This document shows positions 1-64,000 of a stretch of DNA of 64,000 nt, piece after piece (positions within the stretch are counted from its first letter, which is position 1; every line of letters begins with the position of its first letter). The translations under genes were made by a program, and so were the position numbers. The notes beneath the pieces are model-generated. The model was not told the origin of the DNA. It made no database searches and saw nothing but the letters and a program-made list of their open reading frames with translations. This DNA is from Malacoraja senta (Eukaryota), in the NCBI GenBank assembly GCA_038087875.1, contig CM075979.1:17236001-17300000 (forward strand), written 5' to 3'.

Positions 1-1842
1 CTTTAGATATGTTAAGGGAAAAAGAGTAGCAAAGTCAAATGTGGGTCCCTTGAAGGCAGACACGGGTGAAATTATTATGGGTAACAAGGAAATGGCAGAA
101 GAGTTGAACAAGTACTTCGGATCTGTCTTCACTAAGGAAGACACAAACAATCTTCCAGATGTACGGGAGGACAGAGGATCTAAGGGGGTAGAGGAACTGA
201 GAGAAATTTTCATTAGGCGAGAAATAGTATTGGGTAGGCTAATGGGACTGAAGGATGATAAATCCCCTGGGCCTGATGGTCTGCATCCCAGGGTCCTCAG
301 GGAGGTGGCTCTAGAAATAGTGGACGCATTGGTGATTATTTTCCAATGTTCGATCGATTCAGGATCAGTTACTGTGGATTGGAGGATAGCTAACGTTATC
401 CCACTTTTCAAGAAAGGAGCGAGAGAGAAAACGGGGAATTACAGACCAGTTAGCCTGCCTTCAGTGGTGGGAAAGATGCTGGAGTCAATTATTAAAGAGG
501 TAATAATGGGGCATTTGGATAGCAGTAAAAGGATTAGTCCAAGTCAACATGGATTTATGAAAGGGAAATCATGCTTGACTAATCTTCTGGAATTTTTTGA
601 GGATGTGACAAGTAAAATGGATGAAAGGGTGCCAGTGTATCTAGACTTTCAGAAAGCGTTTGATAAGGTCTCGCACGGAAGACTGGTGACTAAAATTAGA
701 GCACATGGTATTGGGGGTAGGGTGTTGACATGGATACAAAATTGGTTGGCAGACAGGACGCAAAGTGTAGGAGTGAACGGGTCCTTTTCAGAATGGCAGG
801 CAGTGACGAGTGGAGTGCCGCAAGGCTCGGTGTTGGGGCCGTAACTGTTTACCATATATATTAATGATTTGGAAGAGGGAATTAGGAGCAACACTAGCAA
901 GTTTGCAGATGACACGAAGCTGGGTGGCAGTGTGAACTGTGAAGAGGATGTTAGGAGGTTGCAGGGTGACCTGGACAGGTTGAGTGAGTGGGCAGATGCG
1001 TGGCAGATGCAGTATAATATAGATAAATGTGAGGTTATCCAATTTGATGCCAAAAATAAGGGGGCAGATTATTATCTCAATGGGGTTAGGTTAGGCAAGG
1101 GGGAGGTGCAGCGAGACCTGGGCTTCCTTGTACACCAGTCACTGAAAGTTGGCGTGCAGGTACAGCAGGCAGTGAAGAAAGCTAATGGAATGTTGGCCTT
1201 CATAACAAGAGGATTTCAGTATAGGAGTAAAGAGGTTCTTCTGCAGTTGTATAGGGCTCTGGTGAGACCACATCTGGAGTATTGTGTCCAGTTTTGGTCT
1301 CCGAATTTGAGGAAGGACATCCTTGTGATTGAGGCAGTGCAGCGTAGGTTCACGAGATTGATCCCTGGGATGGGGGGACTGTCATATGAGGAAAGATTGA
1401 AAAGACTAGGCTTGTGTTCACTGGAGTTTAGAAGGATGAGGGGGATCTTATAGAAACATATAAAATTATAAAAGGACTGGACAAGCTAGATGCAGGAAAA
1501 ATGTTTGCAATGTTGGGCGACTCCAGAACCAGGGGCCACAGTCTTAGAATAACGGGGAAGCCATTTAAGACTGAGGTGAGAAAAAAACGTTTTCACCCAG
1601 AGAGTTGTGAATTTGTGGAATTCCCTGCCACAGAATGCAGTGAACGCCAAGTCACTGGATGGATTTAAGAGAGAGTTAGATAGAGCTCTATGGGCTAGTG
1701 GAATCAAGGGATATGGGGACAAGGCAGGCACGGGTTATTGATTGGGTACGATCAGCCATGTTCACAATGAATGGCGGTGCTGGCTCGAAGGGCCGAATGG
1801 CCTCCTCCTGCACCTATTTTCTGTGTTTCCATGTTTCTATGT
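1..1842 (+). mobile_element. 5'-truncated CR1-clade LINE (RT region plus 3' tail), degraded
   Basis: ORFs 41-844 and 869-1453 give CR1 RT motifs (KSPGPDGLHPRVL, YLDFQKAFDKV, GVPQGSVLGP, KFADDTKL, RPHLEYCVQFWSP), broken by stops. The element ends in the CR1 tail GGGCCGAATGGCCT...(TTTCTATG)n. Confidence 0.92.
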
Positions 1843-2406
1843 AGACCAGTTATGAGTGAAACATATGAGTTTTTACAACTTTCTAATCTAATAGGCTTTC
1901 AAGGCTTTCACTATTGAGGTCAATCTTTTTTTAATGCAATTCTCTGAATTGCAGGACCAGTAATTTAACCACCACACTCCCAATCCTAACTGCAGAATTT
2001 TGACTCAAAGGAACAAAGAGGGAGAACATACATCCTTCATGTTCCTCCCACTTGTAGTCAGTCAAACAATCTAACCTGTGAAGTTCAAAATGAATGCTCG
2101 AAGACACTCAAAAAACATTAGTGCAACGCTCAGCTTTTGTGCCCATTGGCATGGGAGGACCGTTCTTACAGGATTTACGGAAAAATCACTGCCCTAATGG
2201 AAGCTTCTCATGTCTCTTGCACCCGCTGCCGTATAGTTGTCTCCTTTCCCAAACTCTGGTGTTGGATCGAACCAATTTCTTGTCGTCAGAGCCAGAAAGC
2301 AGCAGGAACGTGGTTGAACGGCAATTATCTCTCATCGGTGTCAGTTAAATGAGGCTCTATGCAGGACATGAGATGTAAGCCCTCATCAGACTTTACCTCA
2401 GTCTGA

Positions 2407-5001
2407 GTGCATTATATTGAGTAGACGTCTCATATTATTAGATGAATATCTCTTAGGGATAAACCCCGTCTGATCTGGGTTTATTAGTTTACTAATATAT
2501 TTACTTAATCTCCTAGCTAATGTTTTCGCTAATATTTTTTGATCTGTATTTAACAATGCTATAGCTCTATATGAACCCGGTTCACATAAATTTGAAGAAC
2601 AAGAATTATCAATTATTTCGCTGGATGCTGAAAAAGCATTTGACCAAGTAGAATGGAATTATATGGATAAAGTATTACAAAAATTCCAACTGGGAGAGAA
2701 TTTTATTTTATGGATTAAACTATTATATAATAAACCTACAGCTAGAATATTAGCTAATAACATATTATCCTCGAAATTTCAACTATCAAGGGGAAATAGA
2801 CAAGGATGCTCATTATCACCACAGTTGTTTGCTCTCATAATTGAACCGTTAGCAGAAAAAATTAGAACACATCCAGATATCCATGGGTATAATACTAAAT
2901 ATTCAAATAATAAAATATCTTTATACGCGGATGATATATTATTGTACATTACAAAACCTCAAATTACTATACCAAATATATTAAATTGAATTGAGGACTT
3001 TGGATCTTTTTCTGGATACAGAATAAATTGGAATAAAAGTGAAATTATGTCAATAAAACCGAAAGACTCAACACATCTTTTAAAATTCCCTTTTAAAATA
3101 GCTACAGAAAAATTTAAATACTTGGGTATCAAAATCACTAGAACATATCAAGGCATGTTTAAAGCAAATTTTGATCCCTTACTTAATAAATTAAATACAC
3201 TGATTAAATTTTGGAAAATGCTCCCGAAGTCTTTAATAGGCTGAATAAATGCAATAAAAATGATCTTCTTACCACAAATTTTATACCTATTTCAATCGAT
3301 TCCTATATACCTACCAAAGAAGTTTTTTTTTAAACTGGATTCAGACATTACTAATTTTATACGAGACTATAAATCACATAGAATACAAAGAACACACTTG
3401 AACAAAGCTAAAGTATTAGGGGGCTTAGCACTCCCTAACTTCATGTATCATTATTGCTCAGTAAATATTAAAAATATGATTCAACTGATGGACAACTCTG
3501 CCCAGCAAGTGGACTGGGTTGTAATGGAGAGAGAGGACTGCTCCTCTGGAAACATTGGAGCGATCCTCCTCACCAATGAAACTGAATAACATAAATTATA
3601 ACAAAAACCCAATTATACATAGTACAATCAGAACTTGGAAACAAATAAAACAAAATTTAAAATTAAGAAATCTATCACTTTTATCTCCAATAGTTAATAA
3701 CCCTTCGTTTAATCCCTCTATTGCAGACAAATCTTTTATACAATGGGATAGACTAGGAATTAAAACGTTCGGTGACTTGTATGAAACTGGAAAATTACTA
3801 TCATTCCAACAATTACAAATAAAATTATAAACTGGGAAATAATCAATATTTTAAATATTTTCAAATATGTGACTATTTGAAAAAATATACAAAAGATCAT
3901 TATAATAGCCCAGCAGATGTATTGGATGAAGCAATGCAGATAAAAGCTGAATCAGCAAACTTAATATCATATTTGTATAATATTATCTTAAATGTAGAAA
4001 TACCATCTACGGAAGGTATTAGAAGAGACTGGGAACAAGAATTAGCTATTAAAATCTCAAAGGAAAGGTGGAATGAACATTTATTAAACGTGCATAAATG
4101 TTCGATTAATGTAAGACACACTTTAATACAATTAAAAATTTTACATAGATTATATTATTCCAAAACTAAAATTAATAAAATTTTCCCAAATGTATCATCC
4201 ATTTGTGATAAATGTCAATCTCAAGCTACTATAGCGCATTCATTTGTTTTCTGTACAAAAATTCAAAAATTTTGGATTTAAATTTTTGAAATCTTTACAA
4301 AATTATTTAAAATAAAACTGATACCCAAAGCAGAATGGATTATCTTCGGAACAACGGAAGATAGTCCAGAACTAAATGTGTTCCAAAAGAAATTAATAGA
4401 CTATGGGTTAATAACTGGAAAAAAGTTAATCCTAAAATTCTGGAAAAACGCTCCAATACCAACTATAAACATGTGGATTTCAAATATGATCGAAACATTA
4501 CACCTAGAAGAGATAAGACTCCTCCTGGCAGGTAAACCAGATCACTTCCACCTGACGTGGTCTGCATTTATAGAATTATTACAAGTATAGGGTGCAAAAG
4601 TACTTTAAAAAATAAAAAAAATGAGGTCAGGTAAGGGGGGATGAAAGCTGGAGAGTTGGTATATCCCATTTGCGTGATGCTTACAACAAAGTATTTGTTT
4701 TTCTCTTTTCCCTCTTTCTCTTTTTTCTTCTTTTTTAGGGTCTATTTCTTAACTCATTTTTAAAAAAATTCTTTCTTATAGGGTCTTTGTTCTTTTTTGT
4801 TGTCACGTTTTTTACACTTTCAATTTTCCTTCACTTTCTCCTTTCTCTCAATCTCATCCTTTCCCTTTATTAGTGTAAAAAATGACGGAGTACATTATTT
4901 GTAATAAGATATACGTGATGAGTACTAATGTAATTGGTTGTAATGTAATGTACTTCTAATAAATAACAATTAAAAAAAAAAAAATTTAAAAAAAATTAAA
5001 A
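2407..5001 (+). mobile_element. 5'-truncated, 5'-inverted L1-clade LINE with 19-bp TSD
   Basis: 2581-4590 is a degraded ORF2 similar to the intact ORF2 at 52-56 kb, followed by an A-rich tail to 5001. 2407-2580 is the adjoining RT segment in reverse orientation (PGSYRAIALLNTDQKILAKTLARRLSKY...NIMH). The TSD AGACTTTACCTCAGTCTGA is at 2388-2406 and 5002-5020. Confidence 0.92.
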
Positions 5002-5154
5002 AGACTTTACCTCAGTCTGATGTAAAGACCTCCCACTGGTTTTAAAAATCAAATTTCTACATCACAAAACATCATTTGAATTTCAGTAATAAGATAATGG
5101 TGAGTATTACAAATAATAAATTACACATAACCAACTTTCTGAAATCTTGAAATC

Positions 5155-5160
5155 TTTATT
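5155..5160 (-). terminator. Candidate RAG1 polyadenylation signal (AATAAA)
   Basis: AATAAA on the minus strand about 1.9 kb past the RAG1 stop, followed by GT/T-rich sequence. Other candidate signals exist. Confidence 0.3.
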
Positions 5161-5591
5161 TCTTGTTAAAAAGCAGAAACAAATTTAAGAAAATGCATTT
5201 TCAATACACAGAGTCCTCACAATGTATTCTATGGCATACGATTGTTTAACCACAACATCCTCCCCTACTGCAAAATTCAGCAGGATTATAATCAAGTGCT
5301 TTTGGCTACAGGCTTTATCTCTATTTCTCTCTCCATATATTCTGCTTGAAGAGCTGATTACTTCCAGAATTTTCTGTATTTTATTAGCTGCTTAACATCT
5401 TGATATGACCTTTAAATAAATAGGTGTTGTGATTAAACATAAACCTCATGGAGAATACTGTCTTTAATCATTCTCATTGAAACCATTGAATTTGTTTAAC
5501 TTCAAAATTTGCTTTGTACAGAGTCCACTGTGTAAAACTGTGGATTGCAATGTAATTGCATCCAAATCCTGTAACTGTTATGAGCTTGTGT

Positions 5592-5680
5592 AGGAAGGAA
5601 CTGCAGATGCTGGTTTAAACCAAAGATAGACACAAAATGTTGGAGTAACACAGCGGAACAGGCAGCATTTCTGGAGAGAT
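5592..5680 (+). repeat. Penelope pLTR-derived short repeat fragment
   Basis: AGGAAGGAACTGCAGATGCTGG...GACACAAAATG.TGGAGTAAC motif. The same family recurs at ~15.7, 16.6, 18.55, 21.2, 23.15, 49.3 and 57.24 kb. Confidence 0.7.
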
Positions 5681-7077
5681 GCTTAAAAAATACTTTAAAA
5701 AAATAAATGCACTGGTGTCTACTCTTTGGGATTTAAATGTCATTTCTGACAGAACTAAGAAAATGGAACTGGCATTGAAAAAATTAATCTCTACCATGTA
5801 AATTGTGCATTTGTGGCTCAATTTATCGGCATTCTGAATCAAAATCAAATCAGTGTAGCCTAATCTCATGTTGGTGACACTGCAACCTGTGATTTTCTTT
5901 TGTATTTTGATTTGGGAAATAAATTACACCTGGCCAATTTGTTTTAAAGCTTTCTAAATCACCCATGAAACCAGTGGTATATGTTGTCAGCAATTTATTT
6001 TGTCTGTAGAAAACCATGAATGTAAGTACAGCTCAGCTATCAATGGCCAAAAATCATGTGGTGACAGGTACTGATTATATCCTTTGAAAAAAAACAGTGC
6101 ATGTGTGTATTGGCAAAAGTAATGCCACAATGCAGCAGCTACATAAAATATGAAATGACAAAATTCAAATTTCTGTCTATAATAAATGTCAGTGACTCTC
6201 CTATGAGGTTACTCAAAACTTAAAGCAATATATTTCCATGTAGCATTAGAAATTGACCACAAAATTACTGTATATAAAAGAACTAAGGAATACAAACTTG
6301 TTGCTGCCTATTTTGGACTCAGATTCAATGCCATGGAAACAGCACATGTCCATGCAAGAGACCTGTGTGTTGGTAGAAGACATTCCTCACAGCTGAGCTG
6401 GAATCATTATGAGGTCTTTATCAGTACTCGCTCGAGCTTTCACCAGCACCTCTCCCAATAGGAGGCATCAATTTGAGCCAATGCCTTGGCTGCAGGAATC
6501 ACAAGCTGCATTTCATCTTACATTTTAATTGTTTAAAAAAAACAATCGTAAAGTTTAAAATTAAGCAAATACGTTTTTTATCAGAGAAATCAAGAAATTA
6601 GATAAGAATTCAAAAAAACAAAATGTCACAATCAACTGGCACTGCAGATCTTCGTCACTTTCTTCCCATCAATAACTATGCCATTGTTTATTTTGAAAGG
6701 TTTTCATTTGGCATTGCGAAAAATTAAAAGTACTCCTTCATTTGAAGTCCTCATCTTGCCCAGTTTTCTTTCATATCAGAACAGAGAATCTAACCAATGT
6801 TCCTGCTTTATATGATTGCCTAACAAGATCCAAACAATACTGAAATGCTCACTAATTTGTGATTACTTTCCATTTTGGCTGCAGTTGAGACATGCAGTTA
6901 TCAACTGGCCTTGTCCATCATACAGTGACCATATTCTTTTAATAACACTACTGGGATTTCTTCATCAACACCATCTCTGCTCCCCAGGCCTGGCCACGGT
7001 AAACCTCCAGACTATAGGCTGTTCAGCCTCCTGTGGTTAAAATTATTTAGAACCGATTTCAGCTCCAAGAACTCAAT

Positions 7078-10000
7078 TTAAGAATTATTGGAATTATTTT
7101 TATTTATTGAATTATCTTGGCTGATTACTTCATTGTGCACTTCCATGAACCTCTGTAAATATTTTGAAGTATACAACCAGTGGTGCTTCAGTATATCTTC
7201 CAGCTCATAGCTCTTGGACTGCCTTGCATTCATTTTTCTGAAACGGCGAAAGAGTTTGTTGCCCGATTCATTGCCTTCACTTGCCCATGCACCTATTGAG
7301 CCATCTCTTTCAATGATCTCCGGGACATGAGCCAAAGTCTTATGAAGGTAGTTGGTGATCTTCCCATCATATCTGTACTTGAACTTTGTATGAAGCAGTT
7401 CTGCAAATCTCTGGGAATTAAAGCTGTACTGACAAACAAGATCTGGACATTCTTTGAGTGGGAATGTAGATCGCCACACGGGTTTCATGAGAACGTAAAG
7501 GTGCATCAGTTCCCTGAGAATCTCTCGTCTTTCTTCAGAAGGCACCAATTCACACACTGCTTCCACAGTCTCTTCAGTCATTAGTTTCCTTGCAAAGTTT
7601 CCATTCAGCCTCATGATAGGTTTCAGGTTTATTTTGTCCCTGAAATGTTTATCAAGCATTGCCTGCCACCTTTTCCTTTCCTCCTTAGATGGACTAGGAT
7701 TTTTGTGCAACTCCCCAATCTCATCCTGGAATATCTTGTAGAATTCTGTTGCATTGCCAATATCACAGTGCAGAGCATCTATGGAGGGCTGTGTTTCAAT
7801 AAATGCTTTTGCTGCAACCCCCTTCACCCTGTCACGTAACTCTTCAGCTGTCTCCTGATATGGATTTGTGCGCCAAACTTCATAGCGCTCTAAGTTCTCT
7901 TCATGGCTTCTTGTTATGGAATGAAGGGTCAGATTTTGTGAAGCGTTGCTTCGAGTGGCATCACAGAGCGTACACACATACATCGAGCCTGATGCTTCAA
8001 GGCCTTCTAACTCACGGACCAGCTTTTCATCATAACCCGTGCCTCGAAAGATAAACTTAAAGGATCTGGGCAAATCTCCAATTTCAAGGATTAAGTCACT
8101 GCTTTTCATTGCTTCTCTTTCGGCGACTAGGGGACCCAGGATTGCCGTCACGGTTTCGTGGTCAGATTCATCGGCCAGCATCAGGCAAAGTGGCTTGCAG
8201 CACAACTCAGAATTTGGCTTTAGCTCTTCAAAGACGCTCACTTTCTCACCATTTTCATTCTCCACGCTTATAGTCATGATTGTGAAGGAATACCTCACTG
8301 CCTTCTCTGGAACTGGAGGACCACATCCATGTTTTTCACTAACATCGCCCATTCCATCGCAAGATTCTTTGATTACTACTGTAAATGGTCCACCCAAATA
8401 CTCATCAATATTTTGGCATTTTAAACCTTCCAAAATATTATCCTCAAGATCTTTCAGTGTTGATACAATTGCCACATCGTACCTAAATCGTCTTGAAATT
8501 GTTTCCATTGGATATTCGTCAACACAGTGTGACCAACCACAAGTACCATCTATTATCCCTACTTCAGTGTTGGTAGAGACTTGTGGTAGAGGAGGTTCCC
8601 ATTCAAATGAATAATAACCCGGCAACAAGGTTTTCTCTGCACTTCGGAGTGCATGCAGCGGTTGGAAGATTTGCTTCCCGGTTGTTGCTTTGACGGTTTT
8701 ATACATTTTATGATACTGACTGCAACTTAGAAAGGTACTAACCCTAATGGCAAGACAGACTGCTGGCTTCAGCCCTGATCCATGTCCTTGCATCAGAGCC
8801 TCCAGTTCATCTGCTTGCCTGTGCTCGTTACCAGCTCTCAATGCCAGCAAGAACAGAGTAAGGCACACTGACTTCACATCACCTCCTTCCTCCTTGTCTG
8901 CAAATGCCTTCACCTGAAGTTTGAGATATCGCAGCCGATGTTTTTGGGCCCGGCGAGTTAGAGAGAGTAAGTGTAGCCTCGGCCGGCCACCCTTGTTTAT
9001 TGGTGAGTAGGCGTGCAGCATTCTTTTCTCTTTGTGATTCTTGGCATGGTTGGGATATTCGCCAAGTCTCACCTCCTCTCCACAATCTGCCACTGGACAT
9101 TTTAAAACCAATGAATTGAGAACACTTACAAATGATTTTACTGGGCTTCTACACTCTGTGGGATCGCAAGGAAACCTGCAAACGGGACAATATTTTCCTA
9201 GCACTGCAGTGCATTTGAGAATGCATGTTCTGCAGAAAAGATGCTTGCATGGTGATTGCACTGGGTCAGCCAGTAAATGCTCACAGACCTGGCACGACAC
9301 TGACTGAATAAAGTTATTGGGATAATCGAGCATAAGGAGTTTTGTATTTAGGTGGATCTTCTTGCAGTTAACAATCTTTTTGGCCAATAGAATACTTGTT
9401 GAATTTCTTTGATCTTTTCTTTTAGTAATTCTTGATATATCGACTGCCGTTTTGGGCTTCTTTGCAGCTGGTGGACTTCGTTTGAGAACTTTCCGTTTGC
9501 GAGTCCCATTTCTTAAGTTGCAAACATTGCAAAAATTGGAGTGTGGCTTCCACTGAACAATTGTGCTGATGGGAAAAAATGCATCTTCGTTAGTTGTGTT
9601 GTTGATTGTCTGAATAACAATCCGCCAGCAATTGTAGCAAAAGTGGGTGGGATGTCTGGCCTCTGAGTCCATCCGCACATCGATATTAAATGTGTTGTGG
9701 ATGAGCTCTGGCCAAAAACTATTTCCATATCCCATTTTCCTAAGAACCTCTTGTGTGACATCATCAACAGGGCCATTGACTGGGTATTTCATGTCATAGC
9801 TGTTGGTATTAAAGGAAACTCCACAAATGCGGCAGAGATTTTGTAATCTTAACACGTGATCTTCCAAAGATTTTGTTTCCAATTGCCTTTCATAGAACTT
9901 GGCCTTTGGCGGGATGACCTCTAAAGGCATGTGTTTCAGAGTCTTCTTGTCCAAGGGCAATGTCTCCAAACATGTAGTTCCCGGTGGCTTGATTTGAGGA

Positions 10001-10161
10001 GGTGACATTTGCCACATTAGACCATGAACTGGCTGAACAGTTTGTGGCTCAAAAACCTTTGCCGCTGAAATCTTGGCTTTCTTTTGGACGTTTATTGTTG
10101 GCCTGGTTTCTGAATTCCTGAAATATTCAGGTATTATTTGCATCGGCATCTCCATTTCCAT
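7078..10161 (-). CDS. RAG1: V(D)J recombinase subunit RAG1, intact single coding exon, 1027 aa
   Basis: RING finger ([24 protein letters not shown]...CPVC), nonamer-binding [20 protein letters not shown], and the catalytic DDE triad in [15 protein letters not shown] and [17 protein letters not shown] and PIMRLNGNF are conserved. A TAG acceptor ends at 10175, 13 nt upstream of the ATG. Confidence 0.99.
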
Positions 10162-10914
10162 CAGAAAGTGATATCTAATAGAGACATAAGAGTGATTTTG
10201 ATTAAAATAGGATCACTATTCGTGCCTTTTATTTAAGTTAATCTCTTTTGCACTTAATTTTAATTTATAAAACTTACATTCTCACTGCAAAGCGAACATT
10301 GTGCTTTTAATTCCAAGAGGCATAAAATTAATCAAGTCTAATTCATGAGAAAGTTAAAAGTAACTTAATCTACTTGGCACTCTGCCAGAATGTGAAACAG
10401 CCTCTTCCACACAGTCTCCCATCAGCGGATTCATGTAAAGTTGCCTCTGATGTCTTTTAATGACCAGGAAAGAACTGAAAATGTTATGCATGTGTTCAAA
10501 AATAAGAGAAGGATGAACCTAGCCATTTGTCAACCTCAGTGATGGGAGAGATTAGCATGGGATGTGAGATGTGAGATGGGGGTGGGATTCAATGCAGGAC
10601 TGAGGCTGGTGAGAGGCTGGTAGTCAGTATGGAAGGTGATGAAGAAAGTTCAGTGGACAGAATAGACAGCTGCATGACTAGGAGTGAGGATGGACTGTTG
10701 GATTGAATTGCATATATTTTAATCTGAGAGGCCTGACAGGTAAGGAGGGTGAAGTCAGGGTGTGGATAGGTACGTTTGACTGGGACGGTGGAGGAATTAT
10801 GGAACCCTAGCTAAGGGAAAGACTGCACCGGCAGCTTAATTTTCTAGGGCACAGGTGATAAAGGAGAGATAGAGGTGGGGATAAAAGAGCAGGGGGTGTT
10901 GCTTTATTGTTTAG

Positions 10915-11100
10915 TTTAGTTTAGAGATACAACGCGGAAAAGGGCCCTCCGGCCCACCGAGTCCGTGACGACCAGCAATCCCTACACATTAACACTATCC
11001 TACACACACTACGGACAATTTCCAATTTTACCGAAGCCAGTTAGCCTACAAACTTCTAGGTCTTTGGAGTGCGGGAGGAAACCGGAGCTTCCTGGGAAAA
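10915..11100 (-). mobile_element. tRNA-derived V-SINE (HE1-like), partial
   Basis: Shares the central and 3' sequence of the complete copy at 20466-20754. Lies in RAG1 intron 1. Confidence 0.75.
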
Positions 11101-11114
11101 CTGACATTCTTGAT

Positions 11115-11610
11115 GGATCGTCCAGTGAGGCTATGTGGGTGAAGCTTTGAACTGAAAAGGGATGATCACCCTGTTGGGAGTGTACTATAGTCCCCCAAAT
11201 AGTCATGGGAATTAGAAGAACAAATATGCCAGGAGATTGCAGGCAACTGCAAGACTAATAAGGTTGTCGTAGTAGGGGATTTTACTTTTCCCAATGTTGA
11301 CTGAGGCTGTCATGGTGCCAAGGGTATATACAGATTGTAATTTGTCGATGTGTTCAAAAAAATTTCTTCAGACAATATGTAGAGGATCCTTCACGGGAGA
11401 GGGCAAAGTTTGATTTACTTTGAAGAACAAGTGACTGAAGAATCCGTAGGATCAGAGACCACTGTTCTATTAGCTTTAAAATTGTTATGGATAAAGACAG
11501 GGCAGAACAACAAGTTAAAATTCTAAATTGGGGCACGGCCAACTTTGATGGTATTGGACAGGAACTTGCTAAATTTGATTGAAGTAATTCGTGGGCAAAG
11601 GAACGTTTGG
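11115..11610 (+). mobile_element. Degraded CR1 endonuclease-region fragment
   Basis: Translates in broken frames to ITLLGVYY.PPNS and KVVVVGDF.FPN.D-like CR1 APE motifs. Confidence 0.6.
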
Positions 11611-13446
11611 TAAGTGGTGTACTTCCATCCACATCCCTCCCTCTGGCTCTACATTTCACTGCTTTTTCATCAAACAACTTTTGTCTCCTTTTCACTTCTA
11701 CCCTTTGTTACTTGCCCCTCCCATCTGCCAACCAACCACACCCCCACTTCACCTGTATCCACCTTTCACTTGTGAGGCTTTGTGTGGCCATACCCACCGC
11801 TTTTCCAGCTTTCTTCTCCCCTATTCCAATCCATCTGCAGGATTGTCCCAATCCGAAACATCGTCTGTCCATTCCCTTTAATATGCTGCCTGACTCATTG
11901 TGTTTCTCCAGCACATTGATTTTTGCTCATCATTCAAGATCTGCAATCTCTTGTGTCTCTTTAACAGCTGCATTTATTTGATTGGTTAGTATGTTCCACT
12001 AAAGTGACACCAATCTATAAGAGTGATCTAGCTAACAACATTTATTCAACACCCTTAGCTGTTTTGAGATAAAATTCAGAAAATATCGTTTGTGTAATGA
12101 GACAGACACCATCAGTTATTGATGTAGTCCTCAAGGGTAATCTTTTTTATTCTATTCCATAGCTGTTGACACAAAGTACTCCTGCATTGGCTGCAACATA
12201 TTATGTAGTTTTGTATTGTAAGCATACACCTATTGAATGTAGACAAAGGACAATTGAAGAGAATGTTGGTTGTGATTCTTTAGCACACCTTGGTATTATC
12301 CAATATTCTGCATTGATACCAGCATAAATACCAGCAAATTAGCTGGAAAAAGAATCAGGATATACAATTATGCAACTGCTTCAAATGGATTACAAAAGCA
12401 GTAAAGAATACATTGTGTCACAATATTTGTCCTGTTGTTTAACTAAAGGATAGACCCAATACAAGAAATGCCTGGTGCTTAGTTCGAAACCCATACAAAT
12501 TATTTACTATGTATATACTTATTATACTATATTTAGAACTACCCTGACACAAGGTAACTGAAAACAGAAATGGTAGGGTATCTTAAAGATTTTCTTGCCT
12601 TTTTTAAGGTGCAATTTCAAAACATTTACAACATCAATCCACCATGTTAGAGGTTAATGTTAATGTCTGGACTTAATAAAATCTTGAAAATCTTGAAACA
12701 CTGAAGATAAACGTATTGTCAAATAGTTATCAAAAGTGTAGGTTAATTGGCCTCTATAAATTGCCCCTAATGTGTAGGAAGTGTGTAGAATGAGAAAGTG
12801 GAATAACACAGAACTAGTGTGAACAGGTAATCGATGATCAGTGTGGACCCAGAGTGCCGAAGGTCTTGTTTCTATGCTATATATCTAAACTAAATTAACG
12901 TTAATATTAAATTACATTTTTTGTGAAAGGATGTTAGTAAAACAAAACCAAATGTATGAATAGTTCCCTCTACTTTCTCAAAGATCAGTCATTTGGTGGA
13001 AATTTCACTGAAATCAACCCCACTATTTCACAAAGACAATCCAATTCTCCATTAACTGTTAGATACTCCCTGCCAACTCTTCTCATTTTTGTTAGAGTTC
13101 CTTCTAAAGTAAGATATAATATAAACTGCAACATAATCTAAAATCCAGCAATGTTTAGGAAAGTAGCCAAATGAATACTTCAATACAATTATTTCATACA
13201 TATTCTAATTTTAAAATATTTAAATAAAAATCACATTAATATTATATCAATTAAACTGATTGTGTGAAATATTTTTAAATTGTTTACACACTTATTGATT
13301 TTTATTTAAATATTTTCAACAATGTTATTAGTCTTTTAGCTTGTTGCAATATGTTCAGAAGCTAAATGTCATGGTGGAGTTCTGCTGGCCATCATACTTT
13401 TATTATTTTACATTAAAATCTATATTATAATAGAGCCATTTCTTAC

Positions 13447-13520
13447 CTTTCTCTTGCAGATGGTGTTTTTCACAGAGGTCTTCCACCTGTTTCAGATTAT
13501 GAAGTTAACTCTGCAATAAA
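13447..13520 (-). other. RAG1: Predicted non-coding exon 1 of RAG1 (intron 13446-10175)
   Basis: Consensus donor AAAG|GTAAGA at 13447/13446 and a TATAAG box at ~13550-13545. This matches the known RAG1 layout of a short non-coding exon followed by an exon starting just before the ATG. The TSS position is estimated. Confidence 0.7.
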
Positions 13521-13621
13521 CAGGAACACTCTCTCCTCTTCAAGCTTATAGTTTGGCACCTGATGTGGTGGCCTGCCTCTCTGACATGCCACTCACAAAC
13601 TAGTGGTCAGACTTAACCACA
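13457..13621 (-). promoter_or_regulatory. Candidate RAG1 promoter: TATA-like box, three E-boxes, two RUNX sites
   Basis: CAGATG 13457-13462; CACCTG 13484-13489 and 13557-13562; TGTGGT 13564-13569; AACCACA 13615-13621; CTATAAG 13551-13545. Confidence 0.6.
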
Positions 13622-14099
13622 TTTTCAAACTGTGAATGTTTTGTTGCATGATGTTTTCTAACATAATAAATTAAGTGGTGCTTTACATGGCCCGTGGTGT
13701 CTTTATTTGTATTTCTTATTTAGTTGTGAATCTGTGGAATTCTTTGCCACAGAAGGCTGTAGAGACCAAGTCAGGGATATTTTTAAGATAGATAGATTCT
13801 CAATTAGTACTGGTGTCAGAGGTTATGGGGAGAAGGCAGGAGAATGGGGTTAGGAGGGAGAGATAGATCAGCCATGGTGGAGTAGACTGGATGCGCCAAA
13901 TGGCCTAATTCTACTATTCCTTATGACTTTATGACTGGCAATAAATCATAGTCACAGAGCATGGAAACAGGCTCTTCGACCCAACACACATTCAATCAGG
14001 TTTTATCACTGAGCTAGTAGTCCCTTTTGCCTGTATTTGGCTTATATCTTGCACAGTTATAGCATGACATCCCAGCTCATGTACTCAACACCCTTACAT

Positions 14100-14850
14100 A
14101 GAAACATAGAAAATAGGTGCAGGAGTAGGCCATTCGGCCCTTCGAGCCTGCACCGCCATTTGATATGATCATGGCTGATCATCCAACTCAGTATCCCATC
14201 CCTGCCTTCTCTCCATACCCCCTGATCCCTTTAGCCACGAGGGCCACATCTAACTCCCTCTTAAATATAGCCAATGAACTGGCCTCAACTACCTTCTGTG
14301 GCAGAGAATTCCACAGATTCACCACTGTCTGTGTAAAAAATGATTTCCTCATCTTGGTCCTAAAGTCTTCCCTCTTATCCTTAAACTGTGACCCCTAGTT
14401 CTGGACTTCCCCAACATCGGGAATAATCTTCCTGCATTATTGTCCAACCCCTTAAGAATTTTGTAAGTTTCTATAAGATCCTCAGTCTTCTGAATTCCAA
14501 CGTGTACAAGCCGAGTCTATCCAGTCTTTCCTCATATGAAAGTCCTGCCATCCCAGGAATCAGTCTGATGAACCTTCTCTGTATTCCCTCTATGGCAAGA
14601 ATGTCTTTCCTCAGATTAGGAGACCAAAACTGTACGCAATACTCCAGGTGTGGTCTCACCAAGATCCTGTACAACTGCAGTAGAACCTCCCTGCTCTTAT
14701 ACTCAAATCCTTTTGCTATGAATGCTAACATACCATTTGCTTTCTTCACTGCCTGCTGCACCTGCATTCCTACTTTCAATGACTGGTGTACCATGACACC
14801 CAGGTCTCGTTGCATCTCCCCTTTTCCTAATCGGCCACCATTCAGATAAT
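14100..14850 (-). mobile_element. CR1 3' fragment
   Basis: ORF 14471-14815 (QRDLGVMVHQSLKV...RPHLEYCVQFWSPNLRKD). The CR1 tail appears as CATAGAAACATAGAAA at ~14097-14112. Confidence 0.9.
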
Positions 14851-15107
14851 ATTACGGATTAAGGGACACATTTCAAATACCTTCTGCACCACCTTGTCCG
14901 GTATTAACTCATGGACCTCCTGGTCATTATTGTACAGTAAATATAATATTGATAGATATTTTCTCTTTATTGTTAAAATTTGATGAAATCCACTGCAATA
15001 GCACGCACCTCCTTTAGTTTTCCACCTGCATGCTGCTGCCATCTTCTGGACTGATTTATTATCACAGTATTTTGTTGTTGTTTGTTTCCCAAGTCTTCTT
15101 TGCCTAA

Positions 15108-15357
15108 AGGGCCTGTTCCACTTGGGCGTCATTTGCGCGTCATTTACGCGACATCATTTACGCATCACGACGCACGTGTCGTGGCGCACACGTGATGTGC
15201 GCATGGCGTGGATTACGCGCGCATGGCGTGCAATACGCACGCATGGTGCGTGGTGACGTAGGCAGTGACGCCGCGGCGCCCCAGCATTTTGGGATTCACA
15301 AAATCTTCGCGCGCCACCTGCATGACGCGCAAATGACGCCCAAGTGGGGGAGGCCCT
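15108..15357. mobile_element. PIF/Harbinger-type MITE, 250 bp
   Basis: TIRs AGGGCCTGTTCCACTTGGGCGTCATTTGCGCGTCAT and ATGACGCGCAAATGACGCCCAAGTGG...AGGCCCT, with TAA on both sides (15105-15107, 15358-15360). The CpG-rich interior suggests a recent insertion. It interrupts an older CR1 fragment. Confidence 0.85.
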
Positions 15358-16948
15358 TAATGCCTCTACAATCTCAATAGATACCTCTTTCAGAGCCCTG
15401 AGGTGCAGTCCATTTGGTCCAGGTGACATAGTCACCTTCAGACCGTTCAGCTTCCCAGGCATCTGCTCCTCAGTAATAGTAACTGCACTCACTTCTGCCC
15501 CCTGACTTCGCTTGAATTTCTGGCACATTACTGGTGTCTTTAACTGTGGAGTGACGCAAAATACCTATTCAACCTCTCTATTACTCTTTATATATCTGAA
15601 AAAACCTTGATGGGAGTGCTCAACGCAGGAGAGAAATGAAGGAATGAGATGAATCAAGCAGCAGGGTGCAGGACAGCATGGTTGGAGGGTGGAGGGCATA
15701 TGGTTGGAGCGTGAACACAAAATGCTGGAGTAACTCAGCGGGACAGGCAGCATCTCTGGAGAGAAGGAATCGCTTACCTTTTTTGGTCGAGACCCTTCAG
15801 ACATGGTTGGAGGGAGGGGGACTGATTCCACAAAAAAGAGCTCAGATAAGTCGATGCCATCTCAATTAATAATTTTAAATCAATCAATATATTTTTTACA
15901 CATCAAATATATGAAAGGATTTGGAGTTCAGGGTAGTAGGTGGACCTAAGATACAGGTTTGGATATATCATTGAAAGATGCAAAATAAAAGGATGGCTGA
16001 AATATGTATTATTTTTGCTGTTTCCAGATGCAGTGGCCCCTATCTTCCTGAACCTAACTACATTTGTTTGGATTGTACGCACTCTGTGTATTTTCAGCTT
16101 CAATGTACCCAATAACCATCAATGGTTGCTCTGACAGTTATCATGTCAAATGGAGAAACTCTATCCAGGAAAAAATAATTATAGACAAAAAAATAATTTG
16201 AAAGTGTATGTGGAAAATGAACTTTACGATCACAATATGGTAAAAACGATATAAATGGTGCATAAGGCTTTATTGCATTCATACTGGACGCTCTTTGGTC
16301 CTGGCAGGTTGTCATTCCATTATCTGTATTGTTTTTGTTATTGGTATTGGTTGTTTCTGTCACGTGTACCAAGTAACATTGAAAAGCTTTATTTCATATG
16401 CTATCCAGGCAAATCATGACATACGTGATTACAATCAAACCACTCACAAGTGAAAAAGGTACTGCAAAGAGAAAATTGAACAGTGTGCAGAATATAGTGT
16501 TGAGGTTACAGAGAACAGAAAGTACAAGGGATCTGACTTATTAGATTGGGGGATCAGGGCTTTATCCCCTGTTTATGAGAGGTCCTTTCAAGAATACAAT
16601 AGAGCAGGGAAAATACTGTGTAAGAAGGAACTGCAGATGCTGGTTTAAACCAAAGATAGACACAAAATGCTGGAGTAACTCAGCGGGACAGGCTGTATCT
16701 CTGGAGAGAAGGAATGGGTGGCGTTTCGGGTTGAGGCCCTTCTTCGGACTGGTTGGGGATGAGGGGAACGAGAGATATGGGCTGTGATGTGGAGAGATAA
16801 AGAAAAATGAATGAAAGATATGCAAAAAAAGTGTGCTTGCATCTGGTGCTTTCAATCTTTTGTATCTTCTGGCCCGATGGGAGAGGGGAGAAGAGAAAAT
16901 GAATGGGATGTGAGTGGTGGTTGAATAGGTTGGATGTTTTCATGAAGT

Positions 16949-17997
16949 ACTAGGCTAAGTGGGGAGGTGGTGTGTGGGGAGGGGGGTGTGGGGGAGGGGG
17001 GGGTTGGGGGATGTGGGGGATAGGGGGGTGTGGGGAGGTGGGGTGGGGGAGGGGTTGTGTGGGGGAGGAGGTGTGTGGGGGAGGGGGAGTTGTGTGTGGG
17101 AGGGGTGTGTGGTGGAGGGGGATGTGGGGAGGGGTGGTGTGGGGAAGGGGTGCTGTGGGGGTGTGGTGTGGGGAGGGGGGGTGTTGTGTGGGAGGGGGTG
17201 TTGTGGGGGAGAGGGTGGTGGTGTGGGGGAGGGGTGTGGGAGAGGGTGTGTGGGGGAGGGGGTGTGTGGGGAGGCGGGTGTGGGGGAGGGGTGTGTGGGG
17301 GAGGGGGGTGTGGGAGGGGGGTGTGAGAGAGGGGGTGTGGGGGAGGGGGGTGGGGGAGGGGACGTGTTGGGGGGAGGGGATGTGTGGGGGTGAGGGGATG
17401 TGTGGGGGGGAGGGTGTGTGGGGGAGGGTGTGGGGAAGGGGGTGGGGGAGGGGTGGGGGGGGGGGTGGGGGGTGGGGACGCGTGGAGGGACGTTGGGGGG
17501 AGTTGGTGGGGGAAGGGGGTGTGGAGGAGGGTGGGTGTGGGGGAGGGGGTGTGGGGGAGGGGGTGGTGTGTGGGGGAGGGGAGGGATTCCACTCAGCGGC
17601 CACTGGCCGCTGCACCATACAGCACCTCCCGGCTTCTCTCAGCGGCTTCCCCGACTCCACTCTTGTGGACTCAATCAGTATGGCTTGTGGACTCAGCCCC
17701 GCCTCCGGAACTTATTCTCCTTGCCCCGGTGATTGACAGCGGGTGCCGGAAGGGGCATTACCTTCATGGTGAATGGCAGGCGAGAAGACCAATCTGCTGA
17801 TCTCACGATTTTTTTAAGCCTTCATAACTTTTGTAATATTCCACCGATCGGAACAAAACTTAGTGCGCTTGGAGCAGAGGAGAACGGTGAGTAAGGTGGC
17901 AAAAAAATCCTAGCGATATAGGGTACAGTTTTTGTGCAAATTTAAAAAAAGGCAAACCAGAAGAGGACAAGGTGAGAGTTTTAGTAATAGTATTGAT
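16949..17997 (+). mobile_element. Non-autonomous Helitron-like element with a G-rich internal expansion
   Basis: Starts ACTAGGCTAAGTGG and ends GAGTTTTAGTAATAG. It shares the subterminal block GGTGAGTAAGGTGG...GTTTT with the element at 30345-31358. The family assignment is inference from the termini. Confidence 0.5.
16960..17585 (+). repeat. About 625-bp G-rich degenerate microsatellite (GGGGAGGGGTGTGT-like)
   Basis: Dense runs of G3-G9 separated by TGT or A. It explains the Pro/His-rich and Gly-rich ORFs called here. Confidence 0.95.
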
Positions 17998-17999
17998 AG

Positions 18000-18375
18000 G
18001 TGGAGTCAATAATGGGGGGGGGGAGTGCTGGTTTGTGTAATGGACTGCGCTACTTCCAGAACTTCCTGCAATTTCTTATGGATCTGGGCACAGCTGTTGT
18101 CATACCAAGCTCTGATGCATTCAGAGAAGTCGCATCTTTGTGGTTGGACCAGGACAAGGTGCTGACGATATTTACACCTTGCAACGTAAATTCCCTGACC
18201 GTCTCCACCCCATCGCTATTCATGCAGACATTGGCATGTTCTTCACCAGCTCCGTTACTGACATGGAGGGAGAGGTTGTTATCTTGACACCATACGACGA
18301 GGATCTCTATCTCTTTCCTGTACTGTGCCCCATCATTGTGTAAGATGTGGTTGTGTGGAAATGTTCCACTCACAT
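18000..18375 (-). mobile_element. Rex/Babar LINE RT fragment
   Basis: ORF 18050-18373 (YRKEIEILVVWCQDNNLSL...VETVREFTLQGVNI) parallels the C-terminal RT region at 37.6-37.9 kb. Confidence 0.75.
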
Positions 18376-19585
18376 TGCCATCAAATTTTAGGCCTGCATG
18401 TACAAAAGGTTCTGCAGTTCCATATATAATTTGAATGCTGAAAAAATAAATAGATACTAAAAAATATAAAAGGTTGGAAATTATGGCTTATCATTTTGGT
18501 GACCGAGTGCTGAAGATATTCTTATAACATTAGGTAGAAACAAAGAACTGCCGGTGTTGGTTTAACAAGGACAAGCACAACATGCTGGAGTACCTCAGTG
18601 GATCAGGCAGCATCGTTAGAGAACATGGATGGGTCCCGAAACATCACCTATCCATGTTCTCCAGGGATGCTGCCTGACCCGCTGAGTTACTACAACATTT
18701 TGTGCCATTCTCATAAAATTCTTCTCTGTGCGACTTTAGCAGAGGTATTAGCCTGCATAAAATAAAGTGTTAAAATAATATCATCACCAGCAATAATTTT
18801 CAGCCATCACTGTTGGAAAATAGTTTGCACATCTATAAAAATCGCTGGCCAAACTCTACCTTCAGAGATAAAGGAAATGCTTCTCTATATATTGCACAGA
18901 AGGTATAATTTGCTATTCTGCACTTAAGTACATCTTTAAATCAAAGTAGACTTGGATTTGGCCTCATGGAAATATGCTGATAAAGTAAGCAGAGGGAAAG
19001 TATCTAATGAAAAATAATAAAATTACAGGTAATCTGTATAGGAAATTCAGAAGAAACCATTGAGTGGAAATCACTGCCAAATTAATTGAATGTCTACACT
19101 GAGAGAAATTAAACAAACATTCAAGGAAGAAAAGAATAAAGGGATAAATGGATAGGTGAGGAAAGATGGGAGGAAGGTCAAGTATATTGCTTATTTCTGC
19201 ACTGTACCCTTTATGTAGGTCAATGTAATAGAGATAAACAACTGGTTGTCTATAAAACACAAGAAAACAAGTGGTAGGTAGATGTAGATCATAGATTTTG
19301 AAGTGCATTGACTTCAGAGTATTTACAAAGTGATTTGCAACATAATACATTGCAATTCAACATCTATATATTATGAGCTTAATGTATATATATATATATT
19401 TTTTAAATATAACATTCATTGTAAGGGTTTGATCTGTAATAGGAATGTGATTACATTGCCCAGTAATGATGATTACTGAAAGCCTAGTTTCTGAAGAGTG
19501 CACGAGTGCATTCTAGCGTAGTCTCTTATTTTCCATTGGGGTCATATTTTTAATCAGGTTGTAATTGATGAGTAAACGAGGATAT

Positions 19586-19670
19586 TTATCTCCAGCCATA
19601 TGCATTCCTTCCAAACTTGTACATTAACCTTCTATGCACCCGTTCCAGAATTCCAGTTTTGTAATAATGT
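19586..19670 (-). CDS. ELF5: ELF5 last coding exon (end of ETS domain, [27 protein letters not shown])
   Basis: Acceptor TGTTTTTCAG| and phase 2 joins AG|A = Arg. [13 protein letters not shown] without the extra Gly is ELF5-like rather than ELF3/EHF-like (YYKREILERVDGRRL). Confidence 0.93.
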
Positions 19671-20465
19671 CTGAAAAACAAAATAAAATGAAGTGATCTG
19701 TCAACAATTATTTCCCTCTGTAAAATGTGACAATCAGGTATTATTGGCAATAATAAACTACCAGTATTCAGGATTGGTCCATGAGTGATTCTATAATTGC
19801 AAAAGATTTGCAGCATGCTATCTCTTAACATATATAAACCGGATTTCCATAACCTTTCTTGCACTGTTACTTTCATTTATGCTCTGGAACTTGCACCTTC
19901 CCAATAGAACAAACCTTTAGCCTCTGCCCATCACTAACTCATAGAGTCATTGAGTCTTACAGTGTGGAAACAGGCCCTTTAGCCCAACTAACCCACACTG
20001 GCCAACATGTCCCATCTACACTAGTCCCATCTGCCTGCATTTGGCTCATGTCCTTCTAAACTTCTCCTATCCATGAACCTGTCTAAATGTTTCTTAAGCA
20101 TTCCAATAGTACCTGCCTCATTGACCTCCACCGGCAGCTCATTCCATACACCCACCATTCTTTGGGTGAAAATGTTACTCCTCGGGTTCCTATTAAATCT
20201 TCCTCCCGTCACCTTAAACCTATGTCCTCTGGTTTTCAATACTACCCTAGATATTTCAGATATTTCTCCCAGCAGTGATGAAGGAGCGACAATGTATTTC
20301 TATGTCAGGTTTGTTTGTATCTTGGAAGGAAACCAGCTGTTGAACCCTCTAGTGCCCTTGTCCATTGGTGGAAGAGACCCAGATTGGGGTGATCCAGACT
20401 AGTAACTGCAGTGCATTTTGTAAACATCTCATACTGCAGCCACAGTATTGTAGAGATTTAATGGT

Positions 20466-20754
20466 AAGGGTGGCACAGGCCCTTCGGCCCACCGATACTG
20501 CACCGACCAGCGATCCCCGTACACTAGTGCTATCCTACACACTGGAGACAATTTAGAATTTTACTGAGGCCAATTAACCTACAAACCTGTACATCTTTGG
20601 AATGTGTTAGGAAACTGCAGCACCTGGAGAAAACTCATGAGGTCACAGGGAGAACATACAATCTCCGTACAGACAACACTCATAGTCAGGATCGAACCCG
20701 GGACTCTGGTGCCATAAGGCCGCAACTCTACCGCTGCGCCACCATGCCGCCCCT
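20466..20754 (-). mobile_element. Near-complete tRNA-derived V-SINE (HE1-like)
   Basis: A-box TGGCGCAGCGG, B-box GGTTCGATCC, a central V-domain-like block and a CR1-like GGGCCGAAGGGCC tail. Further partial copies lie at ~12.73-12.89, 21.36-21.54, 21.75-21.88, 29.82-29.97, 39.49-39.66 and 61.82-61.91 kb. Confidence 0.85.
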
Positions 20755-20993
20755 AAACATACTTCATTTAACATACTTAATTTCAGATGTTAATACAATT
20801 ACAGTTTTTTCTGGGATATGTTTCTTGTAATGTAAACTGAACAGTGCCTTGAAAAATCCTTCCCTATTATAACTAGATTGTACATAATTAAAAGTGCCTA
20901 ATTGTGAAATAAAAATAATTCCAATTTACCAAATCACATTTTTGTTTGGAAGTTCAGCCTGATACACAGATTGTAAAAGTTGCACAATGTTAC

Positions 20994-21189
20994 CTCAATG
21001 CTCTGCTTAGTTTCTCGTAGGTCATGTGCTCATTATTTTTCCTTTGTCCCCAGAGCTTAGCCAGAGAATCGGACTTCACAACTTTGAATATTCCTTCTCC
21101 TCTGTCTTCCCATTCCAAAATGCCGCTGTTTTTCTCAGGAGAGTGGAGAAGATTGCGAATAAATTCCCAAAGGTACTCTCTTTGCAAAC
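20994..21189 (-). CDS. ELF5: ELF5 ETS-domain exon, 196 nt ([14 protein letters not shown]...[11 protein letters not shown])
   Basis: Acceptor TTTTGCTTTCTCCTGAAG| and donor TGAG|GTAACA. It carries the ETS motifs [24 protein letters not shown] and [11 protein letters not shown]. Confidence 0.95.
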
Positions 21190-22010
21190 CTTCAGGAGAA
21201 AGCAAAAATCTCACTTACTCATATATCTGAAGAAGGGTCTCAACCCGAAACGTAACCCATTCCTTCGCTCCAGAGATGCTGCCGGACCTGCTGAGTTACA
21301 CCAGTATTTTGTGTCAACCTCATATATCTTATGTTCTGCATGTTACAAAAAAAAAATCTTCCCACTCCAGTTACCTCCCACACTCTAAAGTCGTATGGGT
21401 TTGGAAGTTAATTGGCTTTGGTAAAATTGTAAATTATCTGTAGTGTGTGTAGAATAGTGCTAGTGTCCGGGGATCGCTGGTCGGCGCGGACTCAGTGGCC
21501 GAAAAGGGCCTGATTCCACTGGATCTCTCAACTAAACTGAAGATTAATTGGCCAAATAATACTAATTGAGAGCCACCGCCTACAGCACCGCTCCTGGAGC
21601 CCCCTCCTCCACACACAGTGTACTGGGCTCCATCAGCATGATCTAGGCAGCAGCATGGCCTCCAGTGCTGCACTTAGGGAACCATATTAATGTATTGCCT
21701 TATATGGCAATATATGTGCAGCCATATTAACGTATTCCCATGCACATCATTGTGATACGGGGGGAAACCAGAGCATCCAGTTGAAACCCACAAGCTGAAC
21801 ATGCAAAGTCCACACAGACAGCAGCAGAGTCGGGACTGAACTTGATTGCTGGATCTGTGAAGGAGAAGCTCGACTAGCTACCTCCCTAAGAATTTGAAAC
21901 TGAGCATCAGCTTGGCACACTACATGGAAGTTTCCTGCGAAGAAGTTACCCAGCCTGCATTCAACATCTCCAGTGTCGAGGAGGCCATATTGTGTGCATC
22001 TGGGAACGTT

Positions 22011-22421
22011 TGTATTCCTGATCCGCAAGAAGGGATTGTAAATAGCTCGTTCTATGCTCCCCCCAGTCTAGTTTCAATCAATAAAATACTGAATCAAGCA
22101 CTTGAGCAACTAAACTTTATTTTGGATAACACAACAACAGTTCCCTATACAATATCTAACCACCGCGGGTTCGATCCTTGTATCTGCTTGGCCAAGCCCT
22201 TCCAGCCTCGTGCAAGCAGAGACACTCCAAAAGGTCGCACAGTCCCAAGCATTCTTCCAGAAGATTGAAATCGGACCTCGTGGGAGCTACCTTTTATAGG
22301 TTCCCGAACCTTGAGGGGCCGAACCACATGGGGGTGGTCTCTTTATAAACCAATCAAACATATTGATAATAACAGTACATAATTGACAGTTCCCTAACCC
22401 AATAATACAATCTGGAATACA
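22011..22421 (-). mobile_element. Candidate solo LTR, 411 bp
   Basis: Terminal inverted TGTATTCCTGAT / ATCTGGAATACA (TG...CA). Minus-strand TATAAAA at 22298-22292 and AATAAA at 22121-22116. No clean TSD was found. Confidence 0.5.
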
Positions 22422-23145
22422 TTGTATTTGAAAGAAGCTTCTAGAAGGAAGCCAACACAGATGAATAGTGCAACGTGTGCCCAGGGATTCAAACAGTTCC
22501 TCCAAGGCTCAACATTTCAACCAATCAACAATTTACAGGGCACTCGTTTTGCAACATTATTTATACTATTTGCAATGCCTTTGCAGCAATCCAATCGGAA
22601 TGATGCATTTAAGGTTCATTTGCAAAACTACTTTACATTTTATCAAGTTAGGAGAAACAAGGAGAACACCTGGATCCTTCACCATCCTGCATATCAGTCT
22701 GAGCCTTGGCTGGCTGGCGCCATCCAAAGCCTGTAAATTTCAGCTGTCAAGGGTTAAGCAATTCTGACAAGTGCAGGGATCCTCCATTTTATGGTGTCTT
22801 TAATTTGGTCAGTATTAACAGAATGAGTTTGAAGAGCCATGCTCTTCCTTAGTAGCCCTTAGTAGCAAAATGGAGATGCTAATGGAAAGGGAATGGATGG
22901 TAAATAAGGAAGAGCAAACCAGGGAGTCACAGAAGGATTGGCCCCTTCAAAATTCTTAAAGGGGAGATGGAGAGAAATCTGTCTGATGGTGGAATGTTCT
23001 TAAAGGTGGCAGAAGTTATAGAGATGAATACATGGCAATATACTGTTCAAGAATATTAAAATTATAAACTACAAGTCCTTGTCATTTAGTTCCTGCACTC
23101 AACCCGAGTCAGAGGTTCCTAGCCAAGCAACACAGTTAACATTAC

Positions 23146-24087
23146 GTTTTAAAGAAGGAACTGCAGATGCTGGAAAATAGAAGGTACACAAAAATGCTGG
23201 AGAAACTCAGCGGGTGCAGCAGCATCTATGGAGCGAAGGAAATAGGCAACGTTTCGGGCCGAAACCCTTCTTCAGACTGATAGGGGGTGGGGAGAAGAAA
23301 GGAAAAAAGGAAAAAAGGCGGAGGAGGAGCCCGAGGGCTGGGGGATGGGAGGAGACAACCAGAGGGCTGATGAAGGGGAGGGGACAGCAAGGGCTAGCAG
23401 AGTTGGGAGATTTCAATGTTCATGCCCCCAGGATGTAGACTGCCCAAGCGGAATATGAGGTGCATTTCCTCCAATTTCCGGTGTTGCTCGCTGTGGCCAT
23501 GGAGGAGACCCAGGACAGAGAGGTCAGATACGGAATGGGAGGGGGAGTTGAAGTGCTGAGCCACCGGGAGGTCAGGTGAGCCACCGGGAGAGCATCCGCT
23601 GCTCTAGATGTCAGCTGATCTACATCGGTGAGACCAAGCGGAGGCTTGGCGATCGTTTCGCCGAACACCTCCGGTCGGTCCGCAATAACCTACCTGACCT
23701 CCCGGTGGCTCAGCACTTCAACTCCCCCTCCCATTCCGTATCTGACCTCTCTGTCCTGGGTCTCCTCCATGGCCACAGCGAGCAACACTGGAAATTGGAG
23801 GAAATGCACCTCATATTCCGCTTGGGCAGTCTACATCCTGGGGGCATGAACATTGAATTCTCCCAACTCTGCTAGCCCTTGCTGTCCCCTCCCCTTCATC
23901 AGCCCTCTGGTTGTCTCCTCCCATCCCCCAGCCCTCGGGCTCCTCCTCCGCCTTTTTTCCTTTTTTCCTTTCTTCTCCCCACCCCCTATCAATCTGAAGA
24001 AGGGTTTCGGCCCGAAACGTTGCCTATTTCCTTCGCTCCATAGATGCTGCTGCACCCGCTGAGTTTCTCCAGCATTTTTGTGTACCT
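23146..24087 (+). mobile_element. Penelope-like retroelement 3' end (GIY-YIG) with an inverted pLTR copy and a 14-bp TSD
   Basis: ORF 23576-23875 (CSRCQLIYIGETKRRLGDRFAEHLRSV...HFN) is a GIY-YIG endonuclease. Arms at ~23182-23577 and ~23692-24087 are near-perfect inverted repeats. The TSD ACAGTTAACATTAC is at 23132-23145 and 24088-24101. Confidence 0.92.
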
Positions 24088-25554
24088 ACAGTTAACATTA
24101 CAATTGCTCCGTACTTAATATTCTACAGATTTCTGCTGCAAAATTCTCAATGGCATTTGTCAATCCAACATGCTCTTTTCAAGCAGGAGGTGATGCATAA
24201 TTCATGTATGAAATGGAACTCTGCCACTTTGTGAGCATGTTAGGGAAGGGTGCTTTTTCACATTGTTGTACAAGATAATGTGATCCAAAGGCATGAATTA
24301 GCTTTCGTATAAATTAAACATACACGGATATCACCGATAATAATAATTACACGCGCATGTAAGATTACGTTCAGGATAATATAAATGACTAAAGGTCACG
24401 TTGCAATTCTCTGCCTGGAGAACATCACTAGAGAGCCCCTTTTCTATTACTAGTTTTATTTTAACTTTCCTCCCTTTCACCACAATAATATCTCATCATG
24501 TTATTCAATTAATGAGAGTATAATAATGAGAAGGCCTCCCACACATCTTGACAAAACTTTATTTTGCGTAAGTAGTCAGCCAAATCATTCACCTGAGCTC
24601 AATTATGGAAGGCCAAGACTGTTCCATTGATGGCTTTTCATCGGCGTTCAAGAAATGTACCTTCAGCAATTAATCCGTAGGAGGACAGACGAGATATCAA
24701 TGAAACTTTGATAAGGAAAGCTTAAGGACAAATCTTTATCAATTAAATGTTTCTACCAGGTATTGAAAATGGACTTATCCAGACTGTGAATAGAAACTCA
24801 CTCAGGAGGCAAAAGTTAATTAAGAATTAACCATTTCCATGTGCCAGTAAAGTGCCAGCATGAAAATGTATCAAGAATAAATATGGGGCTGTTCAGCAAT
24901 GAATGTATCAGTGTATCAGTTGCATACTTCCTCCTCACTGCCTCTTCATGCATTTCCCCCTCCAATACCTACAGCCATTTCTCTATTGGCAGTCACCACA
25001 TTGTAAACAGCATTCCTGCACTTATTGCTCCTCCAGGTCTTTTAAATATCATGACTCATCCTGTTCGGCAGACATTTCAATGAATGCTGCCCCTCTGGAA
25101 TTGTGCCATCCATAATTTAATTTTAAATGACAACTTTGTCTTCTGTTCTCTCTGACAACACGTATATGTCACCACATTCTTTGCGTGGTTATGCATGAAG
25201 CCTTCATATTTTATAGCTACCATATTGCATGCATCCTCCGTTTGCAGAACAGGCTTAAATATATTTTAAATAAGATGAAATGGTCACAGATATAATCTAT
25301 TAATATATAGTAGAGTGGGTACAGAATCCAGTTCTGTAGCACTGGCTGTTTGAGATCAGAGGGTGCCAAATTAATTCTAATTTGCACCACTCTGCAGGCT
25401 GAGCCAGCCATCATGTTAGGAAATGTGTTAGCGTGTGCAATGCTAACACCTGCTGGAAGAACACAGACTAGTCAGGCCATATCAACAATCAGTCGGCAAT
25501 GTCACTTTCGTGCCAGTACTGCCAAACTGCCGCTTGATGCTCATGCTAATGAGA

Positions 25555-26075
25555 GCTTGGTTTGGGAACAACTCTGCCCAAGATCGTAAGAAATTGCAGA
25601 GTTGTAGATATAGCCCAGTCCATCACACAGACTAGACATCCCACCATTGACCCCATCTGCACCTCACATTGCCTTGGAAAAGCAGCCATCATATTCAAAG
25701 ACTTGCTCCTCCCCAGTCATTCCTTCTTCTCCCTAATCCCGGCTGACAGAAGATACAGAAGCTTGAAAGCACGCACCACTAGACTCAGGAACAGCTTCTT
25801 CCCCTCCGTTGTCAGGCTTCTGAACAGTCCTACCATAAGCTAGGGTACTGTCCGCTTCACCTCTACCCCATTGTAATTTGTCCATGGAACTGATGTAGCT
25901 GAAAGCTGAGGAATGTATTCTGCACTCTGTATCTTCCTCTTTGCTCTATCTATACATGTGTCTGACTTGATTGTACTTATGTATAATATTTTCTGATCTG
26001 TTTGGATAGCATGCAAAACAAATCTTTTCACTGTACCTCGGTACACGTGACAATAATAAACCTAAACCTAAATCT
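25555..26075 (+). mobile_element. Rex/Babar-type LINE 3' fragment
   Basis: ...RRYRSLKARTTRLRNSFFPSVVRLLN at the ORF end, then a 3'UTR with AATAAA and a (TAAACC)n tail. Confidence 0.8.
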
Positions 26076-29000
26076 AAATGTGTTCAGATGGACGCGATTG
26101 GGAGGAGGTAGAATCCCACAAAGTCTATTAAAATGGCTCATCAATAACTTGTTGTTTGGTTTCTCACTGATTTCTACTGACTGTTGCTGTAATTTAACAA
26201 TGGTTTACTGGTTTCTGCAGGGACTAGTACCCAGAGTTTGACTTCAAGCCATCTGGAATAACCAGTTCCTCCAAAGCATGCTGCATTTGTGGGGATCCAT
26301 GTGGTACTTGGCATGGCCGAGAGAATGAGTAGTTGCACGCAGGGCAGGGCGAGCAGCTAGAAGAGGCAGGAGGAGGGAGAACAAAACTCAGCAGCAGGCC
26401 AGTGCTTCACAGAGAAGAACTTGCCAATGTGAATCGTAGTGAGGAACAGTGGATCAGACATCTCTGCTTAGTAAAGCTCAGAAAACAATGGAGGTCATAT
26501 GCACACACATATGCACTCCTCACTGCACCCCGTTACCATTCCTAATCATATCAACCTAAGGGGGCCAGGTATATTTCATATAATTCTTGGCCGATTAAGT
26601 TGGCAGAACCAAATTAACTTCAGGTAGGTGCTTTTTCCAAACTTAATTTTAATTGACATTAATGTTTTTTATTTAATTTGCATATCTCAAAGGTGATTTT
26701 AAGTGATTTTATAAAAATTGTTAATTATGTTTCAGATACTTTCAAGAAGTATGAGCCACCAGAAAATAAGAAATCCGTGAGCAAGGCCTTTCTGCAGTTT
26801 GGTTGTCACTCGGGTCCACTTTACGTCAAAGAATGTTGGCTGGCCAGATGTAGGAGCCATACAACTGCAAAAGTCATCCAACCAGAGGCAAACAATGAGC
26901 AAGGTTGGGGTCAACCATGATCTGGAGGAGGCTGAGATTGAGTAGGGATATCTTCACTAAAATTTGTCAAATCCAATTTCGGAAAAGGTAAATAGGGTGA
27001 AAGGTTACTGTGGATAGGAGGCAGAAATTGAGAGCTGAGGTTCTAGTGAGATCAGTCCTGGTGGAGTAGGCACTAGAGGCCAAATATACATTCCTGCTCC
27101 TGATTCTAGTTCACATGTAATTGCTCATCAACCTCTGGACAGGGCAAGAGCTGCTTTGTCACCATGGCCACATCACTGTGTCTCTGTGTGTCTCAATCTC
27201 CTCCAGGCTTGAGCTAGTGATATTTTTTAACCTATCAAAGTTTGCCTTCCACTATTGCAAAGACAGAACACTTTCTGTTCCAGAAAGCTGAATACATCTT
27301 CTTGCATATATTACAGGGCAGATATCCAAGGGCAAAATCAAACACAAAATGCATTTGGTCCTGTTGCATACATGTACACAGCACATGCAAAGCACATTTA
27401 ACATTGGTGCCTTAACATCAGAGAACACTTATTTGTTGTCCAACAAGTGACCAACAGGACAACAGAGGCCTCCTCAATTATAAGAGAAAGGAGCACTCCT
27501 AGCCTCTCCAGTGCTGGGAGTCTGCCACTGAAAATAATCATCAAATTGTCAGTTACCTTTCAATCAATTACCTCAGCACGTTCTGGCTGAGGCCTTCTTT
27601 CTTTGTGGCCCAGCCCCGAATTTTCCAAAGCTTTGCCCATATCTTCATATCTGAATTCGCAATACATGGTCCATTGGAGGTTGTGGTGCCATTTTCATAT
27701 CCATCCAGTCTCTCCCATCTTGGTTACTCTTCAAAATCTACTATTAGTTCCTTGAATTATCATTGAGAACCCTTTCATTAGGGCAAGTGATACTGGCTGT
27801 AAATACATATTAATTCAGGGCAACTGCATTGAAGGCTAATGATTTCATGTTCATAAGTTCTAGGGGCAGAATAAGGCCATTCGGCCCATCAAGTCTACTT
27901 CGCTATTCAATCATGGATGATCTACCTTTCACTCTCAACCCCATTCTCATGCCTTCTCCCATAACCCCTGACACGATATGATACGATAGAACTTTATTTA
28001 TCCCAGGAGGGAAATTGATCTGTCAACAGTCATAAAAACACAAAATACATGAAACAAACACAAAATACATGAAACATTGTTGGCTGGCTGCTGTGTGCAC
28101 AGCGCCCGAACCGGAAACAAGATTTTTTTTTTTAAATGACCCCTTACTAATTTTTACACTTACTAATCAAGCATCTGGCAATCTCTGCCTTAAAAATATC
28201 CATTGACTTGGCCTCCAGAGCCGTCTGTCACAGACATTTATGACACAGACATACAGAACTACAATCTCATGACGCCTAGCAAGATCCCCTGTGCAACAAC
28301 ATATTACTGTACCACTAAGGAACCTCTCAGCCACTTTGTCCTTTGCTCACATTGTTTCCAGGAAGTGCACAAGAGCCAAGAGCGCAGCAATTATTACCCA
28401 TCCTTAATCACCATTTGTGTTAGTGATGGTCAGATGCAATTTTGAACCACTGTCTTCTTTGTTGGGAAGGTACTCCCCCAATCCTGTTGGTGGACAGTGA
28501 TGATGATGGAACTATGATGTCTTTCCAATTCAGGATGGTGAGAAGAATTGGTCCGATTTCTTTTTGTTCAATTAATTTCATCAGAGCAAAGAGATTAATC
28601 ATCTTTATGTTGGGCAATTTTGGTGAGTAATTATCTTGTTTAGCGACTAAGTATAGCTGCTCAGGTTCTAAGTAACTAGGAAGATATAATCGTCACCAAT
28701 CCATTATACAGTTTATTATTACACCCATGCAATTGAAATAAATGCCTGTGTGGAACAATTCCTTGTTTTTCCAACTCCTCTTGAGAGGGTGGTAAACTAA
28801 CCTGTTGAACGTGTTTTCAATATACAAAGTTAGATAGATGATTGTAATGATGCCAACATCTGACCTAATCGGCGCTGTTCAATGTATGCCAGCAGAAACA
28901 ATTGCCAACAATAGCATATACCCACTGCCTAAATATTACTGTCTGATTTCAGTTATTAATATTAAAGCAAAAGAGTAGCTATGTTATTATTTTTGATGTT

Positions 29001-29157
29001 CTTGAATCAAAGAAACTTCAAATAAATAACACTAATATAGGTCGTATTCTAGATAGTGAAAATGATTATCAATAATTACAGCAGTGTCTTGACTGCAAAA
29101 TCTGCCCCCAGACAACCTGAAGTGATCGATCAGGATATACCCAGAATGCTAACTCAC

Positions 29158-29235
29158 CATTCGTTGCACTTGGAGAATTGCTGCATCTTGGATTTTTTTT
29201 ATGATGTTGTGAGCTTTTTCCCCAGCTCAAAGTGC
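29158..29235 (-). CDS. ELF5: Predicted ELF5 internal exon, 78 nt, phase 1-1 (TLSWGKSSQHHKKNPRCSNSPSATN)
   Basis: Acceptor TTTTCTCCATTCTAAG| and donor G|GTGAGT. It is open in the required frame and joins the ETS exon as ...[11 protein letters not shown]. Sequence similarity alone is weak. Confidence 0.65.
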
Positions 29236-30344
29236 CTTAGAATGGAGAAAAGATGTCAGTGCAATATTTATTGAGTTTATCTTAATCACTATTAAACTTT
29301 ATATTTTCTCCTCCAAGTACTTTCCAAAATATTTCATTGGCTTCACCCGGATATAGCATGTAGACCACGGCACTCGATCACCCAGTGGTAACCAATGTTT
29401 TCTAAATTCAGGCACTCCAATACTCAGTTACCTTTGTCCCAGGTGAGAATATTAACAAATGAGATCATTGATTCCATCCTTAATTTGTTATAAAAGCTTA
29501 TAATGTAAGGGTCACAAATTACATTTATTTAGATATTTTCTTGTGTAGTCATTGAGTGTCATAGAACAGAGTCTATGTTTCACAGAGTCATTGAGTCTCA
29601 TAGAACAGAAATAGAGACTTTGGACCACTGGGTCTGGCTGACCATCTATACTGATCCCATTGGCCAGAACCCAGCTTTCTCTGCCTCATAGTGTTTCAAG
29701 TGTCTATCAAAATTCATCTGAACTATTGTTACAGTACTTGTCTCCACTTCTTACTTGAGGTGCTGGTGATGTATTCTCCCCACATTCTCTTCGTCTCCTC
29801 CCAGATTCTAACATTCATCTACACATAAAGAGCAATCTACAGAAGCCAAATGAATCTACCAATGTGAATACCTTTGGGATTTGCAAAGAAATTGTAAATC
29901 TATGGAGACGTGGAAACTCTACACAGACAACAGCTGCCGTCAGATCTAAACCCAGGTCTCTAGCACTGTGAGACTGTTTATATTTCAGATTACCTTCAAC
30001 TTTGTGCTTTAATTCTCTCTTATTTTTTTTCAATTAACAAACCTTCACTATCCTCTCTCAGCACCATCACCTTCAACTTCACAACCTCCACCATAGCACA
30101 GACATACTCTTTTTTCCCTCTCCATCCCTCCCTCTTCTCTACAATTTAGAACAAGCTGGATTTCTAACATTTCCTAGTTCTAATGAACTAGGAACATTAG
30201 TTCTAATGAAAGGTTATTGGATCTATAACTTTAAATATGTTTCTCTCTGTACAGACGCTGCCTCTTCTGCTGAGTAATTCGAAGGGCCGAATGGCCTACT
30301 CCTGCACCTATTGTCTAATTCCAGCAGTTTAAATTTTTTTAAAT

Positions 30345-31358
30345 ACTAGACCAAGTAGGACCCATTGGGTCCCGTTCCCCCAACGCAATATTCTACCACT
30401 CACCTGTCCCCCCAACGCAATATTCTAGCACTCACCCGTTCCCCCAACGCAACCTGTTCCCCCAACGCAATATTCCAACTCTCACTCATAGCCCCCAACT
30501 GCGCAGTGGCGGCTCATTTCCCCTCATCCCCCAGACTTTCTTCCCCTTCCTCTTCACCCTCCTTCTTCTTTCCCCTCTCCTCCTCCCCTACCCCTCCCTC
30601 CCTCACTTCTCCCTCCCTCTCTTTTCCCCTACCCGCAGTCACTCCCTCCCTCCCTCCATAACCCCTCTTCTCTCCCTATCCCCTCTCCCTACCCCCCTCC
30701 TCTCCCTCTATCTGCAACCGCGGGAGGGGGGAGGGAGAGGGAGAGGCCTCACTTAGGGCCCTGGGCTGTGGTTGTAGCCAGTGCGATGTCTGGAGGCTGC
30801 TGCTCCGGGCTCGTGGGGAGGCCTCTTCCTCTCCCTCCCTCCCTCCAGACCGCAGCGTCAAAAAGTGACTGACTTTCTGTTATTTTAAAATGCCGCAAGC
30901 GCAGGAAGACTTTCAGTTATCCATGCGTGCGGATTTTAAAATAACTGAAAGTCAGTCCGTCAATTCTTTATGCTGCGGTCTGGAACCGAGGGAGGGGGAG
31001 GGGAGGAGTGCGGCTCGGGGCCCAGTCCATGTCTGTGTCCGTGTCTGTGTCCAGCATGCTTTTATCGGGGACAGCGCGTTTATGTAAATGAGATCCCATT
31101 GTGACGTCATACGCTGCTAACGGCAAGTGGTGGCATGTTTTACATTTTTTTAAGTTAAAAATGTGAATAACTTGTAAAATATAACATCAATGTGAAGAAA
31201 ACTTGATACACCACACCACAGGACAATGGTGAGTAAGGTGGTCCAAATTTTTAAGCTATCGTGTACCGTTTTGGCGTAATTCAGGACATCACAGACACAT
31301 AAACACACAGACAGACAGAGATAGAAACAAACACGATGAGTTTTAGTAATATATAGAT
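30345..31358 (+). mobile_element. Non-autonomous Helitron-like element
   Basis: 5' ACTAGACCAAGT followed by the hairpin GGACCC-ATT-GGGTCC, subterminal (ACAG)n, and 3' GATGAGTTTTAGTAATATATAGAT. It is related to the element at 16949-17997. Confidence 0.55.
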
Positions 31359-31864
31359 GTTCAACATTTTACATGTTCAGCACGTGCAATTTCATGATTT
31401 TTGAGTAGCTTATAATTTATCGCAGGTGCTATTTTCAAGGGTTTGCTGTGCATAGATTGTGCAATTTTACATTGGCCATGAGACATGAGAGGGTCATAAA
31501 TGTACAAGTTCTCATTTTTAGCCTCTGTATCATTTCATTTGAAGGACAACATTGTTTTTGGAAAGTCTAGATAAGCTGATATTCAAAAAGACTGACCAGG
31601 TTTTCTGAAGCATCCTTCATCTGGATAAACATAAAAAAACTCTGAGACAATAGGTAAAAATACAAATGTCAATCCAAGAAAGAAAAAAAATTACAATGAA
31701 GAAAAATGTTGTCAAGTTGGAAGGGTACAGAGAAGATTTACGAGGATATTGTCAGGACTCGAGGGTCTGAGCTAAAGGGAGAGGTTGAGTAAGTTGGGAA
31801 TCTATTCCTTGCAGCGCAGGAGGATGAGGGGTGACCTTATAGAGGTATATGCAATCATGATGGG

Positions 31865-32948
31865 TGTTACGGCCGCCAAAATTAAATACCTCAAAGGCCA
31901 ATAACATAATACAAAACCAGGTTCAAATGGAAATATTATTTATTTTTCACTAACAAAAAGAACTAAAACCTGGATCAAACAGAGAGGGGGTCGGATGGGC
32001 TAGCAAACAAAAGATAAAGGGTGCTCTGGCCGACCACTCAATGGGCCGTCGGACCAGAGACTCTAAACCGGCCTCAATGTTAAAATAAACCTGAAACAAA
32101 ACCACGAAAACAATAATGCCAGTCCCATCCTTCCCAAGCCAAATAAGTTAATACAGAATGAAGAGTTACATAAAGAACACTATGTGACTAGAGGGAGTGC
32201 AGAGAAGGTTCACCAGACTGATTCCTGGGATGTCAGGACTGTCTTATGAAGAAAGACTGGATAGACTTGGTTTATACTCTCTAGAATTTAGGAGATTGAG
32301 AGGGGATCTTATAGAAACTTACAAAATTCTTAAGGGGTTGGACAGGCTAGATGCAGGAAGATTGCTCCCGATGTTGGGGAAGTCCAGGACAAGGGGTCAC
32401 AGCTTAAGGATAAGGGGGAAATCCTTTAAAACCGAGATGAGAAGAACTTTTTTCACACAGAGAGTGGTGAATCTCTGGAACTCTCTGCCACAGAGGGTAG
32501 TCGAGGCCAGTTCATTGGCTATATTTAAGAGGGAGTTAGATGTGGCCCTTGTGGCTAAAGGGATCAGAGGGTATGGAGAGAAGGCAGGTACGGGATACTG
32601 AGTTGGATGATCAGCCATGATCATATTGAATGGCGGTGCAGGCTCGAAGGGCCGAATGGCCTACTCCTGCACCTAATTTCTATGTTTCTATGTTTCTACT
32701 ATGCAATCAAACAAACTAAACCAACACCAGACTGCTGCCACCAGTCTGAGGGGGAAGAGAGAGACAGAGAGAGAGACTGCCAGTCACATGGTCTTTTTAA
32801 GCTGAGGCTCCGTCATCAGGCTCACGTGATGCAGCTTGGGCCAGGAGCCTCCAATCAGGTCAGGAGCAGCCAGGCAGCAGGAGGTACTAATGGTAATCAG
32901 AGAAACAGGTTAATACATAATTAACACCAGCAGAGGGAGCGCATAACA
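31865..32948 (-). mobile_element. Solo LTR (TG...CA) with a 5-bp TSD, containing a CR1 3' insertion
   Basis: Starts TGTTAC and ends ATAACA, with ATGGG at 31860-31864 and 32949-32953. Minus-strand AATAAA at 31944-31939. Confidence 0.82.
32185..32697 (+). mobile_element. Young CR1 3' end nested in the solo LTR
   Basis: ORF 32197-32601 is intact to the ORF2 stop and has a (TTTCTATG)n tail. ACTATG on both sides is a possible TSD. Confidence 0.9.
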
Positions 32949-33384
32949 ATGGGTATAGATCAGGTAGATGCACAGAGTCTCTTGCCCAGAGTAGGAGAAT
33001 CCAGAACTGGAAGTCATAGGTTTAAGGTGAAGCGGGAAAGATTGAATAAGAATCTGAGGGGTAACTTTTTCACACAAAGGGTAGTTGGTGTAAAGAACGA
33101 GCTGCCAGAGGAGGTAGTTAAGGTAGGGACTAGTGCAACGTTTAAGAAACAATTAGACAGGTACATGCTTAGTACAGGTTTGCAGGGATAAGGGCCATGC
33201 GCAGGCAAGTGTAGGGCTGCCAACTCTCACGCATTGAGCGTGAGACTCACGCATTTTGCCCAATTCTCACGCTCTCACACTGATCACAAATTTCTCACGC
33301 TCTGTTGTGAGAAATTCTGTGATCAACGAGAATTTCAAAACTAATATGGGCCGCGGGTGTTCGAGAGCTGGGGTGGAGGGAGGG

Positions 33385-33661
33385 ATGGAAGCAGAAGCAG
33401 CGGCGGGGACAGATGCGGATGAGGAGCAAGGGATGGCGAGTGTTTGCCGGGCTGGCGAGTGTTTGCCGGGCTGGCGAGTCGCTCGCTGCAGCTCTGGCCA
33501 TGGAGCAGCCTCAGTGCAAGAGTCCTGGGCCGTCGGAGGCGTCGGAAGCGTTGCGCCGCTGCCATGAGAGTCTCTGTGCCGAATTCGCCCTGGTGACCAG
33601 CATGGATCAGGCTGCGGCTCGGTGCATCCTGGAGGACAACCAGTGGCTGCTGGAAGTAGGT
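33385..33661 (+). pseudogene. TDP2: Captured TDP2 (TTRAP) exon 1 (UBA-like domain) with its splice donor, frameshifted by a 19-bp tandem duplication
   Basis: RRCHESLCAEFALVTSMDQAAARCILEDNQWLLE aligns by eye with human TDP2 RRLLCVEFASVASCDAAVAQCFLAENDWEME and is followed by GAA|GTAGGT. Removing one GGCGAGTGTTTGCCGGGCT unit (33435-33453 / 33454-33472) gives an open 84-codon frame from the ATG at 33385. Confidence 0.8.
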
Positions 33662-33739
33662 ACCAAGCACTGGGTAGAAGCGGTGGAAGATAGTGGCCTT
33701 CAAATGGGGGTGGTTGGAGAAAGCATCCTGCTTGCCTGC

Positions 33740-34105
33740 TAGATTTTCACTTACTGCAACTGCAGGAAAAATGTTCCCGATATTGGGGGAGTTCAGAACC
33801 AGGGGTCACAGTTTAAGAATAAAGGGTAGGCCAGTGAGGACTGAGATGAGGACCAACTTTCTTCACCCAGAAAGTTGTGAATCTGTGGAATTCTCTGCCC
33901 CAGAAAGCAGTGGAGACCAATTCACTGGATGTTTTCAAGAGAGAGTTACATTTAGCTCTTGGGGCTAGCAAAATCAAGGGATATGGGGAAAAAACAGGAA
34001 AGAGGTACTGATTTTAGATGAACAACCATGATCATATTGAATGGCAGTGCTGGCTCGAAGGGCCGAATGGCCTATTCCTGCACCTATTTTCTATGTTTCT
34101 ATGCT
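33740..34105 (+). mobile_element. CR1 3' fragment inside the hAT-like element
   Basis: GKMFPILGEFRTRGHSLRIKG...; typical CR1 tail ending in TTTCTATG. Confidence 0.85.
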
Positions 34106-35574
34106 TGAGTATATGGCAATAAAACTCGACCACTTGATTTCGAAGCATTCATGCAAGGTGGAGGTATAATGTAGTCACAGAGTGATACAGTGTGAAAACA
34201 GGCCCTTCGGCGCAACTTGCCCACACCCGCCAACATGTCCCAGCTACACTACCTGCTTTTGGTCCATTTCCCTCCAAACCTGTCCTATCCATGTATCAGT
34301 CTAACTGTTTCTTAAATGTTGGGATAGTCCCTGCCTCATCTACCTCCTCTGGCAGCTTGTTCCATACACCCACCACCCTTTGTGTGGAAAAGGTTACCCC
34401 TTAAAAAGTTACCTCTTTAAAATACTTTAAACAAAAAACATTGAAATCATACTTCTACAATGCACTAAAACATGATTTTAATACATAAAATCTTAAAAAG
34501 TTCCTACCGTGGGAGGAGGGACACCAGGTTGCTCCACTCCCTCAACTATTATATTTGTTTACCTCACTGACTATTTCTTAACCATCCCCCCCCCCCAAAT
34601 TCCTTTGACAGGTTGAATAGAAATGTCCCCGATCTCGTTTTATTAATTGAACACGTAGACGAACATCCTCAAGGAGTGTAATCAGATGGAAACTGATTCA
34701 GATGCGATGTTTAAGAGCTTGTTCAAAGGAGTGGCATATTTTAAAGGAGTGACAGAGATACTTGCAGGGGAATGTGTGAGGAGGTTATTATTTGTCTTTA
34801 GTTTTAACTTGAACCAGGACATCTGAAGATTCTAAGTTTAATATAGTAATTGTGCTGATACTGACTCCAACCAACCATGTAATGAATATCATCCATTCCG
34901 GAGGTTTTATTTTTCTGATGCCATTTAAACTTCACTTGGATTTCAGTCACTTCAATGTAAAAGTAATTGGGAATGGGGAGCATTGGAACAAAAATTTGTC
35001 CTCGCTACATATTAACTGTAATATAATAATGTATGCATGTTGGTAGATGCAAACGAAACAACGATCTTTTTTTAAATCATTTTTGTGGTATGAATACCAC
35101 AGAAAATATTATGTATTCTCAAGATCACATTTAATAAAATAATATTGCTTAAATATATAGTTATTGGACTTTACATTTCGGAAAAGTCCCAGCTGAGAGG
35201 AAGACAGCAAAATACTGAAAATATTGGGGGTGAAAATGACTTCAGGACAGTTTGTTAGGAAAATGAAGGAAATGGTAACAGAATACATACAGCTGAGTGA
35301 ATTTAATTTTATGGATGAGAAATTGTGTTCAACCAATTGATGACTTCTTTGACAAAGTAACTAGCATGTTAGATAACAAGGAAGCCAATGGATGTAGCAA
35401 ATTTTGTTATACAAAATTTGGTCCGTGAAGTGCCCCATAAAAGATTACCGCATTAGATAAGCACCTGTGGACTTGAACGTAATAGGTTAAGTCCAGGGGG
35501 TCAGATATGGGGCTTTATGTGTGGGCCAGATATATTGTCAGTGCAGAGGGGCTAGGAGCAAGGCCAAGTGTGCA

Positions 35575-38437
35575 TCCAGACTCAAGATGGCGCCTGCCAG
35601 CGGCGACTTTTTGCTAACCGCCAAACAGAAGAAGATTACTTACAGCAACAAGCAACTTACCTGGATCGGAAAAACGGCAGAAATCGGCGCCATAACGTAC
35701 AAGCTGCTAGTGCATCTGAAAGCACTAGCAATTTTGCGATCTCCCGCAGCTGCGGGAGCCACCGACTGCAAGCGTTCCCTGGACCGCTGGAGAGAACCTG
35801 ACCCGATTAGGAATCAAAGAGACTGTACCTGGAAACACCTCCAGAGCCGACGAGCAGGATTTCCCGGGAGCAACAGAGCTGGAGCTGCCGTCTGGGAGGG
35901 AATCGCTGGTCCAGCACAAGTTCGCAGAAACAGCAGGTACAGTAAGTACAGTACCTGGAAACAAAGGGGGAGCCTCCATTGTGTCTGGAAACGTGGCCAA
36001 CGGGCAGGACTTCAGGTCAGACTGAAACGCAGGGGATTTCGGTCCCCTCTCCCTACTATCCTACTGGCCAACGTACAGTCCCTTGAAAATAAAGTGGAGG
36101 ACATAAGGGCAAGATTGCTTTATCAAAAGGAGCTGAGGGAATGCTCTGTGTTCTGTTTCACAGAGACATGGCTCACCCCCAGCTCCCCAGACTCAGCGGT
36201 CCAGCTTGAAGAGTTCTCCATCCACCTTATGGACCTTATGCAGACATCTGTGAAAGGGAGAGGAGGGGGCGTCTGCCTCATGGTCAACTCTGCGTGGTGC
36301 TAAGACGTGGCAGTTCTGTCCAACTCCTGCTCTCCACACCTCGAACATCTGGCGGTGAAGTGCCGTCCCTTCTACCTTCCGAGCGAATTCACCTCCATCA
36401 TCCTGACCGCGGTCTACATCCCACCCCAGGCAGACGTCCGTCTGGCACTGGAGGAGCTGCACGCTGTGGTCAACAAACACCAGACATCTTACCCCGAGGC
36501 GTTTACCAACAAAGCTGGGGACTTCAATAAAGCAAACCTTACGAAATCGCTCCCTAACTTCCACAAACATGTCTCCTGCTGCACCAGAGGACCAAACACC
36601 CTCGACCACTGTGACACCACCATCAAGAATGCCTATCGCTCTATTCCTCGCCTTCACTTCGGTAAATCCGACCATACCGCGGTGCTGCTTCTTCCTGCCT
36701 ACAAGCAGCAATTAAAGAGCGCACCTCCAAAGGTGAGGACTGTACAGAGCTGGGAGGGGGGGGAGGGGGGGGGCACAGAGGAACAACTCCAGGACTGTTT
36801 GGAGTCTGTAGAATGGGCAATGTTCAGGGACTCGGCAACGGACCTGAACGAATACGCCAGTCGTTAGACTTCATAAAGAAATGTGTGGAGGACTGCATCC
36901 CTACAAAAACCTTCCGAGTGTTTCCCAATCAGATGCCTTGGATGAACTTTGAGATCCGCACTCTCCTGAAGACCAGACACCGGGCATTCATGTCTGATGA
37001 TACAGTGGTCTACAAGAAGTCCAGATACGACCTTGGTAAGGCCATCAAAAAGGCCAGAAGGGACTTCTGCTCCAAGCTGGAGAATGAGACAGATGTTCGG
37101 CAGAGCAGCGGGGCCTGAATGCAATCACCTCCTACAAGGCGAAATCAGGAGGTAGCTCGAATGTTGGCGTAGCATCACTCCCTGACGAGCTCAATGCGTT
37201 ATGCGATCTTGCTGGCTCTCCACTCTGCTCTGGACCATTTGGACAACAAAAACTCATGTCAGGCTGTTATTCATTGTGTACAGCTTGGCATTTAATACAA
37301 TCATCCCCTCCAAGCTGGTTACCAAACTCACAGAACTGGGTCCCTGCGCATCTCTCTGCAATTGTATCCTCGACTTCCTCATTCACAGACCACAGACTGT
37401 TCGAATTGGTGTTAAGGTGTCAGCCTCGATATCAATCAGCACGGGAGCACCTCAAGGCTGCGTGCTCAGCCCCCTGCTGTACTCACTCTATACTCATGAC
37501 TGCGTAGCTGGTCATAGTGCGAACTCCATCATCAAGTTCGCTGACGACACCACTGTTGTGGGACGTATCACTGATCGGGACGAGTCAGAGTATAGAAGAG
37601 AGATCGACTGACTGACCAAATGGTGCCAACACAATAACCTGGCCCTCAACACCAGCAAAACCAAGGAACTGATTGTGGACTTTGGAAGATGTAGGATGGC
37701 GACCCACAGTCCCGTTTATATCAATGGGTCGATGGTGGAAAGGGTCAAGAGCTTCAAATTCCTGGGCGTGCACATCTCTGAAGATCTCTCCTGGTCCGAG
37801 AACACTGATGCAATCATGAAGAAAGTACATCAGTGCCTCTACTTCCTGAGAAGATTACGGAGAGTCGGTATGTCAAGGAGGACTCTCTCTAATTTCTACA
37901 GGTGCACAGTAGAGAGCATGCTGACCGGTTGCATTGTGGCTTGGTTCGACAACTTGAGCGCCCAGGAACGGAAAAGACTACAAAAAGTAGTAAACACTAC
38001 TCAGTCCATCATCAGCTCTGACCTTCCTACCATCGAGGGGATCTATCGCAGTCGCTGCCTCAAAAAGGGTGGCAGCATCATCAAGGACCCACACCATCCT
38101 GGCCACACACTCATCTCCCCGCTACCTTCAGGTAGAAGGTACAGGAGCCTGAAGACTGCAACGTCCAGGTTCAGAAACAGCTTCTTCCTCACAGCCATCA
38201 GGCTACTGAACTCAACTCAAACAAAACTATGAACATTAGTAGCCCATTATCTTTTTATTTGCACTTTATCTGTTTTATTTATTCATGTGTGTATATATTT
38301 ATACAATGGTATATGGACACACTGATCTGTTCTGTATTCATGCCTTCTATATTTTGTTGTGCTGAAGCAAAGCAAGAATTTCATTGTCCTATCTGGGACA
38401 CATGACAATAAACTCTCTTGAATCTTGAATCTTGAAT
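35575..38437 (+). mobile_element. Rex/Babar LINE with APE and RT, internally deleted near 37200, degraded
   Basis: LPTILLANVQSLENKV...FCFTETWL (APE); GDFN; SDH; [20 protein letters not shown] and KFADDTT (RT); (AATCTTG)n tail at ~38415-38436. Confidence 0.88.
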
Positions 38438-40841
38438 AGGTGTGCAGTCAAAGCTGGGACAATGGGAGTGTTCAGCACTGGGAACCTAAGCAGGTAAGCA
38501 GCTATGATCATGGTAGAATAGGGGGCGAGGTGTAAGGCTGGACTTAGGGTCAGGAATGAGAGAAGGTATGCAACTGGAGTCAGGGTCAGGAGTAGCACCA
38601 GGTGTGCAGTGAGACCCAGGTTGGTGAACATGGGCCAAGTGCTTGATTATAATCTGGTTTCCATACATGAATACACTAAGATCATTCATGTGCTGCACCT
38701 GTTGATCGGAACCTGGCTCTACTGTGGAATGTAATTAGGAATATAATTTAGCCTGACCTTATTCATAGCTAATCCAATTTAAAGCATAAATATTGCATTC
38801 AAGTGTAAGTTAAAAAGACTCACGACAGTATGCACCAAATTGCACAATTTCAAGCTGAAAAATGCAAAAGTTCGGTACCAATGGGAGGGGGCCACACCTT
38901 CCTCCCCCCCCCCCCACCTCGGTTGCTACGCTCCCTCGGGCTTGGTCTCCTGCAATTTCTTACTCCTAACTCTCACCCAATGTTGGCAGCCCTGCAAGTG
39001 GGACTAGTGTAGATGGGATATGTTGGTCAGTGTGGGCAAGTTGGGCCAAAGAGCCTTTTTTCATGTTGTATGACTCTATGACTACGTTCCAAATAGCTGG
39101 GTACAACACAAGAGCACACATAAGAAAAAAAGACCAAGAGAAGGCCTCCTGGGTTATCAAACCTGTCGCATCATTCACTGAGGTAAAAGTTCATCTGCAC
39201 CATGCCTCAACTCCTCCTCAATGCCTGCTCCACATAGTTCACAATCTTTCAAAAACAGTTATATCTGCTCTGTAAATACCTCCAGGGGTCTCCACAGTTC
39301 ACTGGTGTAGCAAATTCCAATGATTCACCACCTACTGTCGGACAAAATTACTACACAGCTCAGTTTTCAATGACTGCCCTCTTATATTGTAACTATTTCC
39401 CTCATTCAAGACTCCCTTAAAGGATCTTGTGCTTCAATAAGATGCCCCCCTTGTTCTTCCAATCTCCAAGGAATACAGCGTCACAGGCGGGACAGCGATA
39501 GAGCTGCTGCCTACAGCGCCAGAGACCCCGGTTCGATCCTGGCAACGGGTGATATCTGTATGGAATTTGTACATTTTCCCTATGACTGTGTGGGTTTTCT
39601 CCAGTTGCTCTGGTTTCCTCCCACACTTCAAAGACGGTAGGTTTGTAGGTTAATTACCACTCTTCCCGGCCCCACAGCAGAAGCGTCCACGTCGCAGGGC
39701 TGGAAACTGGAAGTATCCTGAGCTAATTCTGCTACCACCATCATCTACTGCGACAAGTGATGGCTTCCAATGATTGTCGCCGGAACCTTGCGTCCTTTTC
39801 AGGACGGACGATGACAGCGAGGCCAACATTTGTAACAAGATGGACATGAAAAGAAGACCACTCTTCCCAAAGCTGTGATCTTTTCAACAACAATATAATT
39901 AGTCTAGGTGACTCAATCCTGTTTATTCCCGGAACCGTCAGTGCACATTTGTTGCCAATGACAGCTGGACCTACTGTCACTGCCAGCTCTCCAGCTGTTC
40001 ATCTAATCCAGTACTTGGAGGGTCCCTCCTGAATAGGTGTGTTGCACCACCAAGGTCCAACTCAGTGAAATGTAGTACATGCTATCCAAGTCTGTGGCCT
40101 GCTCCATCATGGACTAGCTCACATTGGTGTCCATTCTCATATGTAGGGTGATGTCCTCAATTGACAAACTGCTTTTACATGAATCATCATCATTGCTTTC
40201 TTCATTTGTTCCCAACTCTTCATCCTTTAATTCCACCATAAACGTACAAACCGAGATGGTTCATACCATAAATTTTCCTTTCTGATTCTAAGGTATATCA
40301 AACCATTAGCCCATTTGAAGAATTGTACCTTTGAAGGATGTTCCCTTTCCTTCGGTAACTGTAACATCAAGCCCTCTGTATTACAGGAATCTCCAAAAGC
40401 AGCTCTGGTGAAGCCTCTTGCTTTTCCAAACGTCCTGTAGACATCCTAACGTTAGCATGTGACCTGTTTTTTCCCCCCACTGAACCAGCTTTCAGAGTTC
40501 AATGAAGATCACACTGCTTTTACTTCAGAAGGGAAATTGGTTCATGTGCCATTTGCAACCTGAACGCTTACTCAGCCATTAGGTTCCCCCATTTTAAACC
40601 ACCATGCATCAATTCTCCCATCCTCTTTAGGCAATGTTTGACCAAAATATCCTGTTAAGGTCTACACTATGTCCTCAGTATATTTTAGCAATAACTTATA
40701 GTGCCAGTGGTCTATATATATCCCACCCCACCTTGAGCAACCATATCTCTTTTCTCTTCTCAATTATCACCATATTATCACCATCACTCTTCTGTGTCCT
40801 CTCCCAAGACCTTAATGATATTTTACACCTTAAGGAACAAT

Positions 40842-43800
40842 GAGATATGGACTGTTGTACCCTGCAAGATTGAGAGTCATCTATAAGCAGAAGGAAACGT
40901 TTTTTACGGATCACTAGGAAGCATTGGCGTATGCCCAGAAGATCGCTCAGAAGACCGCGGACTTGAGTGTTGATTGAATAACATTCATATGATATCTTCA
41001 CCTTGCTGAGAATAAATGGAACTTTAAGTCACTTTACTTAAGGACTAATGAAAGTTGATAACGACAACTGAACAAACCGTATTGATGTGGACATATTATT
41101 TTAATATTTTAGTACTAATTATTAAGACTACTGTTATTATTATTAGAATAATTAGTTAAAAATATTAATTGCAAACAAGGTATAACCTGGTTATTTTATT
41201 AATTAAATTGAGCCATGTTTATTCCTTGTTTCTTTTTTTTCTTTTACATCAGACTAATAACTGACTACTACTTAACCAAGAGAGTAATAGTCTCTCATTA
41301 TATGATTACTAATCTTTTGGACCAAAATGGTTATAACATTAATCCCGTAAATTACTGAGTTTCTGTTTTGTTTTTTAGCGTGGATCTAGTAATAATTTTT
41401 TTTTCTAAGGTTACGGAAGTCCTTAGATGGCCAGCCACGTTAGTGTGGCTAACACTAACTACACTATTTGTAGATGTAGTTTCTTCTTTTTTCTTGCACT
41501 TTATTAATTTTTATTTTTTTATTTTCTTTCTTTATTTCTTACTTAATTTCTATCATAAAGTTGATTCGAATTATATGTATTATTGTGAAGAGGGGTCCGG
41601 GAGGAAGATCTATTCAATTTTAAACTCATCTGTCCTGTGTTCGGGTGGATTGTCTGGCTTACTGCGCTGGGCTACCTACTCTATTATAGACTACTCTAAC
41701 CATATGATGCAAGACGGTAATAGAAACATTGGGGGTCAAGGAATTACTTTTTGTAGCTGGAACGTTAAGGGAATTAATGACTCAATCAAGAGAGGTAAAG
41801 TATTAGCACACTTAAAATCACTTAATGCAGATGTAACATTTCTTCAAGAAACTCATCTTAAAAATGAAGCACAGCATAGATTGAAAGCAAAATGGATTGC
41901 TGAAACATATCACTTCATTCTCCCATAAGGCTAGAGGGGTTGCAATTGTAATCCGTAAAGGTATACCTTTTAAACACATATCAACTATTGCGGACAATAA
42001 TGGTAGATATATAATACTAGTGGGTGAATTATATATTTTTTAAAGTAATTCTTCTTAATGTCTATGGACCAAATTTTGATAACCCTTCGTTTTTTAAGAA
42101 TATACTTAATAATATCCCGGAAATCACACAACATAACTTGATAATTGGAGGAGATTTAAATTGTACACTAGACTCTTATTTAGATAGATCATCAAGACAA
42201 AGAAAAGCAAAATCCAAAACAAGGGAATTAATAAACTCATACATTAACTCTACTAATATCAAAGATGTTAGGAGAATTGAAAACCCATCTGGATTCATTC
42301 ATTCTATTCACCGGTAAATAAAACTTACTCAAGGATAGATTACTTTTTAGTAGACTCTAAGCTTATCCCATTTACTTATAATTCAAAATATCATAATATT
42401 ATAATTTCGGACCATGCACCTCTAACATTTATGATCAAACTAAGTGGAATGACTGAGAAGCAGACACAATGGAGACTTAATCCTCAGATTTTAAATGATA
42501 AAGCATGTTGTGAATATCTTATCACACAAATAAATATGTTTTTCGAGACTAATGATTTCCCTGAAATATCTCCCTCCCTTCTTTGGGAAACATTTAAAGC
42601 ATTTATACGAGGAGCGTTAATCTCGTAATAAAGAGAACCAGGCCAAACAACAGGAATTGGAAAAGGAGATAAGGCAATTAGATATGGAAAATGCAATCAC
42701 GCCCTCTACGATAATACATAATAAAATTGCAGCACTTAAATATAAGTTAAATCAACTATATTCAGATCAAATCATAAAACTTTATCAAAATACTAAACAG
42801 CTATAGTTTGAGTTTGGTGATAAACCACAAAAATTACTAGCACGTCAGCTCCAGAAACAGGAAGGGGAAAAAACAATTTACAAAATTAAATCTGATACGG
42901 GAGAAATGCTAACGTTACCCAAGGATATTAATGATAGATTTTCTCAATACTATCAAACACTTTATTCATCCAAAACAATAGTGGGCTCTGCAGGAATGGA
43001 ATCATTTTTACAGAAATGTAATCTTACAGGTTTAGATCTGAAAGAGTGGGAATTATTAGGGGCCAAAATATCAGTAAAAGATATTGAAGAATCTATCAGA
43101 TCTTTAAAAAATGGAAAGGCCGCTGGCCCGGATGGTTTAAATAGCGAATTTTATATAAAATTTCATGATCTGATCTCCCACACTTAAAGACACTATATAC
43201 TCATGCCTTCATGCAACAGAAACTAACAGAAACTTTAAACGAATCAACAATAATACTTATACCCAAAATGGATAAGGACCTTGAAGATCCAGGTTCATAT
43301 AGAGCAATCGCTCTCTTAAACACCGATCAGAAAATATTAACTAAAATTTTAGCCCATAGATTAAGTTTAGTGATTCATAAATTACTACACCCTGACCAAA
43401 CTGGCTTTATTCCAAAACGCTACTCGTATTATAATTTGAGACGATTATTTAATATTATATACTCAAACAGAATAGCTAATGTAGATTTAGCAGTCATCTC
43501 GTTAGATGCTGAGAAAGCATTCGATCAAGTGGAATGGCCCTATTTATTTTCGGTGATGGAAAAATGTCAATTGGGTGAGAAGTTTTGCACATGGGTTAAG
43601 CTTTTATACACTAACCCAACAGCTAGAATAATGACAAATCAAATGCTATCAACAAAATTTGATTTATCTAAAGGTTGCAGACAAGGATGCCCGTTATCAC
43701 CGTTATTATTTGCCCTTGCTATCGAACCACTAGCAGAAAGAGTTAGAGCACATCCAGAAATATATGGGTATAATACTAAAAATACAGTTAATAAAATCTC

Positions 43801-45818
43801 TCTATACGCAGACGATGTATTATTATATATTACAAATCCAGAAATCAGCATTCCAAACTTGTTAAATCTTATAACTCAATTTGGTTTATTTTCGGGATAA
43901 AGAATTAATTGGAACAAAAGTGAGATTATGCCAATAACGGAATCTAATTCATATATATTGCAACACTCACCTTTTAGAATAGTTAATGAAAAATTTAAAT
44001 ACCTTGGAATTTATGTGACAAAGAAATATAACTCTATTTAAATCAAATTTCATGCCTTTACTTAATAAATTGCATAAGAATATTCAATACTGGAAAACAC
44101 TTCTCATTTCAATGCTCGGTAGAATTAATGCTATAAAAATGATTTTCCTTCCGCAATTGCTATACCTCTTTCAATCAATCCCGATATATCTCCCAAAAAA
44201 ATTCTTTTAAAAAGTCGATTCTATTGTGACAAGTTTTATTTGGGATTATAAGAATCACAGAATAAGCAAAAAACACCTATGTAAACCCAAGACCAAAGGA
44301 AGATTCGTTTTACCAAATTTGTTATTCTATTTTTGGGCAGTCAATGTCAAAAATATGAATTTTTGGTTGGAAGATATGGATCAACAACCAGACTGGTTAA
44401 AGATGGAAAAGGAAGATTGTTTGCCTTTTGAAATTGGTCCGATCCTGTTAGCTCCTACAAAACTGAATTAAAAAATCTATAGTGAAAACCCTATAATATA
44501 TAGTGGAATTCGAATTTGGAATCAATTAAAAAAGACATTAAAATTGGATAATTTATCATTTTCTCTCCCCATTGCAAATAATCCTTCATTTAAACCCTCA
44601 GTGTTGGATAAAGGTTTTGTACAATGGAAAAATCATGGAATTAAAAAGATGGGACATCTTTATAGAAACGGTATTTTTCTTTCATTTCAGGAACTACAAC
44701 TGAATTATGGATTACATCCAAATAATTTTTTTAGATACTTACAACTTAAAGATTATGTTAAATCACATACACAAGAATACAGAACTAGAGAACCAGAGAT
44801 TCTAGATGAATGTTTGAATAAACACCCTAATACAGATAAATTAATATCTTATATTTATAATATTCTTTTAGACAGTGAGACTCCGTTGACGGAATTATAT
44901 AGATTAGCATGGGAAAAGGAATTAGCCCAACCTATAACAAAAGATATTTAGGATGAAAGTTTACAACATATACATCAATGTTCATTAAATGCCAGACACT
45001 CTTTAATACAATTTAAAGTACTACATAGATTGCATTATTCAAAAACAAAATTAAATAGAATCTTTCCTAATATCTCTCCTATTTGTGATAAATGCCAATA
45101 CTCATCAGCTAATTTAACCCATATTTTTGTAAATTGTATAAAAATTAAAAATTATTGGATGGATATTTTAAAAATAATCTCTGTAGTTGTTAATACTCAA
45201 CTGGATCCCGATCTTAAATTAATAATATTGGGCATATCAGAACAATACCTAAAACTTACAACAAACTAAATAAATTTCCTTTACTACAGTATAATAATTG
45301 GGAAAAAATTAATATTAAAATTTTGGAAAAATCCTGCAACCCCCACAATTAAGATGTGGATTATGGAGCTGTCGGAGACCTTATATTTGGAAAAAATTAG
45401 ATATGTCTTAATTGACAAACCAGAATTATTTACTAAAATATGGTCTCCATTTATAGATTATCTGAAGGGGTAGACTTGTGCCGGCGCGGAGGCCTGACTG
45501 AAACCTGAACCCAGGACTGGATGAATAGTTACGTTTTCTGACCTATGGACCTATCTCCTAAGTTGTATTATTGATAGTTTATCTTACTTTTTTAATTTCT
45601 TCTTTTAATTTCTTTATTTTTATTATCTATAAATATAAATAAATAATTAGAGGCAACGTTAATATGTAACCGATAAAGGAGGACCCCAGCTACTTTGGTA
45701 ATTGGGTACCCGGAACCCTGGATACTTAATATGTAATTGTTATACAAAGTTTGTAATGGGTTGGACTATGATATGCAGATACCTCTAATAAAAAATTACA
45801 ATTAAAAATTTTTTTAAA
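40842..45818 (+). mobile_element. Older 5'-truncated L1 (ORF1 C-terminus, spacer, degraded ORF2, A-rich tail)
   Basis: GLLYPARLRV...EALAYAQKI at the 5' end. ORF2 fragments show SWNVKGIN, FLQETHL, SLDAEKAFDQV and SLYADD. A possible degenerate TSD is AAGGAACAAT 40832-40841 / AAGGAGCAAT 45819-45828. Confidence 0.92.
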
Positions 45819-46480
45819 AAGGAGCAATCATTTCCATAGATGTGGCAAATGATGAGTCCAAATTCCCAGGTGTATCTGCTACTCACACTGTAATCCAGTT
45901 TCATTGCTCTGCTGAGAGAATGATGTTGCCTATTTTTCTTGCATTTTCTTTCTTTCTAGTCACTCAAGCAGCAACATCCTAAATTTGACTTGTTATGGTG
46001 TCTGTGGAGTCCTTTGTGTTGCTGCTTTCATTCATAAATTAACGGGTAGAGCTATAAATAGAACATATTTTGCTGACGACAGTAACTTTCAATAAAACTG
46101 CACTTTTGAGATACTTACCATGTGATATAAGCCAATTCTTAAAGGAATTTTTCATTGTGTACAGAATGTATACAGAGTGTAAGAAATTATAATGATAGGG
46201 AGCAACAAGGCTCATGATTTAATCACAAGGATAAAGCATTTAAATCTGAGACCTTAAGTAACCAAAACCTCTATCAATCAGACCGTAACTAAGGACCAAA
46301 TTAATGACTTAAGGATTTAGAGATGGGAATAAATAATGGTGCATTGTTCAGAGTTCTAAGATAAATGAAGGGAAAATTTATAACATAATTTATCTTTCAC
46401 ATGAAACAATTAGCTAAGAGTTATTATAAGAGTTATTGTATAATTTACAATCAATGTTAAAGAGATATTACTTTACTTAC

Positions 46481-46531
46481 TTTCATCAATAGGAAGTTCC
46501 TTCTTCACAGAATTACACACTTGAGAAACTT
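46481..46531 (-). CDS. ELF5: Predicted ELF5 internal exon, 51 nt, phase 1-1 (VSQVCNSVKKELPIDE)
   Basis: Acceptor TTATTTTATTTAACAG| and donor AA|GTAAGT, open in frame. The 51-nt size matches my recollection of the human ELF5 exon after the PNT exon. Confidence 0.65.
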
Positions 46532-47777
46532 CTGTTAAATAAAATAATGGAATAGATGTAATATATTAGAGATTGGACTTTAATCCAAGCTGGCATGAAG
46601 TGTTGTACTTTGGGATGCAAGGAGAAAGTATACAGTTAAGAGCAAGACCCTTAAGAAGATTGATGTACAGAGGCATCTTGGGGTCTAAGTCTATAGTTTC
46701 CTGAAAGTGGCAACACAAGCAGATAAAGTAATAAAGGGGGCATATGGTATGCTTGCCATCAGTGGGTTAATGAATATAAGAGTCATGGAAGTCATGTTGC
46801 AGTTTTAGAGGTATTTGGTTAGACCGCATCTGGAGCATTATGTGCAGTTTTGGTCAACCCATTACAGGAAGGATATGGATGATGTTTCAGGTCGAGACCA
46901 TTCTTCAGTCTGAGGTCTGAAGAAACCTCATCCAAATTTTCAATATTTACATTTACAGTTTCTGATGTTCAGAGCGGTTTGTCTATTTAAAGTGGCTAGA
47001 GTTATGATCTCGAGGTGGTGCCTTGCATGAATGGAAAGCCATTGAATGCAGATCACAAGACAATGATAGCAGATCCTGAAAATAAATTGTCCTTGTTGCT
47101 GATGTTGCAAGCACCACTCTATTGGGTGATCCCAATTTGCCCTGTAACTTGTACCACATAACAATGATCTAAAAATAAGCAGTGTGGTACAATGTGTAAA
47201 ACCTGAATGTCAGAGAAGAGGGAAGACTTCTCCCGGTTTTCCTGATATATTCAGTGGAAACCTTCCAGACGACTAGGTCAAACAGGAACGGATCTTTTTT
47301 TTTGCTCTGTTCTCTCACAATCAGGCATGCAGATGCAGTATACATTTCTGCTCTAACTTGATGTATTTTCTTCTAATGTTTATCTAGACATTGAAACTCA
47401 AAAAAGTGGTAATGAGATGTGCCCAAGGTAAAAAAAAAGACTTTCCTCACCTGGTATCACACATTCCAAAGTGCTGCACAGCATTCAGCCTGGGGTTTTA
47501 CATGGCCTGCATCTAGTTCCACCTGGCCTTCTCGATAGGCAGTAAGAAAACCATTCATGCTGACCACAAACACTGCCTGCACTCAGTAACCACATTCATG
47601 CAGCAGTCCTCCTTCATACAGACCAAACCCACTCATTGTCCATGATAACCCACAACCTGGATTCACTGTGCACATCTACTGCCCACACCCACTCACCAAA
47701 CAGACTTTCTAACTATATATCCACTCACTACTTGCACTCATGGCCCATCCCCGTTCACCACACCCACTGCCCATAGT

Positions 47778-47910
47778 GGGTTGGGAGATTGCAACATTCA
47801 CGTGGTCCACCCTGTTTCGACTAATGTAATCAACCCGACGTGCACAAACAAGATCAAATAGAACAAGTTGACCTACAACTTTAGGCTGTGCACGCCATAA
47901 GAAGAAGAAG
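47778..47910 (+). mobile_element. 133-bp non-LTR retroelement 3' end with an (AAG)n tail and a 12-bp TSD
   Basis: ACTGCCCATAGT at 47766-47777 and 47911-47922. Confidence 0.75.
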
Positions 47911-47971
47911 ACTGCCCATAGTCACTGCCTAACCTGAAACTACCTGCTCACTTCCCCCACTCATTCACCAC

Positions 47972-48660
47972 TTGTGTACTTCCCACACCCACTCGCTATT
48001 CACACTCATTCACTGCGCACAGACACTCACTATTCACACGCAGTCATTTCCCACATTCACTCACAATTCACACCCATTCATTGCACACACCCGCTCACTA
48101 TCCACACCCATACACTGCCCACACCCGCTCACAGACCATACCCATTCATTGCCCACACCACTCACTATTCACACACATTCACTCACTGTTCACACGCACT
48201 GTCCACGCTCATTCACTGTCCACACCCATTCTCTGCACACACTTATTATTCACTCATTCACTGCCCATGCTCACTCACTGTTCACATCCATTCACTACAC
48301 ACACTCATTCAGCACTCACATTCAATGCCCACACCAGCTGCACACTGCAACACATGTTCACCATCCACATTCATTGCCAGCATCCGTTCATCACCTGTTC
48401 ATTGCCAAGACCCACTCACTATACACACCCACCCAGAGTTACTGAACATTTGGTCTCACATTCAGTGCTAACTCCACGCTCTGACTCAGTGCTAAAACTC
48501 ATTGGTCATTTTCACTACCCTCATTGCCTGTATTCTCTCCCTCTCTTCACCCCTCAGGTCCCCTCATTGCTCACATTCACTCACTATTTATGTTCACACA
48601 CCCCCGCACCCATTTAGAGATCCCCCTCCGCCTGACTTCATACACACTGTACACCAATCC
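47972..48660. repeat. Degenerate CACT/CACA-rich low-complexity tract
   Basis: Recurrent CACTCA, CACAC and ATTCAC words. The overlapping His/Thr-rich ORFs are artefacts. Confidence 0.8.
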
Positions 48661-49420
48661 ATTCCCCAGAAATTCACAAGTATTTAAAACATCCAAAAGT
48701 ACTACAAATTAAATCAGGCTATTAAAGATTTCATAAACTAAAAATAAAAAAGTTTGAAATGTTTAAAATAATTAAATAAATTTAAATATATAAAATTATC
48801 AATTAAGTACTTTCAATTAATTCAAAAAGTTGTAAGTATTTCTGGAACTTGCCTATCTCCCTTAAAGCTGCTCCGCTCAATGCAAGTGAATGGAGTCACT
48901 GGATCTGCACAGGGTCCAGCCTAACACAGGTTTATCAGATGGGTTTAAGCGTGACTGCTTGATGGGGATTTCAAAGTCAGAGTACAATCAGAATGACAGC
49001 AAGGATCTCCTAAATAGTTCAGGACTTTCATGTTCCCACGAGACATCCTCGGATGTACTTTAGATTGTCAGTCCAGCCCTCCCCACAAGATCGCCGTACT
49101 TAGCTTCCTTATAGTGATCAGCTTCAGAAACTAGAGTTAATCTCTGGCCTGACATAACAGGCATCATGAAGGCCAATTGTAATGCTCCATCATCACTGGG
49201 ACCATAACCCAACTAATAAAGTGTAAACCAAGTCTGAGCCTGTGACATTCTGGCCTGCATCTTACAGTATCACACCAGAGATTTACTTTCAGAACAGGAA
49301 GGAACTGCAGATGCTGGTTTAAACCGAAGATAGACACAAAATGCTGGAGAAACTCAGCGGGATGGACAGTGTCTCTGGACAGAAGGAATGGATGACGTTT
49401 CAGGTCGAGACCCTTATTCA

Positions 49421-49570
49421 GATATATGAGTAAGTGAGAATCGTATTTTGCTTTCTCCTGAAGGTTTGCAAAGATAGTACCTTTGGGAATTTATTCATGA
49501 TCTTCTCCACTCCCCTGAGAAAAACAGCGGCATTTTGGAATGGGAAGACAGAGGAGAAGGAATCTTCGAA
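49421..49570 (+). pseudogene. ELF5: Inverted partial duplicate of the ELF5 ETS exon and its 3' splice site
   Basis: 49464-49570 matches the minus strand of 21189-21083 with about 7 substitutions, including GAG>TAG at 49475-49477. It retains GATATATGAGTAAGTGAGA...TTTTGCTTTCTCCTGAAG and the adjoining Penelope-derived repeat. Confidence 0.93.
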
Positions 49571-49639
49571 TCTATTTTTCCAGATTTCCTATACACTTAA
49601 ATAATTTCTGTACAAGGCCAGCCTGGCAATTGTCTAAGC

Positions 49640-49953
49640 ATAAAATAAAAGTTCTTACCTCCCTGCTCCTTGAAGCAGGGGAATCCCACATGGTCATAAA
49701 GAATTGGTGAAGTCAAAGTGCCGCAAATAGTTAGGTCCCTTAAATAGCAGTGGTAGCCAAAATAATCTGACATCATGCTCTGAAATGTAATTAAACAAGT
49801 TAATTTCCCTACATGAAAAATAACACACTAGTTTGTTTAATCTGAGGCTAAATTCTCTGAGTCTATACAACTTTTGTTGTGTAACTTCTTTAATTAATAA
49901 GTTTGTTATATTTCTCTAGCAGATAAAAATACGTTTAAAAAAGGAAACTACTT
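49640..49953. repeat. 314-bp direct repeat, left copy (giant TSD of the L1)
   Basis: Identical by eye to 56597-56910. It begins at the L1 endonuclease-type site AT/AAAA. Confidence 0.95.
49659..49776 (-). CDS. ELF5: ELF5 first coding exon, copy B (exon 49779-49659; MMSDYFGYHCYLRDLTICGTLTSPILYDHVGFPCFKEQG)
   Basis: Acceptor TACATTTCAG|AGCATG and donor GAG|GTAAGA. 39 aa plus 1 nt, phase 1. Aligns by eye with the human ELF5 N-terminus (YLRDLTICGTLTS ~ FLPNASFCDPLMS; FPCFKEQ ~ YPAFEHQ). Confidence 0.78.
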
Positions 49954-50141
49954 TCCGGTTGCGACATGCTCTGCTAGCAGTCGCAAACTTTTTAGCTCCG
50001 CTGAAAAAATCGCGATTTTTCGCGTTAAAATCGGGTCTGGAGGTCGGGACCGTTTTTAAAAACTTACCGGAGCTTCATGTCGCGGTGCTGATGACGTCAT
50101 CAGTAAGCGCCGCGATTTTAACGGAGGGAAAGTCATTTTAA

Positions 50142-51137
50142 ATGAAAAGTACATCTCCAGGTCAGAGCCCACAGAGGAAAATCTCAAAACATCTGCTGAA
50201 GACTCTGGAACAGCAAGAAACTTCAGAACTGACCTCTGGAGAGGTCTCTGGAATGGCTACTCGATCTGCAAAAGAGAAAACCGAAATGGAGGACTTAAGA
50301 AACTCGGTAAGAGATATCAAAAAGGATATGGAAGCTGGGAACAGTAAATTGATAGCCGGTAATGATAAAATACTTGAGGGTATTGAGGCTCTCCAAAAAA
50401 GAATTGAAGGTGTGGAAAAAGGACTATCGATAAAAATTGAAAAGGTGGCAGAAGAGACCACAAAGATGTTTGAGGTTGTGCACGAAACTGTGGCTGCAAA
50501 TGCATCTGCAGTGAATGATTTGGAAGCTGCTGTGGAAGTGATGGCTGGAGAGATGCAGACTATGAAGTCAGAAATAGATAGTCTCAAGAGCCAAGTCACA
50601 AAGGTTTCGAATAAATGTGTTGACCTAGAAGCTCGCTCAAGACGTCAAAATATAAGAATACGTGGTGTAAAAGAGGGAGCTGAGGGGGACAATGTTTGTG
50701 AGTTCGCTGCCAACCTAATTAAACACGTACTGAAGCTACCAGAAGTACCTGTAATTGAAGTAGCACATCGACTCCCCAGATTTAAATCAAGATCTCAAGG
50801 AGAACGTGCCTACCCACGACAGATCATAATTAAACTTCGGGATATCTCAACAATGGAAGCGCTGATGAAAAAAATCAACCACGGAGAGAAGATGATGTAC
50901 AGAGGTGATACTATTAAACTCCTACGGGACTACCCTTATGAGATTGAGCAAAAGAGAAGAAAGTTCTCACAGACCAGAGAAGTTCTTTATGGTGTTAAGG
51001 GAGTTTTGTGTGGAGTGTTTTATCCGGCTAGAATGCGTATCACCTTTGAGGGAGTGTCAAAAACATTCACTAATTCGGATGAATCTCTCAAATACGCTCA
51101 AGAAATCGCGACTAAGGCTGCATCAACTGGAGACTGA
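50142..51137 (+). CDS. L1 ORF1p (coiled coil plus RRM/CTD), 331 aa
   Basis: Heptad-rich N-terminal half, DLEARSRRQNIRIRGVKE, EVAHRL, RQIIIKL, LLRDYP and YPARMRITF motifs. Confidence 0.93.
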   Translation: MKSTSPGQSPQRKISKHLLKTLEQQETSELTSGEVSGMATRSAKEKTEMEDLRNSVRDIKKDMEAGNSKLIAGNDKILEGIEALQKRIEGVEKGLSIKIEKVAEETTKMFEVVHETVAANASAVNDLEAAVEVMAGEMQTMKSEIDSLKSQVTKVSNKCVDLEARSRRQNIRIRGVKEGAEGDNVCEFAANLIKHVLKLPEVPVIEVAHRLPRFKSRSQGERAYPRQIIIKLRDISTMEALMKKINHGEKMMYRGDTIKLLRDYPYEIEQKRRKFSQTREVLYGVKGVLCGVFYPARMRITFEGVSKTFTNSDESLKYAQEIATKAASTGD

Positions 51138-52344
51138 AAACCAAGACGACATGAACAAACGAACTTGCTTATTCTTCCAACAAGAGTATCACAAGGAAAG
51201 TGAATTAACTGAACACTGATTTTTTATTTTTTATTTGACTTCAAGCAACAGATTCTTAGTGAGACGTGGCTAGACATTATTATCTTCGCTGGAACATTGT
51301 GCTATGTAATTCAAGGACACTACGTGCTCAAACGAGGAAAACCTGATAACGGGACGAACTGCTGGGCTGAGAGTGAAAAACATCACATGGCTTATATTGT
51401 TTATAAAAAACTGAAAAAACTGAGAACTAATAATAATTAACAATTAACAATACTAATATAGAAATAGCAATTGAAATAGATAAAAAATGTGCAGTCTGCT
51501 CTGTTTAGCAGATAACAGCAAGTGCTATGCAGCTCGAGAGTGGAGGGAGGGGGAGACCGGGTACCTGGCATAACTCCAGGAGCCAGACTCCCGTTAACCC
51601 TTCCAGCGAACAGCTCATTTTTAACAATATTAAAATCAATTTAAAATAGTTAAGAGATAATATACACTCGAGGTTGATATGAAAAATATATACGGCTTAT
51701 ATAGTTTTACAAAATGCTGAGAATTAATCATAATTAATAATTAACAATACTAATATAGAAATAATATTTGAAACTGATAAAACTGTGGTGCCTGCGTCAT
51801 AACGCAGACAGCAGTTATCACCTATGTTCGCAGCTCGTGGAGAGGAGAGGAGATCAGGCACCTGGCACAATTCCAGGAACCTGACTCCGGTTAATCCACT
51901 CAGTAAACCGCTCACTTTAACAATACTAAACTCATTTTAAAATAGTTAAGAGATAAAGAGTGAGTAGGATATGGAATCGAATACATTTGACATATATATA
52001 AATTGTAACTGGGTGAAATAGAACTGAATTGGAAACGGTAATGACCCCATAGATTTTGGGTAATAAATACAGCGGGGCTAACTTTATACCAACTACGCCG
52101 GAAGCGTTATGGATGTCGTACCCCACAGACGAGTGGGCCACTCACTACGGTGTTGAAATTTTAGACACCGTAAATTTATTTGATTTATATATATTTTTTT
52201 TAATCACAATATGTCACATCTGTGTGTTTTTTCTTCAAGGACAATCGCGCAGGAGAACTACCAAGGAAGTCTATAATAGAAATACTCCCAAAATAACCAG
52301 AGTCCGGAGGTATGAACGCACCACAATAATTAAGGTCATTAAAA

Positions 52345-55300
52345 TTGGTAAAAATGCATGACGACAATCAAAAGAAAATAGGAGGAATCACATTATGTAG
52401 TTGGAATATAAGGGGGATTAATGAACCTATTAAAAGGGGCAAGATACTAGCTCAGTTGAAATCATACAACACGGACATAGCGTTTCTACAGGAAACACAT
52501 CTTAAACAGCAAGATCAGACAAGACTGAGGGCGAACTGGATAGGCCAAACATTTCACTCTTCATTTACCTCCAAATCTAGAGGTACTGCAATTATTATTC
52601 GTAAAGGAATTCCATTTAAATCAAAGAACACTATTTTAGATAAGGAAGGGAGATATCTTATAGTAGCAGGGGAGATCAATAATATGCCAATTACGCTGGT
52701 AAACATATATGCGCCCAACTTTGATAACCCTCAATTTTTTAATAAAATTCTGAATATAATTGCAGAATCTAATTATCAAAATGTTATAATCGGAGGAGAT
52801 TTTAATTGTGTTTTAGATCCTTATTTAGATAAATCGATGCAAAAACAAAAAGGTCAGACGAAATCTAAAACCAGTGAACTCTTACACACATATATGGAAA
52901 ACACAAATATAACAGATGTATGGAGGATTGCAAACCCGACGGGAAGGGATTACTCGTTTTATTCAATGGTGCATAAAACATATTCACGGATAGACTATTT
53001 TCTAGTGGATACAAAATTAATTTCGCAATCTCTGAATCCTAAATATCATATTAACGCGATCTCAGATCATTCTCCGTTAACTTTTGTTCTAAAACTAGAA
53101 GGAATGTCTATGAATAAACCGTTCTGGAGGTTTAACTCACAAATTTTAAAAGACCCTCAAGGGAGTATCTATCTAAAAAAACAGATGGATCTATTTTTTG
53201 AGTTAAATGATACACCAGAGATATCCCCCACGTTATTATGGGAATCCTTCAAAGCATTTATAAGAGGAGTCATTATTTCATTTCAAGCTTATCAAAATAA
53301 AAAGAATAAGAATGAACAAAGACACTTAGAAGATCAAATAAAACAGTTAGATATAGATAATGCTAAAGACCCAACTATGGATAAACATAATAAAATACTA
53401 CTACTGAAATTTCAGTTAAATAAATTACTGTCAGAGAAAGTTATAACATTATTTCAAATCACAAAACAAGAACACTTCGAATTCGGGGACAAACCCCACA
53501 AACTTCTAGCACGACAACTTAAAAAACGGGAAAAAGAGAATGCAATATTAAAGATTAAATCAGATAGAGGGGAAGTATTAACACTACCCAAGGATATTAA
53601 TAAAAGATTTGCTCAATTTTACCAGAATCTATACACATCTAAAACGTCAATAGACAATAATAAAATCTCAGAATTTTTAGATAATTGTAATCTACCACAA
53701 TTAGAACGCAGGGAACAAGAGGAACTGGGAGCACAAATTACTTCTAAGGAGATAGAAGACACAATAAAAACACTAAAAAATGGAAAAACACCAGGACCAG
53801 ACGGATTCAGTAATGAATTTTATAAATCTTTTTATGATATAGTTACTCCACGATTACAAAAAATGTATACATATGCTTATAAAGAGCAAAACCTACCTGA
53901 AACACTAGCGGAATCAACGATCATATTAATACTTAAAAAAGATAAAAATATAGAAGAACCAGGATCATATAGAGCTATTGCTTTGTTAAATACGGATCAG
54001 AAAATAATAGCAAAAACATTAGCCAATAGATTAAGCAAGTATGTTAGTAGACTAATACATGAGGATCAAACAGGATTTATACCTAAGAGACACTCATTTA
54101 ATAATTTGAGACGTTTGCTTAACATAATGCATTCACATAAATCTTATGACCAAGAGTTAGCTATCATCTCACTGGACGCAGAAAAAGCGTTTGATCAAGT
54201 AGAATGGGACTATATGATCAAAGTATTGCAAAAATTCCAATTGGGAGAAAACTTTATTGCATGGATAAAACTACTATATAACAAACCTACGGCTAGAATA
54301 CTAACTAATAATATATTATCTTCAAAATTCGAATTATCTAGGGGCAACAGACAAGGATGTTCACTATCACCGCTGTTATTTGCTTTGGTAATTGAACCCC
54401 TTGCTGAAAAAATAAGAACACACTCGAATATTCACGGTTATAACACAAAATATTCAAACAACAAACTATCCCTATATGCTGATGATGTACTACTGTACAT
54501 CACAAAACCACAAATTAGTATACCAAATATATTAAACTTAATTGAGGACTTTGGATCCTTTTCAGGATATAGAATAAATTGGAACAAAAGTGAAATTATG
54601 TCGATTAAACCAAAAGACTCAACACATCTCAGGAAATTCCCTTTTAAAATAGCTATGGAAAAATTCAAATATTTAGGAATTGAGATTACTAGAAATTACC
54701 ATGATATGTTTAAAGCTAATTATAATCCCCTACTTAAGAAATTAAATAATCTGATTAAATTTTGGAAAACACTTCCGATGTCCTTAATAGGTAGGATAAA
54801 TGCTATAAAAATGATTTTCTTACCACAAATCCTTTACCTATTTCAATCAATACCTATATATCTCCCAAAAAAGTTTTTCAAAAAACTGGACTCAGACATT
54901 ACAAATTTTATATGGGATTACAAATCCCACAGAATACAAAGAACACACCTTAATAAACGAAAAGAGTTGGGGGGTCTAGCGCTCCCTAACTTTATGTATT
55001 ATAACTGGGCAGTAAATATTAAAAATATGATTCACCTGCTGGACAATTCTGCCCAGCAGGTGGACTGGATTATAATGGAAAAAGGGGATTGCTCCCCGAA
55101 TAATATAGGAGCGATTATTCTCTCTCCAATAAATTTGAATAATAAAAATTATAATAAAAATCCAATTATATATAGCACTATTAGAACATGGAAGCAAATA
55201 AAACAGAATCTAAAATTAAGAAACCTATCTCTCTTAATACCAATAGTCAATAACCCATCGTTTAAACCTTCAATCATAGATAAAGCATTTATACAATGGG

Positions 55301-56145
55301 AAAGAATGGGAATTAAAACGCTCGAAGATCTGTATGAATTAGAAAAATTACTATCATTCCAACAACTACAACTGAAATATAATTTGAAAAATAATCAATA
55401 TTTTAAATATATACAAATCTGTGACTATTTGAAAACACACACAAAAGATTATTATAATATGCCTTCCGACTTACTAGATGAAGCAATGAAGACAAAGGCG
55501 GAATCAGTTAATTTAATATCATACTTATATAATATCATCTTAAATATAGAAATACCCACAACAGATGGAATTAGAAGAGATTGGGAACAAGATCTAGGTA
55601 TAAAAATTTCAAAAGAGAGTTGGGATAATCATTTATTACAGGTGCATAAATGCTCGATCAACGTACGACATACGCTTATCCAATTTAAAACATTACATAG
55701 ATTATATTATTCAAAAACCAAACTAAATAAAATCTTTCCTAACGTCTCACCAATCTGTGATAAATGTATATGTCAAGAAGCTACCATAGCACATTCTTTT
55801 GTTTTTTGTACAAAAATCCAAAAATTCTGGTTTGAAATATTTGATATTTTTTCAAAATTAATCAAAATAAAACTGGTACCAAAACCAGAATGGATTATTT
55901 TTGGAATATCGGAAGGTATTCCTGAATTAAACGTGTATCAGAAGAATTTACTCAATTATGGGCTAATAATGGGAAAAAAGCTTATACTTAAATTCTGGAA
56001 AAATGCGCCCACACCAACAATAAAAATGTGGACATCAAATATGTTGGAAACATTACATCTGGAAGAGATGAGATTCCTCCTAGTAGGCAAAGTAGATCAA
56101 TTTCAAAAGACGTGGTCTACGTTTTTGGACCTATTACAAGCATGA
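52345..56145 (+). CDS. L1 ORF2p (APE endonuclease plus reverse transcriptase), uninterrupted; first ATG at 52354
   Basis: SWNIRGIN, FLQETH, GGDFN, SRIDY and SDHS (APE); SLDAEKAFD, RQGCSLSP and LYADD (RT); C-terminal C-x2-C...H...C motif. Confidence 0.97.
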   Translation: MVKMHDDNQKKIGGITLCSWNIRGINEPIKRGKILAQLKSYNTDIAFLQETHLKQQDQTRLRANWIGQTFHSSFTSKSRGTAIIIRKGIPFKSKNTILDKEGRYLIVAGEINNMPITLVNIYAPNFDNPQFFNKILNIIAESNYQNVIIGGDFNCVLDPYLDKSMQKQKGQTKSKTSELLHTYMENTNITDVWRIANPTGRDYSFYSMVHKTYSRIDYFLVDTKLISQSLNPKYHINAISDHSPLTFVLKLEGMSMNKPFWRFNSQILKDPQGSIYLKKQMDLFFELNDTPEISPTLLWESFKAFIRGVIISFQAYQNKKNKNEQRHLEDQIKQLDIDNAKDPTMDKHNKILLLKFQLNKLLSEKVITLFQITKQEHFEFGDKPHKLLARQLKKREKENAILKIKSDRGEVLTLPKDINKRFAQFYQNLYTSKTSIDNNKISEFLDNCNLPQLERREQEELGAQITSKEIEDTIKTLKNGKTPGPDGFSNEFYKSFYDIVTPRLQKMYTYAYKEQNLPETLAESTIILILKKDKNIEEPGSYRAIALLNTDQKIIAKTLANRLSKYVSRLIHEDQTGFIPKRHSFNNLRRLLNIMHSHKSYDQELAIISLDAEKAFDQVEWDYMIKVLQKFQLGENFIAWIKLLYNKPTARILTNNILSSKFELSRGNRQGCSLSPLLFALVIEPLAEKIRTHSNIHGYNTKYSNNKLSLYADDVLLYITKPQISIPNILNLIEDFGSFSGYRINWNKSEIMSIKPKDSTHLRKFPFKIAMEKFKYLGIEITRNYHDMFKANYNPLLKKLNNLIKFWKTLPMSLIGRINAIKMIFLPQILYLFQSIPIYLPKKFFKKLDSDITNFIWDYKSHRIQRTHLNKRKELGGLALPNFMYYNWAVNIKNMIHLLDNSAQQVDWIIMEKGDCSPNNIGAIILSPINLNNKNYNKNPIIYSTIRTWKQIKQNLKLRNLSLLIPIVNNPSFKPSIIDKAFIQWERMGIKTLEDLYELEKLLSFQQLQLKYNLKNNQYFKYIQICDYLKTHTKDYYNMPSDLLDEAMKTKAESVNLISYLYNIILNIEIPTTDGIRRDWEQDLGIKISKESWDNHLLQVHKCSINVRHTLIQFKTLHRLYYSKTKLNKIFPNVSPICDKCICQEATIAHSFVFCTKIQKFWFEIFDIFSKLIKIKLVPKPEWIIFGISEGIPELNVYQKNLLNYGLIMGKKLILKFWKNAPTPTIKMWTSNMLETLHLEEMRFLLVGKVDQFQKTWSTFLDLLQA

Positions 56146-56552
56146 GGTGCAATAGTAATTTAGAAAAACAAATAAATAAATAAAAGGTATCTGGACCTGG
56201 TAATGGGAGGTAAAATAAAAACAGACTTGGTTGGTAGTTCCTTCTCTATGAAGTATGGTATAAGAGTTATAATAGAGCGATTGTTCCTTCTTTCTTTCTC
56301 TTTTTTTTTCTAGGGTCTATTTTCTAACTTTTCTTCCTTCTCTAACCTCTTTTCTAAGGGGCTTTCTTTTCCCAACACTCTTTTGCACTTCACAACCTTT
56401 GCGCACTTTCTTCACTTTTCTTACTTCTTTCTTTTTCTTTCTTAAAGTTTAAAAAAGTGAAGCGGTACAAAAAATGTATTAATATATACGTGTTGTACAT
56501 TACTGTAATCTACCGTACTTCTAAAAAATAAAAAAAAATAAAAAATAAAAAA

Positions 56553-56590
<38 letters not shown>

Positions 56591-56596
56591 AATAAA

Positions 56597-56910
56597 ATAA
56601 AATAAAAGTTCTTACCTCCCTGCTCCTTGAAGCAGGGGAATCCCACATGGTCATAAAGAATTGGTGAAGTCAAAGTGCCGCAAATAGTTAGGTCCCTTAA
56701 ATAGCAGTGGTAGCCAAAATAATCTGACATCATGCTCTGAAATGTAATTAAACAAGTTAATTTCCCTACATGAAAAATAACACACTAGTTTGTTTAATCT
56801 GAGGCTAAATTCTCTGAGTCTATACAACTTTTGTTGTGTAACTTCTTTAATTAATAAGTTTGTTATATTTCTCTAGCAGATAAAAATACGTTTAAAAAAG
56901 GAAACTACTT
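56597..56910. repeat. 314-bp direct repeat, right copy
   Basis: Directly follows the L1 poly(A); identical by eye to 49640-49953. Confidence 0.95.
56616..56733 (-). CDS. ELF5: ELF5 first coding exon, copy A (exon 56736-56616)
   Basis: Identical to copy B, with the acceptor and donor both inside the duplicated block. Confidence 0.78.
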
Positions 56911-56912
56911 AC

Positions 56913-57026
56913 TCATAACCATGTAAACATGCAGGATAAACAGCAACTGCACATAAATTTGTACACACAACTTCTCTCAGCAAGAGAAGAATGTTTCTCA
57001 TCACCGATTAGATCATTTTATTTATA
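56913..57026 (-). promoter_or_regulatory. ELF5: Predicted ELF5 TATA box (57026-57019) and non-coding exon 1 (~56993-56913)
   Basis: Minus-strand TATAAATA, and the donor ATGA|GTAAGT at 56913/56912, 176 nt above the copy A acceptor. The TSS position is estimated. Confidence 0.55.
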
Positions 57027-58365
57027 AAGGACACACCTCTTTGAAGTCACATACTGTATATTATTTTGTAATATAAATTAGTTAATGGAAAATTCCACTG
57101 AACTAGATTGACAGAGTCCCCTGTGTTCTGATTTTAAAATGCCTCAGAGGGGAAATGTTATATCCGTCTGCAAAATGTAAATATTCAGCATGATGCTAAG
57201 GTACATTCCAACAATTACATAAGGTGTGGTGACGTAAGGAACTGCAGATGCTGGTTTACCAAAAAAAGACACAAAGTGCTGGAGTAACGTAGTGGGTCAG
57301 GCAGCGTCTCAGGAGAACATGGATAGGTGACGTTTCAGGTTGGGCCCGTTCTTCAGACTAATTGTGGATGTGCGGAGAGGGAACTGGGAGAGGTGGGAAC
57401 AGGGCAAAGCCATGCAAGTGATAGGTGGATACACGTGAGGGACGGCAGTTTTGATAGATATATGGTTGGACAAAGGCCAGAGATAAAGGGCCAAAAGTGC
57501 GAGACGAGGATAGAAGTGCAAATTGTTACGGAATTTAGGTGAAAGGAGGGAGGGGAGAAACGGGTATGAATCCATATGGCACAGGGAGGAGAGGGGGGGA
57601 TAAAGAGGGGGAGGGATGTTAGTTAGCTAGTTACCTGAAATTGGAGAGATCAATGTTTATCCGGTTAGATTATAAGCTACCCAAGATGAATACGAGGTGC
57701 TGTTCCTCCAGTTTGTGTCAGGCCTCTCTCTGGCAATGAAGGAAGCCCAGGACAGAGAGGTCAGTATAAGAATGGGAAGAGGAGTTAAAATGATTAGCAA
57801 CTGGGAGATTCAGCAGTCCTTGGCGGATCGAATGCAAATGTTCGGCAAAACCATCACCTAGCCTATACTTGGTCGTGTTGATGTATAGGAGAACATCAAG
57901 AACACCAATGCAATGGATGATATTAGAGGAGGTGCACATGAAACCCTATTTCACCTGAAAGGGCTGCTGTGGTGTCCGGATGGATGTGAGGGAGATAGTA
58001 TAGGGAAGTGTGACATCTCCTGCCGTTACATGGAAAAGTATCTGGAGAGGAGGTTGTTTTCAGTGCAAAGGGATTAGTGAACATAGTAGTTGCGGAGGGA
58101 ACGGTTTCTGCGAAGGCAGAAAGGGTGCAGATGGGAAGATGTGACTTTTGGCGGGATCAGGTTGAAGGTAGCGGAAATGTTGAAGAATAGTAAGATTAAA
58201 CGAGAACTTACCAGTTTGAAGTTTGATCTTTATTTTATGAGGAGTTACGATGAGCGATTACGTGAAGAAGCCCGCCAGATAAGAGTAGTTGAAGTGACAT
58301 AGTAAGATTAGAGAAAACTAGAACTACCAGATGACCTTTATGATACGAGGGTTGGGAGCGGAGGG

Positions 58366-58467
58366 CACGTAATCGCTCATCGTAACGCATCATAAAATAA
58401 AGATCAAACTTCAAACTGGTAAGTTCTCGTTTAATCTTACTATTTTACTTCGGAGTCACGTGAGTGA
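58366..58467. other. DIRS internal complementary region (ICR) containing the circle junction
   Basis: 58366-58444 is the reverse complement of 58186-58264 (2 mismatches in 79 bp). 58442-58465 is the reverse complement of ~62739-62762. The two matches overlap at ATT. Confidence 0.9.
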
Positions 58468-60419
58468 TTCCGTGAGGATTTCAAAGTTCTGTGATTTCAT
58501 GCCGTGGAAAGGTCCACACAAACACAACTGCATCAATTGACCACAGATAAGGGAAACATTGATAATGCATACAGACATGACATGGATTTAAAACATGCTG
58601 ATGCTATTTAATGAACAAATAATAATAATAGTAACCCCTCTCATCCGGGAGGAACTATAAAATAGAACCTAAAATAGAGTTGGCAAATACCCCCGGTCTG
58701 GCTATGGGTTATTATAAAATGTTTGGAAAGCTCGTTCGTTAGACCATCCTGCAGTCGCTAGGATATGATCCAGTGGAAGGTACATAACCCTTGCTGCTGA
58801 TGTTGTAGCAGCCCTGGTGGAGTGAGATTAGAAAATATTAGTATCTATTCCTACATAAGCCAAAACCCCGTTTTAACCACCTGGAGATGGTCTGAACTGA
58901 TACCTTTTTATGAGGTTTTTCGTAACTAACAAACATTGCTAGTATCAGAGCCTCTAAGGCTCTAGGTGACCTTGACGTATTGTTGTAAATGTGTGAGCAC
59001 ACATAACCGAAGGTCCATGGGGTATGCCATGAGAACTAGTTGGAGACTGGGCTGCTCTACTTAACTAAATCATAAACGTAAAATATTATATTATTTGCAG
59101 GTGCAACCATCCTGTCCAGTCGCAATTTATGTAGTGACTAGACCCATTGCGCTGAGACCAGCGCCCTGAGGATAACTACCTTATGAGAGCCGGGCCAAAG
59201 ATAAGGATGTAGCTGGAGCCCCCTGGTGAAGTAGTGTTAACACAATGTCAATATCCCATACTTCCGTGTGCTTGGGCCATTAACTTGTGTTAATGATATC
59301 CTTTATAAACTGGATATCAGAGGGTGAGACCCGACAGAGTGGGTCCTGCGCGCTGCAGCAAATATGATGAGAAGGCACGTTGGGCTCAGTTAATGGCTTT
59401 ATAACTTAATTTATTGTCAAGGACCCATTTAAAATGAACTCCAAGACGTCAGTAATCCGTGCCGTATTATATGTAACATAGTATTTAAACAAAACGCTTC
59501 CCATCTCCTGAAGAGGAAATGTACTGATTTTTTGGTGCTGTCCCTGCACTCTGCAGTGAGCACACACATAGATCGGTCTGACAATCCGAGCCGCAGGGGC
59601 AGTCTTCTCAGAGTCTGCAAGTCAATGAATTGATTTTATCATGATGGGGCTGGTTTCCCGAGTCACAGGCTGAACCAGCAAAGTTTTATGTTTAGAATAA
59701 CCATATAAGGTTCTATTATATTCCCAACATAAGTGGGAACCATGGCTGCATAGGCCAGTCAGGCAGTACGAAAAACCCTGAAGCGGGATCTTGCTGAATT
59801 TATTGCAAGACCCGACTGATGAGGCAAAATGGAAAAAAGACATAAAAGAACATTCCTCCCCGTGTAGCGAGAATGTATCTCTCACCACTGTGAACCACAT
59901 ATTTTTGCAACCGGTGAATGAGCCTGGATACAAACATATCGATACTCGGTGTTCCATCGAGCCATAATGTCATAAAATACTTTGTGATCCAACATCCATT
60001 CTGCGTTGTCATTGATTTTACGTGATGATACACCAGCGCCAATTGAGGTTAGGTAAATATGACAGGATACTTTGACTGGATTGCACCCATGTGACTAACA
60101 TATGCCACCACCACATGCAAATTATGCATATTCGCACAATAACCCTTTAACCCATAGAATGCACATGGTGTCTATAGGTAGTTGATACCAATAACTGAAG
60201 ATTAACCTGGGAGCTGAAGTTAGCCCATTTTGCAACCCTTTAACTGTTATCATTGTCCCATCCAGATAAATTTCAAATGTCTCCGGTGATCCCTGAGAAT
60301 GGAATCAGTTGTTTAACAGTAACGAAGTTCCATATTCTGAAAAGTCTATGTTGCACATGCGAGTTAAATCAAGGATGAACCGACATCCTCCATCGTTCAC
60401 AATGAACAGGCCACGCCTG

Positions 60420-60690
60420 CCATAATTCCATGCCTGCCTCGAACGACAACTCTGACCAGATTCCCGAGCCTGTCTCGAAAGGTAATTCTGGCCATAATAC
60501 TGAGCCTGCCTCGAAAGACAACTCTGACCATAATACTGGGCCTGCCTTGAAAGACAACTCCGGCCATAATTCTGAGCCTGCCTCGAAAGACAACTCTGGC
60601 CATATTTCAGAGCTTGTCTCGGAAGGCAATCCTGGCCGTAATACTGAGCCTGCATCGAAAGACAACCCTGGCCCCAATTCCAAGCCAGGC
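60420..60690. repeat. 36-bp minisatellite, about 7 copies, inside the DIRS pol N-terminus
   Basis: Unit is approximately GAGCCTGCCTCGAAAGACAACTCTGGCCATAATACT, giving 12-aa periodicity in several open frames. Confidence 0.9.
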
Positions 60691-62237
60691 TTGGAACCCT
60701 TGTATACTGTGCAAAATAAACCAATCACATGTTATCATTTAGTTTATAAACGGATCTGAATCTCATGTTATCATTGTCATTTGTACAAAAAACAAGTGTA
60801 AATATTACCAACTTGTAAATGCTCCACATACCCCATGTTTCGGAAGAACCAGACCCACCTACCTCCATGGTTACCGGTGGTCTTATGGTAAGCCCAAAGG
60901 ACCCTGATGTGGTACTATTCCAGTCCTTGATTGGAGAGTAGGACTGGTAGGGTGTGTGGATTTCATATTTCCTGAGACCGGCTTGGACCTTGGCCTGAAA
61001 GACCTCTGCCCAACTTTCAAGCTGCCACCAGCTTCAGTGAACTGCTTACTACCGATGAGACGTGGGGTGTGTCGTCGCCAAAACGATGAAGCTTTGTTCA
61101 TCGTTGGTACCTTGATTAGGCCGACAGCTTTTGCTTCCTCATCCAGGTATACCTGTTGGATAAGTCTTACCTGAAGAGAAGATTTGGCAGCTGGTTTCAT
61201 TTCCTGGATTTCATGCCTCCAATGTCACCCCTGATAGCGCTGTTCACTGCCGGCACTTGTAGCGTGAGGGGAACTCTGGCCCCTTCTGGGTTTTCTGCCA
61301 ACGGCTGGAACCAACTCTTCCGGCAGTAACCCCTTCATTTGAGAGTATTTCCTTGGAGCCATATGCATGTGCTCCAGTATGTTCCACGGACATACTTTCG
61401 AATTTGAAGTCAGTTACACACTGACCACTCGCACTCCCCTCCACAGAGAGGGAGATTCGTAGGCAGCCCTGAAAACAGGTGCTGCCGCAGGCCCCTGCGC
61501 TAATATGGCCCCTCCAACGGACTTATATCATGATTGAGCATCACATTCGTAGGTAGCCCTGAAAACAGGTGCTGCCGCAGGCCCCTGTGGATACCTGCGC
61601 TGACATGGCCCCTCCTACGGACCTATAATCAGGATTTCTGCTCTGAGTCAGACAGGAACTGACCCCGAATGCTGTCCTCCTCAGAGAGGGAGACATTGTG
61701 CAGCTCTGAAACAGGTGCCACTGCCGTGGGCCCCCGAGGAGACCCGCGCTGATAACTCCCTCCTTTGGAGTATCATTGTGGAGCAACCTCTCCATCAGGT
61801 GCTCCATGTGGGTTTAGACCCACATATAGGTTAACCTACAAACCTATACGTCTTTGGAGTGTGGGAGGAAACCGGAGCACCTGGAGAAAACCCACGCGGT
61901 TCACGGGCAAAAACAGTTAGGTTTGCCAAGTTACCCGGTGTAGGGGCACCAAGAACCAGAGGATGTAGTTGAGGCCAGTTCATTGGCTATATTTAAGAGG
62001 GAGTTAGATGTGGCCCTTGTGGCTAAAGGGATCAGGGGGTATGGAGAGAAGGCAGGCACGGGATACTGAGTTGGATGATCAGCCATGATCATATTGAATG
62101 GTGGTGCAGGCTCGAAGGGCCGAATAGCCTACTCCTGCACCTATTTTCTATGTTTCTATGTTTTCTAGACGTCCGCAGACGCTACCCATTGAAGGAGGGG
62201 AACCCTCCTGGCCCGACTCGTCCGAGTCCAAAGGCCT

Positions 62238-62480
62238 GACCGACTTACTCCTGGTTTTACCCCTTTTCTGGGGCACCATAACGGTCTGGGAGCCGCTGAC
62301 CGCACTGTCAGTGACTCGGGTGGAGAGACCGACTTACTCCTGGTTTTACCCCCTTTCTGGGGCACCATAGCGGTCTGGGAGCCGCTGACTGGACTGTCAA
62401 CGACTCGGGTGGCGAGACCGACTTACTATTGGCTTTTACCCCCTTTCTGGGGCACCACAGCAGTCTGGGAGCCACTGACC
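62238..62480. repeat. 89-bp tandem repeat, about 2.7 copies, in the DIRS 5' region
   Basis: GACCGACTTACT... units start at 62238, 62327 and 62416. Confidence 0.85.
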
Positions 62481-63026
62481 CCATTGTCCGCAACTTAGGT
62501 AGCGAACCCGACGGCCGACGGCTACCCGCGCTTCCGCGGTCCGGACCGGGATCTCCCCACGGTCCATAACCGGTTTCCCCGCGGCCCGTCCGGACTTCGC
62601 CCCGAAATAGAATCCAGCAGGCAAACTCTGTAACAGAGCTTCCTGCAAGACAAAAAACGGAACCTGGAAATAAGTTTTAAAACTTACCTGCAGGCTTAAA
62701 CTTACCGCTGGAAGGAGCAGCGCGCCTGCCAGTCAGTGACTCACGTGACTCCGAAGTAAAATGATGTGTTGGATGCTGAGTGAAAGGTGAGGACCTGAGG
62801 AAACTATCCTTGTTCTGTCTGGAGGGAGCAGATGTGAGGATTGAACAACAGGATAGGGAGTCAGGGATCCATCTATGAGATCAGGGGGGGGGGGGGGGTC
62901 AACCATGTTTACTAAAGAAAGAGGACATCTCAGACATCCTAGAATGGAAGGCCTCATCTTGGGAGCAGATGCGGCAGAGACAGAGAAATTGAGAGTAGGG
63001 GATAGCATCGTTGCCAGAGGCGGATG

Positions 63027-63267
63027 TAAACATAGAAACATAAAAATTAGGTGCAGGAGTAGGCCATTCGGCCCTTCGAGCCTGCACCGCCATTTGATAT
63101 GATCATGGCTGATCATCCAACTCAGTATCCCATCCCTGCCTTCTCTCCATACCCCCTGATCCCTTTAGCCACAAGGGCCACATCTAACTCCCTCTTAAAT
63201 ATAGCCAATGAACTGGCCTCAACTACCTTCTGTGGCAGAGAATTCCACAGATTCACCACTCTCTGTG
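63027..63267 (-). mobile_element. Young CR1 3' end
   Basis: Near-identical to the CR1 tails at 14.1-14.33 kb and 32.45-32.7 kb. Confidence 0.9.
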
Positions 63268-63869
63268 TAGTCCAGATAATTGTGGGACTCATTGGGTTTG
63301 CAGTAGATGTCAGTCAATAGTCTGTCCCCTCAGATGGAGACAGAGAGATCAAGAAAGGGGAGAGAGGTGTCAAAGATAGTCCAAGTGAATTTGAGGGTAG
63401 GGTGGAAGTTAGTGGGAAGGTTAATTAGACACGAGTAGATAGAGGAAGTATTATACATTATTATAATAGATATTTACTGCAGCCAACAATTAACTTTATT
63501 ACACTTACACTTTCAAAGCAGGAAAATTAGTTCTAGGGGTAGGGAATATGTTTGTGATATTATTTTTCTCTGATTTCACATTTTCATAACATGAAAATAT
63601 GTTTCTCATTTCCGTTGCATTTTTCCATGCAAATAGATGAAAAGTCATTTTTATTTTTAAGAGCCATTTCAAAAATGTTTTGAATGTTTCTGTCAACCAG
63701 AATGTTTATGTCTGGCAGAAGGAGATGGAAAAGCAAGAACAGCTCATTCAGAGGCATCAATGGGGAACTTCAATGCAAACGTTCTGGGTGACTTTTCAGT
63801 TCTATGAATGAGGTAAACCGTTGCCATATATTGAGCTCTCCATAAGCAGCTTACTACTTAGGAAGCGGA

Positions 63870-64000
63870 GATCAAGTATCGCTGCATTTTCCCTGTACGA
63901 ACACTCTCACTCACGACAACTTCTCCTTTGACTCCTCCCACTTGCTTCAATTCAAAGGCGATGCCATGGGCACTCGTATGGGCCCTAGCTATGCCTTCCT
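63870..64000 (+). mobile_element. Penelope RT fragment running off the window
   Basis: LTHDNFSFDSSHLLQFKGDAMGTRMGPSYA resembles the Penelope RT motif. Confidence 0.75.

Follow-up and report, generated by a model that had tools for sequence, protein, structure and literature searches.

The 64-kb window of the Malacoraja senta genome considered here (64,000 nucleotides of contig CM075979.1, analyzed as a whole) contains an ELF5-like Ets exon on the minus strand (20993-21214) and a transposon copy that spans positions 33212 to 38994. The transposon carries a TDP2-like first exon on the plus strand, which places this cargo antisense to the Ets exon, as a preliminary description of the DNA had stated. 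The element is bounded by 13-nt inverted ends, YAGGGCTGCCAAC; AGGGCTGCCAAC is found exactly at 33213-33224 (plus strand) and 38982-38993 (minus strand), and with the terminal base included the ends read TAGGGCTGCCAAC on the left and CAGGGCTGCCAAC on the right, the first base being different. The start given previously is retained, and the end, formerly placed at 38993, is corrected to 38994. A GC-rich patch at 30.4 to 30.9 kb was considered as a promoter of the ELF5-like gene and rejected, as it is purine-rich low-complexity DNA. The features of the element and its target site are listed in Table 1.

Table 1. Features of the transposon copy and its target site, in positions of the 64-kb window
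Feature	Position	Strand	Basis or remark
Split SINE-like repeat, left half	33060-33205	+	82% to 34252-34398 (-), 75% to 20032-20178 (-)
Left copy of target-site duplication (TSD), CAAGTG	33206-33211		Read from sequence
Left terminal inverted repeat (TIR), TAGGGCTGCCAAC	33212-33224	+	Exact inverted match to 38982-38994 except first base
Left subterminal region: four direct CTCACGC, one inverted copy, two hairpins; likely transposase binding	33225-33345	+	Conserved in L001, L002
Cargo leader, GC rich (5'UTR-like, or upstream in-frame ORF in other copies)	33346-33499	+	Part of GC 0.65 block
19-bp tandem duplication, frame shifting	33430-33467	+	Repeat search; absent from L001, L002, L003
TDP2-like first coding exon, 52 codons, first two UBA helices	33500-33655	+	PDB, Foldseek, Pfam matches
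Splice donor (GTAGGT) and intron-like cargo	33656-33770	+	90-97% identity across all four copies
SINE of the family's master copy (cargo or early insertion)	33771-34107	+	Same position in L001, L003
Second SINE-like repeat, reverse; probably later nested insertion	34168-34398	-	82% match to split flanking repeat
AT-rich internal DNA (family backbone or nested insert)	34399-35567		GC 0.36
Nested frame-broken LINE with (TGAATCT)n tail	35575-38437	+	RVT_1 E = 3e-10, ALKBH8_N E = 6e-10
Right internal region, degenerate G-rich repeats of ~36 bp	38438-38981		Repeat search
Right TIR, CAGGGCTGCCAAC on minus strand	38982-38994	-	Same as L002 left end
Right copy of TSD, CAAGTG	38995-39000		Read from sequence
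Split SINE-like repeat, right half	39001-39100	+	85% to 19945-20029 (-), 82% to 34168-34251 (-)

Chance alone would give about 0.3 inverted 13-mer pairs within 6 kb, and such a pair is not significant by itself. The sequences on either side of the element (33060-33211 and 38995-39100) join to form a single SINE-like repeat, which is uninterrupted in the copies at 19945-20178 and 34168-34398 (both on the minus strand), and the 6-bp TSD CAAGTG is perfect at both junctions; from the uninterrupted copies, the preinsertion site can be reconstructed as GCAGG-CAAGTG-GGACTAG. Because the SINE is split and the TSD is perfect, the locus is a single insertion and not two independent ends, in agreement with the earlier claim that the two TIRs bound one element. 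It is hardly credible that the ends match by chance or come from two separate elements, with the 5.8-kb interval being a mosaic. The chance expectation, an interior consisting largely of nested repeats, and the lack of a CTCACGC array in the right subterminal region would suit such a mosaic, but the flanks rejoin into one SINE around an exact duplication, and the right end is identical in every base to the left end of a second copy (L002). The right end is documented in the window copy alone; the other contigs end within the SINE. Protein searches with the right-end ORF and a right-internal ORF found no further right ends, and blastn found no second copy of the left, middle, or right unique parts within the window.

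The terminal rule of hAT transposons is YARNG, and the termini of the window copy (TAGGG and CAGGG), L001 (CAGAG), and L002 (CAGGG) fit this rule. TSDs of about 6 bp are also made by IS3EU and Dada. The element had been described as hAT-like, with an expected TSD of 8 bp. This length, the hAT criterion, was ruled out, since the copies have the terminal YAG/CTG bases in common, which are therefore part of the element and not of the TSD. What stands of the assignment are the YARNG termini, the subterminal repeats, and the existence of hAT families with a 6-bp TSD, the hAT6 group (Kapitonov and Jurka 2007, as cited in PMC12730594), the only hAT subgroup that this TSD length would suit. The skate element shares TSD length and YARNG-type termini with this group, but membership is set by the transposase, which is absent from the element. 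The superfamily is uncertain because no transposase with the same ends was seen in the window or the three fetched contigs and because the TSD length is shared with the two groups named above. Judged by its termini and TSD, the element probably belongs to the hAT superfamily, 6-bp-TSD type.

The left subterminal region holds all four occurrences of CTCACGC in the window (33226, 33246, 33266, and 33294), and its DNA folds with -28.7 kcal/mol (z = -6.1). The SINE behind the cargo is 93 to 96% identical to those of L001 and L003 and only 77 to 80% identical to the other SINE copies of the window. In the AT-rich internal DNA, no ORF of >75 amino acids (aa), no Pfam match at E <= 0.01, and no repeat of sequence elsewhere in the window was found. 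The two Pfam matches of the nested LINE sit in separate broken ORFs, and the LINE is flanked by GTGTGCA at 35568-35574 and 38440-38446. No Pfam family was found in the right internal region. No transposase domain was detected inside the element; the LINE reverse transcriptase domains are the only Pfam families found there, and the element is therefore nonautonomous.

Just inside the left TIR lies the GC- and CpG-rich block that had been noted before (33346-33655; 310 bp; GC, 0.65; 24 CpG; CpG observed/expected, 0.78 versus 0.44 for the whole window). Its 52-aa exon matches the UBA domain of human TDP2 in the PDB (6q00_B; E = 1.6e-4 from the single sequence, 7.3e-5 when a profile is used), and the only PDB matches with E < 1 over the UBA segment are human TDP2, followed by worm TDP2. 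The AF2 model of the exon has a pLDDT of 79 overall and >89 over the helices, and in a Foldseek search of the Swiss-Prot models, ranks 1 to 8 are all TDP2 (cow, human, rat, chicken, two frogs, zebrafish, and worm), always at the N terminus and with 30 to 44% identity, with UBALD and p47 ranking lower. Taken individually, these matches are weak, with 30 aligned residues, Foldseek E values of >=0.2, and a Pfam UBA_4 match (E = 7e-4) below the gathering score. The cargo inside the element is derived from a host gene and not from a transposase, with the TDP2 UBA as best match in both the PDB and the Swiss-Prot models. Its first two UBA helices align with those of TDP2 in 13 to 14 of 30 residues, at the N terminus of the protein; unlike TDP2, the element holds the first exon alone, in frame-shifted form, and lacks the third UBA helix and the EEP catalytic domain.

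The cargo's coding sequence stops at the splice donor, which explains the missing third helix. The ORF ends in GAA|GTAGGT (33655/33656; GTAAGT in L002 and L003), TDP2 similarity stops at 33655, and reading through the donor does not yield the third helix. The description of a UBA segment that ends at a GT donor was thus accurate, and so was the conclusion that the capture came from genomic DNA, as the donor is followed by a shared noncoding stretch and a SINE. Had the remaining TDP2 exons been found nearby on the plus strand, the block could have been a real gene. None were: a simple six-frame scan of the window with TDP2 catalytic-exon motifs, a weak test, found no match, and no EEP (Exo_endo_phos) Pfam match was found in the ORFs downstream of the exon. 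The TDP2-like block is a fragment and not a gene. The LINE endonuclease region was examined as a candidate for the missing EEP exons and rejected, as neither Pfam nor the PDB gives a match for it and it lies directly upstream of the reverse transcriptase ORFs, although the frames are broken. The frame-breaking 19-bp duplication reported earlier (33430-33448 and 33449-33467) is private to the window copy and puts the ATG at 33346 one base out of frame with that at 33500, as a duplication of this length predicts; in L001 to L003, the ORFs run straight through. The ORF starting with MEAEA continues through the leader into MEQPQ in P0001, P0003, and P0004. The second ATG (MEQPQ) does lead into the UBA segment, with the frame open to the donor, and is located at 33500, not at 33501 as given before.

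Three further copies (L001, L002, and L003) were recovered from public assemblies, and all share the donor, the intron-like stretch, and the SINE. L001 and L002 are homologous to the window copy from the terminal base of the left end (YAG) on and have unrelated flanks; hence, the cargo-bearing element is multicopy and the chimeric unit has transposed, as expected from the suggestion that other cargo copies would lie behind the same TIR. In L003, the cargo is present but the TIR region is not, a combination for which a single vehicle does not readily account; it is possible that L003 is a donor-lineage locus, though it has a stop codon. Scans of JGI metagenomes with a protein pattern and a 32-nt invariant stretch gave no matches. 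A search of 1.84 billion representative proteins returned one element copy and one low-complexity false match and revealed neither a full-length skate TDP2 nor the parental TDP2 locus; ordinary TDP2s would score too low in a library of this size, so that their absence from the matches carries no weight.

Relative to the consensus, the cargo exon has 22 nonsynonymous and 6 synonymous changes (dN/dS, ~1.05), and the exon is no better conserved among copies than the intron-like part. Selection on the exon was therefore rejected; the cargo evolves neutrally, with a frameshift in the window copy and a stop in L003. A 41-nt invariant stretch in the intron-like part carries no significance, because non-CpG sites diverge little. 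Differences from the consensus amount to 0.141 per site at CpG positions, mostly C>T and G>A changes, compared to 0.024 at non-CpG positions. This roughly 6-fold faster decay argues against a GC block kept unmethylated as a CpG island and indicates, as a sequence signature, methylation in the germ line. It also bears on the very improbable alternative that the block is a working host first exon or promoter (the start of a real gene, or an antisense promoter co-opted in the ELF5-like/RAG1 region), with the repeat ends being incidental. The CpG-island-like composition, an ATG in good context, the open frame from 33500, and the intact donor are what such an exon would have, but the block sits inside a TSD-flanked insertion that splits a SINE, it recurs at other loci, its upstream frame is broken by the duplication, the motif scan described above (weak as it is) found no catalytic exons, and the CpG decay speaks for methylation. 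By its substitution pattern, the cargo looks like a methylated, dead passenger and most likely does nothing now.

The preliminary description had seen in the element an exon-shuffling vehicle. Neutral copies, methylation-type CpG decay, and frameshifts or stops do not bear this out. We consider it decidedly unlikely that the family is a dispersed cassette of promoter, first exon, and donor, some copies of which drive a TDP2-UBA leader or contribute it to chimeric transcripts of neighboring genes in true exon shuffling. If it were, a plus-strand antisense transcript would cross the ELF5-like/RAG1 neighborhood, and the family would far exceed all other known vertebrate Pack-TIRs in amplification.

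The UBA exon might also be part of a gene of the transposon family itself, with the window copy being an internal-deletion derivative of an autonomous relative that has a TDP2-UBA-like first exon. All copies whose left end was recovered contain the exon, none of the recovered copies is a cargo-free backbone, and the exon follows directly on the subterminal region, the expected site of a transposon promoter and first exon. We nevertheless regard this origin as unlikely: the similarity is specific to TDP2 N termini across animals, the exon is neutral among copies, downstream of it lies an intron-like stretch with a SINE and no further coding exons, and L003 holds the block without a transposon end.

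The reading that most likely accounts for the locus is a nonautonomous transposon with a captured TDP2-like first exon, one copy of which is 33212-38994; the core of the original interpretation, a TIR-bounded, transposase-less element around a genomic first exon, is thereby borne out. Since neither the parental TDP2 locus nor a cargo-free element was retrieved, we infer the act and direction of capture. In our model, a master copy would have taken up genomic DNA from the 5' part of a TDP2-like gene, reaching from the CpG-rich leader through the first coding exon and its donor into the beginning of intron 1 and including or adjoining a SINE, possibly after an excision, by gap repair or template switching. 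The chimeric element may then have been mobilized in trans by a transposase encoded elsewhere, which would recognize both the YAGGGCTGCCAAC ends and the subterminal CTCACGC repeats, and would have spread to many loci. The window copy would have landed in a SINE upstream of the ELF5-like Ets exons, in antisense orientation and with duplication of 6 bp, and would later have gained the 19-bp tandem duplication, the LINE, and probably the other nested repeats.

Gene-fragment capture of this kind is an already known event, of which the skate element is a real case. Vertebrate cases had been called rarely reported, which is not supported: Tan et al. (2021, Nat Commun 12:4280; PMC8277862) list 370 Pack-TIRs from 100 animal genomes, of which 208 are hAT, in a survey that required an identified parental copy. 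Like these, the skate element has TIRs (13 nt) with a flanking TSD (6 bp) and is a nonautonomous TIR element around a few hundred bases of genic DNA with exon and intron; hAT is the commonest vehicle, and the frog example, hAT-N8_XT, also carries a 5' gene end (CAPSL 5'UTR). Multicopy Pack-TIRs are very rare in animals (4 of the 370, with three copies in the example given; PMC8277862), whereas the family described here has at least three TIR-bearing copies, and its parent was not found by protein search. Plant Pack-MULEs and Pack-TYPE elements (PMC5861414 and PMC8903248) likewise transduplicate GC-rich 5' gene ends, and the chimera is then amplified, but Mutator elements have 9-bp TSDs and long TIRs and plant instead of vertebrate hosts, and the skate cargo bears no sign of expression or selection.

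For the window locus, the substitution evidence points to a neutral, methylated passenger. Copies of the element will yield spurious "TDP2-like" first exons and ORFs of ~110 aa in annotation; three such ORFs are already in public collections as predicted proteins. For cartilaginous fishes, the family adds a well-delimited, multicopy case of a DNA transposon with a captured gene fragment and, because a CpG-rich, promoter-proximal exon with an intact donor has been spread to many loci, offers a natural test of how often such a cassette is exapted.

Our data show that the two inverted ends bound one element and stem from one insertion, as the preliminary description had proposed, rather than being two independent ends. 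The outer flanks are the two halves of a single SINE-like repeat, of which the window also holds two uninterrupted copies, and the hexamer CAAGTG stands on either side of the element. The empty site as reconstructed reads GCAGG-CAAGTG-GGACTAG, and GCAGGCAAGTGGGACTAG is the sequence expected without the element. The exact occurrence of AGGGCTGCCAAC at both ends (TAGGGCTGCCAAC and CAGGGCTGCCAAC with the terminal base included) is weak evidence by itself, since chance alone would yield about 0.3 such inverted pairs in 6 kb. The terminal YAG is kept in two other copies (contigs L001 and L002) and hence belongs to the element; therefore, the target-site duplication (TSD) is 6 bp, not 8 bp as first expected. 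The 64-kb window contains four CTCACGC motifs, all of which, plus one inverted copy, cluster near the left end, and the 134-nt left arm folds as two hairpins (z = −6.1), a layout typical of a subterminal transposase-binding region.

Features of the locus and the element (window positions)
Feature	Position	Strand	Remarks
RAG1	7084-10212	minus	
Uninterrupted copy of the split SINE-like repeat	19945-20178	minus	
Ets-domain exon	20993-21214	minus	Pfam
Low-complexity GGGAGGGA-type block	30450-30900		GC 0.61, strongly strand-skewed
Palindromic unit	30880-31000		adjoins the GC-rich block 30450-30900
Halves of the split SINE-like repeat	33060-33211; 38995-39100		
CAAGTG	33206-33211; 38995-39000		
Element	33212-38994		
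AGGGCTGCCAAC	33213-33224; 38982-38993	plus; minus	exact
CTCACGC motifs	33226-33300		20-28 bp spacing
TDP2-like block	33346-33655		GC 0.65, CpG o/e 0.78 (window CpG o/e 0.44)
19-bp tandem duplication	33430-33467		
Intron-like part	33656-33770		
Stretch GGAGAAAGCATCC...CACTTACTG	33716-33760		~41 nt
Internal SINE	33771-34107		
Reverse SINE inside the element	34168-34398	minus	second uninterrupted copy of the split repeat
Frame-broken LINE	35575-38437		RVT_1 and ALKBH8_N domains, (TGAATCT)n tail, flanking GTGTGCA duplication
Antisense copy of Ets-exon region 21083-21315	49333-49570	plus	87% identical
Open frame	49478-49597		within or overlapping the Ets-region copy

The GC- and CpG-rich block inside the left end is present as described and contains an open reading frame of 52 codons (MEQPQ...QWLLE) that starts at ATG 33500 and terminates at a GT donor (GAA/GTAGGT). 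In searches of the PDB with the single sequence and with a profile of the four copies, its first match was the UBA domain of human TDP2 (6q00_B; E = 1.6e-4 and 7.3e-5, respectively), worm TDP2 ranked second and third, and no UBA protein other than TDP2 was found below E = 10 in either search. Pfam gave UBA_4, slightly under threshold. When the AlphaFold model of the exon (pLDDT 79) was compared with Swiss-Prot models, ranks 1 to 8 were taken by TDP2 of eight species, always by its N-terminus and with 30 to 44% identity, and UBALD1/2 and p47 followed behind. The single matches are each weak, but their ranking is consistent and justifies the name "TDP2-like". The alignment ends at the residue equivalent to human ...WEME, after which the frame enters nonhomologous sequence; hence, the exon lacks UBA helix 3, and its source was genomic DNA rather than mRNA, in agreement with the earlier proposal. 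The 19-bp tandem duplication does break the frame, putting ATG 33346 out of frame with ATG 33500, from which the UBA segment can still be read. It is absent from all three other copies, whose frames start at MEAEA..., include MEQPQ... and close at the same read-through stop.

These copies were found through protein searches: among 1.84 billion representative proteins, the exon had a single true relative (P0001, 110 amino acids, 84% identical), and a second search recovered P0003 and P0004. Protein searches with a right-end and a right-internal frame, and scans of JGI metagenomes by protein pattern and by a 32-nt invariant stretch, gave no hits. All three relatives are read-through frames of the cargo (70 to 112 amino acids) that metagenome and Logan collections carry as protein predictions; the entries are host-DNA contamination giving spurious UBA_4 proteins. 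Two of the three contigs behind these entries, L001 (ENA, 4.6 kb; CAGAGCTGCCAAC) and L002 (Logan, 1.2 kb; CAGGGCTGCCAAC), become homologous to the window exactly at the outermost base of the inverted end and have unrelated left flanks; therefore, the element has transposed with its cargo more than once. The internal SINE lies at the same place in L001 and L003 (93 to 96% identity) and was thus part of the master copy. L003 (1-702, ENA ERZ15185604; 0.7 kb) has the TDP2-like block, donor, intron-like part and SINE without the transposon end: homology begins at window 33349, the exact start of the GC block, and the first 74 nt are unrelated. It may stem from the donor lineage, belong to a second vehicle or be a copy that has been truncated.

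The preliminary description regarded the element as an exon-shuffling vehicle, a functional reading that our data do not support. Changes from the four-copy consensus are 22 nonsynonymous and 6 synonymous (dN/dS ~1.05), and the exon is conserved no better than the intron-like part. About 41 nt of the latter are identical in all four copies; because sites outside CpG have diverged so little, this does not reach significance by a rough estimate. Divergence from the consensus per site is 0.141 at CpG versus 0.024 elsewhere, chiefly C>T/G>A, a signature of germline methylation. With this decay and a non-CpG divergence of ~1 to 3%, the high CpG content reflects youth, not protection. The L003 exon carries a stop (Q37*) besides R41W and C42F. 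Neutral changes, CpG decay, the broken frame of this copy and the L003 stop point to a dead passenger.

The left arm, cargo and SINE make up ~0.9 kb and the right part ~0.55 kb; much of 34168-38437 was probably nested later. The C-terminal frame of the degraded LINE matches ALKBH8_N (E = 6e-10); evidently this domain model picks up LINE tails as well. Outside the LINE, the frames of the element matched no Pfam family at E ≤ 0.01, and the element is therefore non-autonomous. It lies 12 kb upstream of the Ets exon on the opposite strand. Elsewhere in the window, the region of this exon recurs in antisense, and the block at 30450-30900 resembles repeat sequence rather than the promoter of a gene.

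The earlier label "hAT-like" holds in part. YARNG termini and subterminal repeats fit hAT, and PMC12730594 describes hAT families whose TSDs measure 6 bp (hAT6); the 8-bp TSD does not stand, and for this element, which carries no transposase, hAT is a fitting but unproven superfamily. The core interpretation, a Pack-type transposon carrying a TDP2-like exon, was right. The survey of Tan et al. 2021 (PMC8277862), which covered 100 animal genomes, counted 370 Pack-TIR cases; hAT elements accounted for 208, and only four cases were multicopy. By the usage of that study, the present element is a Pack-TIR and a further case of an already known type of gene capture.

What the first reader, a model, noticed from the sequence alone, without database searches (positions are those of the whole stretch)
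49298..49570. Antisense copy of the ETS exon's splice acceptor sits about 90 nt from the start-exon donor
Seen in sequence: 49421-49570, plus the adjoining repeat back to ~49300, is an inverted copy of ~21.32-21.08 kb, 28 kb away in the same transcription unit. It covers the polypyrimidine tract, the AG and 107 nt of exon, has a TAG stop and no poly(A). It has GAT (Asp) where the functional exon has AAT (Asn), and human ELF5 has Asp. Inference: ELF5 pre-mRNA can form a long-range duplex of about 150-270 bp. This could mask the ETS acceptor or bring the exon-2 donor next to it and loop out the 51- and 78-nt exons. That skip stays in frame (G|GT). It is a candidate self-antisense splicing switch, and also a recombination substrate for inversion.
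Basis: partly seen in the sequence, partly recalled or inferred. Interest (0 to 1): 0.75.

Follow-up and report, generated by a model that had tools for sequence, protein, structure and literature searches.

The report
Decaying inverted copy of ETS exon start
A skate gene for an ETS-type DNA-binding protein has, 28 kb upstream and in reverse orientation, a 148-base dead copy of the start of its main exon with the splice site in front of it; the copy is real and shared by related skates, but it drifts like junk DNA and nothing shows that it controls splicing.

Summary
Window 49328-49570 (+) is an inverted copy of 21320-21083 (gene strand), BLAST E 5e-82. It covers the polypyrimidine tract, the AG and 107 nt of the ETS exon, with the TAG and the GAT/AAT difference as described. 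It has two layers. The unique 148 nt are 94.4% identical. The adjoining ~90 nt are 80.9% identical and belong to a hyper-abundant interspersed repeat; the two repeat copies share no derived changes, and only the 49-kb one has the family's 5' head. This favours a DNA-repair event in which repeat homology primed copying into the intron tail and exon. DNA contigs of two related species carry the copy with the same right junction, so it predates their split. There it diverges no more slowly than its flank (4.8% vs 2.6-3.1%) and lacks the TAG. The copy keeps ancestral Asp; the live exon changed to Asn later. A duplex is thermodynamically strong (-370 kcal/mol), but the gene model behind the "switch" is unverified: no PNT exon lies in the window, the one RNA run had zero depth on the "start exon", and its ORF is frameshifted in one relative. 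Verdict: a neutral pseudo-exon fragment, with the splicing switch unsupported. An earlier scan note covers the neighbouring L1.

The parts
49464..49570 (+). Dead copy of the first 107 nt of the ETS exon, antisense to the gene. TAG at 49475-49477; CAT GAT at 49496-49501.
   Evidence: 93.5% identical to 21189-21083 (7 mismatches). The translation still hits Pfam Ets (E 1e-5). tblastn with ELF5 homologues hits it with an in-frame stop.
49423..49463 (+). Copy of the last ~36 nt of the intron (polypyrimidine tract and AG at 49462-49463), with a 5-nt insertion.
   Evidence: 1 mismatch in 36 aligned nt plus a 5-nt indel. Contigs of relatives carry the insertion-type sequence.
49296..49422 (+). Resident member of a hyper-abundant interspersed repeat: 5' head 49296-49333 and core 49334-49422. 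It ends at the same family position as the 21-kb member.
   Evidence: nhmmer places it at family positions 3-138. Its depth in DNA runs is 10^5-10^6 times single-copy depth. The core is only 80.9% identical to the 21-kb member, with no shared derived states.
20994..21189 (-). Functional ETS-domain exon (acceptor AG 21191-21190, donor GT 20993-20992). Its first 107 nt (21189-21083) are the template of the copy.
   Evidence: Pfam Ets E 3.8e-21. 71-75% identical to ELF5 proteins.
21190..21224 (-). Intron tail in front of the ETS exon (template of 49423-49463).
   Evidence: Alignment A1.
21225..21321 (-). Headless member of the same interspersed repeat directly upstream of the intron tail. An 11-mer, AGATATATGAG, is found on both sides of it (21329-21319 and 21228-21218).
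   Evidence: nhmmer places it at family positions 42-138; sequence read.
19589..19675 (-). Last coding exon of the ETS gene (end of the Ets domain and the stop codon).
   Evidence: tblastn 76% to ELF5 C-termini; ORF listed.
49659..49776 (-). Unverified. It lies inside the 314-nt perfect duplication 49640-49953 = 56597-56910.
   Evidence: ORF and phase. Perfect repeat. Zero RNA depth, and a 1-nt deletion at 49713 in organism C.

Best explanation
This is a neutral, slowly decaying pseudo-exon fragment made at the DNA level. A copy of a hyper-abundant interspersed repeat already sat at about 49.3-49.4 kb. A break at or near its position 49422 was repaired using another member of the same family as template. 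That member lies 28 kb away in the opposite orientation, immediately upstream of the ETS exon's acceptor. DNA synthesis primed in the repeat ran on for 148 nt through the intron tail, the AG and the first 107 nt of the exon. It then stopped and was joined to the other end at 49570/49571. The event happened before at least three skate species split. Since then the copy has accumulated changes at the background rate, mostly CpG transitions, and a stop codon in the window's species. It keeps the ancestral Arg-Asp codons that the live exon later changed to Arg-Asn. The ability to pair with the acceptor in RNA is a by-product, not a selected switch. Shown: the two-layer identity, the extra repeat head, presence in relatives and the lack of constraint. 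Inferred: the repair mechanism and the absence of function.
For: Identity steps from 80.9% (17/89) in the repeat core to 94.4% (8/143) in the unique part (Fisher p = 0.002; against the intron tail alone, p = 0.022). In the repeat core there are 10 copy-specific and 5 original-specific changes against the family consensus. The only state the two share against that consensus, G at 49390, is a position where the family itself varies (G in one loose-end consensus, A in the other), so there is no convincing shared derived change. The 49-kb element has a consensus-like 5' head (family positions 3-41) that the 21-kb element lacks. Both end at position 138, while other members run on to at least 177. 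The last mismatch before the unique part is at 49416, so a switch point falls in the shared TTCAGA. There is no poly(A) and intron sequence is included, so this is not a processed retrocopy. The flanks 49150-49284 and 49571-49953 are single-copy in DNA runs, so the copy is not inside a multicopy transposon. Contigs of organisms C and H span 49467-49953, with G at 49475 and A-C-G at 49497-49499. The copy part is 4.8% diverged and the flank 2.6-3.1%. The three versions (CGCAAT in the live exon, CACGAT in the relatives' copy, CATGAT in the window's copy) all derive by CpG transitions from CGCGAT, which encodes Arg-Asp. ELF5 proteins and the horn-shark homologue all have Arg-Asp at this position.
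Against: The counts are small. Part of the identity step could come from purifying selection on the live exon and its acceptor region, which removes one lineage's share of changes there. A stretch upstream of the 21-kb core (GTAACATGCAGA ... AAGATA) loosely resembles the repeat head, so that element may once have had a head that was later scrambled; this would allow a simple one-piece duplication. No empty site from an outgroup was available. No usable RNA data were obtained, so absence of function is inferred only from neutral divergence in two species pairs. In the same-species run, no contig carrying the window's copy-specific interior was laid.
Confidence: 0.6

Rival explanations
1. The whole 243 nt (repeat core, intron tail and exon start) was duplicated in one piece in inverted orientation, for example by a replication template switch, with no resident repeat at the target. 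The repeat part simply diverged faster, and the 21-kb element lost its head later. Still no function.
For: The two arms are collinear and share the same repeat/flank junction (CTTCAGA|TATATGAG). Weak head-like remnants lie upstream of the 21-kb core. Selection on the live acceptor and exon would lower divergence in the unique part.
Against: The 49-kb element has 38 nt of consensus-like head with no counterpart at 21 kb. The two cores share no convincing derived states. The intron tail is 97% identical against 81% for the adjacent repeat (p = 0.022).
Confidence: 0.22
2. The copy is a working cis-element. In transcripts that start upstream of it, it pairs with the ETS acceptor 28 kb downstream. 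This would mask the acceptor or loop out the intervening exons, or create an ADAR substrate that edits the ETS exon. That is the reader's self-antisense switch.
For: The predicted duplex is very stable (-370 kcal/mol; -236 for the unique part). The copy has been retained in at least three species. Inverted intronic repeats are linked to exon skipping (PMC13019027, PMC13019944), and functional RNA structures spanning tens of kb are reported for ATE1 (cited in PMC8052449).
Against: There is no constraint or compensation in the copy. The start exon and the 51- and 78-nt exons are ab initio only. RNA depth on the start exon was zero in the one RNA run. The start ORF is frameshifted in organism C. 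There is no CpG island at the putative start exon. The copy would sit in a short first intron that is normally removed before the partner arm is transcribed (inference). Masking the only DNA-binding exon would mostly destroy the product.
Confidence: 0.08
3. The repeat at 21.3 kb was transcribed through its own end into the intron and exon, and this read-through RNA was retrotransposed to 49.4 kb (3' transduction).
For: The family is extremely abundant and also present in RNA contigs. An active L1 sits next door.
Against: There is no poly(A) or simple-repeat tail and no convincing target-site duplication around 49296-49570. The supposed source lacks the head that the copy has. A T5 run directly after the 21-kb repeat would stop pol III.
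Confidence: 0.05
4. It is an assembly artefact: exon-containing reads were misplaced at 49.4 kb.
For: In the same-species run the only contig laid on 49398-49563 carries the original locus's states. The window's TAG/CATGAT states were not seen independently.
Against: Contigs join exon-like sequence to the unique 49571-49953 flank in the same species (1 mismatch in 420 nt) and in two other species.
Confidence: 0.02

Closest known systems
Inverted intronic repeat pairs (for example inverted Alu pairs) that loop out exons or promote circular RNAs
   Same: There are two reverse-complementary arms of about 150-300 nt within one (putative) transcription unit. Part of each arm is an abundant interspersed repeat. 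The predicted outcome is skipping of the exons in between (PMC13019027, PMC13019944, PMC4201285).
   Different: In the known cases both arms are intronic and were analysed within 0.5-5 kb of the exon. Here one arm covers the acceptor and 107 nt of coding exon, and the arms are 28 kb apart. The best-paired part is not the repeat but a unique copied segment. No skipping has been observed.
Editing-site complementary sequences (ECS) of ADAR targets such as GRIA2 (from general knowledge)
   Same: A non-coding sequence complementary to an exon could form an exon-containing duplex in the pre-mRNA.
   Different: Known ECS elements usually lie in the adjacent intron, are conserved together with the exon, and are defined by observed editing. 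This copy is 28 kb away and upstream, evolves neutrally, and no editing data exist.
Templated insertions from homology- or microhomology-primed repair and replication template switching (SDSA, MMBIR/FoSTeS; from general knowledge)
   Same: It is a short (about 150 nt) insertion copied from a template on the same chromosome tens of kb away, in inverted orientation. One junction lies in shared homology and the other has at most 2-3 nt of overlap.
   Different: The event is inferred from sequence only. The priming homology is a dispersed repeat rather than a few bases. No pre-insertion allele has been seen.
Gene-fragment capture by transposons (a Pack-type hAT with a TDP2 exon is reported in this same window, scan note s1-140262)
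   Same: A dead piece of an exon with its splice signal sits in non-coding DNA.
   Different: The copy and its flanks are single-copy in DNA runs, and no terminal repeats or target duplication bound it. It is therefore not cargo of a multicopy element.
Processed pseudogene or retrocopy
   Same: It is a non-functional copy of coding sequence with a stop codon.
   Different: It contains intron sequence and the acceptor, covers only part of one exon, and has no poly(A) tail or target duplication.

Membership tests
Inverted-repeat loop-out / exon-skipping element | Both complementary arms lie in the same primary transcript | tested here: inconclusive
   The acceptor arm is in the gene. Whether transcription starts upstream of 49.6 kb is unknown: RNA depth on the putative start exon was zero in the one RNA run, and no homology supports that exon.
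Inverted-repeat loop-out / exon-skipping element | The arms can form a stable duplex | tested here: met
   -370 kcal/mol (full arms) and -236 (unique part), against -43 +/- 5 for shuffled arms.
Inverted-repeat loop-out / exon-skipping element | A skipped or circular isoform is observed and depends on the arms | not testable with these tools
   The single read-laying run gave no RNA coverage of the locus.
ADAR editing-site complementary sequence | Non-coding sequence complementary to the edited exon | tested here: met
   49464-49570 is 93.5% complementary to the exon in RNA terms.
ADAR editing-site complementary sequence | Conserved or co-varying with the exon across species | tested here: not met
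   The copy part is 4.8% diverged against 2.6-3.1% for the flank in two species. Changes in the exon (21154, 21140) and in the copy (49475, 49498, 49564) are uncompensated.
ADAR editing-site complementary sequence | A-to-I editing observed in the exon | not testable with these tools
   No RNA contigs were laid on the exon-like stretch, and contigs drop rare variants.
Processed retrocopy | Intron-less, with a poly(A) tail and target-site duplication | tested here: not met
   It contains 36-41 nt of intron plus the AG. There is no A-run after 49570 and no matching flanks.
Templated insertion by homology-primed repair | Template nearby on the same molecule, with one junction inside shared homology | tested here: met
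   The template is 28 kb away. The switch falls between 49416 and 49423, inside the repeat sequence shared by both loci.
Templated insertion by homology-primed repair | A pre-insertion allele shows the recipient site without the insert | not testable with these tools
   All three species examined already have the copy. No outgroup DNA could be read.
ELF5 (ETS transcription factor with PNT domain) | Ets DNA-binding domain of the ELF5/EHF/ELF3 type | tested here: met
   Pfam Ets E 3.8e-21. The best named relatives are ELF5, at 71-75% identity.
ELF5 (ETS transcription factor with PNT domain) | N-terminal PNT (SAM_PNT) domain | tested here: not met
   An HMM of 18 full-length ELF5 proteins run against the six-frame translation finds only the two Ets exons and the copy. 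The horn-shark homologue is annotated as 94 aa with Ets only. PNT exons beyond the window are not excluded.

The most novel reading that the evidence does not exclude
In skates, a repair accident placed an antisense copy of the ETS exon's acceptor near the 5' end of the same gene. In slowly spliced transcripts the resulting 150-240-bp duplex masks the acceptor or draws ADAR onto the DNA-binding exon. This would give a lineage-specific, self-contained attenuator or isoform switch of an ELF5-like factor, acting over 28 kb.
Probability: 0.06. Interest if true: 0.6.

Novelty: new member of a known kind. Interest (0 to 1): 0.25.

Why it matters
If the best explanation is right, the main value is as a clean natural example of how a dispersed repeat can seed the copying of neighbouring unique sequence, here a splice acceptor and part of an exon, to a distant site. 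It also works as a dated molecular fossil. The dead copy shows that the live skate exon changed a conserved Asp to Asn after the duplication. It further warns that exon-like inverted repeats inside genes arise and persist for neutral reasons, so complementarity alone is weak evidence of RNA-structure regulation. Only if RNA data showed skipping or editing that depends on the copy would it become an unusual long-range regulator.

Tried and rejected
1. RNA evidence. Only one run looked like RNA (X1, another species). It had zero depth on the copy and on the putative start exon. The other holders turned out to be DNA runs.
2. The trick of laying mRNA contigs on the copy at 88% likeness, to link the start exon and the ETS exon in one contig, gave nothing in X1.
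3. Finding the skate's own annotated protein. The P0002 search returned only tetrapod ELF5 proteins. The last-exon ORF search found no candidates. The ETS-exon ORF search gave only the horn-shark 94-aa protein and one unrelated fragment. The horn-shark DNA could not be fetched.
4. PNT or N-terminal exons. tblastn and an ELF5 HMM on six frames found none.
5. The 51- and 78-nt exons. A scan for open AG...GT intervals gives many candidates. Only 46531-46481 and 29235-29158 have strong signals, and nothing independent supports them.
6. Target-site duplication around 49296-49570. Only loose, indel-ridden similarities were found; rejected. The AGATATATGAG 11-mer on both sides of the 21-kb repeat core is noted but unexplained.
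7. Rfam on the repeat gave no family, and no hammerhead match either.
8. A CpG-island scan found none at 49.6-49.8 kb.
9. Assembly artefact: rejected on the junction-spanning contigs in three species.

Full report
OBSERVATION. The gene lies on the minus strand. Its Ets-domain exon runs from 21189 to 20994, with acceptor AG at 21191-21190 and donor GT at 20993-20992. The exon translates without stops and hits Pfam Ets at E 3.8e-21. A last coding exon ends at 19589. The repeat finder reports two adjoining inverted pairs. One is 21083-21207 / 49446-49570 (125 nt, 94%). The other is 21209-21320 / 49328-49439 (112 nt, 83%). BLAST joins them into one 238-nt match at 87.4%, E 5e-82.

On the plus strand the copy shows the pyrimidine tract, AG at 49462-49463 and 107 nt of exon (49464-49570). 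It has TAG at 49475-49477 where the exon has GAG, and CAT GAT where the exon has CGC AAT. It has a 5-nt insertion in the intron tail and no A-run at its end. The one correction is the left limit. Homology to the 21-kb locus begins at 49328-49333, whereas 49296-49333 has no counterpart there.

THE ARMS HAVE TWO LAYERS. The left part of each arm belongs to an interspersed repeat with about a dozen members in this 64-kb window. In three DNA runs its depth is 10^5-10^6 times the single-copy depth. Against a family profile, the 49-kb member covers positions 3-138 and the 21-kb member only 42-138. Other members run on to at least position 177.

The two cores are 80.9% identical (17 mismatches in 89 nt). 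The unique part that follows, intron tail plus exon, is 94.4% identical (8 in 143). The difference gives Fisher p = 0.002, or p = 0.022 against the intron tail alone. Polarised with the other members in the window, the core shows 10 copy-specific and 5 original-specific changes. The single state the two share against that consensus (49390) is a position where the family itself varies, so there is no convincing shared derived change.

Yet both elements stop at the same family position and continue with the same unique sequence (CTTCAGA|TATATGAG...). The last mismatch before the unique part is at 49416.

The simplest reading is that the two repeat copies are independent insertions. A broken end in the resident 49-kb copy then used the 21-kb copy as template, and synthesis ran 148 nt beyond it through the intron tail, AG and exon start. 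The end was finally joined at 49570/49571.

A one-piece 243-nt duplication is the main rival. It needs faster divergence in the repeat and later loss of the 21-kb head. It is not excluded, for two reasons. Selection on the live acceptor and exon lowers divergence in the unique part. Also, faint head-like motifs lie upstream of the 21-kb core.

Retrotransposition is unlikely, since the copy contains intron, has no tail and has no target duplication. Transposon cargo is unlikely too, since the flanks and the copy are single-copy in DNA runs.

IS THE COPY REAL, AND HOW OLD IS IT? Run X2 differs by 0-1 bases from the window over 590 nt of unique flank, so it is the same species. It has a contig joining exon-like 49534-49563 to the flank up to 49953 and beyond. 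Runs of two other organisms (C and H) have 830-nt contigs spanning 49467-49953, with 17-19 substitutions. Shorter contigs in those runs (49403-49474 and 49403-49488) carry the insertion-type intron tail. The copy, its right junction and its neighbourhood therefore predate the split of these species.

In the relatives, position 49475 is G, so there is no stop codon. Positions 49497-49499 read A-C-G, and 49564 is A. The three versions of the hexamer are CGCAAT (live exon), CACGAT (relatives' copy) and CATGAT (window's copy). All derive by single CpG transitions from CGCGAT, which encodes Arg-Asp. ELF5 proteins and the horn-shark homologue all have Arg-Asp at this position.

One gap remains. In X2 the only contig laid on 49398-49563 carries the original locus's states, so the window-specific TAG and CATGAT have no independent support. 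The tool warns that contigs show presence, not absence.

IS IT CONSTRAINED? Between the window and the two relatives, the copy part (104 nt) differs at 4.8% and the unique flank (383 nt) at 2.6-3.1%. The difference is not significant, and if anything the copy is faster. Changes in the copy (49475, 49498, 49564) and in the live exon (21154, 21140) are not compensated in the other arm. This is what a neutral relic looks like.

THE GENE MODEL BEHIND THE SWITCH. tblastn with twelve ELF5-type proteins, and an HMM of 18 full-length ELF5 proteins run against all six frames, find only the two Ets exons and the copy. No PNT or N-terminal exon is detectable in the 43 kb upstream.

Its peptide resembles nothing. 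The locus-specific contig of organism C has a 1-nt deletion at 49713 inside this ORF. The one RNA run has zero depth across it. There is no CpG island there.

The exon lies in the 314-nt perfect duplication 49640-49953 = 56597-56910. An earlier scan note (s1-140064) reads this as the target duplication of a young L1. I confirmed the repeat but not the L1.

A scan for open 51- and 78-nt AG...GT intervals gives many candidates. The ones with strong signals are 46531-46481 and 29235-29158. They are ab initio only.

The single cartilaginous-fish relative that surfaced is annotated in the horn shark as a 94-aa, Ets-only 'ETS homologous factor'. Its gene spans 21.7 kb, and its first coding exon supplies only Met plus one base. 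The true upstream structure of the skate gene, and whether the copy is transcribed with it, are therefore unknown.

COULD THE DUPLEX ACT? Thermodynamically, yes. ViennaRNA gives -370 kcal/mol for the full arms and -236 for the unique 148 nt, against -43 +/- 5 for shuffled arms. Several lines of published work bear on this:
- Inverted Alu pairs are linked to exon skipping, but were analysed within 0.5-5 kb of the exon (PMC13019027).
- Conserved long-range pairings were catalogued up to 10 kb, with the note that ATE1 uses structures spanning far more.
- ADAR sites are enriched in stable pairs regardless of the distance between the arms (PMC8052449).

So 28 kb is unusual but not forbidden. That intron should normally be removed minutes before the partner arm is made (inference from co-transcriptional splicing). 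Efficient masking of the only DNA-binding exon would also mostly inactivate the product. As a substrate for inversion it is poor: 88% identity overall, with a longest perfect run of 50 nt.

COMPARISON AND VERDICT. The feature works like nothing that has been shown. It resembles inverted-repeat loop-out elements and ADAR complementary sequences in geometry only, and it fails the conservation test for the latter. By origin it fits homology-primed templated insertion.

I rate it a real and well-dated but ordinary kind of genomic scar. It is a new member of a known kind, with interest about 0.25. I give a roughly 6% chance that it has the regulatory role proposed.

Noticed in passing
window 49640-49953 and 56597-56910: A 314-nt direct repeat at 100% identity, 6957 nt apart, duplicates the putative start exon and its donor. 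The upstream copy is followed by a long T-rich run on the gene strand. The scan's note s1-140064 already reads it as the target duplication of a young L1.
   Followed up: partly
window 23182-23577 and 23692-24087: A 396-nt inverted repeat, 99% complementary with a 114-nt spacer, lies about 2 kb upstream of the ETS acceptor. It contains a member of the same abundant repeat. It is a far better local hairpin former than the 28-kb pair and sits in the same putative intron.
   Followed up: no
window 21154-21152 (live exon) vs 49499-49501 (copy): In the window's species the live ETS exon has Asn where ELF5 proteins and the horn-shark homologue have Asp (VRDLL/VRDIL). The dead copy shows that this change postdates the duplication. 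Whether related skates share it could not be seen.
   Followed up: partly
window 21329-21319 and 21228-21218 (minus strand): The 11-mer AGATATATGAG occurs on both sides of the headless repeat core in front of the ETS exon. It may be a target duplication of a doubly truncated insertion, or a by-product of rearrangement. Unexplained.
   Followed up: partly
window 49285-49446 (repeat family; other members at 5586, 11810, 15715, 16614, 18536, 18628, 23146, 23953, 46866, 57227): This repeat family has summed contig depth in the millions in three skate DNA runs and is also abundant in an RNA run. There is about one member per 5 kb in this window. Rfam has no match for it, hammerhead models included.
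   Followed up: partly
window 21190-64000, minus strand: No PNT-domain exon is detectable upstream of the Ets exons. The horn-shark homologue is annotated as a 94-aa Ets-only protein. Cartilaginous fishes may therefore have a PNT-less ELF5/EHF-like gene next to RAG1.
   Followed up: partly
window 49398-49563, run X2: In the same-species DNA run, the only contig laid on the copy's interior carries the original locus's states. No contig shows the window's TAG, CATGAT or 5-nt insertion. This could be graph simplification, a filter or a polymorphism; unresolved.
   Followed up: no

Follow-up and report, generated by a model that had tools for sequence, protein, structure and literature searches.

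Very long L1 target-site duplications have reportedly been observed in cultured human cells, in the work of Gilbert and colleagues in 2002 and 2005 and of Symer and colleagues in 2002. To our knowledge, they have been documented almost solely with engineered L1s, in cell lines that are tumour-derived or repair-deficient. Natural insertions are usually called by pipelines that limit the duplication to ~30–50 bp, and natural cases of long duplication therefore go unseen. In the limited literature searched, no natural germline L1 insertion with a long duplication containing an exon was found. Among L1 events in HeLa cells, duplications of more than 100 bp occur in fewer than 10%, and in NER-deficient cells they occur in most events (Servant et al., 2017; PMC5223499). 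The same authors raise the possibility that exons are duplicated in this way and that long duplications recombine with each other. According to PMC2912911, which cites Gilbert et al. (2005), long duplications in cultured cells went with 5'-truncated inserts, and full-length inserts had duplications of 10–17 bp.

The window analysed here, a 64-kb stretch of skate genomic DNA with no N anywhere, contains a full-length L1-clade non-LTR retrotransposon of 6,643 bp (49954–56596, + strand), identified from its ORFs and from Pfam and PDB matches and lying antisense to its host gene. The element stands between two copies of a direct repeat, which the first-pass annotation had described as a 314-bp identity and read as a target-site duplication. 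The identity holds. Positions 49640–49953 (copy A) and 56597–56910 (copy B), neither of which is assigned a strand, match over 314 bp with 0 mismatches, as self-BLAST and repeat finding agree, and the identity extends not even 1 base beyond either end. The geometry fits a target-site duplication. Copy A abuts the L1 5' end (...ggaaactactt/TCCGGTTGCG), with the first base of the L1 5'UTR (49954) directly after it, and copy B abuts the L1 A-tail (...AAATAAATAAA/ataaaataaaagttc), with the A-rich tail (56521–56596) directly before it. As had been claimed, the repeat starts directly after the poly(A) at an endonuclease site, and the nicked strand is T-rich at the target, reading CTTTTATTTTAT/GC. 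No third copy of the repeat was found in the 64-kb window. The assembly at the insertion locus was taken at face value.

Each copy of the repeat is continuous with native sequence on one side. Copy B runs into a native right flank, the donor and promoter side of putative exon 1, where it completes a GTAAGT donor, and copy A runs into a native left flank, entering intron 2 of the − strand gene. This one-sided continuity is what would be expected from an interval that was once single-copy. The interval comprises 174 of the 176 nt of putative intron 1, the entire 121-nt putative start-codon exon and 19 nt of intron 2. Copy B ends at 56910, the third base of the consensus GTAAGT donor of putative exon 1. 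The donor GT (56912–56911) lies beyond this position and is therefore not duplicated, in agreement with the annotation.

The element itself was annotated as an intact L1, and this description is borne out, as both ORFs are open, both encoded proteins have L1 matches and the catalytic motifs are present. The 5'UTR (49954–50141, + strand; 188 bp) is CpG-rich, with an observed/expected ratio of 1.78, and closes with an in-frame stop just ahead of the ORF1 ATG. ORF1 (50142–51137, + strand) encodes 331 aa with a coiled coil, an RRM and a C-terminal domain, and matches L1 ORF1p of PDB 2ykp over residues 122–312 (E 3.6e-6). The only Pfam matches of ORF1 are of the coiled-coil type. Transposase_22 is absent at E<0.01, and the match to L1 ORF1p is therefore regarded as distant. 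An unusually long spacer of 1.2 kb separates the two ORFs (51138–52353, + strand). It contains two tandem units of ~250 bp each (51414–51660 and 51711–51956; 77% identity, period 297) and a 101-aa ORF without a Pfam match. ORF2 (52354–56145, + strand), which encodes 1,263 aa counted from the ATG, comprises an APE-type endonuclease, a reverse transcriptase and a C-terminal Cys motif. It aligns end to end with human ORF2p (residues 15–1260 against 8–1247 of 8sxt; E 1.8e-186), matches Exo_endo_phos and RVT_1 in Pfam, and retains the motifs WNIRG, LQET, GDFN, RIDY, SDH, YADD and CDKC...H....C. The remainder (56146–56596, + strand) is a 3'UTR, extending to ~56520, and the 76-nt A-rich tail, within which is a pure run of 34 A (56555–56588). 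An Rfam scan of 48.5–58 kb gave no match.

The pure A run, the CpG-rich 5'UTR, the open ORFs and the complete catalytic motifs fit a young element, and the L1 at 49954–56596 is apparently competent. Judged by the cultured-cell inserts described in PMC2912911, where long duplications accompanied 5'-truncated inserts, the combination of a full-length L1 and a long duplication is atypical. The 5' side of the element holds a complete ORF1 and the 188-bp CpG-rich UTR. Position 49954 is the putative canonical 5' end of this L1 family. Another full-length copy of the family was not found, the nearest ORF2 in the database search being 53% identical, and this lack of a comparison copy was counted against a single insertion event.

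A second L1 in the window, older and 81% identical to the intact element, is 5'-inverted and truncated (2407–5001, + strand; 2388–5020 including duplications). The inversion is of the twin-priming type. Both elements share the 3' end ...GTACTTCTAA, which in the older copy ends at 5001. The older copy is flanked by a duplication of 19 bp (2388–2406 and 5002–5020), and a family-wide habit of long duplications was rejected on this ground. It is missing at the orthologous site of Amblyraja radiata, which indicates lineage-specific L1 activity.

The structure at 49640–56910 is most probably the product of one recent target-primed L1 insertion, in which the second strand was broken ~307–314 nt from the first nick. 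The L1 endonuclease would have nicked the − strand at the T-rich site 5'-CTTTTATTTTAT/GC-3' (between 49639 and 49640 of the + strand). The T-rich 3' end would then have primed on the poly(A) tail, yielding a full-length cDNA. The break in the + strand would have come ~307–314 nt away instead of 7–20 nt, where ...AACTACTT met ACTCATAAC before the insertion. Both long single-stranded stretches would then have been filled in, leaving a copy of the interval on either side of the L1. The end of the tail is similar to the target (AT AAAAT AAAAG), so that the left boundary is ambiguous by at most ~7 nt and the true duplication is 307–314 bp. Long-duplication L1 insertions are recognized by a direct repeat of more than 100 bp that abuts both L1 ends, a poly(A) tail and an endonuclease-type site, all of which were found here; the length of 307–314 bp lies outside the canonical 7–20 bp. 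The repeat, its exact fit to both ends of the L1, the intact state of the element and the frame arithmetic can be read from the sequence; a distant second-strand break, use of the duplicated exon in mRNA and any consequences for the gene are inferred. Transduction, either 5' or 3', was rejected as a source of the repeat because its geometry does not fit. Endonuclease-independent insertion was also rejected, as the element carries a tail and a duplication and lies at a T-rich site.

The host gene had been named ELF5, and this name stood in part. Its ETS-domain exon (20994–21189, − strand; 196 nt; Pfam Ets, E 4.2e-22) finds its best PDB match in ELF5 (1wwx, 100 bits), ahead of EHF (88) and ELF3 (82), and its phase fits the 121-nt exon. 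The last coding exon (19586–19670, − strand) ends in ...GWR followed by the stop. The ETS exon region has a 238-bp inverted copy at 49333–49570. The gene adjoins RAG1, lying ~9 kb upstream of it, and no PNT domain was detected in the window either by tblastn with full-length ELF5-type proteins or with an HMM built from 34 PNT domains. By these predictions the host gene is an ELF5-like ETS gene without a detectable PNT domain, not canonical ELF5. RAG1 in the window is 96% identical to that of A. radiata, and the host is thus a skate.

Two putative start-codon exons of 121 nt are now present, copy B (56616–56736, − strand; ATG at 56733) in the native upstream context and copy A (49659–49779, − strand; ATG at 49776) in the native downstream context. 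The segment had been annotated as complete within the repeat, and it is: on the − strand, each copy has a tttcag acceptor, an ATG from the 4th base and a GTAAGA donor. Its designation as a start-codon exon is probable, because splice consensus, phase compatibility and product length agree. Spliced in silico to the ETS exon, it is in frame, and the product has 132 aa, or 131 aa if translation starts at the second ATG. In the A. radiata orthologue, the longest product annotated has 131 aa, with a CDS that ends at the orthologous stop codon. The 39-aa peptide of the exon found no significant match by BLASTP against 150 ETS-family representatives, and this part of the annotation is accordingly weaker. 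A by-eye alignment of the peptide with ELF5 N-termini was dropped as evidence, since BLASTP was not significant. The absence of significant N-terminal similarity to ELF5 and the absence of PNT from the gene were both counted against the main reading. The upstream exon 1 of the annotation is likewise kept as putative. This non-coding exon (56913–57026, − strand), drawn from the sequence alone, has a consensus GTAAGT donor (GT at 56912–56911) and a TATAAA (57026–57021) ~110 nt upstream of that donor. It also carries four upstream ATGs, which call for caution.

These features bear on a reading in which the insertion, though real, leaves the gene unaffected, either because the 121-nt segment is unused or because the ELF5-like gene is a PNT-less paralogue in decay. 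The missing PNT exon across the window, the non-significant N-terminal homology and the four upstream ATGs of putative exon 1 all agree with such a reading. So do the non-conservative changes of the A. radiata gene (I-to-N and L-to-S) at conserved ETS positions, which suggest that the ELF5-like gene may be weakly constrained and which were also counted against the main reading. It is nevertheless rather unlikely, as the segment has a consensus acceptor and donor and a phase that matches the ETS exon, the predicted product equals the annotated 131 aa of A. radiata in length, and the ETS domain is open and high-scoring.

Another reading is an assembly artefact, in which the individual was heterozygous for an L1 insertion of the ordinary kind, with a short duplication, and the assembler or polisher joined the empty and filled haplotypes, so that ~300 bp of right flank was written twice. 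Assemblies are known to contain false duplications where a structural variant is heterozygous, and complete identity of copies A and B (100%) is what such an error would yield. Exact look-ups in public assemblies of the ORFs spanning the filled 3' junction, of the ORF that leads out of copy A into intron 2 and of two ORFs inside or across the repeat returned no record, and this absence of junction matches was counted on the side of an artefact. The same look-up of ORF1 and ORF2 returned no record, nor did the exact RAG1 sequence match, so that the genome of the window seems not to be among these resources, and a homologue search with the 96-aa ORF that holds the last ETS exon gave no candidates. 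An artefact is, however, improbable. The extra ~300 bp would have to fall precisely where a short 5' duplication meets the L1's first base, and the insertion point shows no gap, N or partial L1 sequence. Also, the entire 6.6-kb element is assembled unbroken in a window without N, which suggests that long reads were used.

A two-step origin, in which a prior tandem duplication of 314 bp later received the L1 at the junction of its units or a rearrangement after insertion made the repeat, is exceedingly improbable: small local duplications do exist at the locus, such as the inverted ETS-exon copy, but the insertion would have had to hit the unit junction precisely (about 1 chance in 314) and to lack a duplication of its own, the tail leads into the start of the interval and not into a repeat of its end, and copies A and B are undiverged.

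A single target-primed insertion is therefore preferred, and its age can be estimated from A. radiata. The A. radiata locus compared consists of RAG1 and 10 kb of flank; it reaches window position 19865, 30 kb short of the insertion site, and over this locus the two genomes differ by 4–6%. Set against that difference, the undiverged copies A and B lead us to infer that no more than roughly a fifth of the time since the split from A. radiata has passed since the insertion.

With the single insertion, the two identical putative start exons are placed 6.96 kb apart. Either copy alone, spliced in silico, would give the normal 132-aa protein. The earlier frame arithmetic is correct: inclusion of both 121-nt copies (B+A) gives 67 aa, with a stop at codon 68 in the second copy, upstream of two exon junctions. 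A transcript of this kind should be a target of NMD. The 314-bp repeats could recombine, which would remove the L1 scarlessly. A bolder reading combines a heritable allele from a repair-proficient germline with a functional duplicated exon, an L1 antisense promoter and NMD of transcripts with both copies; taken jointly, these are very unlikely to be true. If they were, copy A would be transcribed from the antisense side of the CpG-rich L1 5'UTR, which lies directly upstream, and the ELF5-like gene would thereby acquire a second set of promoter and first coding exon, driven by the L1. NMD would destroy those transcripts of the old promoter in which both copies are included. One retrotransposition would then have rewired the regulation of a gene, reversibly by recombination between the repeats.

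Long duplications being known from cell culture, the skate L1 adds a rare natural example to a known class, and it would represent a rare natural case of a retrotransposon-duplicated exon, probably the start-codon exon of a small ELF5-like gene. A clean germline case would indicate that a distant second-strand break occurs in normal animals, that long duplication is not limited to truncated inserts and that a coding exon can be duplicated in one step. The locus also provides a natural test of how two identical start exons flanking an antisense L1 are spliced, and of whether flanking repeats of 314 bp cause scarless loss of an L1. Were it an assembly error, it would be a useful warning for gene-gain analyses.

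Several known systems resemble parts of this locus. As in poison exons and NMD-triggering tandem exon duplications, predicted double inclusion shifts the frame and introduces a stop before exon junctions. Unlike known poison exons, the two copies are split by a 6.8-kb intron that is mostly antisense L1. The host gene resembles human and mouse ELF5 (ESE-2, an epithelium-specific ETS factor) in its ETS domain, which is closest to ELF5 among solved structures, and in the placing of introns within and ahead of the ETS domain, which fits ELF5-type models. Human RAG1 and ELF5 lie on one chromosome arm, 11p. The skate gene differs from human and mouse ELF5 in having no PNT, only 132 aa, an N-terminus that is not recognisably homologous, an ETS-exon identity of ~71–73% and a position directly upstream of RAG1. 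The insertion shares with canonical L1 target-primed reverse transcription a T-rich first nick, a 3' poly(A), a direct repeat and intact ORF1 and ORF2, whereas its duplication is ~20 times the usual length. The closest resemblance in that respect is to the long-duplication L1s of cultured cells, which likewise combine a repeat of hundreds of bp, a polyadenylated L1 and a T-rich endonuclease site, and for which a second-strand break far from the first nick is the accepted mechanism. Those cases are somatic and involve engineered human L1s in tumour or repair-deficient lines, with inserts that, according to PMC2912911, are mostly 5'-truncated. In contrast, the skate element is native and full-length, and its insertion is germline-transmitted, occurs in a cartilaginous fish and contains a coding exon.

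The two repeats that flank the L1, copy A (49640-49953) and copy B (56597-56910), match at every one of their 314 bp and cannot be extended by one base on either side. This same pair was recovered by self-BLAST and by a separate repeat search, neither of which found a third copy in the window, and a chance origin for an exact repeat of this length is ruled out. Copy B begins one base past the A-rich tail of the L1 (...AAATAAATAAA|ATAAAATAAAAGTTC), and the last base of copy A immediately precedes the 5'UTR (...GGAAACTACTT|TCCGGTTGCG). At the left boundary, the nicked (-) strand has the sequence CTTTTATTTTAT/GC, T-rich as is typical of L1 endonuclease sites. Because the target looks like the end of the tail, the position of this boundary is uncertain by as much as ~7 nt, which gives a duplication of 307-314 bp. 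Copy A, L1 and copy B are arranged in the manner of a target-site duplication. The first-pass annotation had described an L1 between equal 314-bp target-site duplications, with the repeat starting at an endonuclease-type site right after the poly(A), and the exact match, the abutment of the repeat on both L1 ends, the T-rich nicked strand and the tail junction bear this out.

The L1 is a single element of 6,643 bp on the + strand (49954-56596). A 188-bp 5'UTR with a CpG observed/expected ratio of 1.78 is followed by ORF1 (50142-51137, 331 aa), ORF2 (1,263 aa, from an ATG at 52354 to 56145), a 3'UTR of ~375 bp and an A-rich tail of 76 nt, which includes a pure run of 34 A. ORF1 matches human L1 ORF1p (2ykp) in the RRM and C-terminal domains (E 3.6e-6). 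ORF2 has Pfam matches to Exo_endo_phos and RVT_1, and residues 15-1260 align with human L1 ORF2p (8sxt, E 1.8e-186). The endonuclease motifs WNIRG, LQET, GDFN, RIDY and SDH were all found, as were the YADD box and the C-terminal Cys/His motif. Both ORFs are open, and the element belongs to the L1 clade; 'intact', as it had been called, is apt for the open frames, a sense that does not extend to competence. The best ORF2 match among the proteins searched reaches only 53% identity, and 49954 is thus a putative canonical 5' end. The 1.2-kb spacer between the ORFs (51138-52353, + strand) is far longer than that of human L1, which measures 63 bp. It contains two ~250-bp tandem units (period 297) that are 77% identical, and it has no Pfam match and no other copy within the window. 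An internal promoter, an IRES or acquired sequence are possibilities for its role.

On the - strand, the ETS-domain exon (21189..20994; Pfam Ets, E 4.2e-22) finds its best match among solved structures in ELF5 (100 bits, versus 88 for EHF and 82 for ELF3), and is only 71-75% identical to ELF5-type representatives. The last exon lies at 19670..19586 (-). No PNT domain exon was found in the window, either by tblastn with full-length ELF5-type proteins or with an HMM from 34 PNT domains. The name ELF5 given earlier is corrected accordingly: the gene is a PNT-less ELF5-like ETS gene adjoining RAG1. It ends ~9.4 kb upstream of RAG1 and shares its orientation. RAG1 itself (7078-10161, -) is an intact single exon of 1,027 aa.

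The 121-nt segment present in both repeats has a tttcag acceptor and a GTAAGA donor, and its 118 coding nt join in frame with the ETS exon (196 nt) and the last exon (85 nt). The spliced product is 132 aa or, from the second of two adjacent ATGs, exactly 131 aa; the longest product of the annotated Amblyraja radiata gene upstream of RAG1, which has the same orthologous stop codon, is 131 aa. Because of the in-frame splice, the length match and the two splice sites, there is good indirect evidence that a PNT-less ELF5-like gene with three coding exons has this segment as its start-codon exon, in agreement with the first-pass annotation, which had placed such an exon inside the repeat. The 39-aa start-exon peptide showed no significant similarity to ELF5 N-termini. 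A putative exon 1 is plausible, with a consensus donor (GT 56912-56911), TATAAA ~110 nt upstream and four ATGs between them. In the orthologous A. radiata locus (L001, fetched via RAG1), the last ETS exon (L001:199-282) reads HYYKTGNLERVHRRSMYKF... and is orthologous to window 19670-19586; conserved ETS positions that are I and L in the window and in other ETS factors have become N and S there, respectively. These changes hint at relaxed or weak constraint on the gene in A. radiata. It is unlikely that the 121-nt exon or the ELF5-like gene is non-functional; if so, the structural finding would stand and the 'poison exon' reading would be emptied. Intron 2 also holds an old partial exon duplication at 49333-49570 (+ strand, 88% identical to 21315-21083 on the - strand): an inverted copy, with an in-frame stop, that covers the ETS exon's 5' part and the intron upstream of it. 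Copy A of the start exon is only ~90 bp away.

Of the 176 nt of putative intron 1, 174 fall within the duplicated interval, along with the entire 121-nt exon and 19 nt from intron 2. The acceptor region and the donor are therefore the same for the two exon copies. Splicing in just one copy would yield the normal 132-aa product. With both included, the predicted product is 67 aa long and its stop lies in the second copy, ahead of two exon junctions; in-silico splicing agrees with the earlier claim of this product. The intact L1 is antisense to the ELF5-like gene, as are the remaining L1 fragments of the same intron. Poly(A) signals are few on the antisense strand of the intact L1, where AATAAA occurs six times, versus 28 times on its sense strand. 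One older, decayed L1 in this intron (41368-45160, +), likewise antisense, retains endonuclease and RT fragments and is ~70-72% identical to the intact element. The 314-bp direct repeats could recombine to remove the L1 without a scar; removal of L1 by recombination between long duplications has been proposed before (PMC5223499).

Native continuity is found on one side only of each 314-bp copy. Copy B with the right flank forms the complete consensus GTAAGT donor on the - strand, and copy A with the left flank continues into the intron, which is the expectation for a formerly single-copy interval. An assembly error at a heterozygous L1 insertion is improbable: ~300 bp of right flank would have to be written, without a gap, at the exact point where a short 5' duplication meets the first base of the L1, and the whole window contains no N. 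A tandem duplication that existed beforehand and took up the L1 precisely where its units join needs two coincidences and is scarcely credible.

The window RAG1 is 96% identical to that of the thorny skate A. radiata and 80-84% identical to those of rays and sharks, and DNA identity to the orthologous A. radiata locus is 94-96%, which makes the source of the window a different skate. A second L1 (2407-5001), 81% identical to the intact L1, lies in the stretch covered by this locus. Its 5' end is inverted, as is typical of twin priming, and an ordinary 19-bp duplication flanks it (2388-2406 and 5002-5020). This insertion is absent from the orthologous A. radiata locus, and L1 has therefore been active in the window's lineage since the split. 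The 19-bp duplication indicates that L1 duplications in this lineage are usually short; long duplication as a habit of the family is thus rejected, and the 314-bp duplication is an outlier. With no differences in 314 bp, the divergence of copies A and B is below ~1% at 95% confidence. Because the window and A. radiata diverge by 4-6%, the insertion would fall within roughly the most recent fifth of the interval since their split. The long pure A run, CpG-rich UTR and open ORFs agree with a young insertion.

Other repeats were also observed. A near-perfect inverted repeat in the long intron of the ELF5-like gene (23182-23577 and 23692-24087) has arms of 396 bp that are 99.2% identical and stand 114 bp apart; it may represent a foldback element, or a local feature due to assembly or a palindrome. 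The tandem array at 16959-17590 has a very strong excess of G over C (GC skew 0.52 at 16-18 kb) and aligns weakly to the A. radiata locus (77%). Members of a ~125-bp dispersed family, 77-88% identical, occur at 49298-49422, 57236-57370, 16624-16768, 23154-23296 and 23973-24083. Some lie near the 314-bp duplication, ~220 bp away from copy A on the left and ~330 bp from copy B on the right; the family has no relation to the duplication itself. A ~750-bp family (14096-14851, 1070-1843, 32183-32698, 33761-34103, 61956-62167 and 63028-63268) probably consists of SINEs or LINE tails that were active recently; identity between its copies reaches 98%, and it also occurs in the A. radiata locus.

L1 duplications usually measure 5-30 bp, and those >100 bp make up <10% of inserts from HeLa cells; in NER-deficient cells, most inserts have duplications >100 bp, with a median of 1.5 kb (PMC5223499). 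Long duplications were ascribed to a distant second nick, and possible exon duplication was pointed out (PMC5223499). The mechanism of the 314-bp duplication would be of a kind already known, because long duplications from a distant second nick have been reported in cultured cells. In Kojima's summary of the HeLa data, full-length and 5'-inverted inserts have duplications of 10-17 bp and extreme duplications accompany 5'-truncated inserts (PMC2912911), whereas here 314 bp flank a full-length L1. No natural counterpart of an exon-containing long L1 duplication was found in a literature search of incomplete coverage. The present case is a rare natural example and is unusual in that the L1 is native and full-length, belongs to the germline of a wild cartilaginous fish, and is flanked by a repeat that encloses an entire coding exon.
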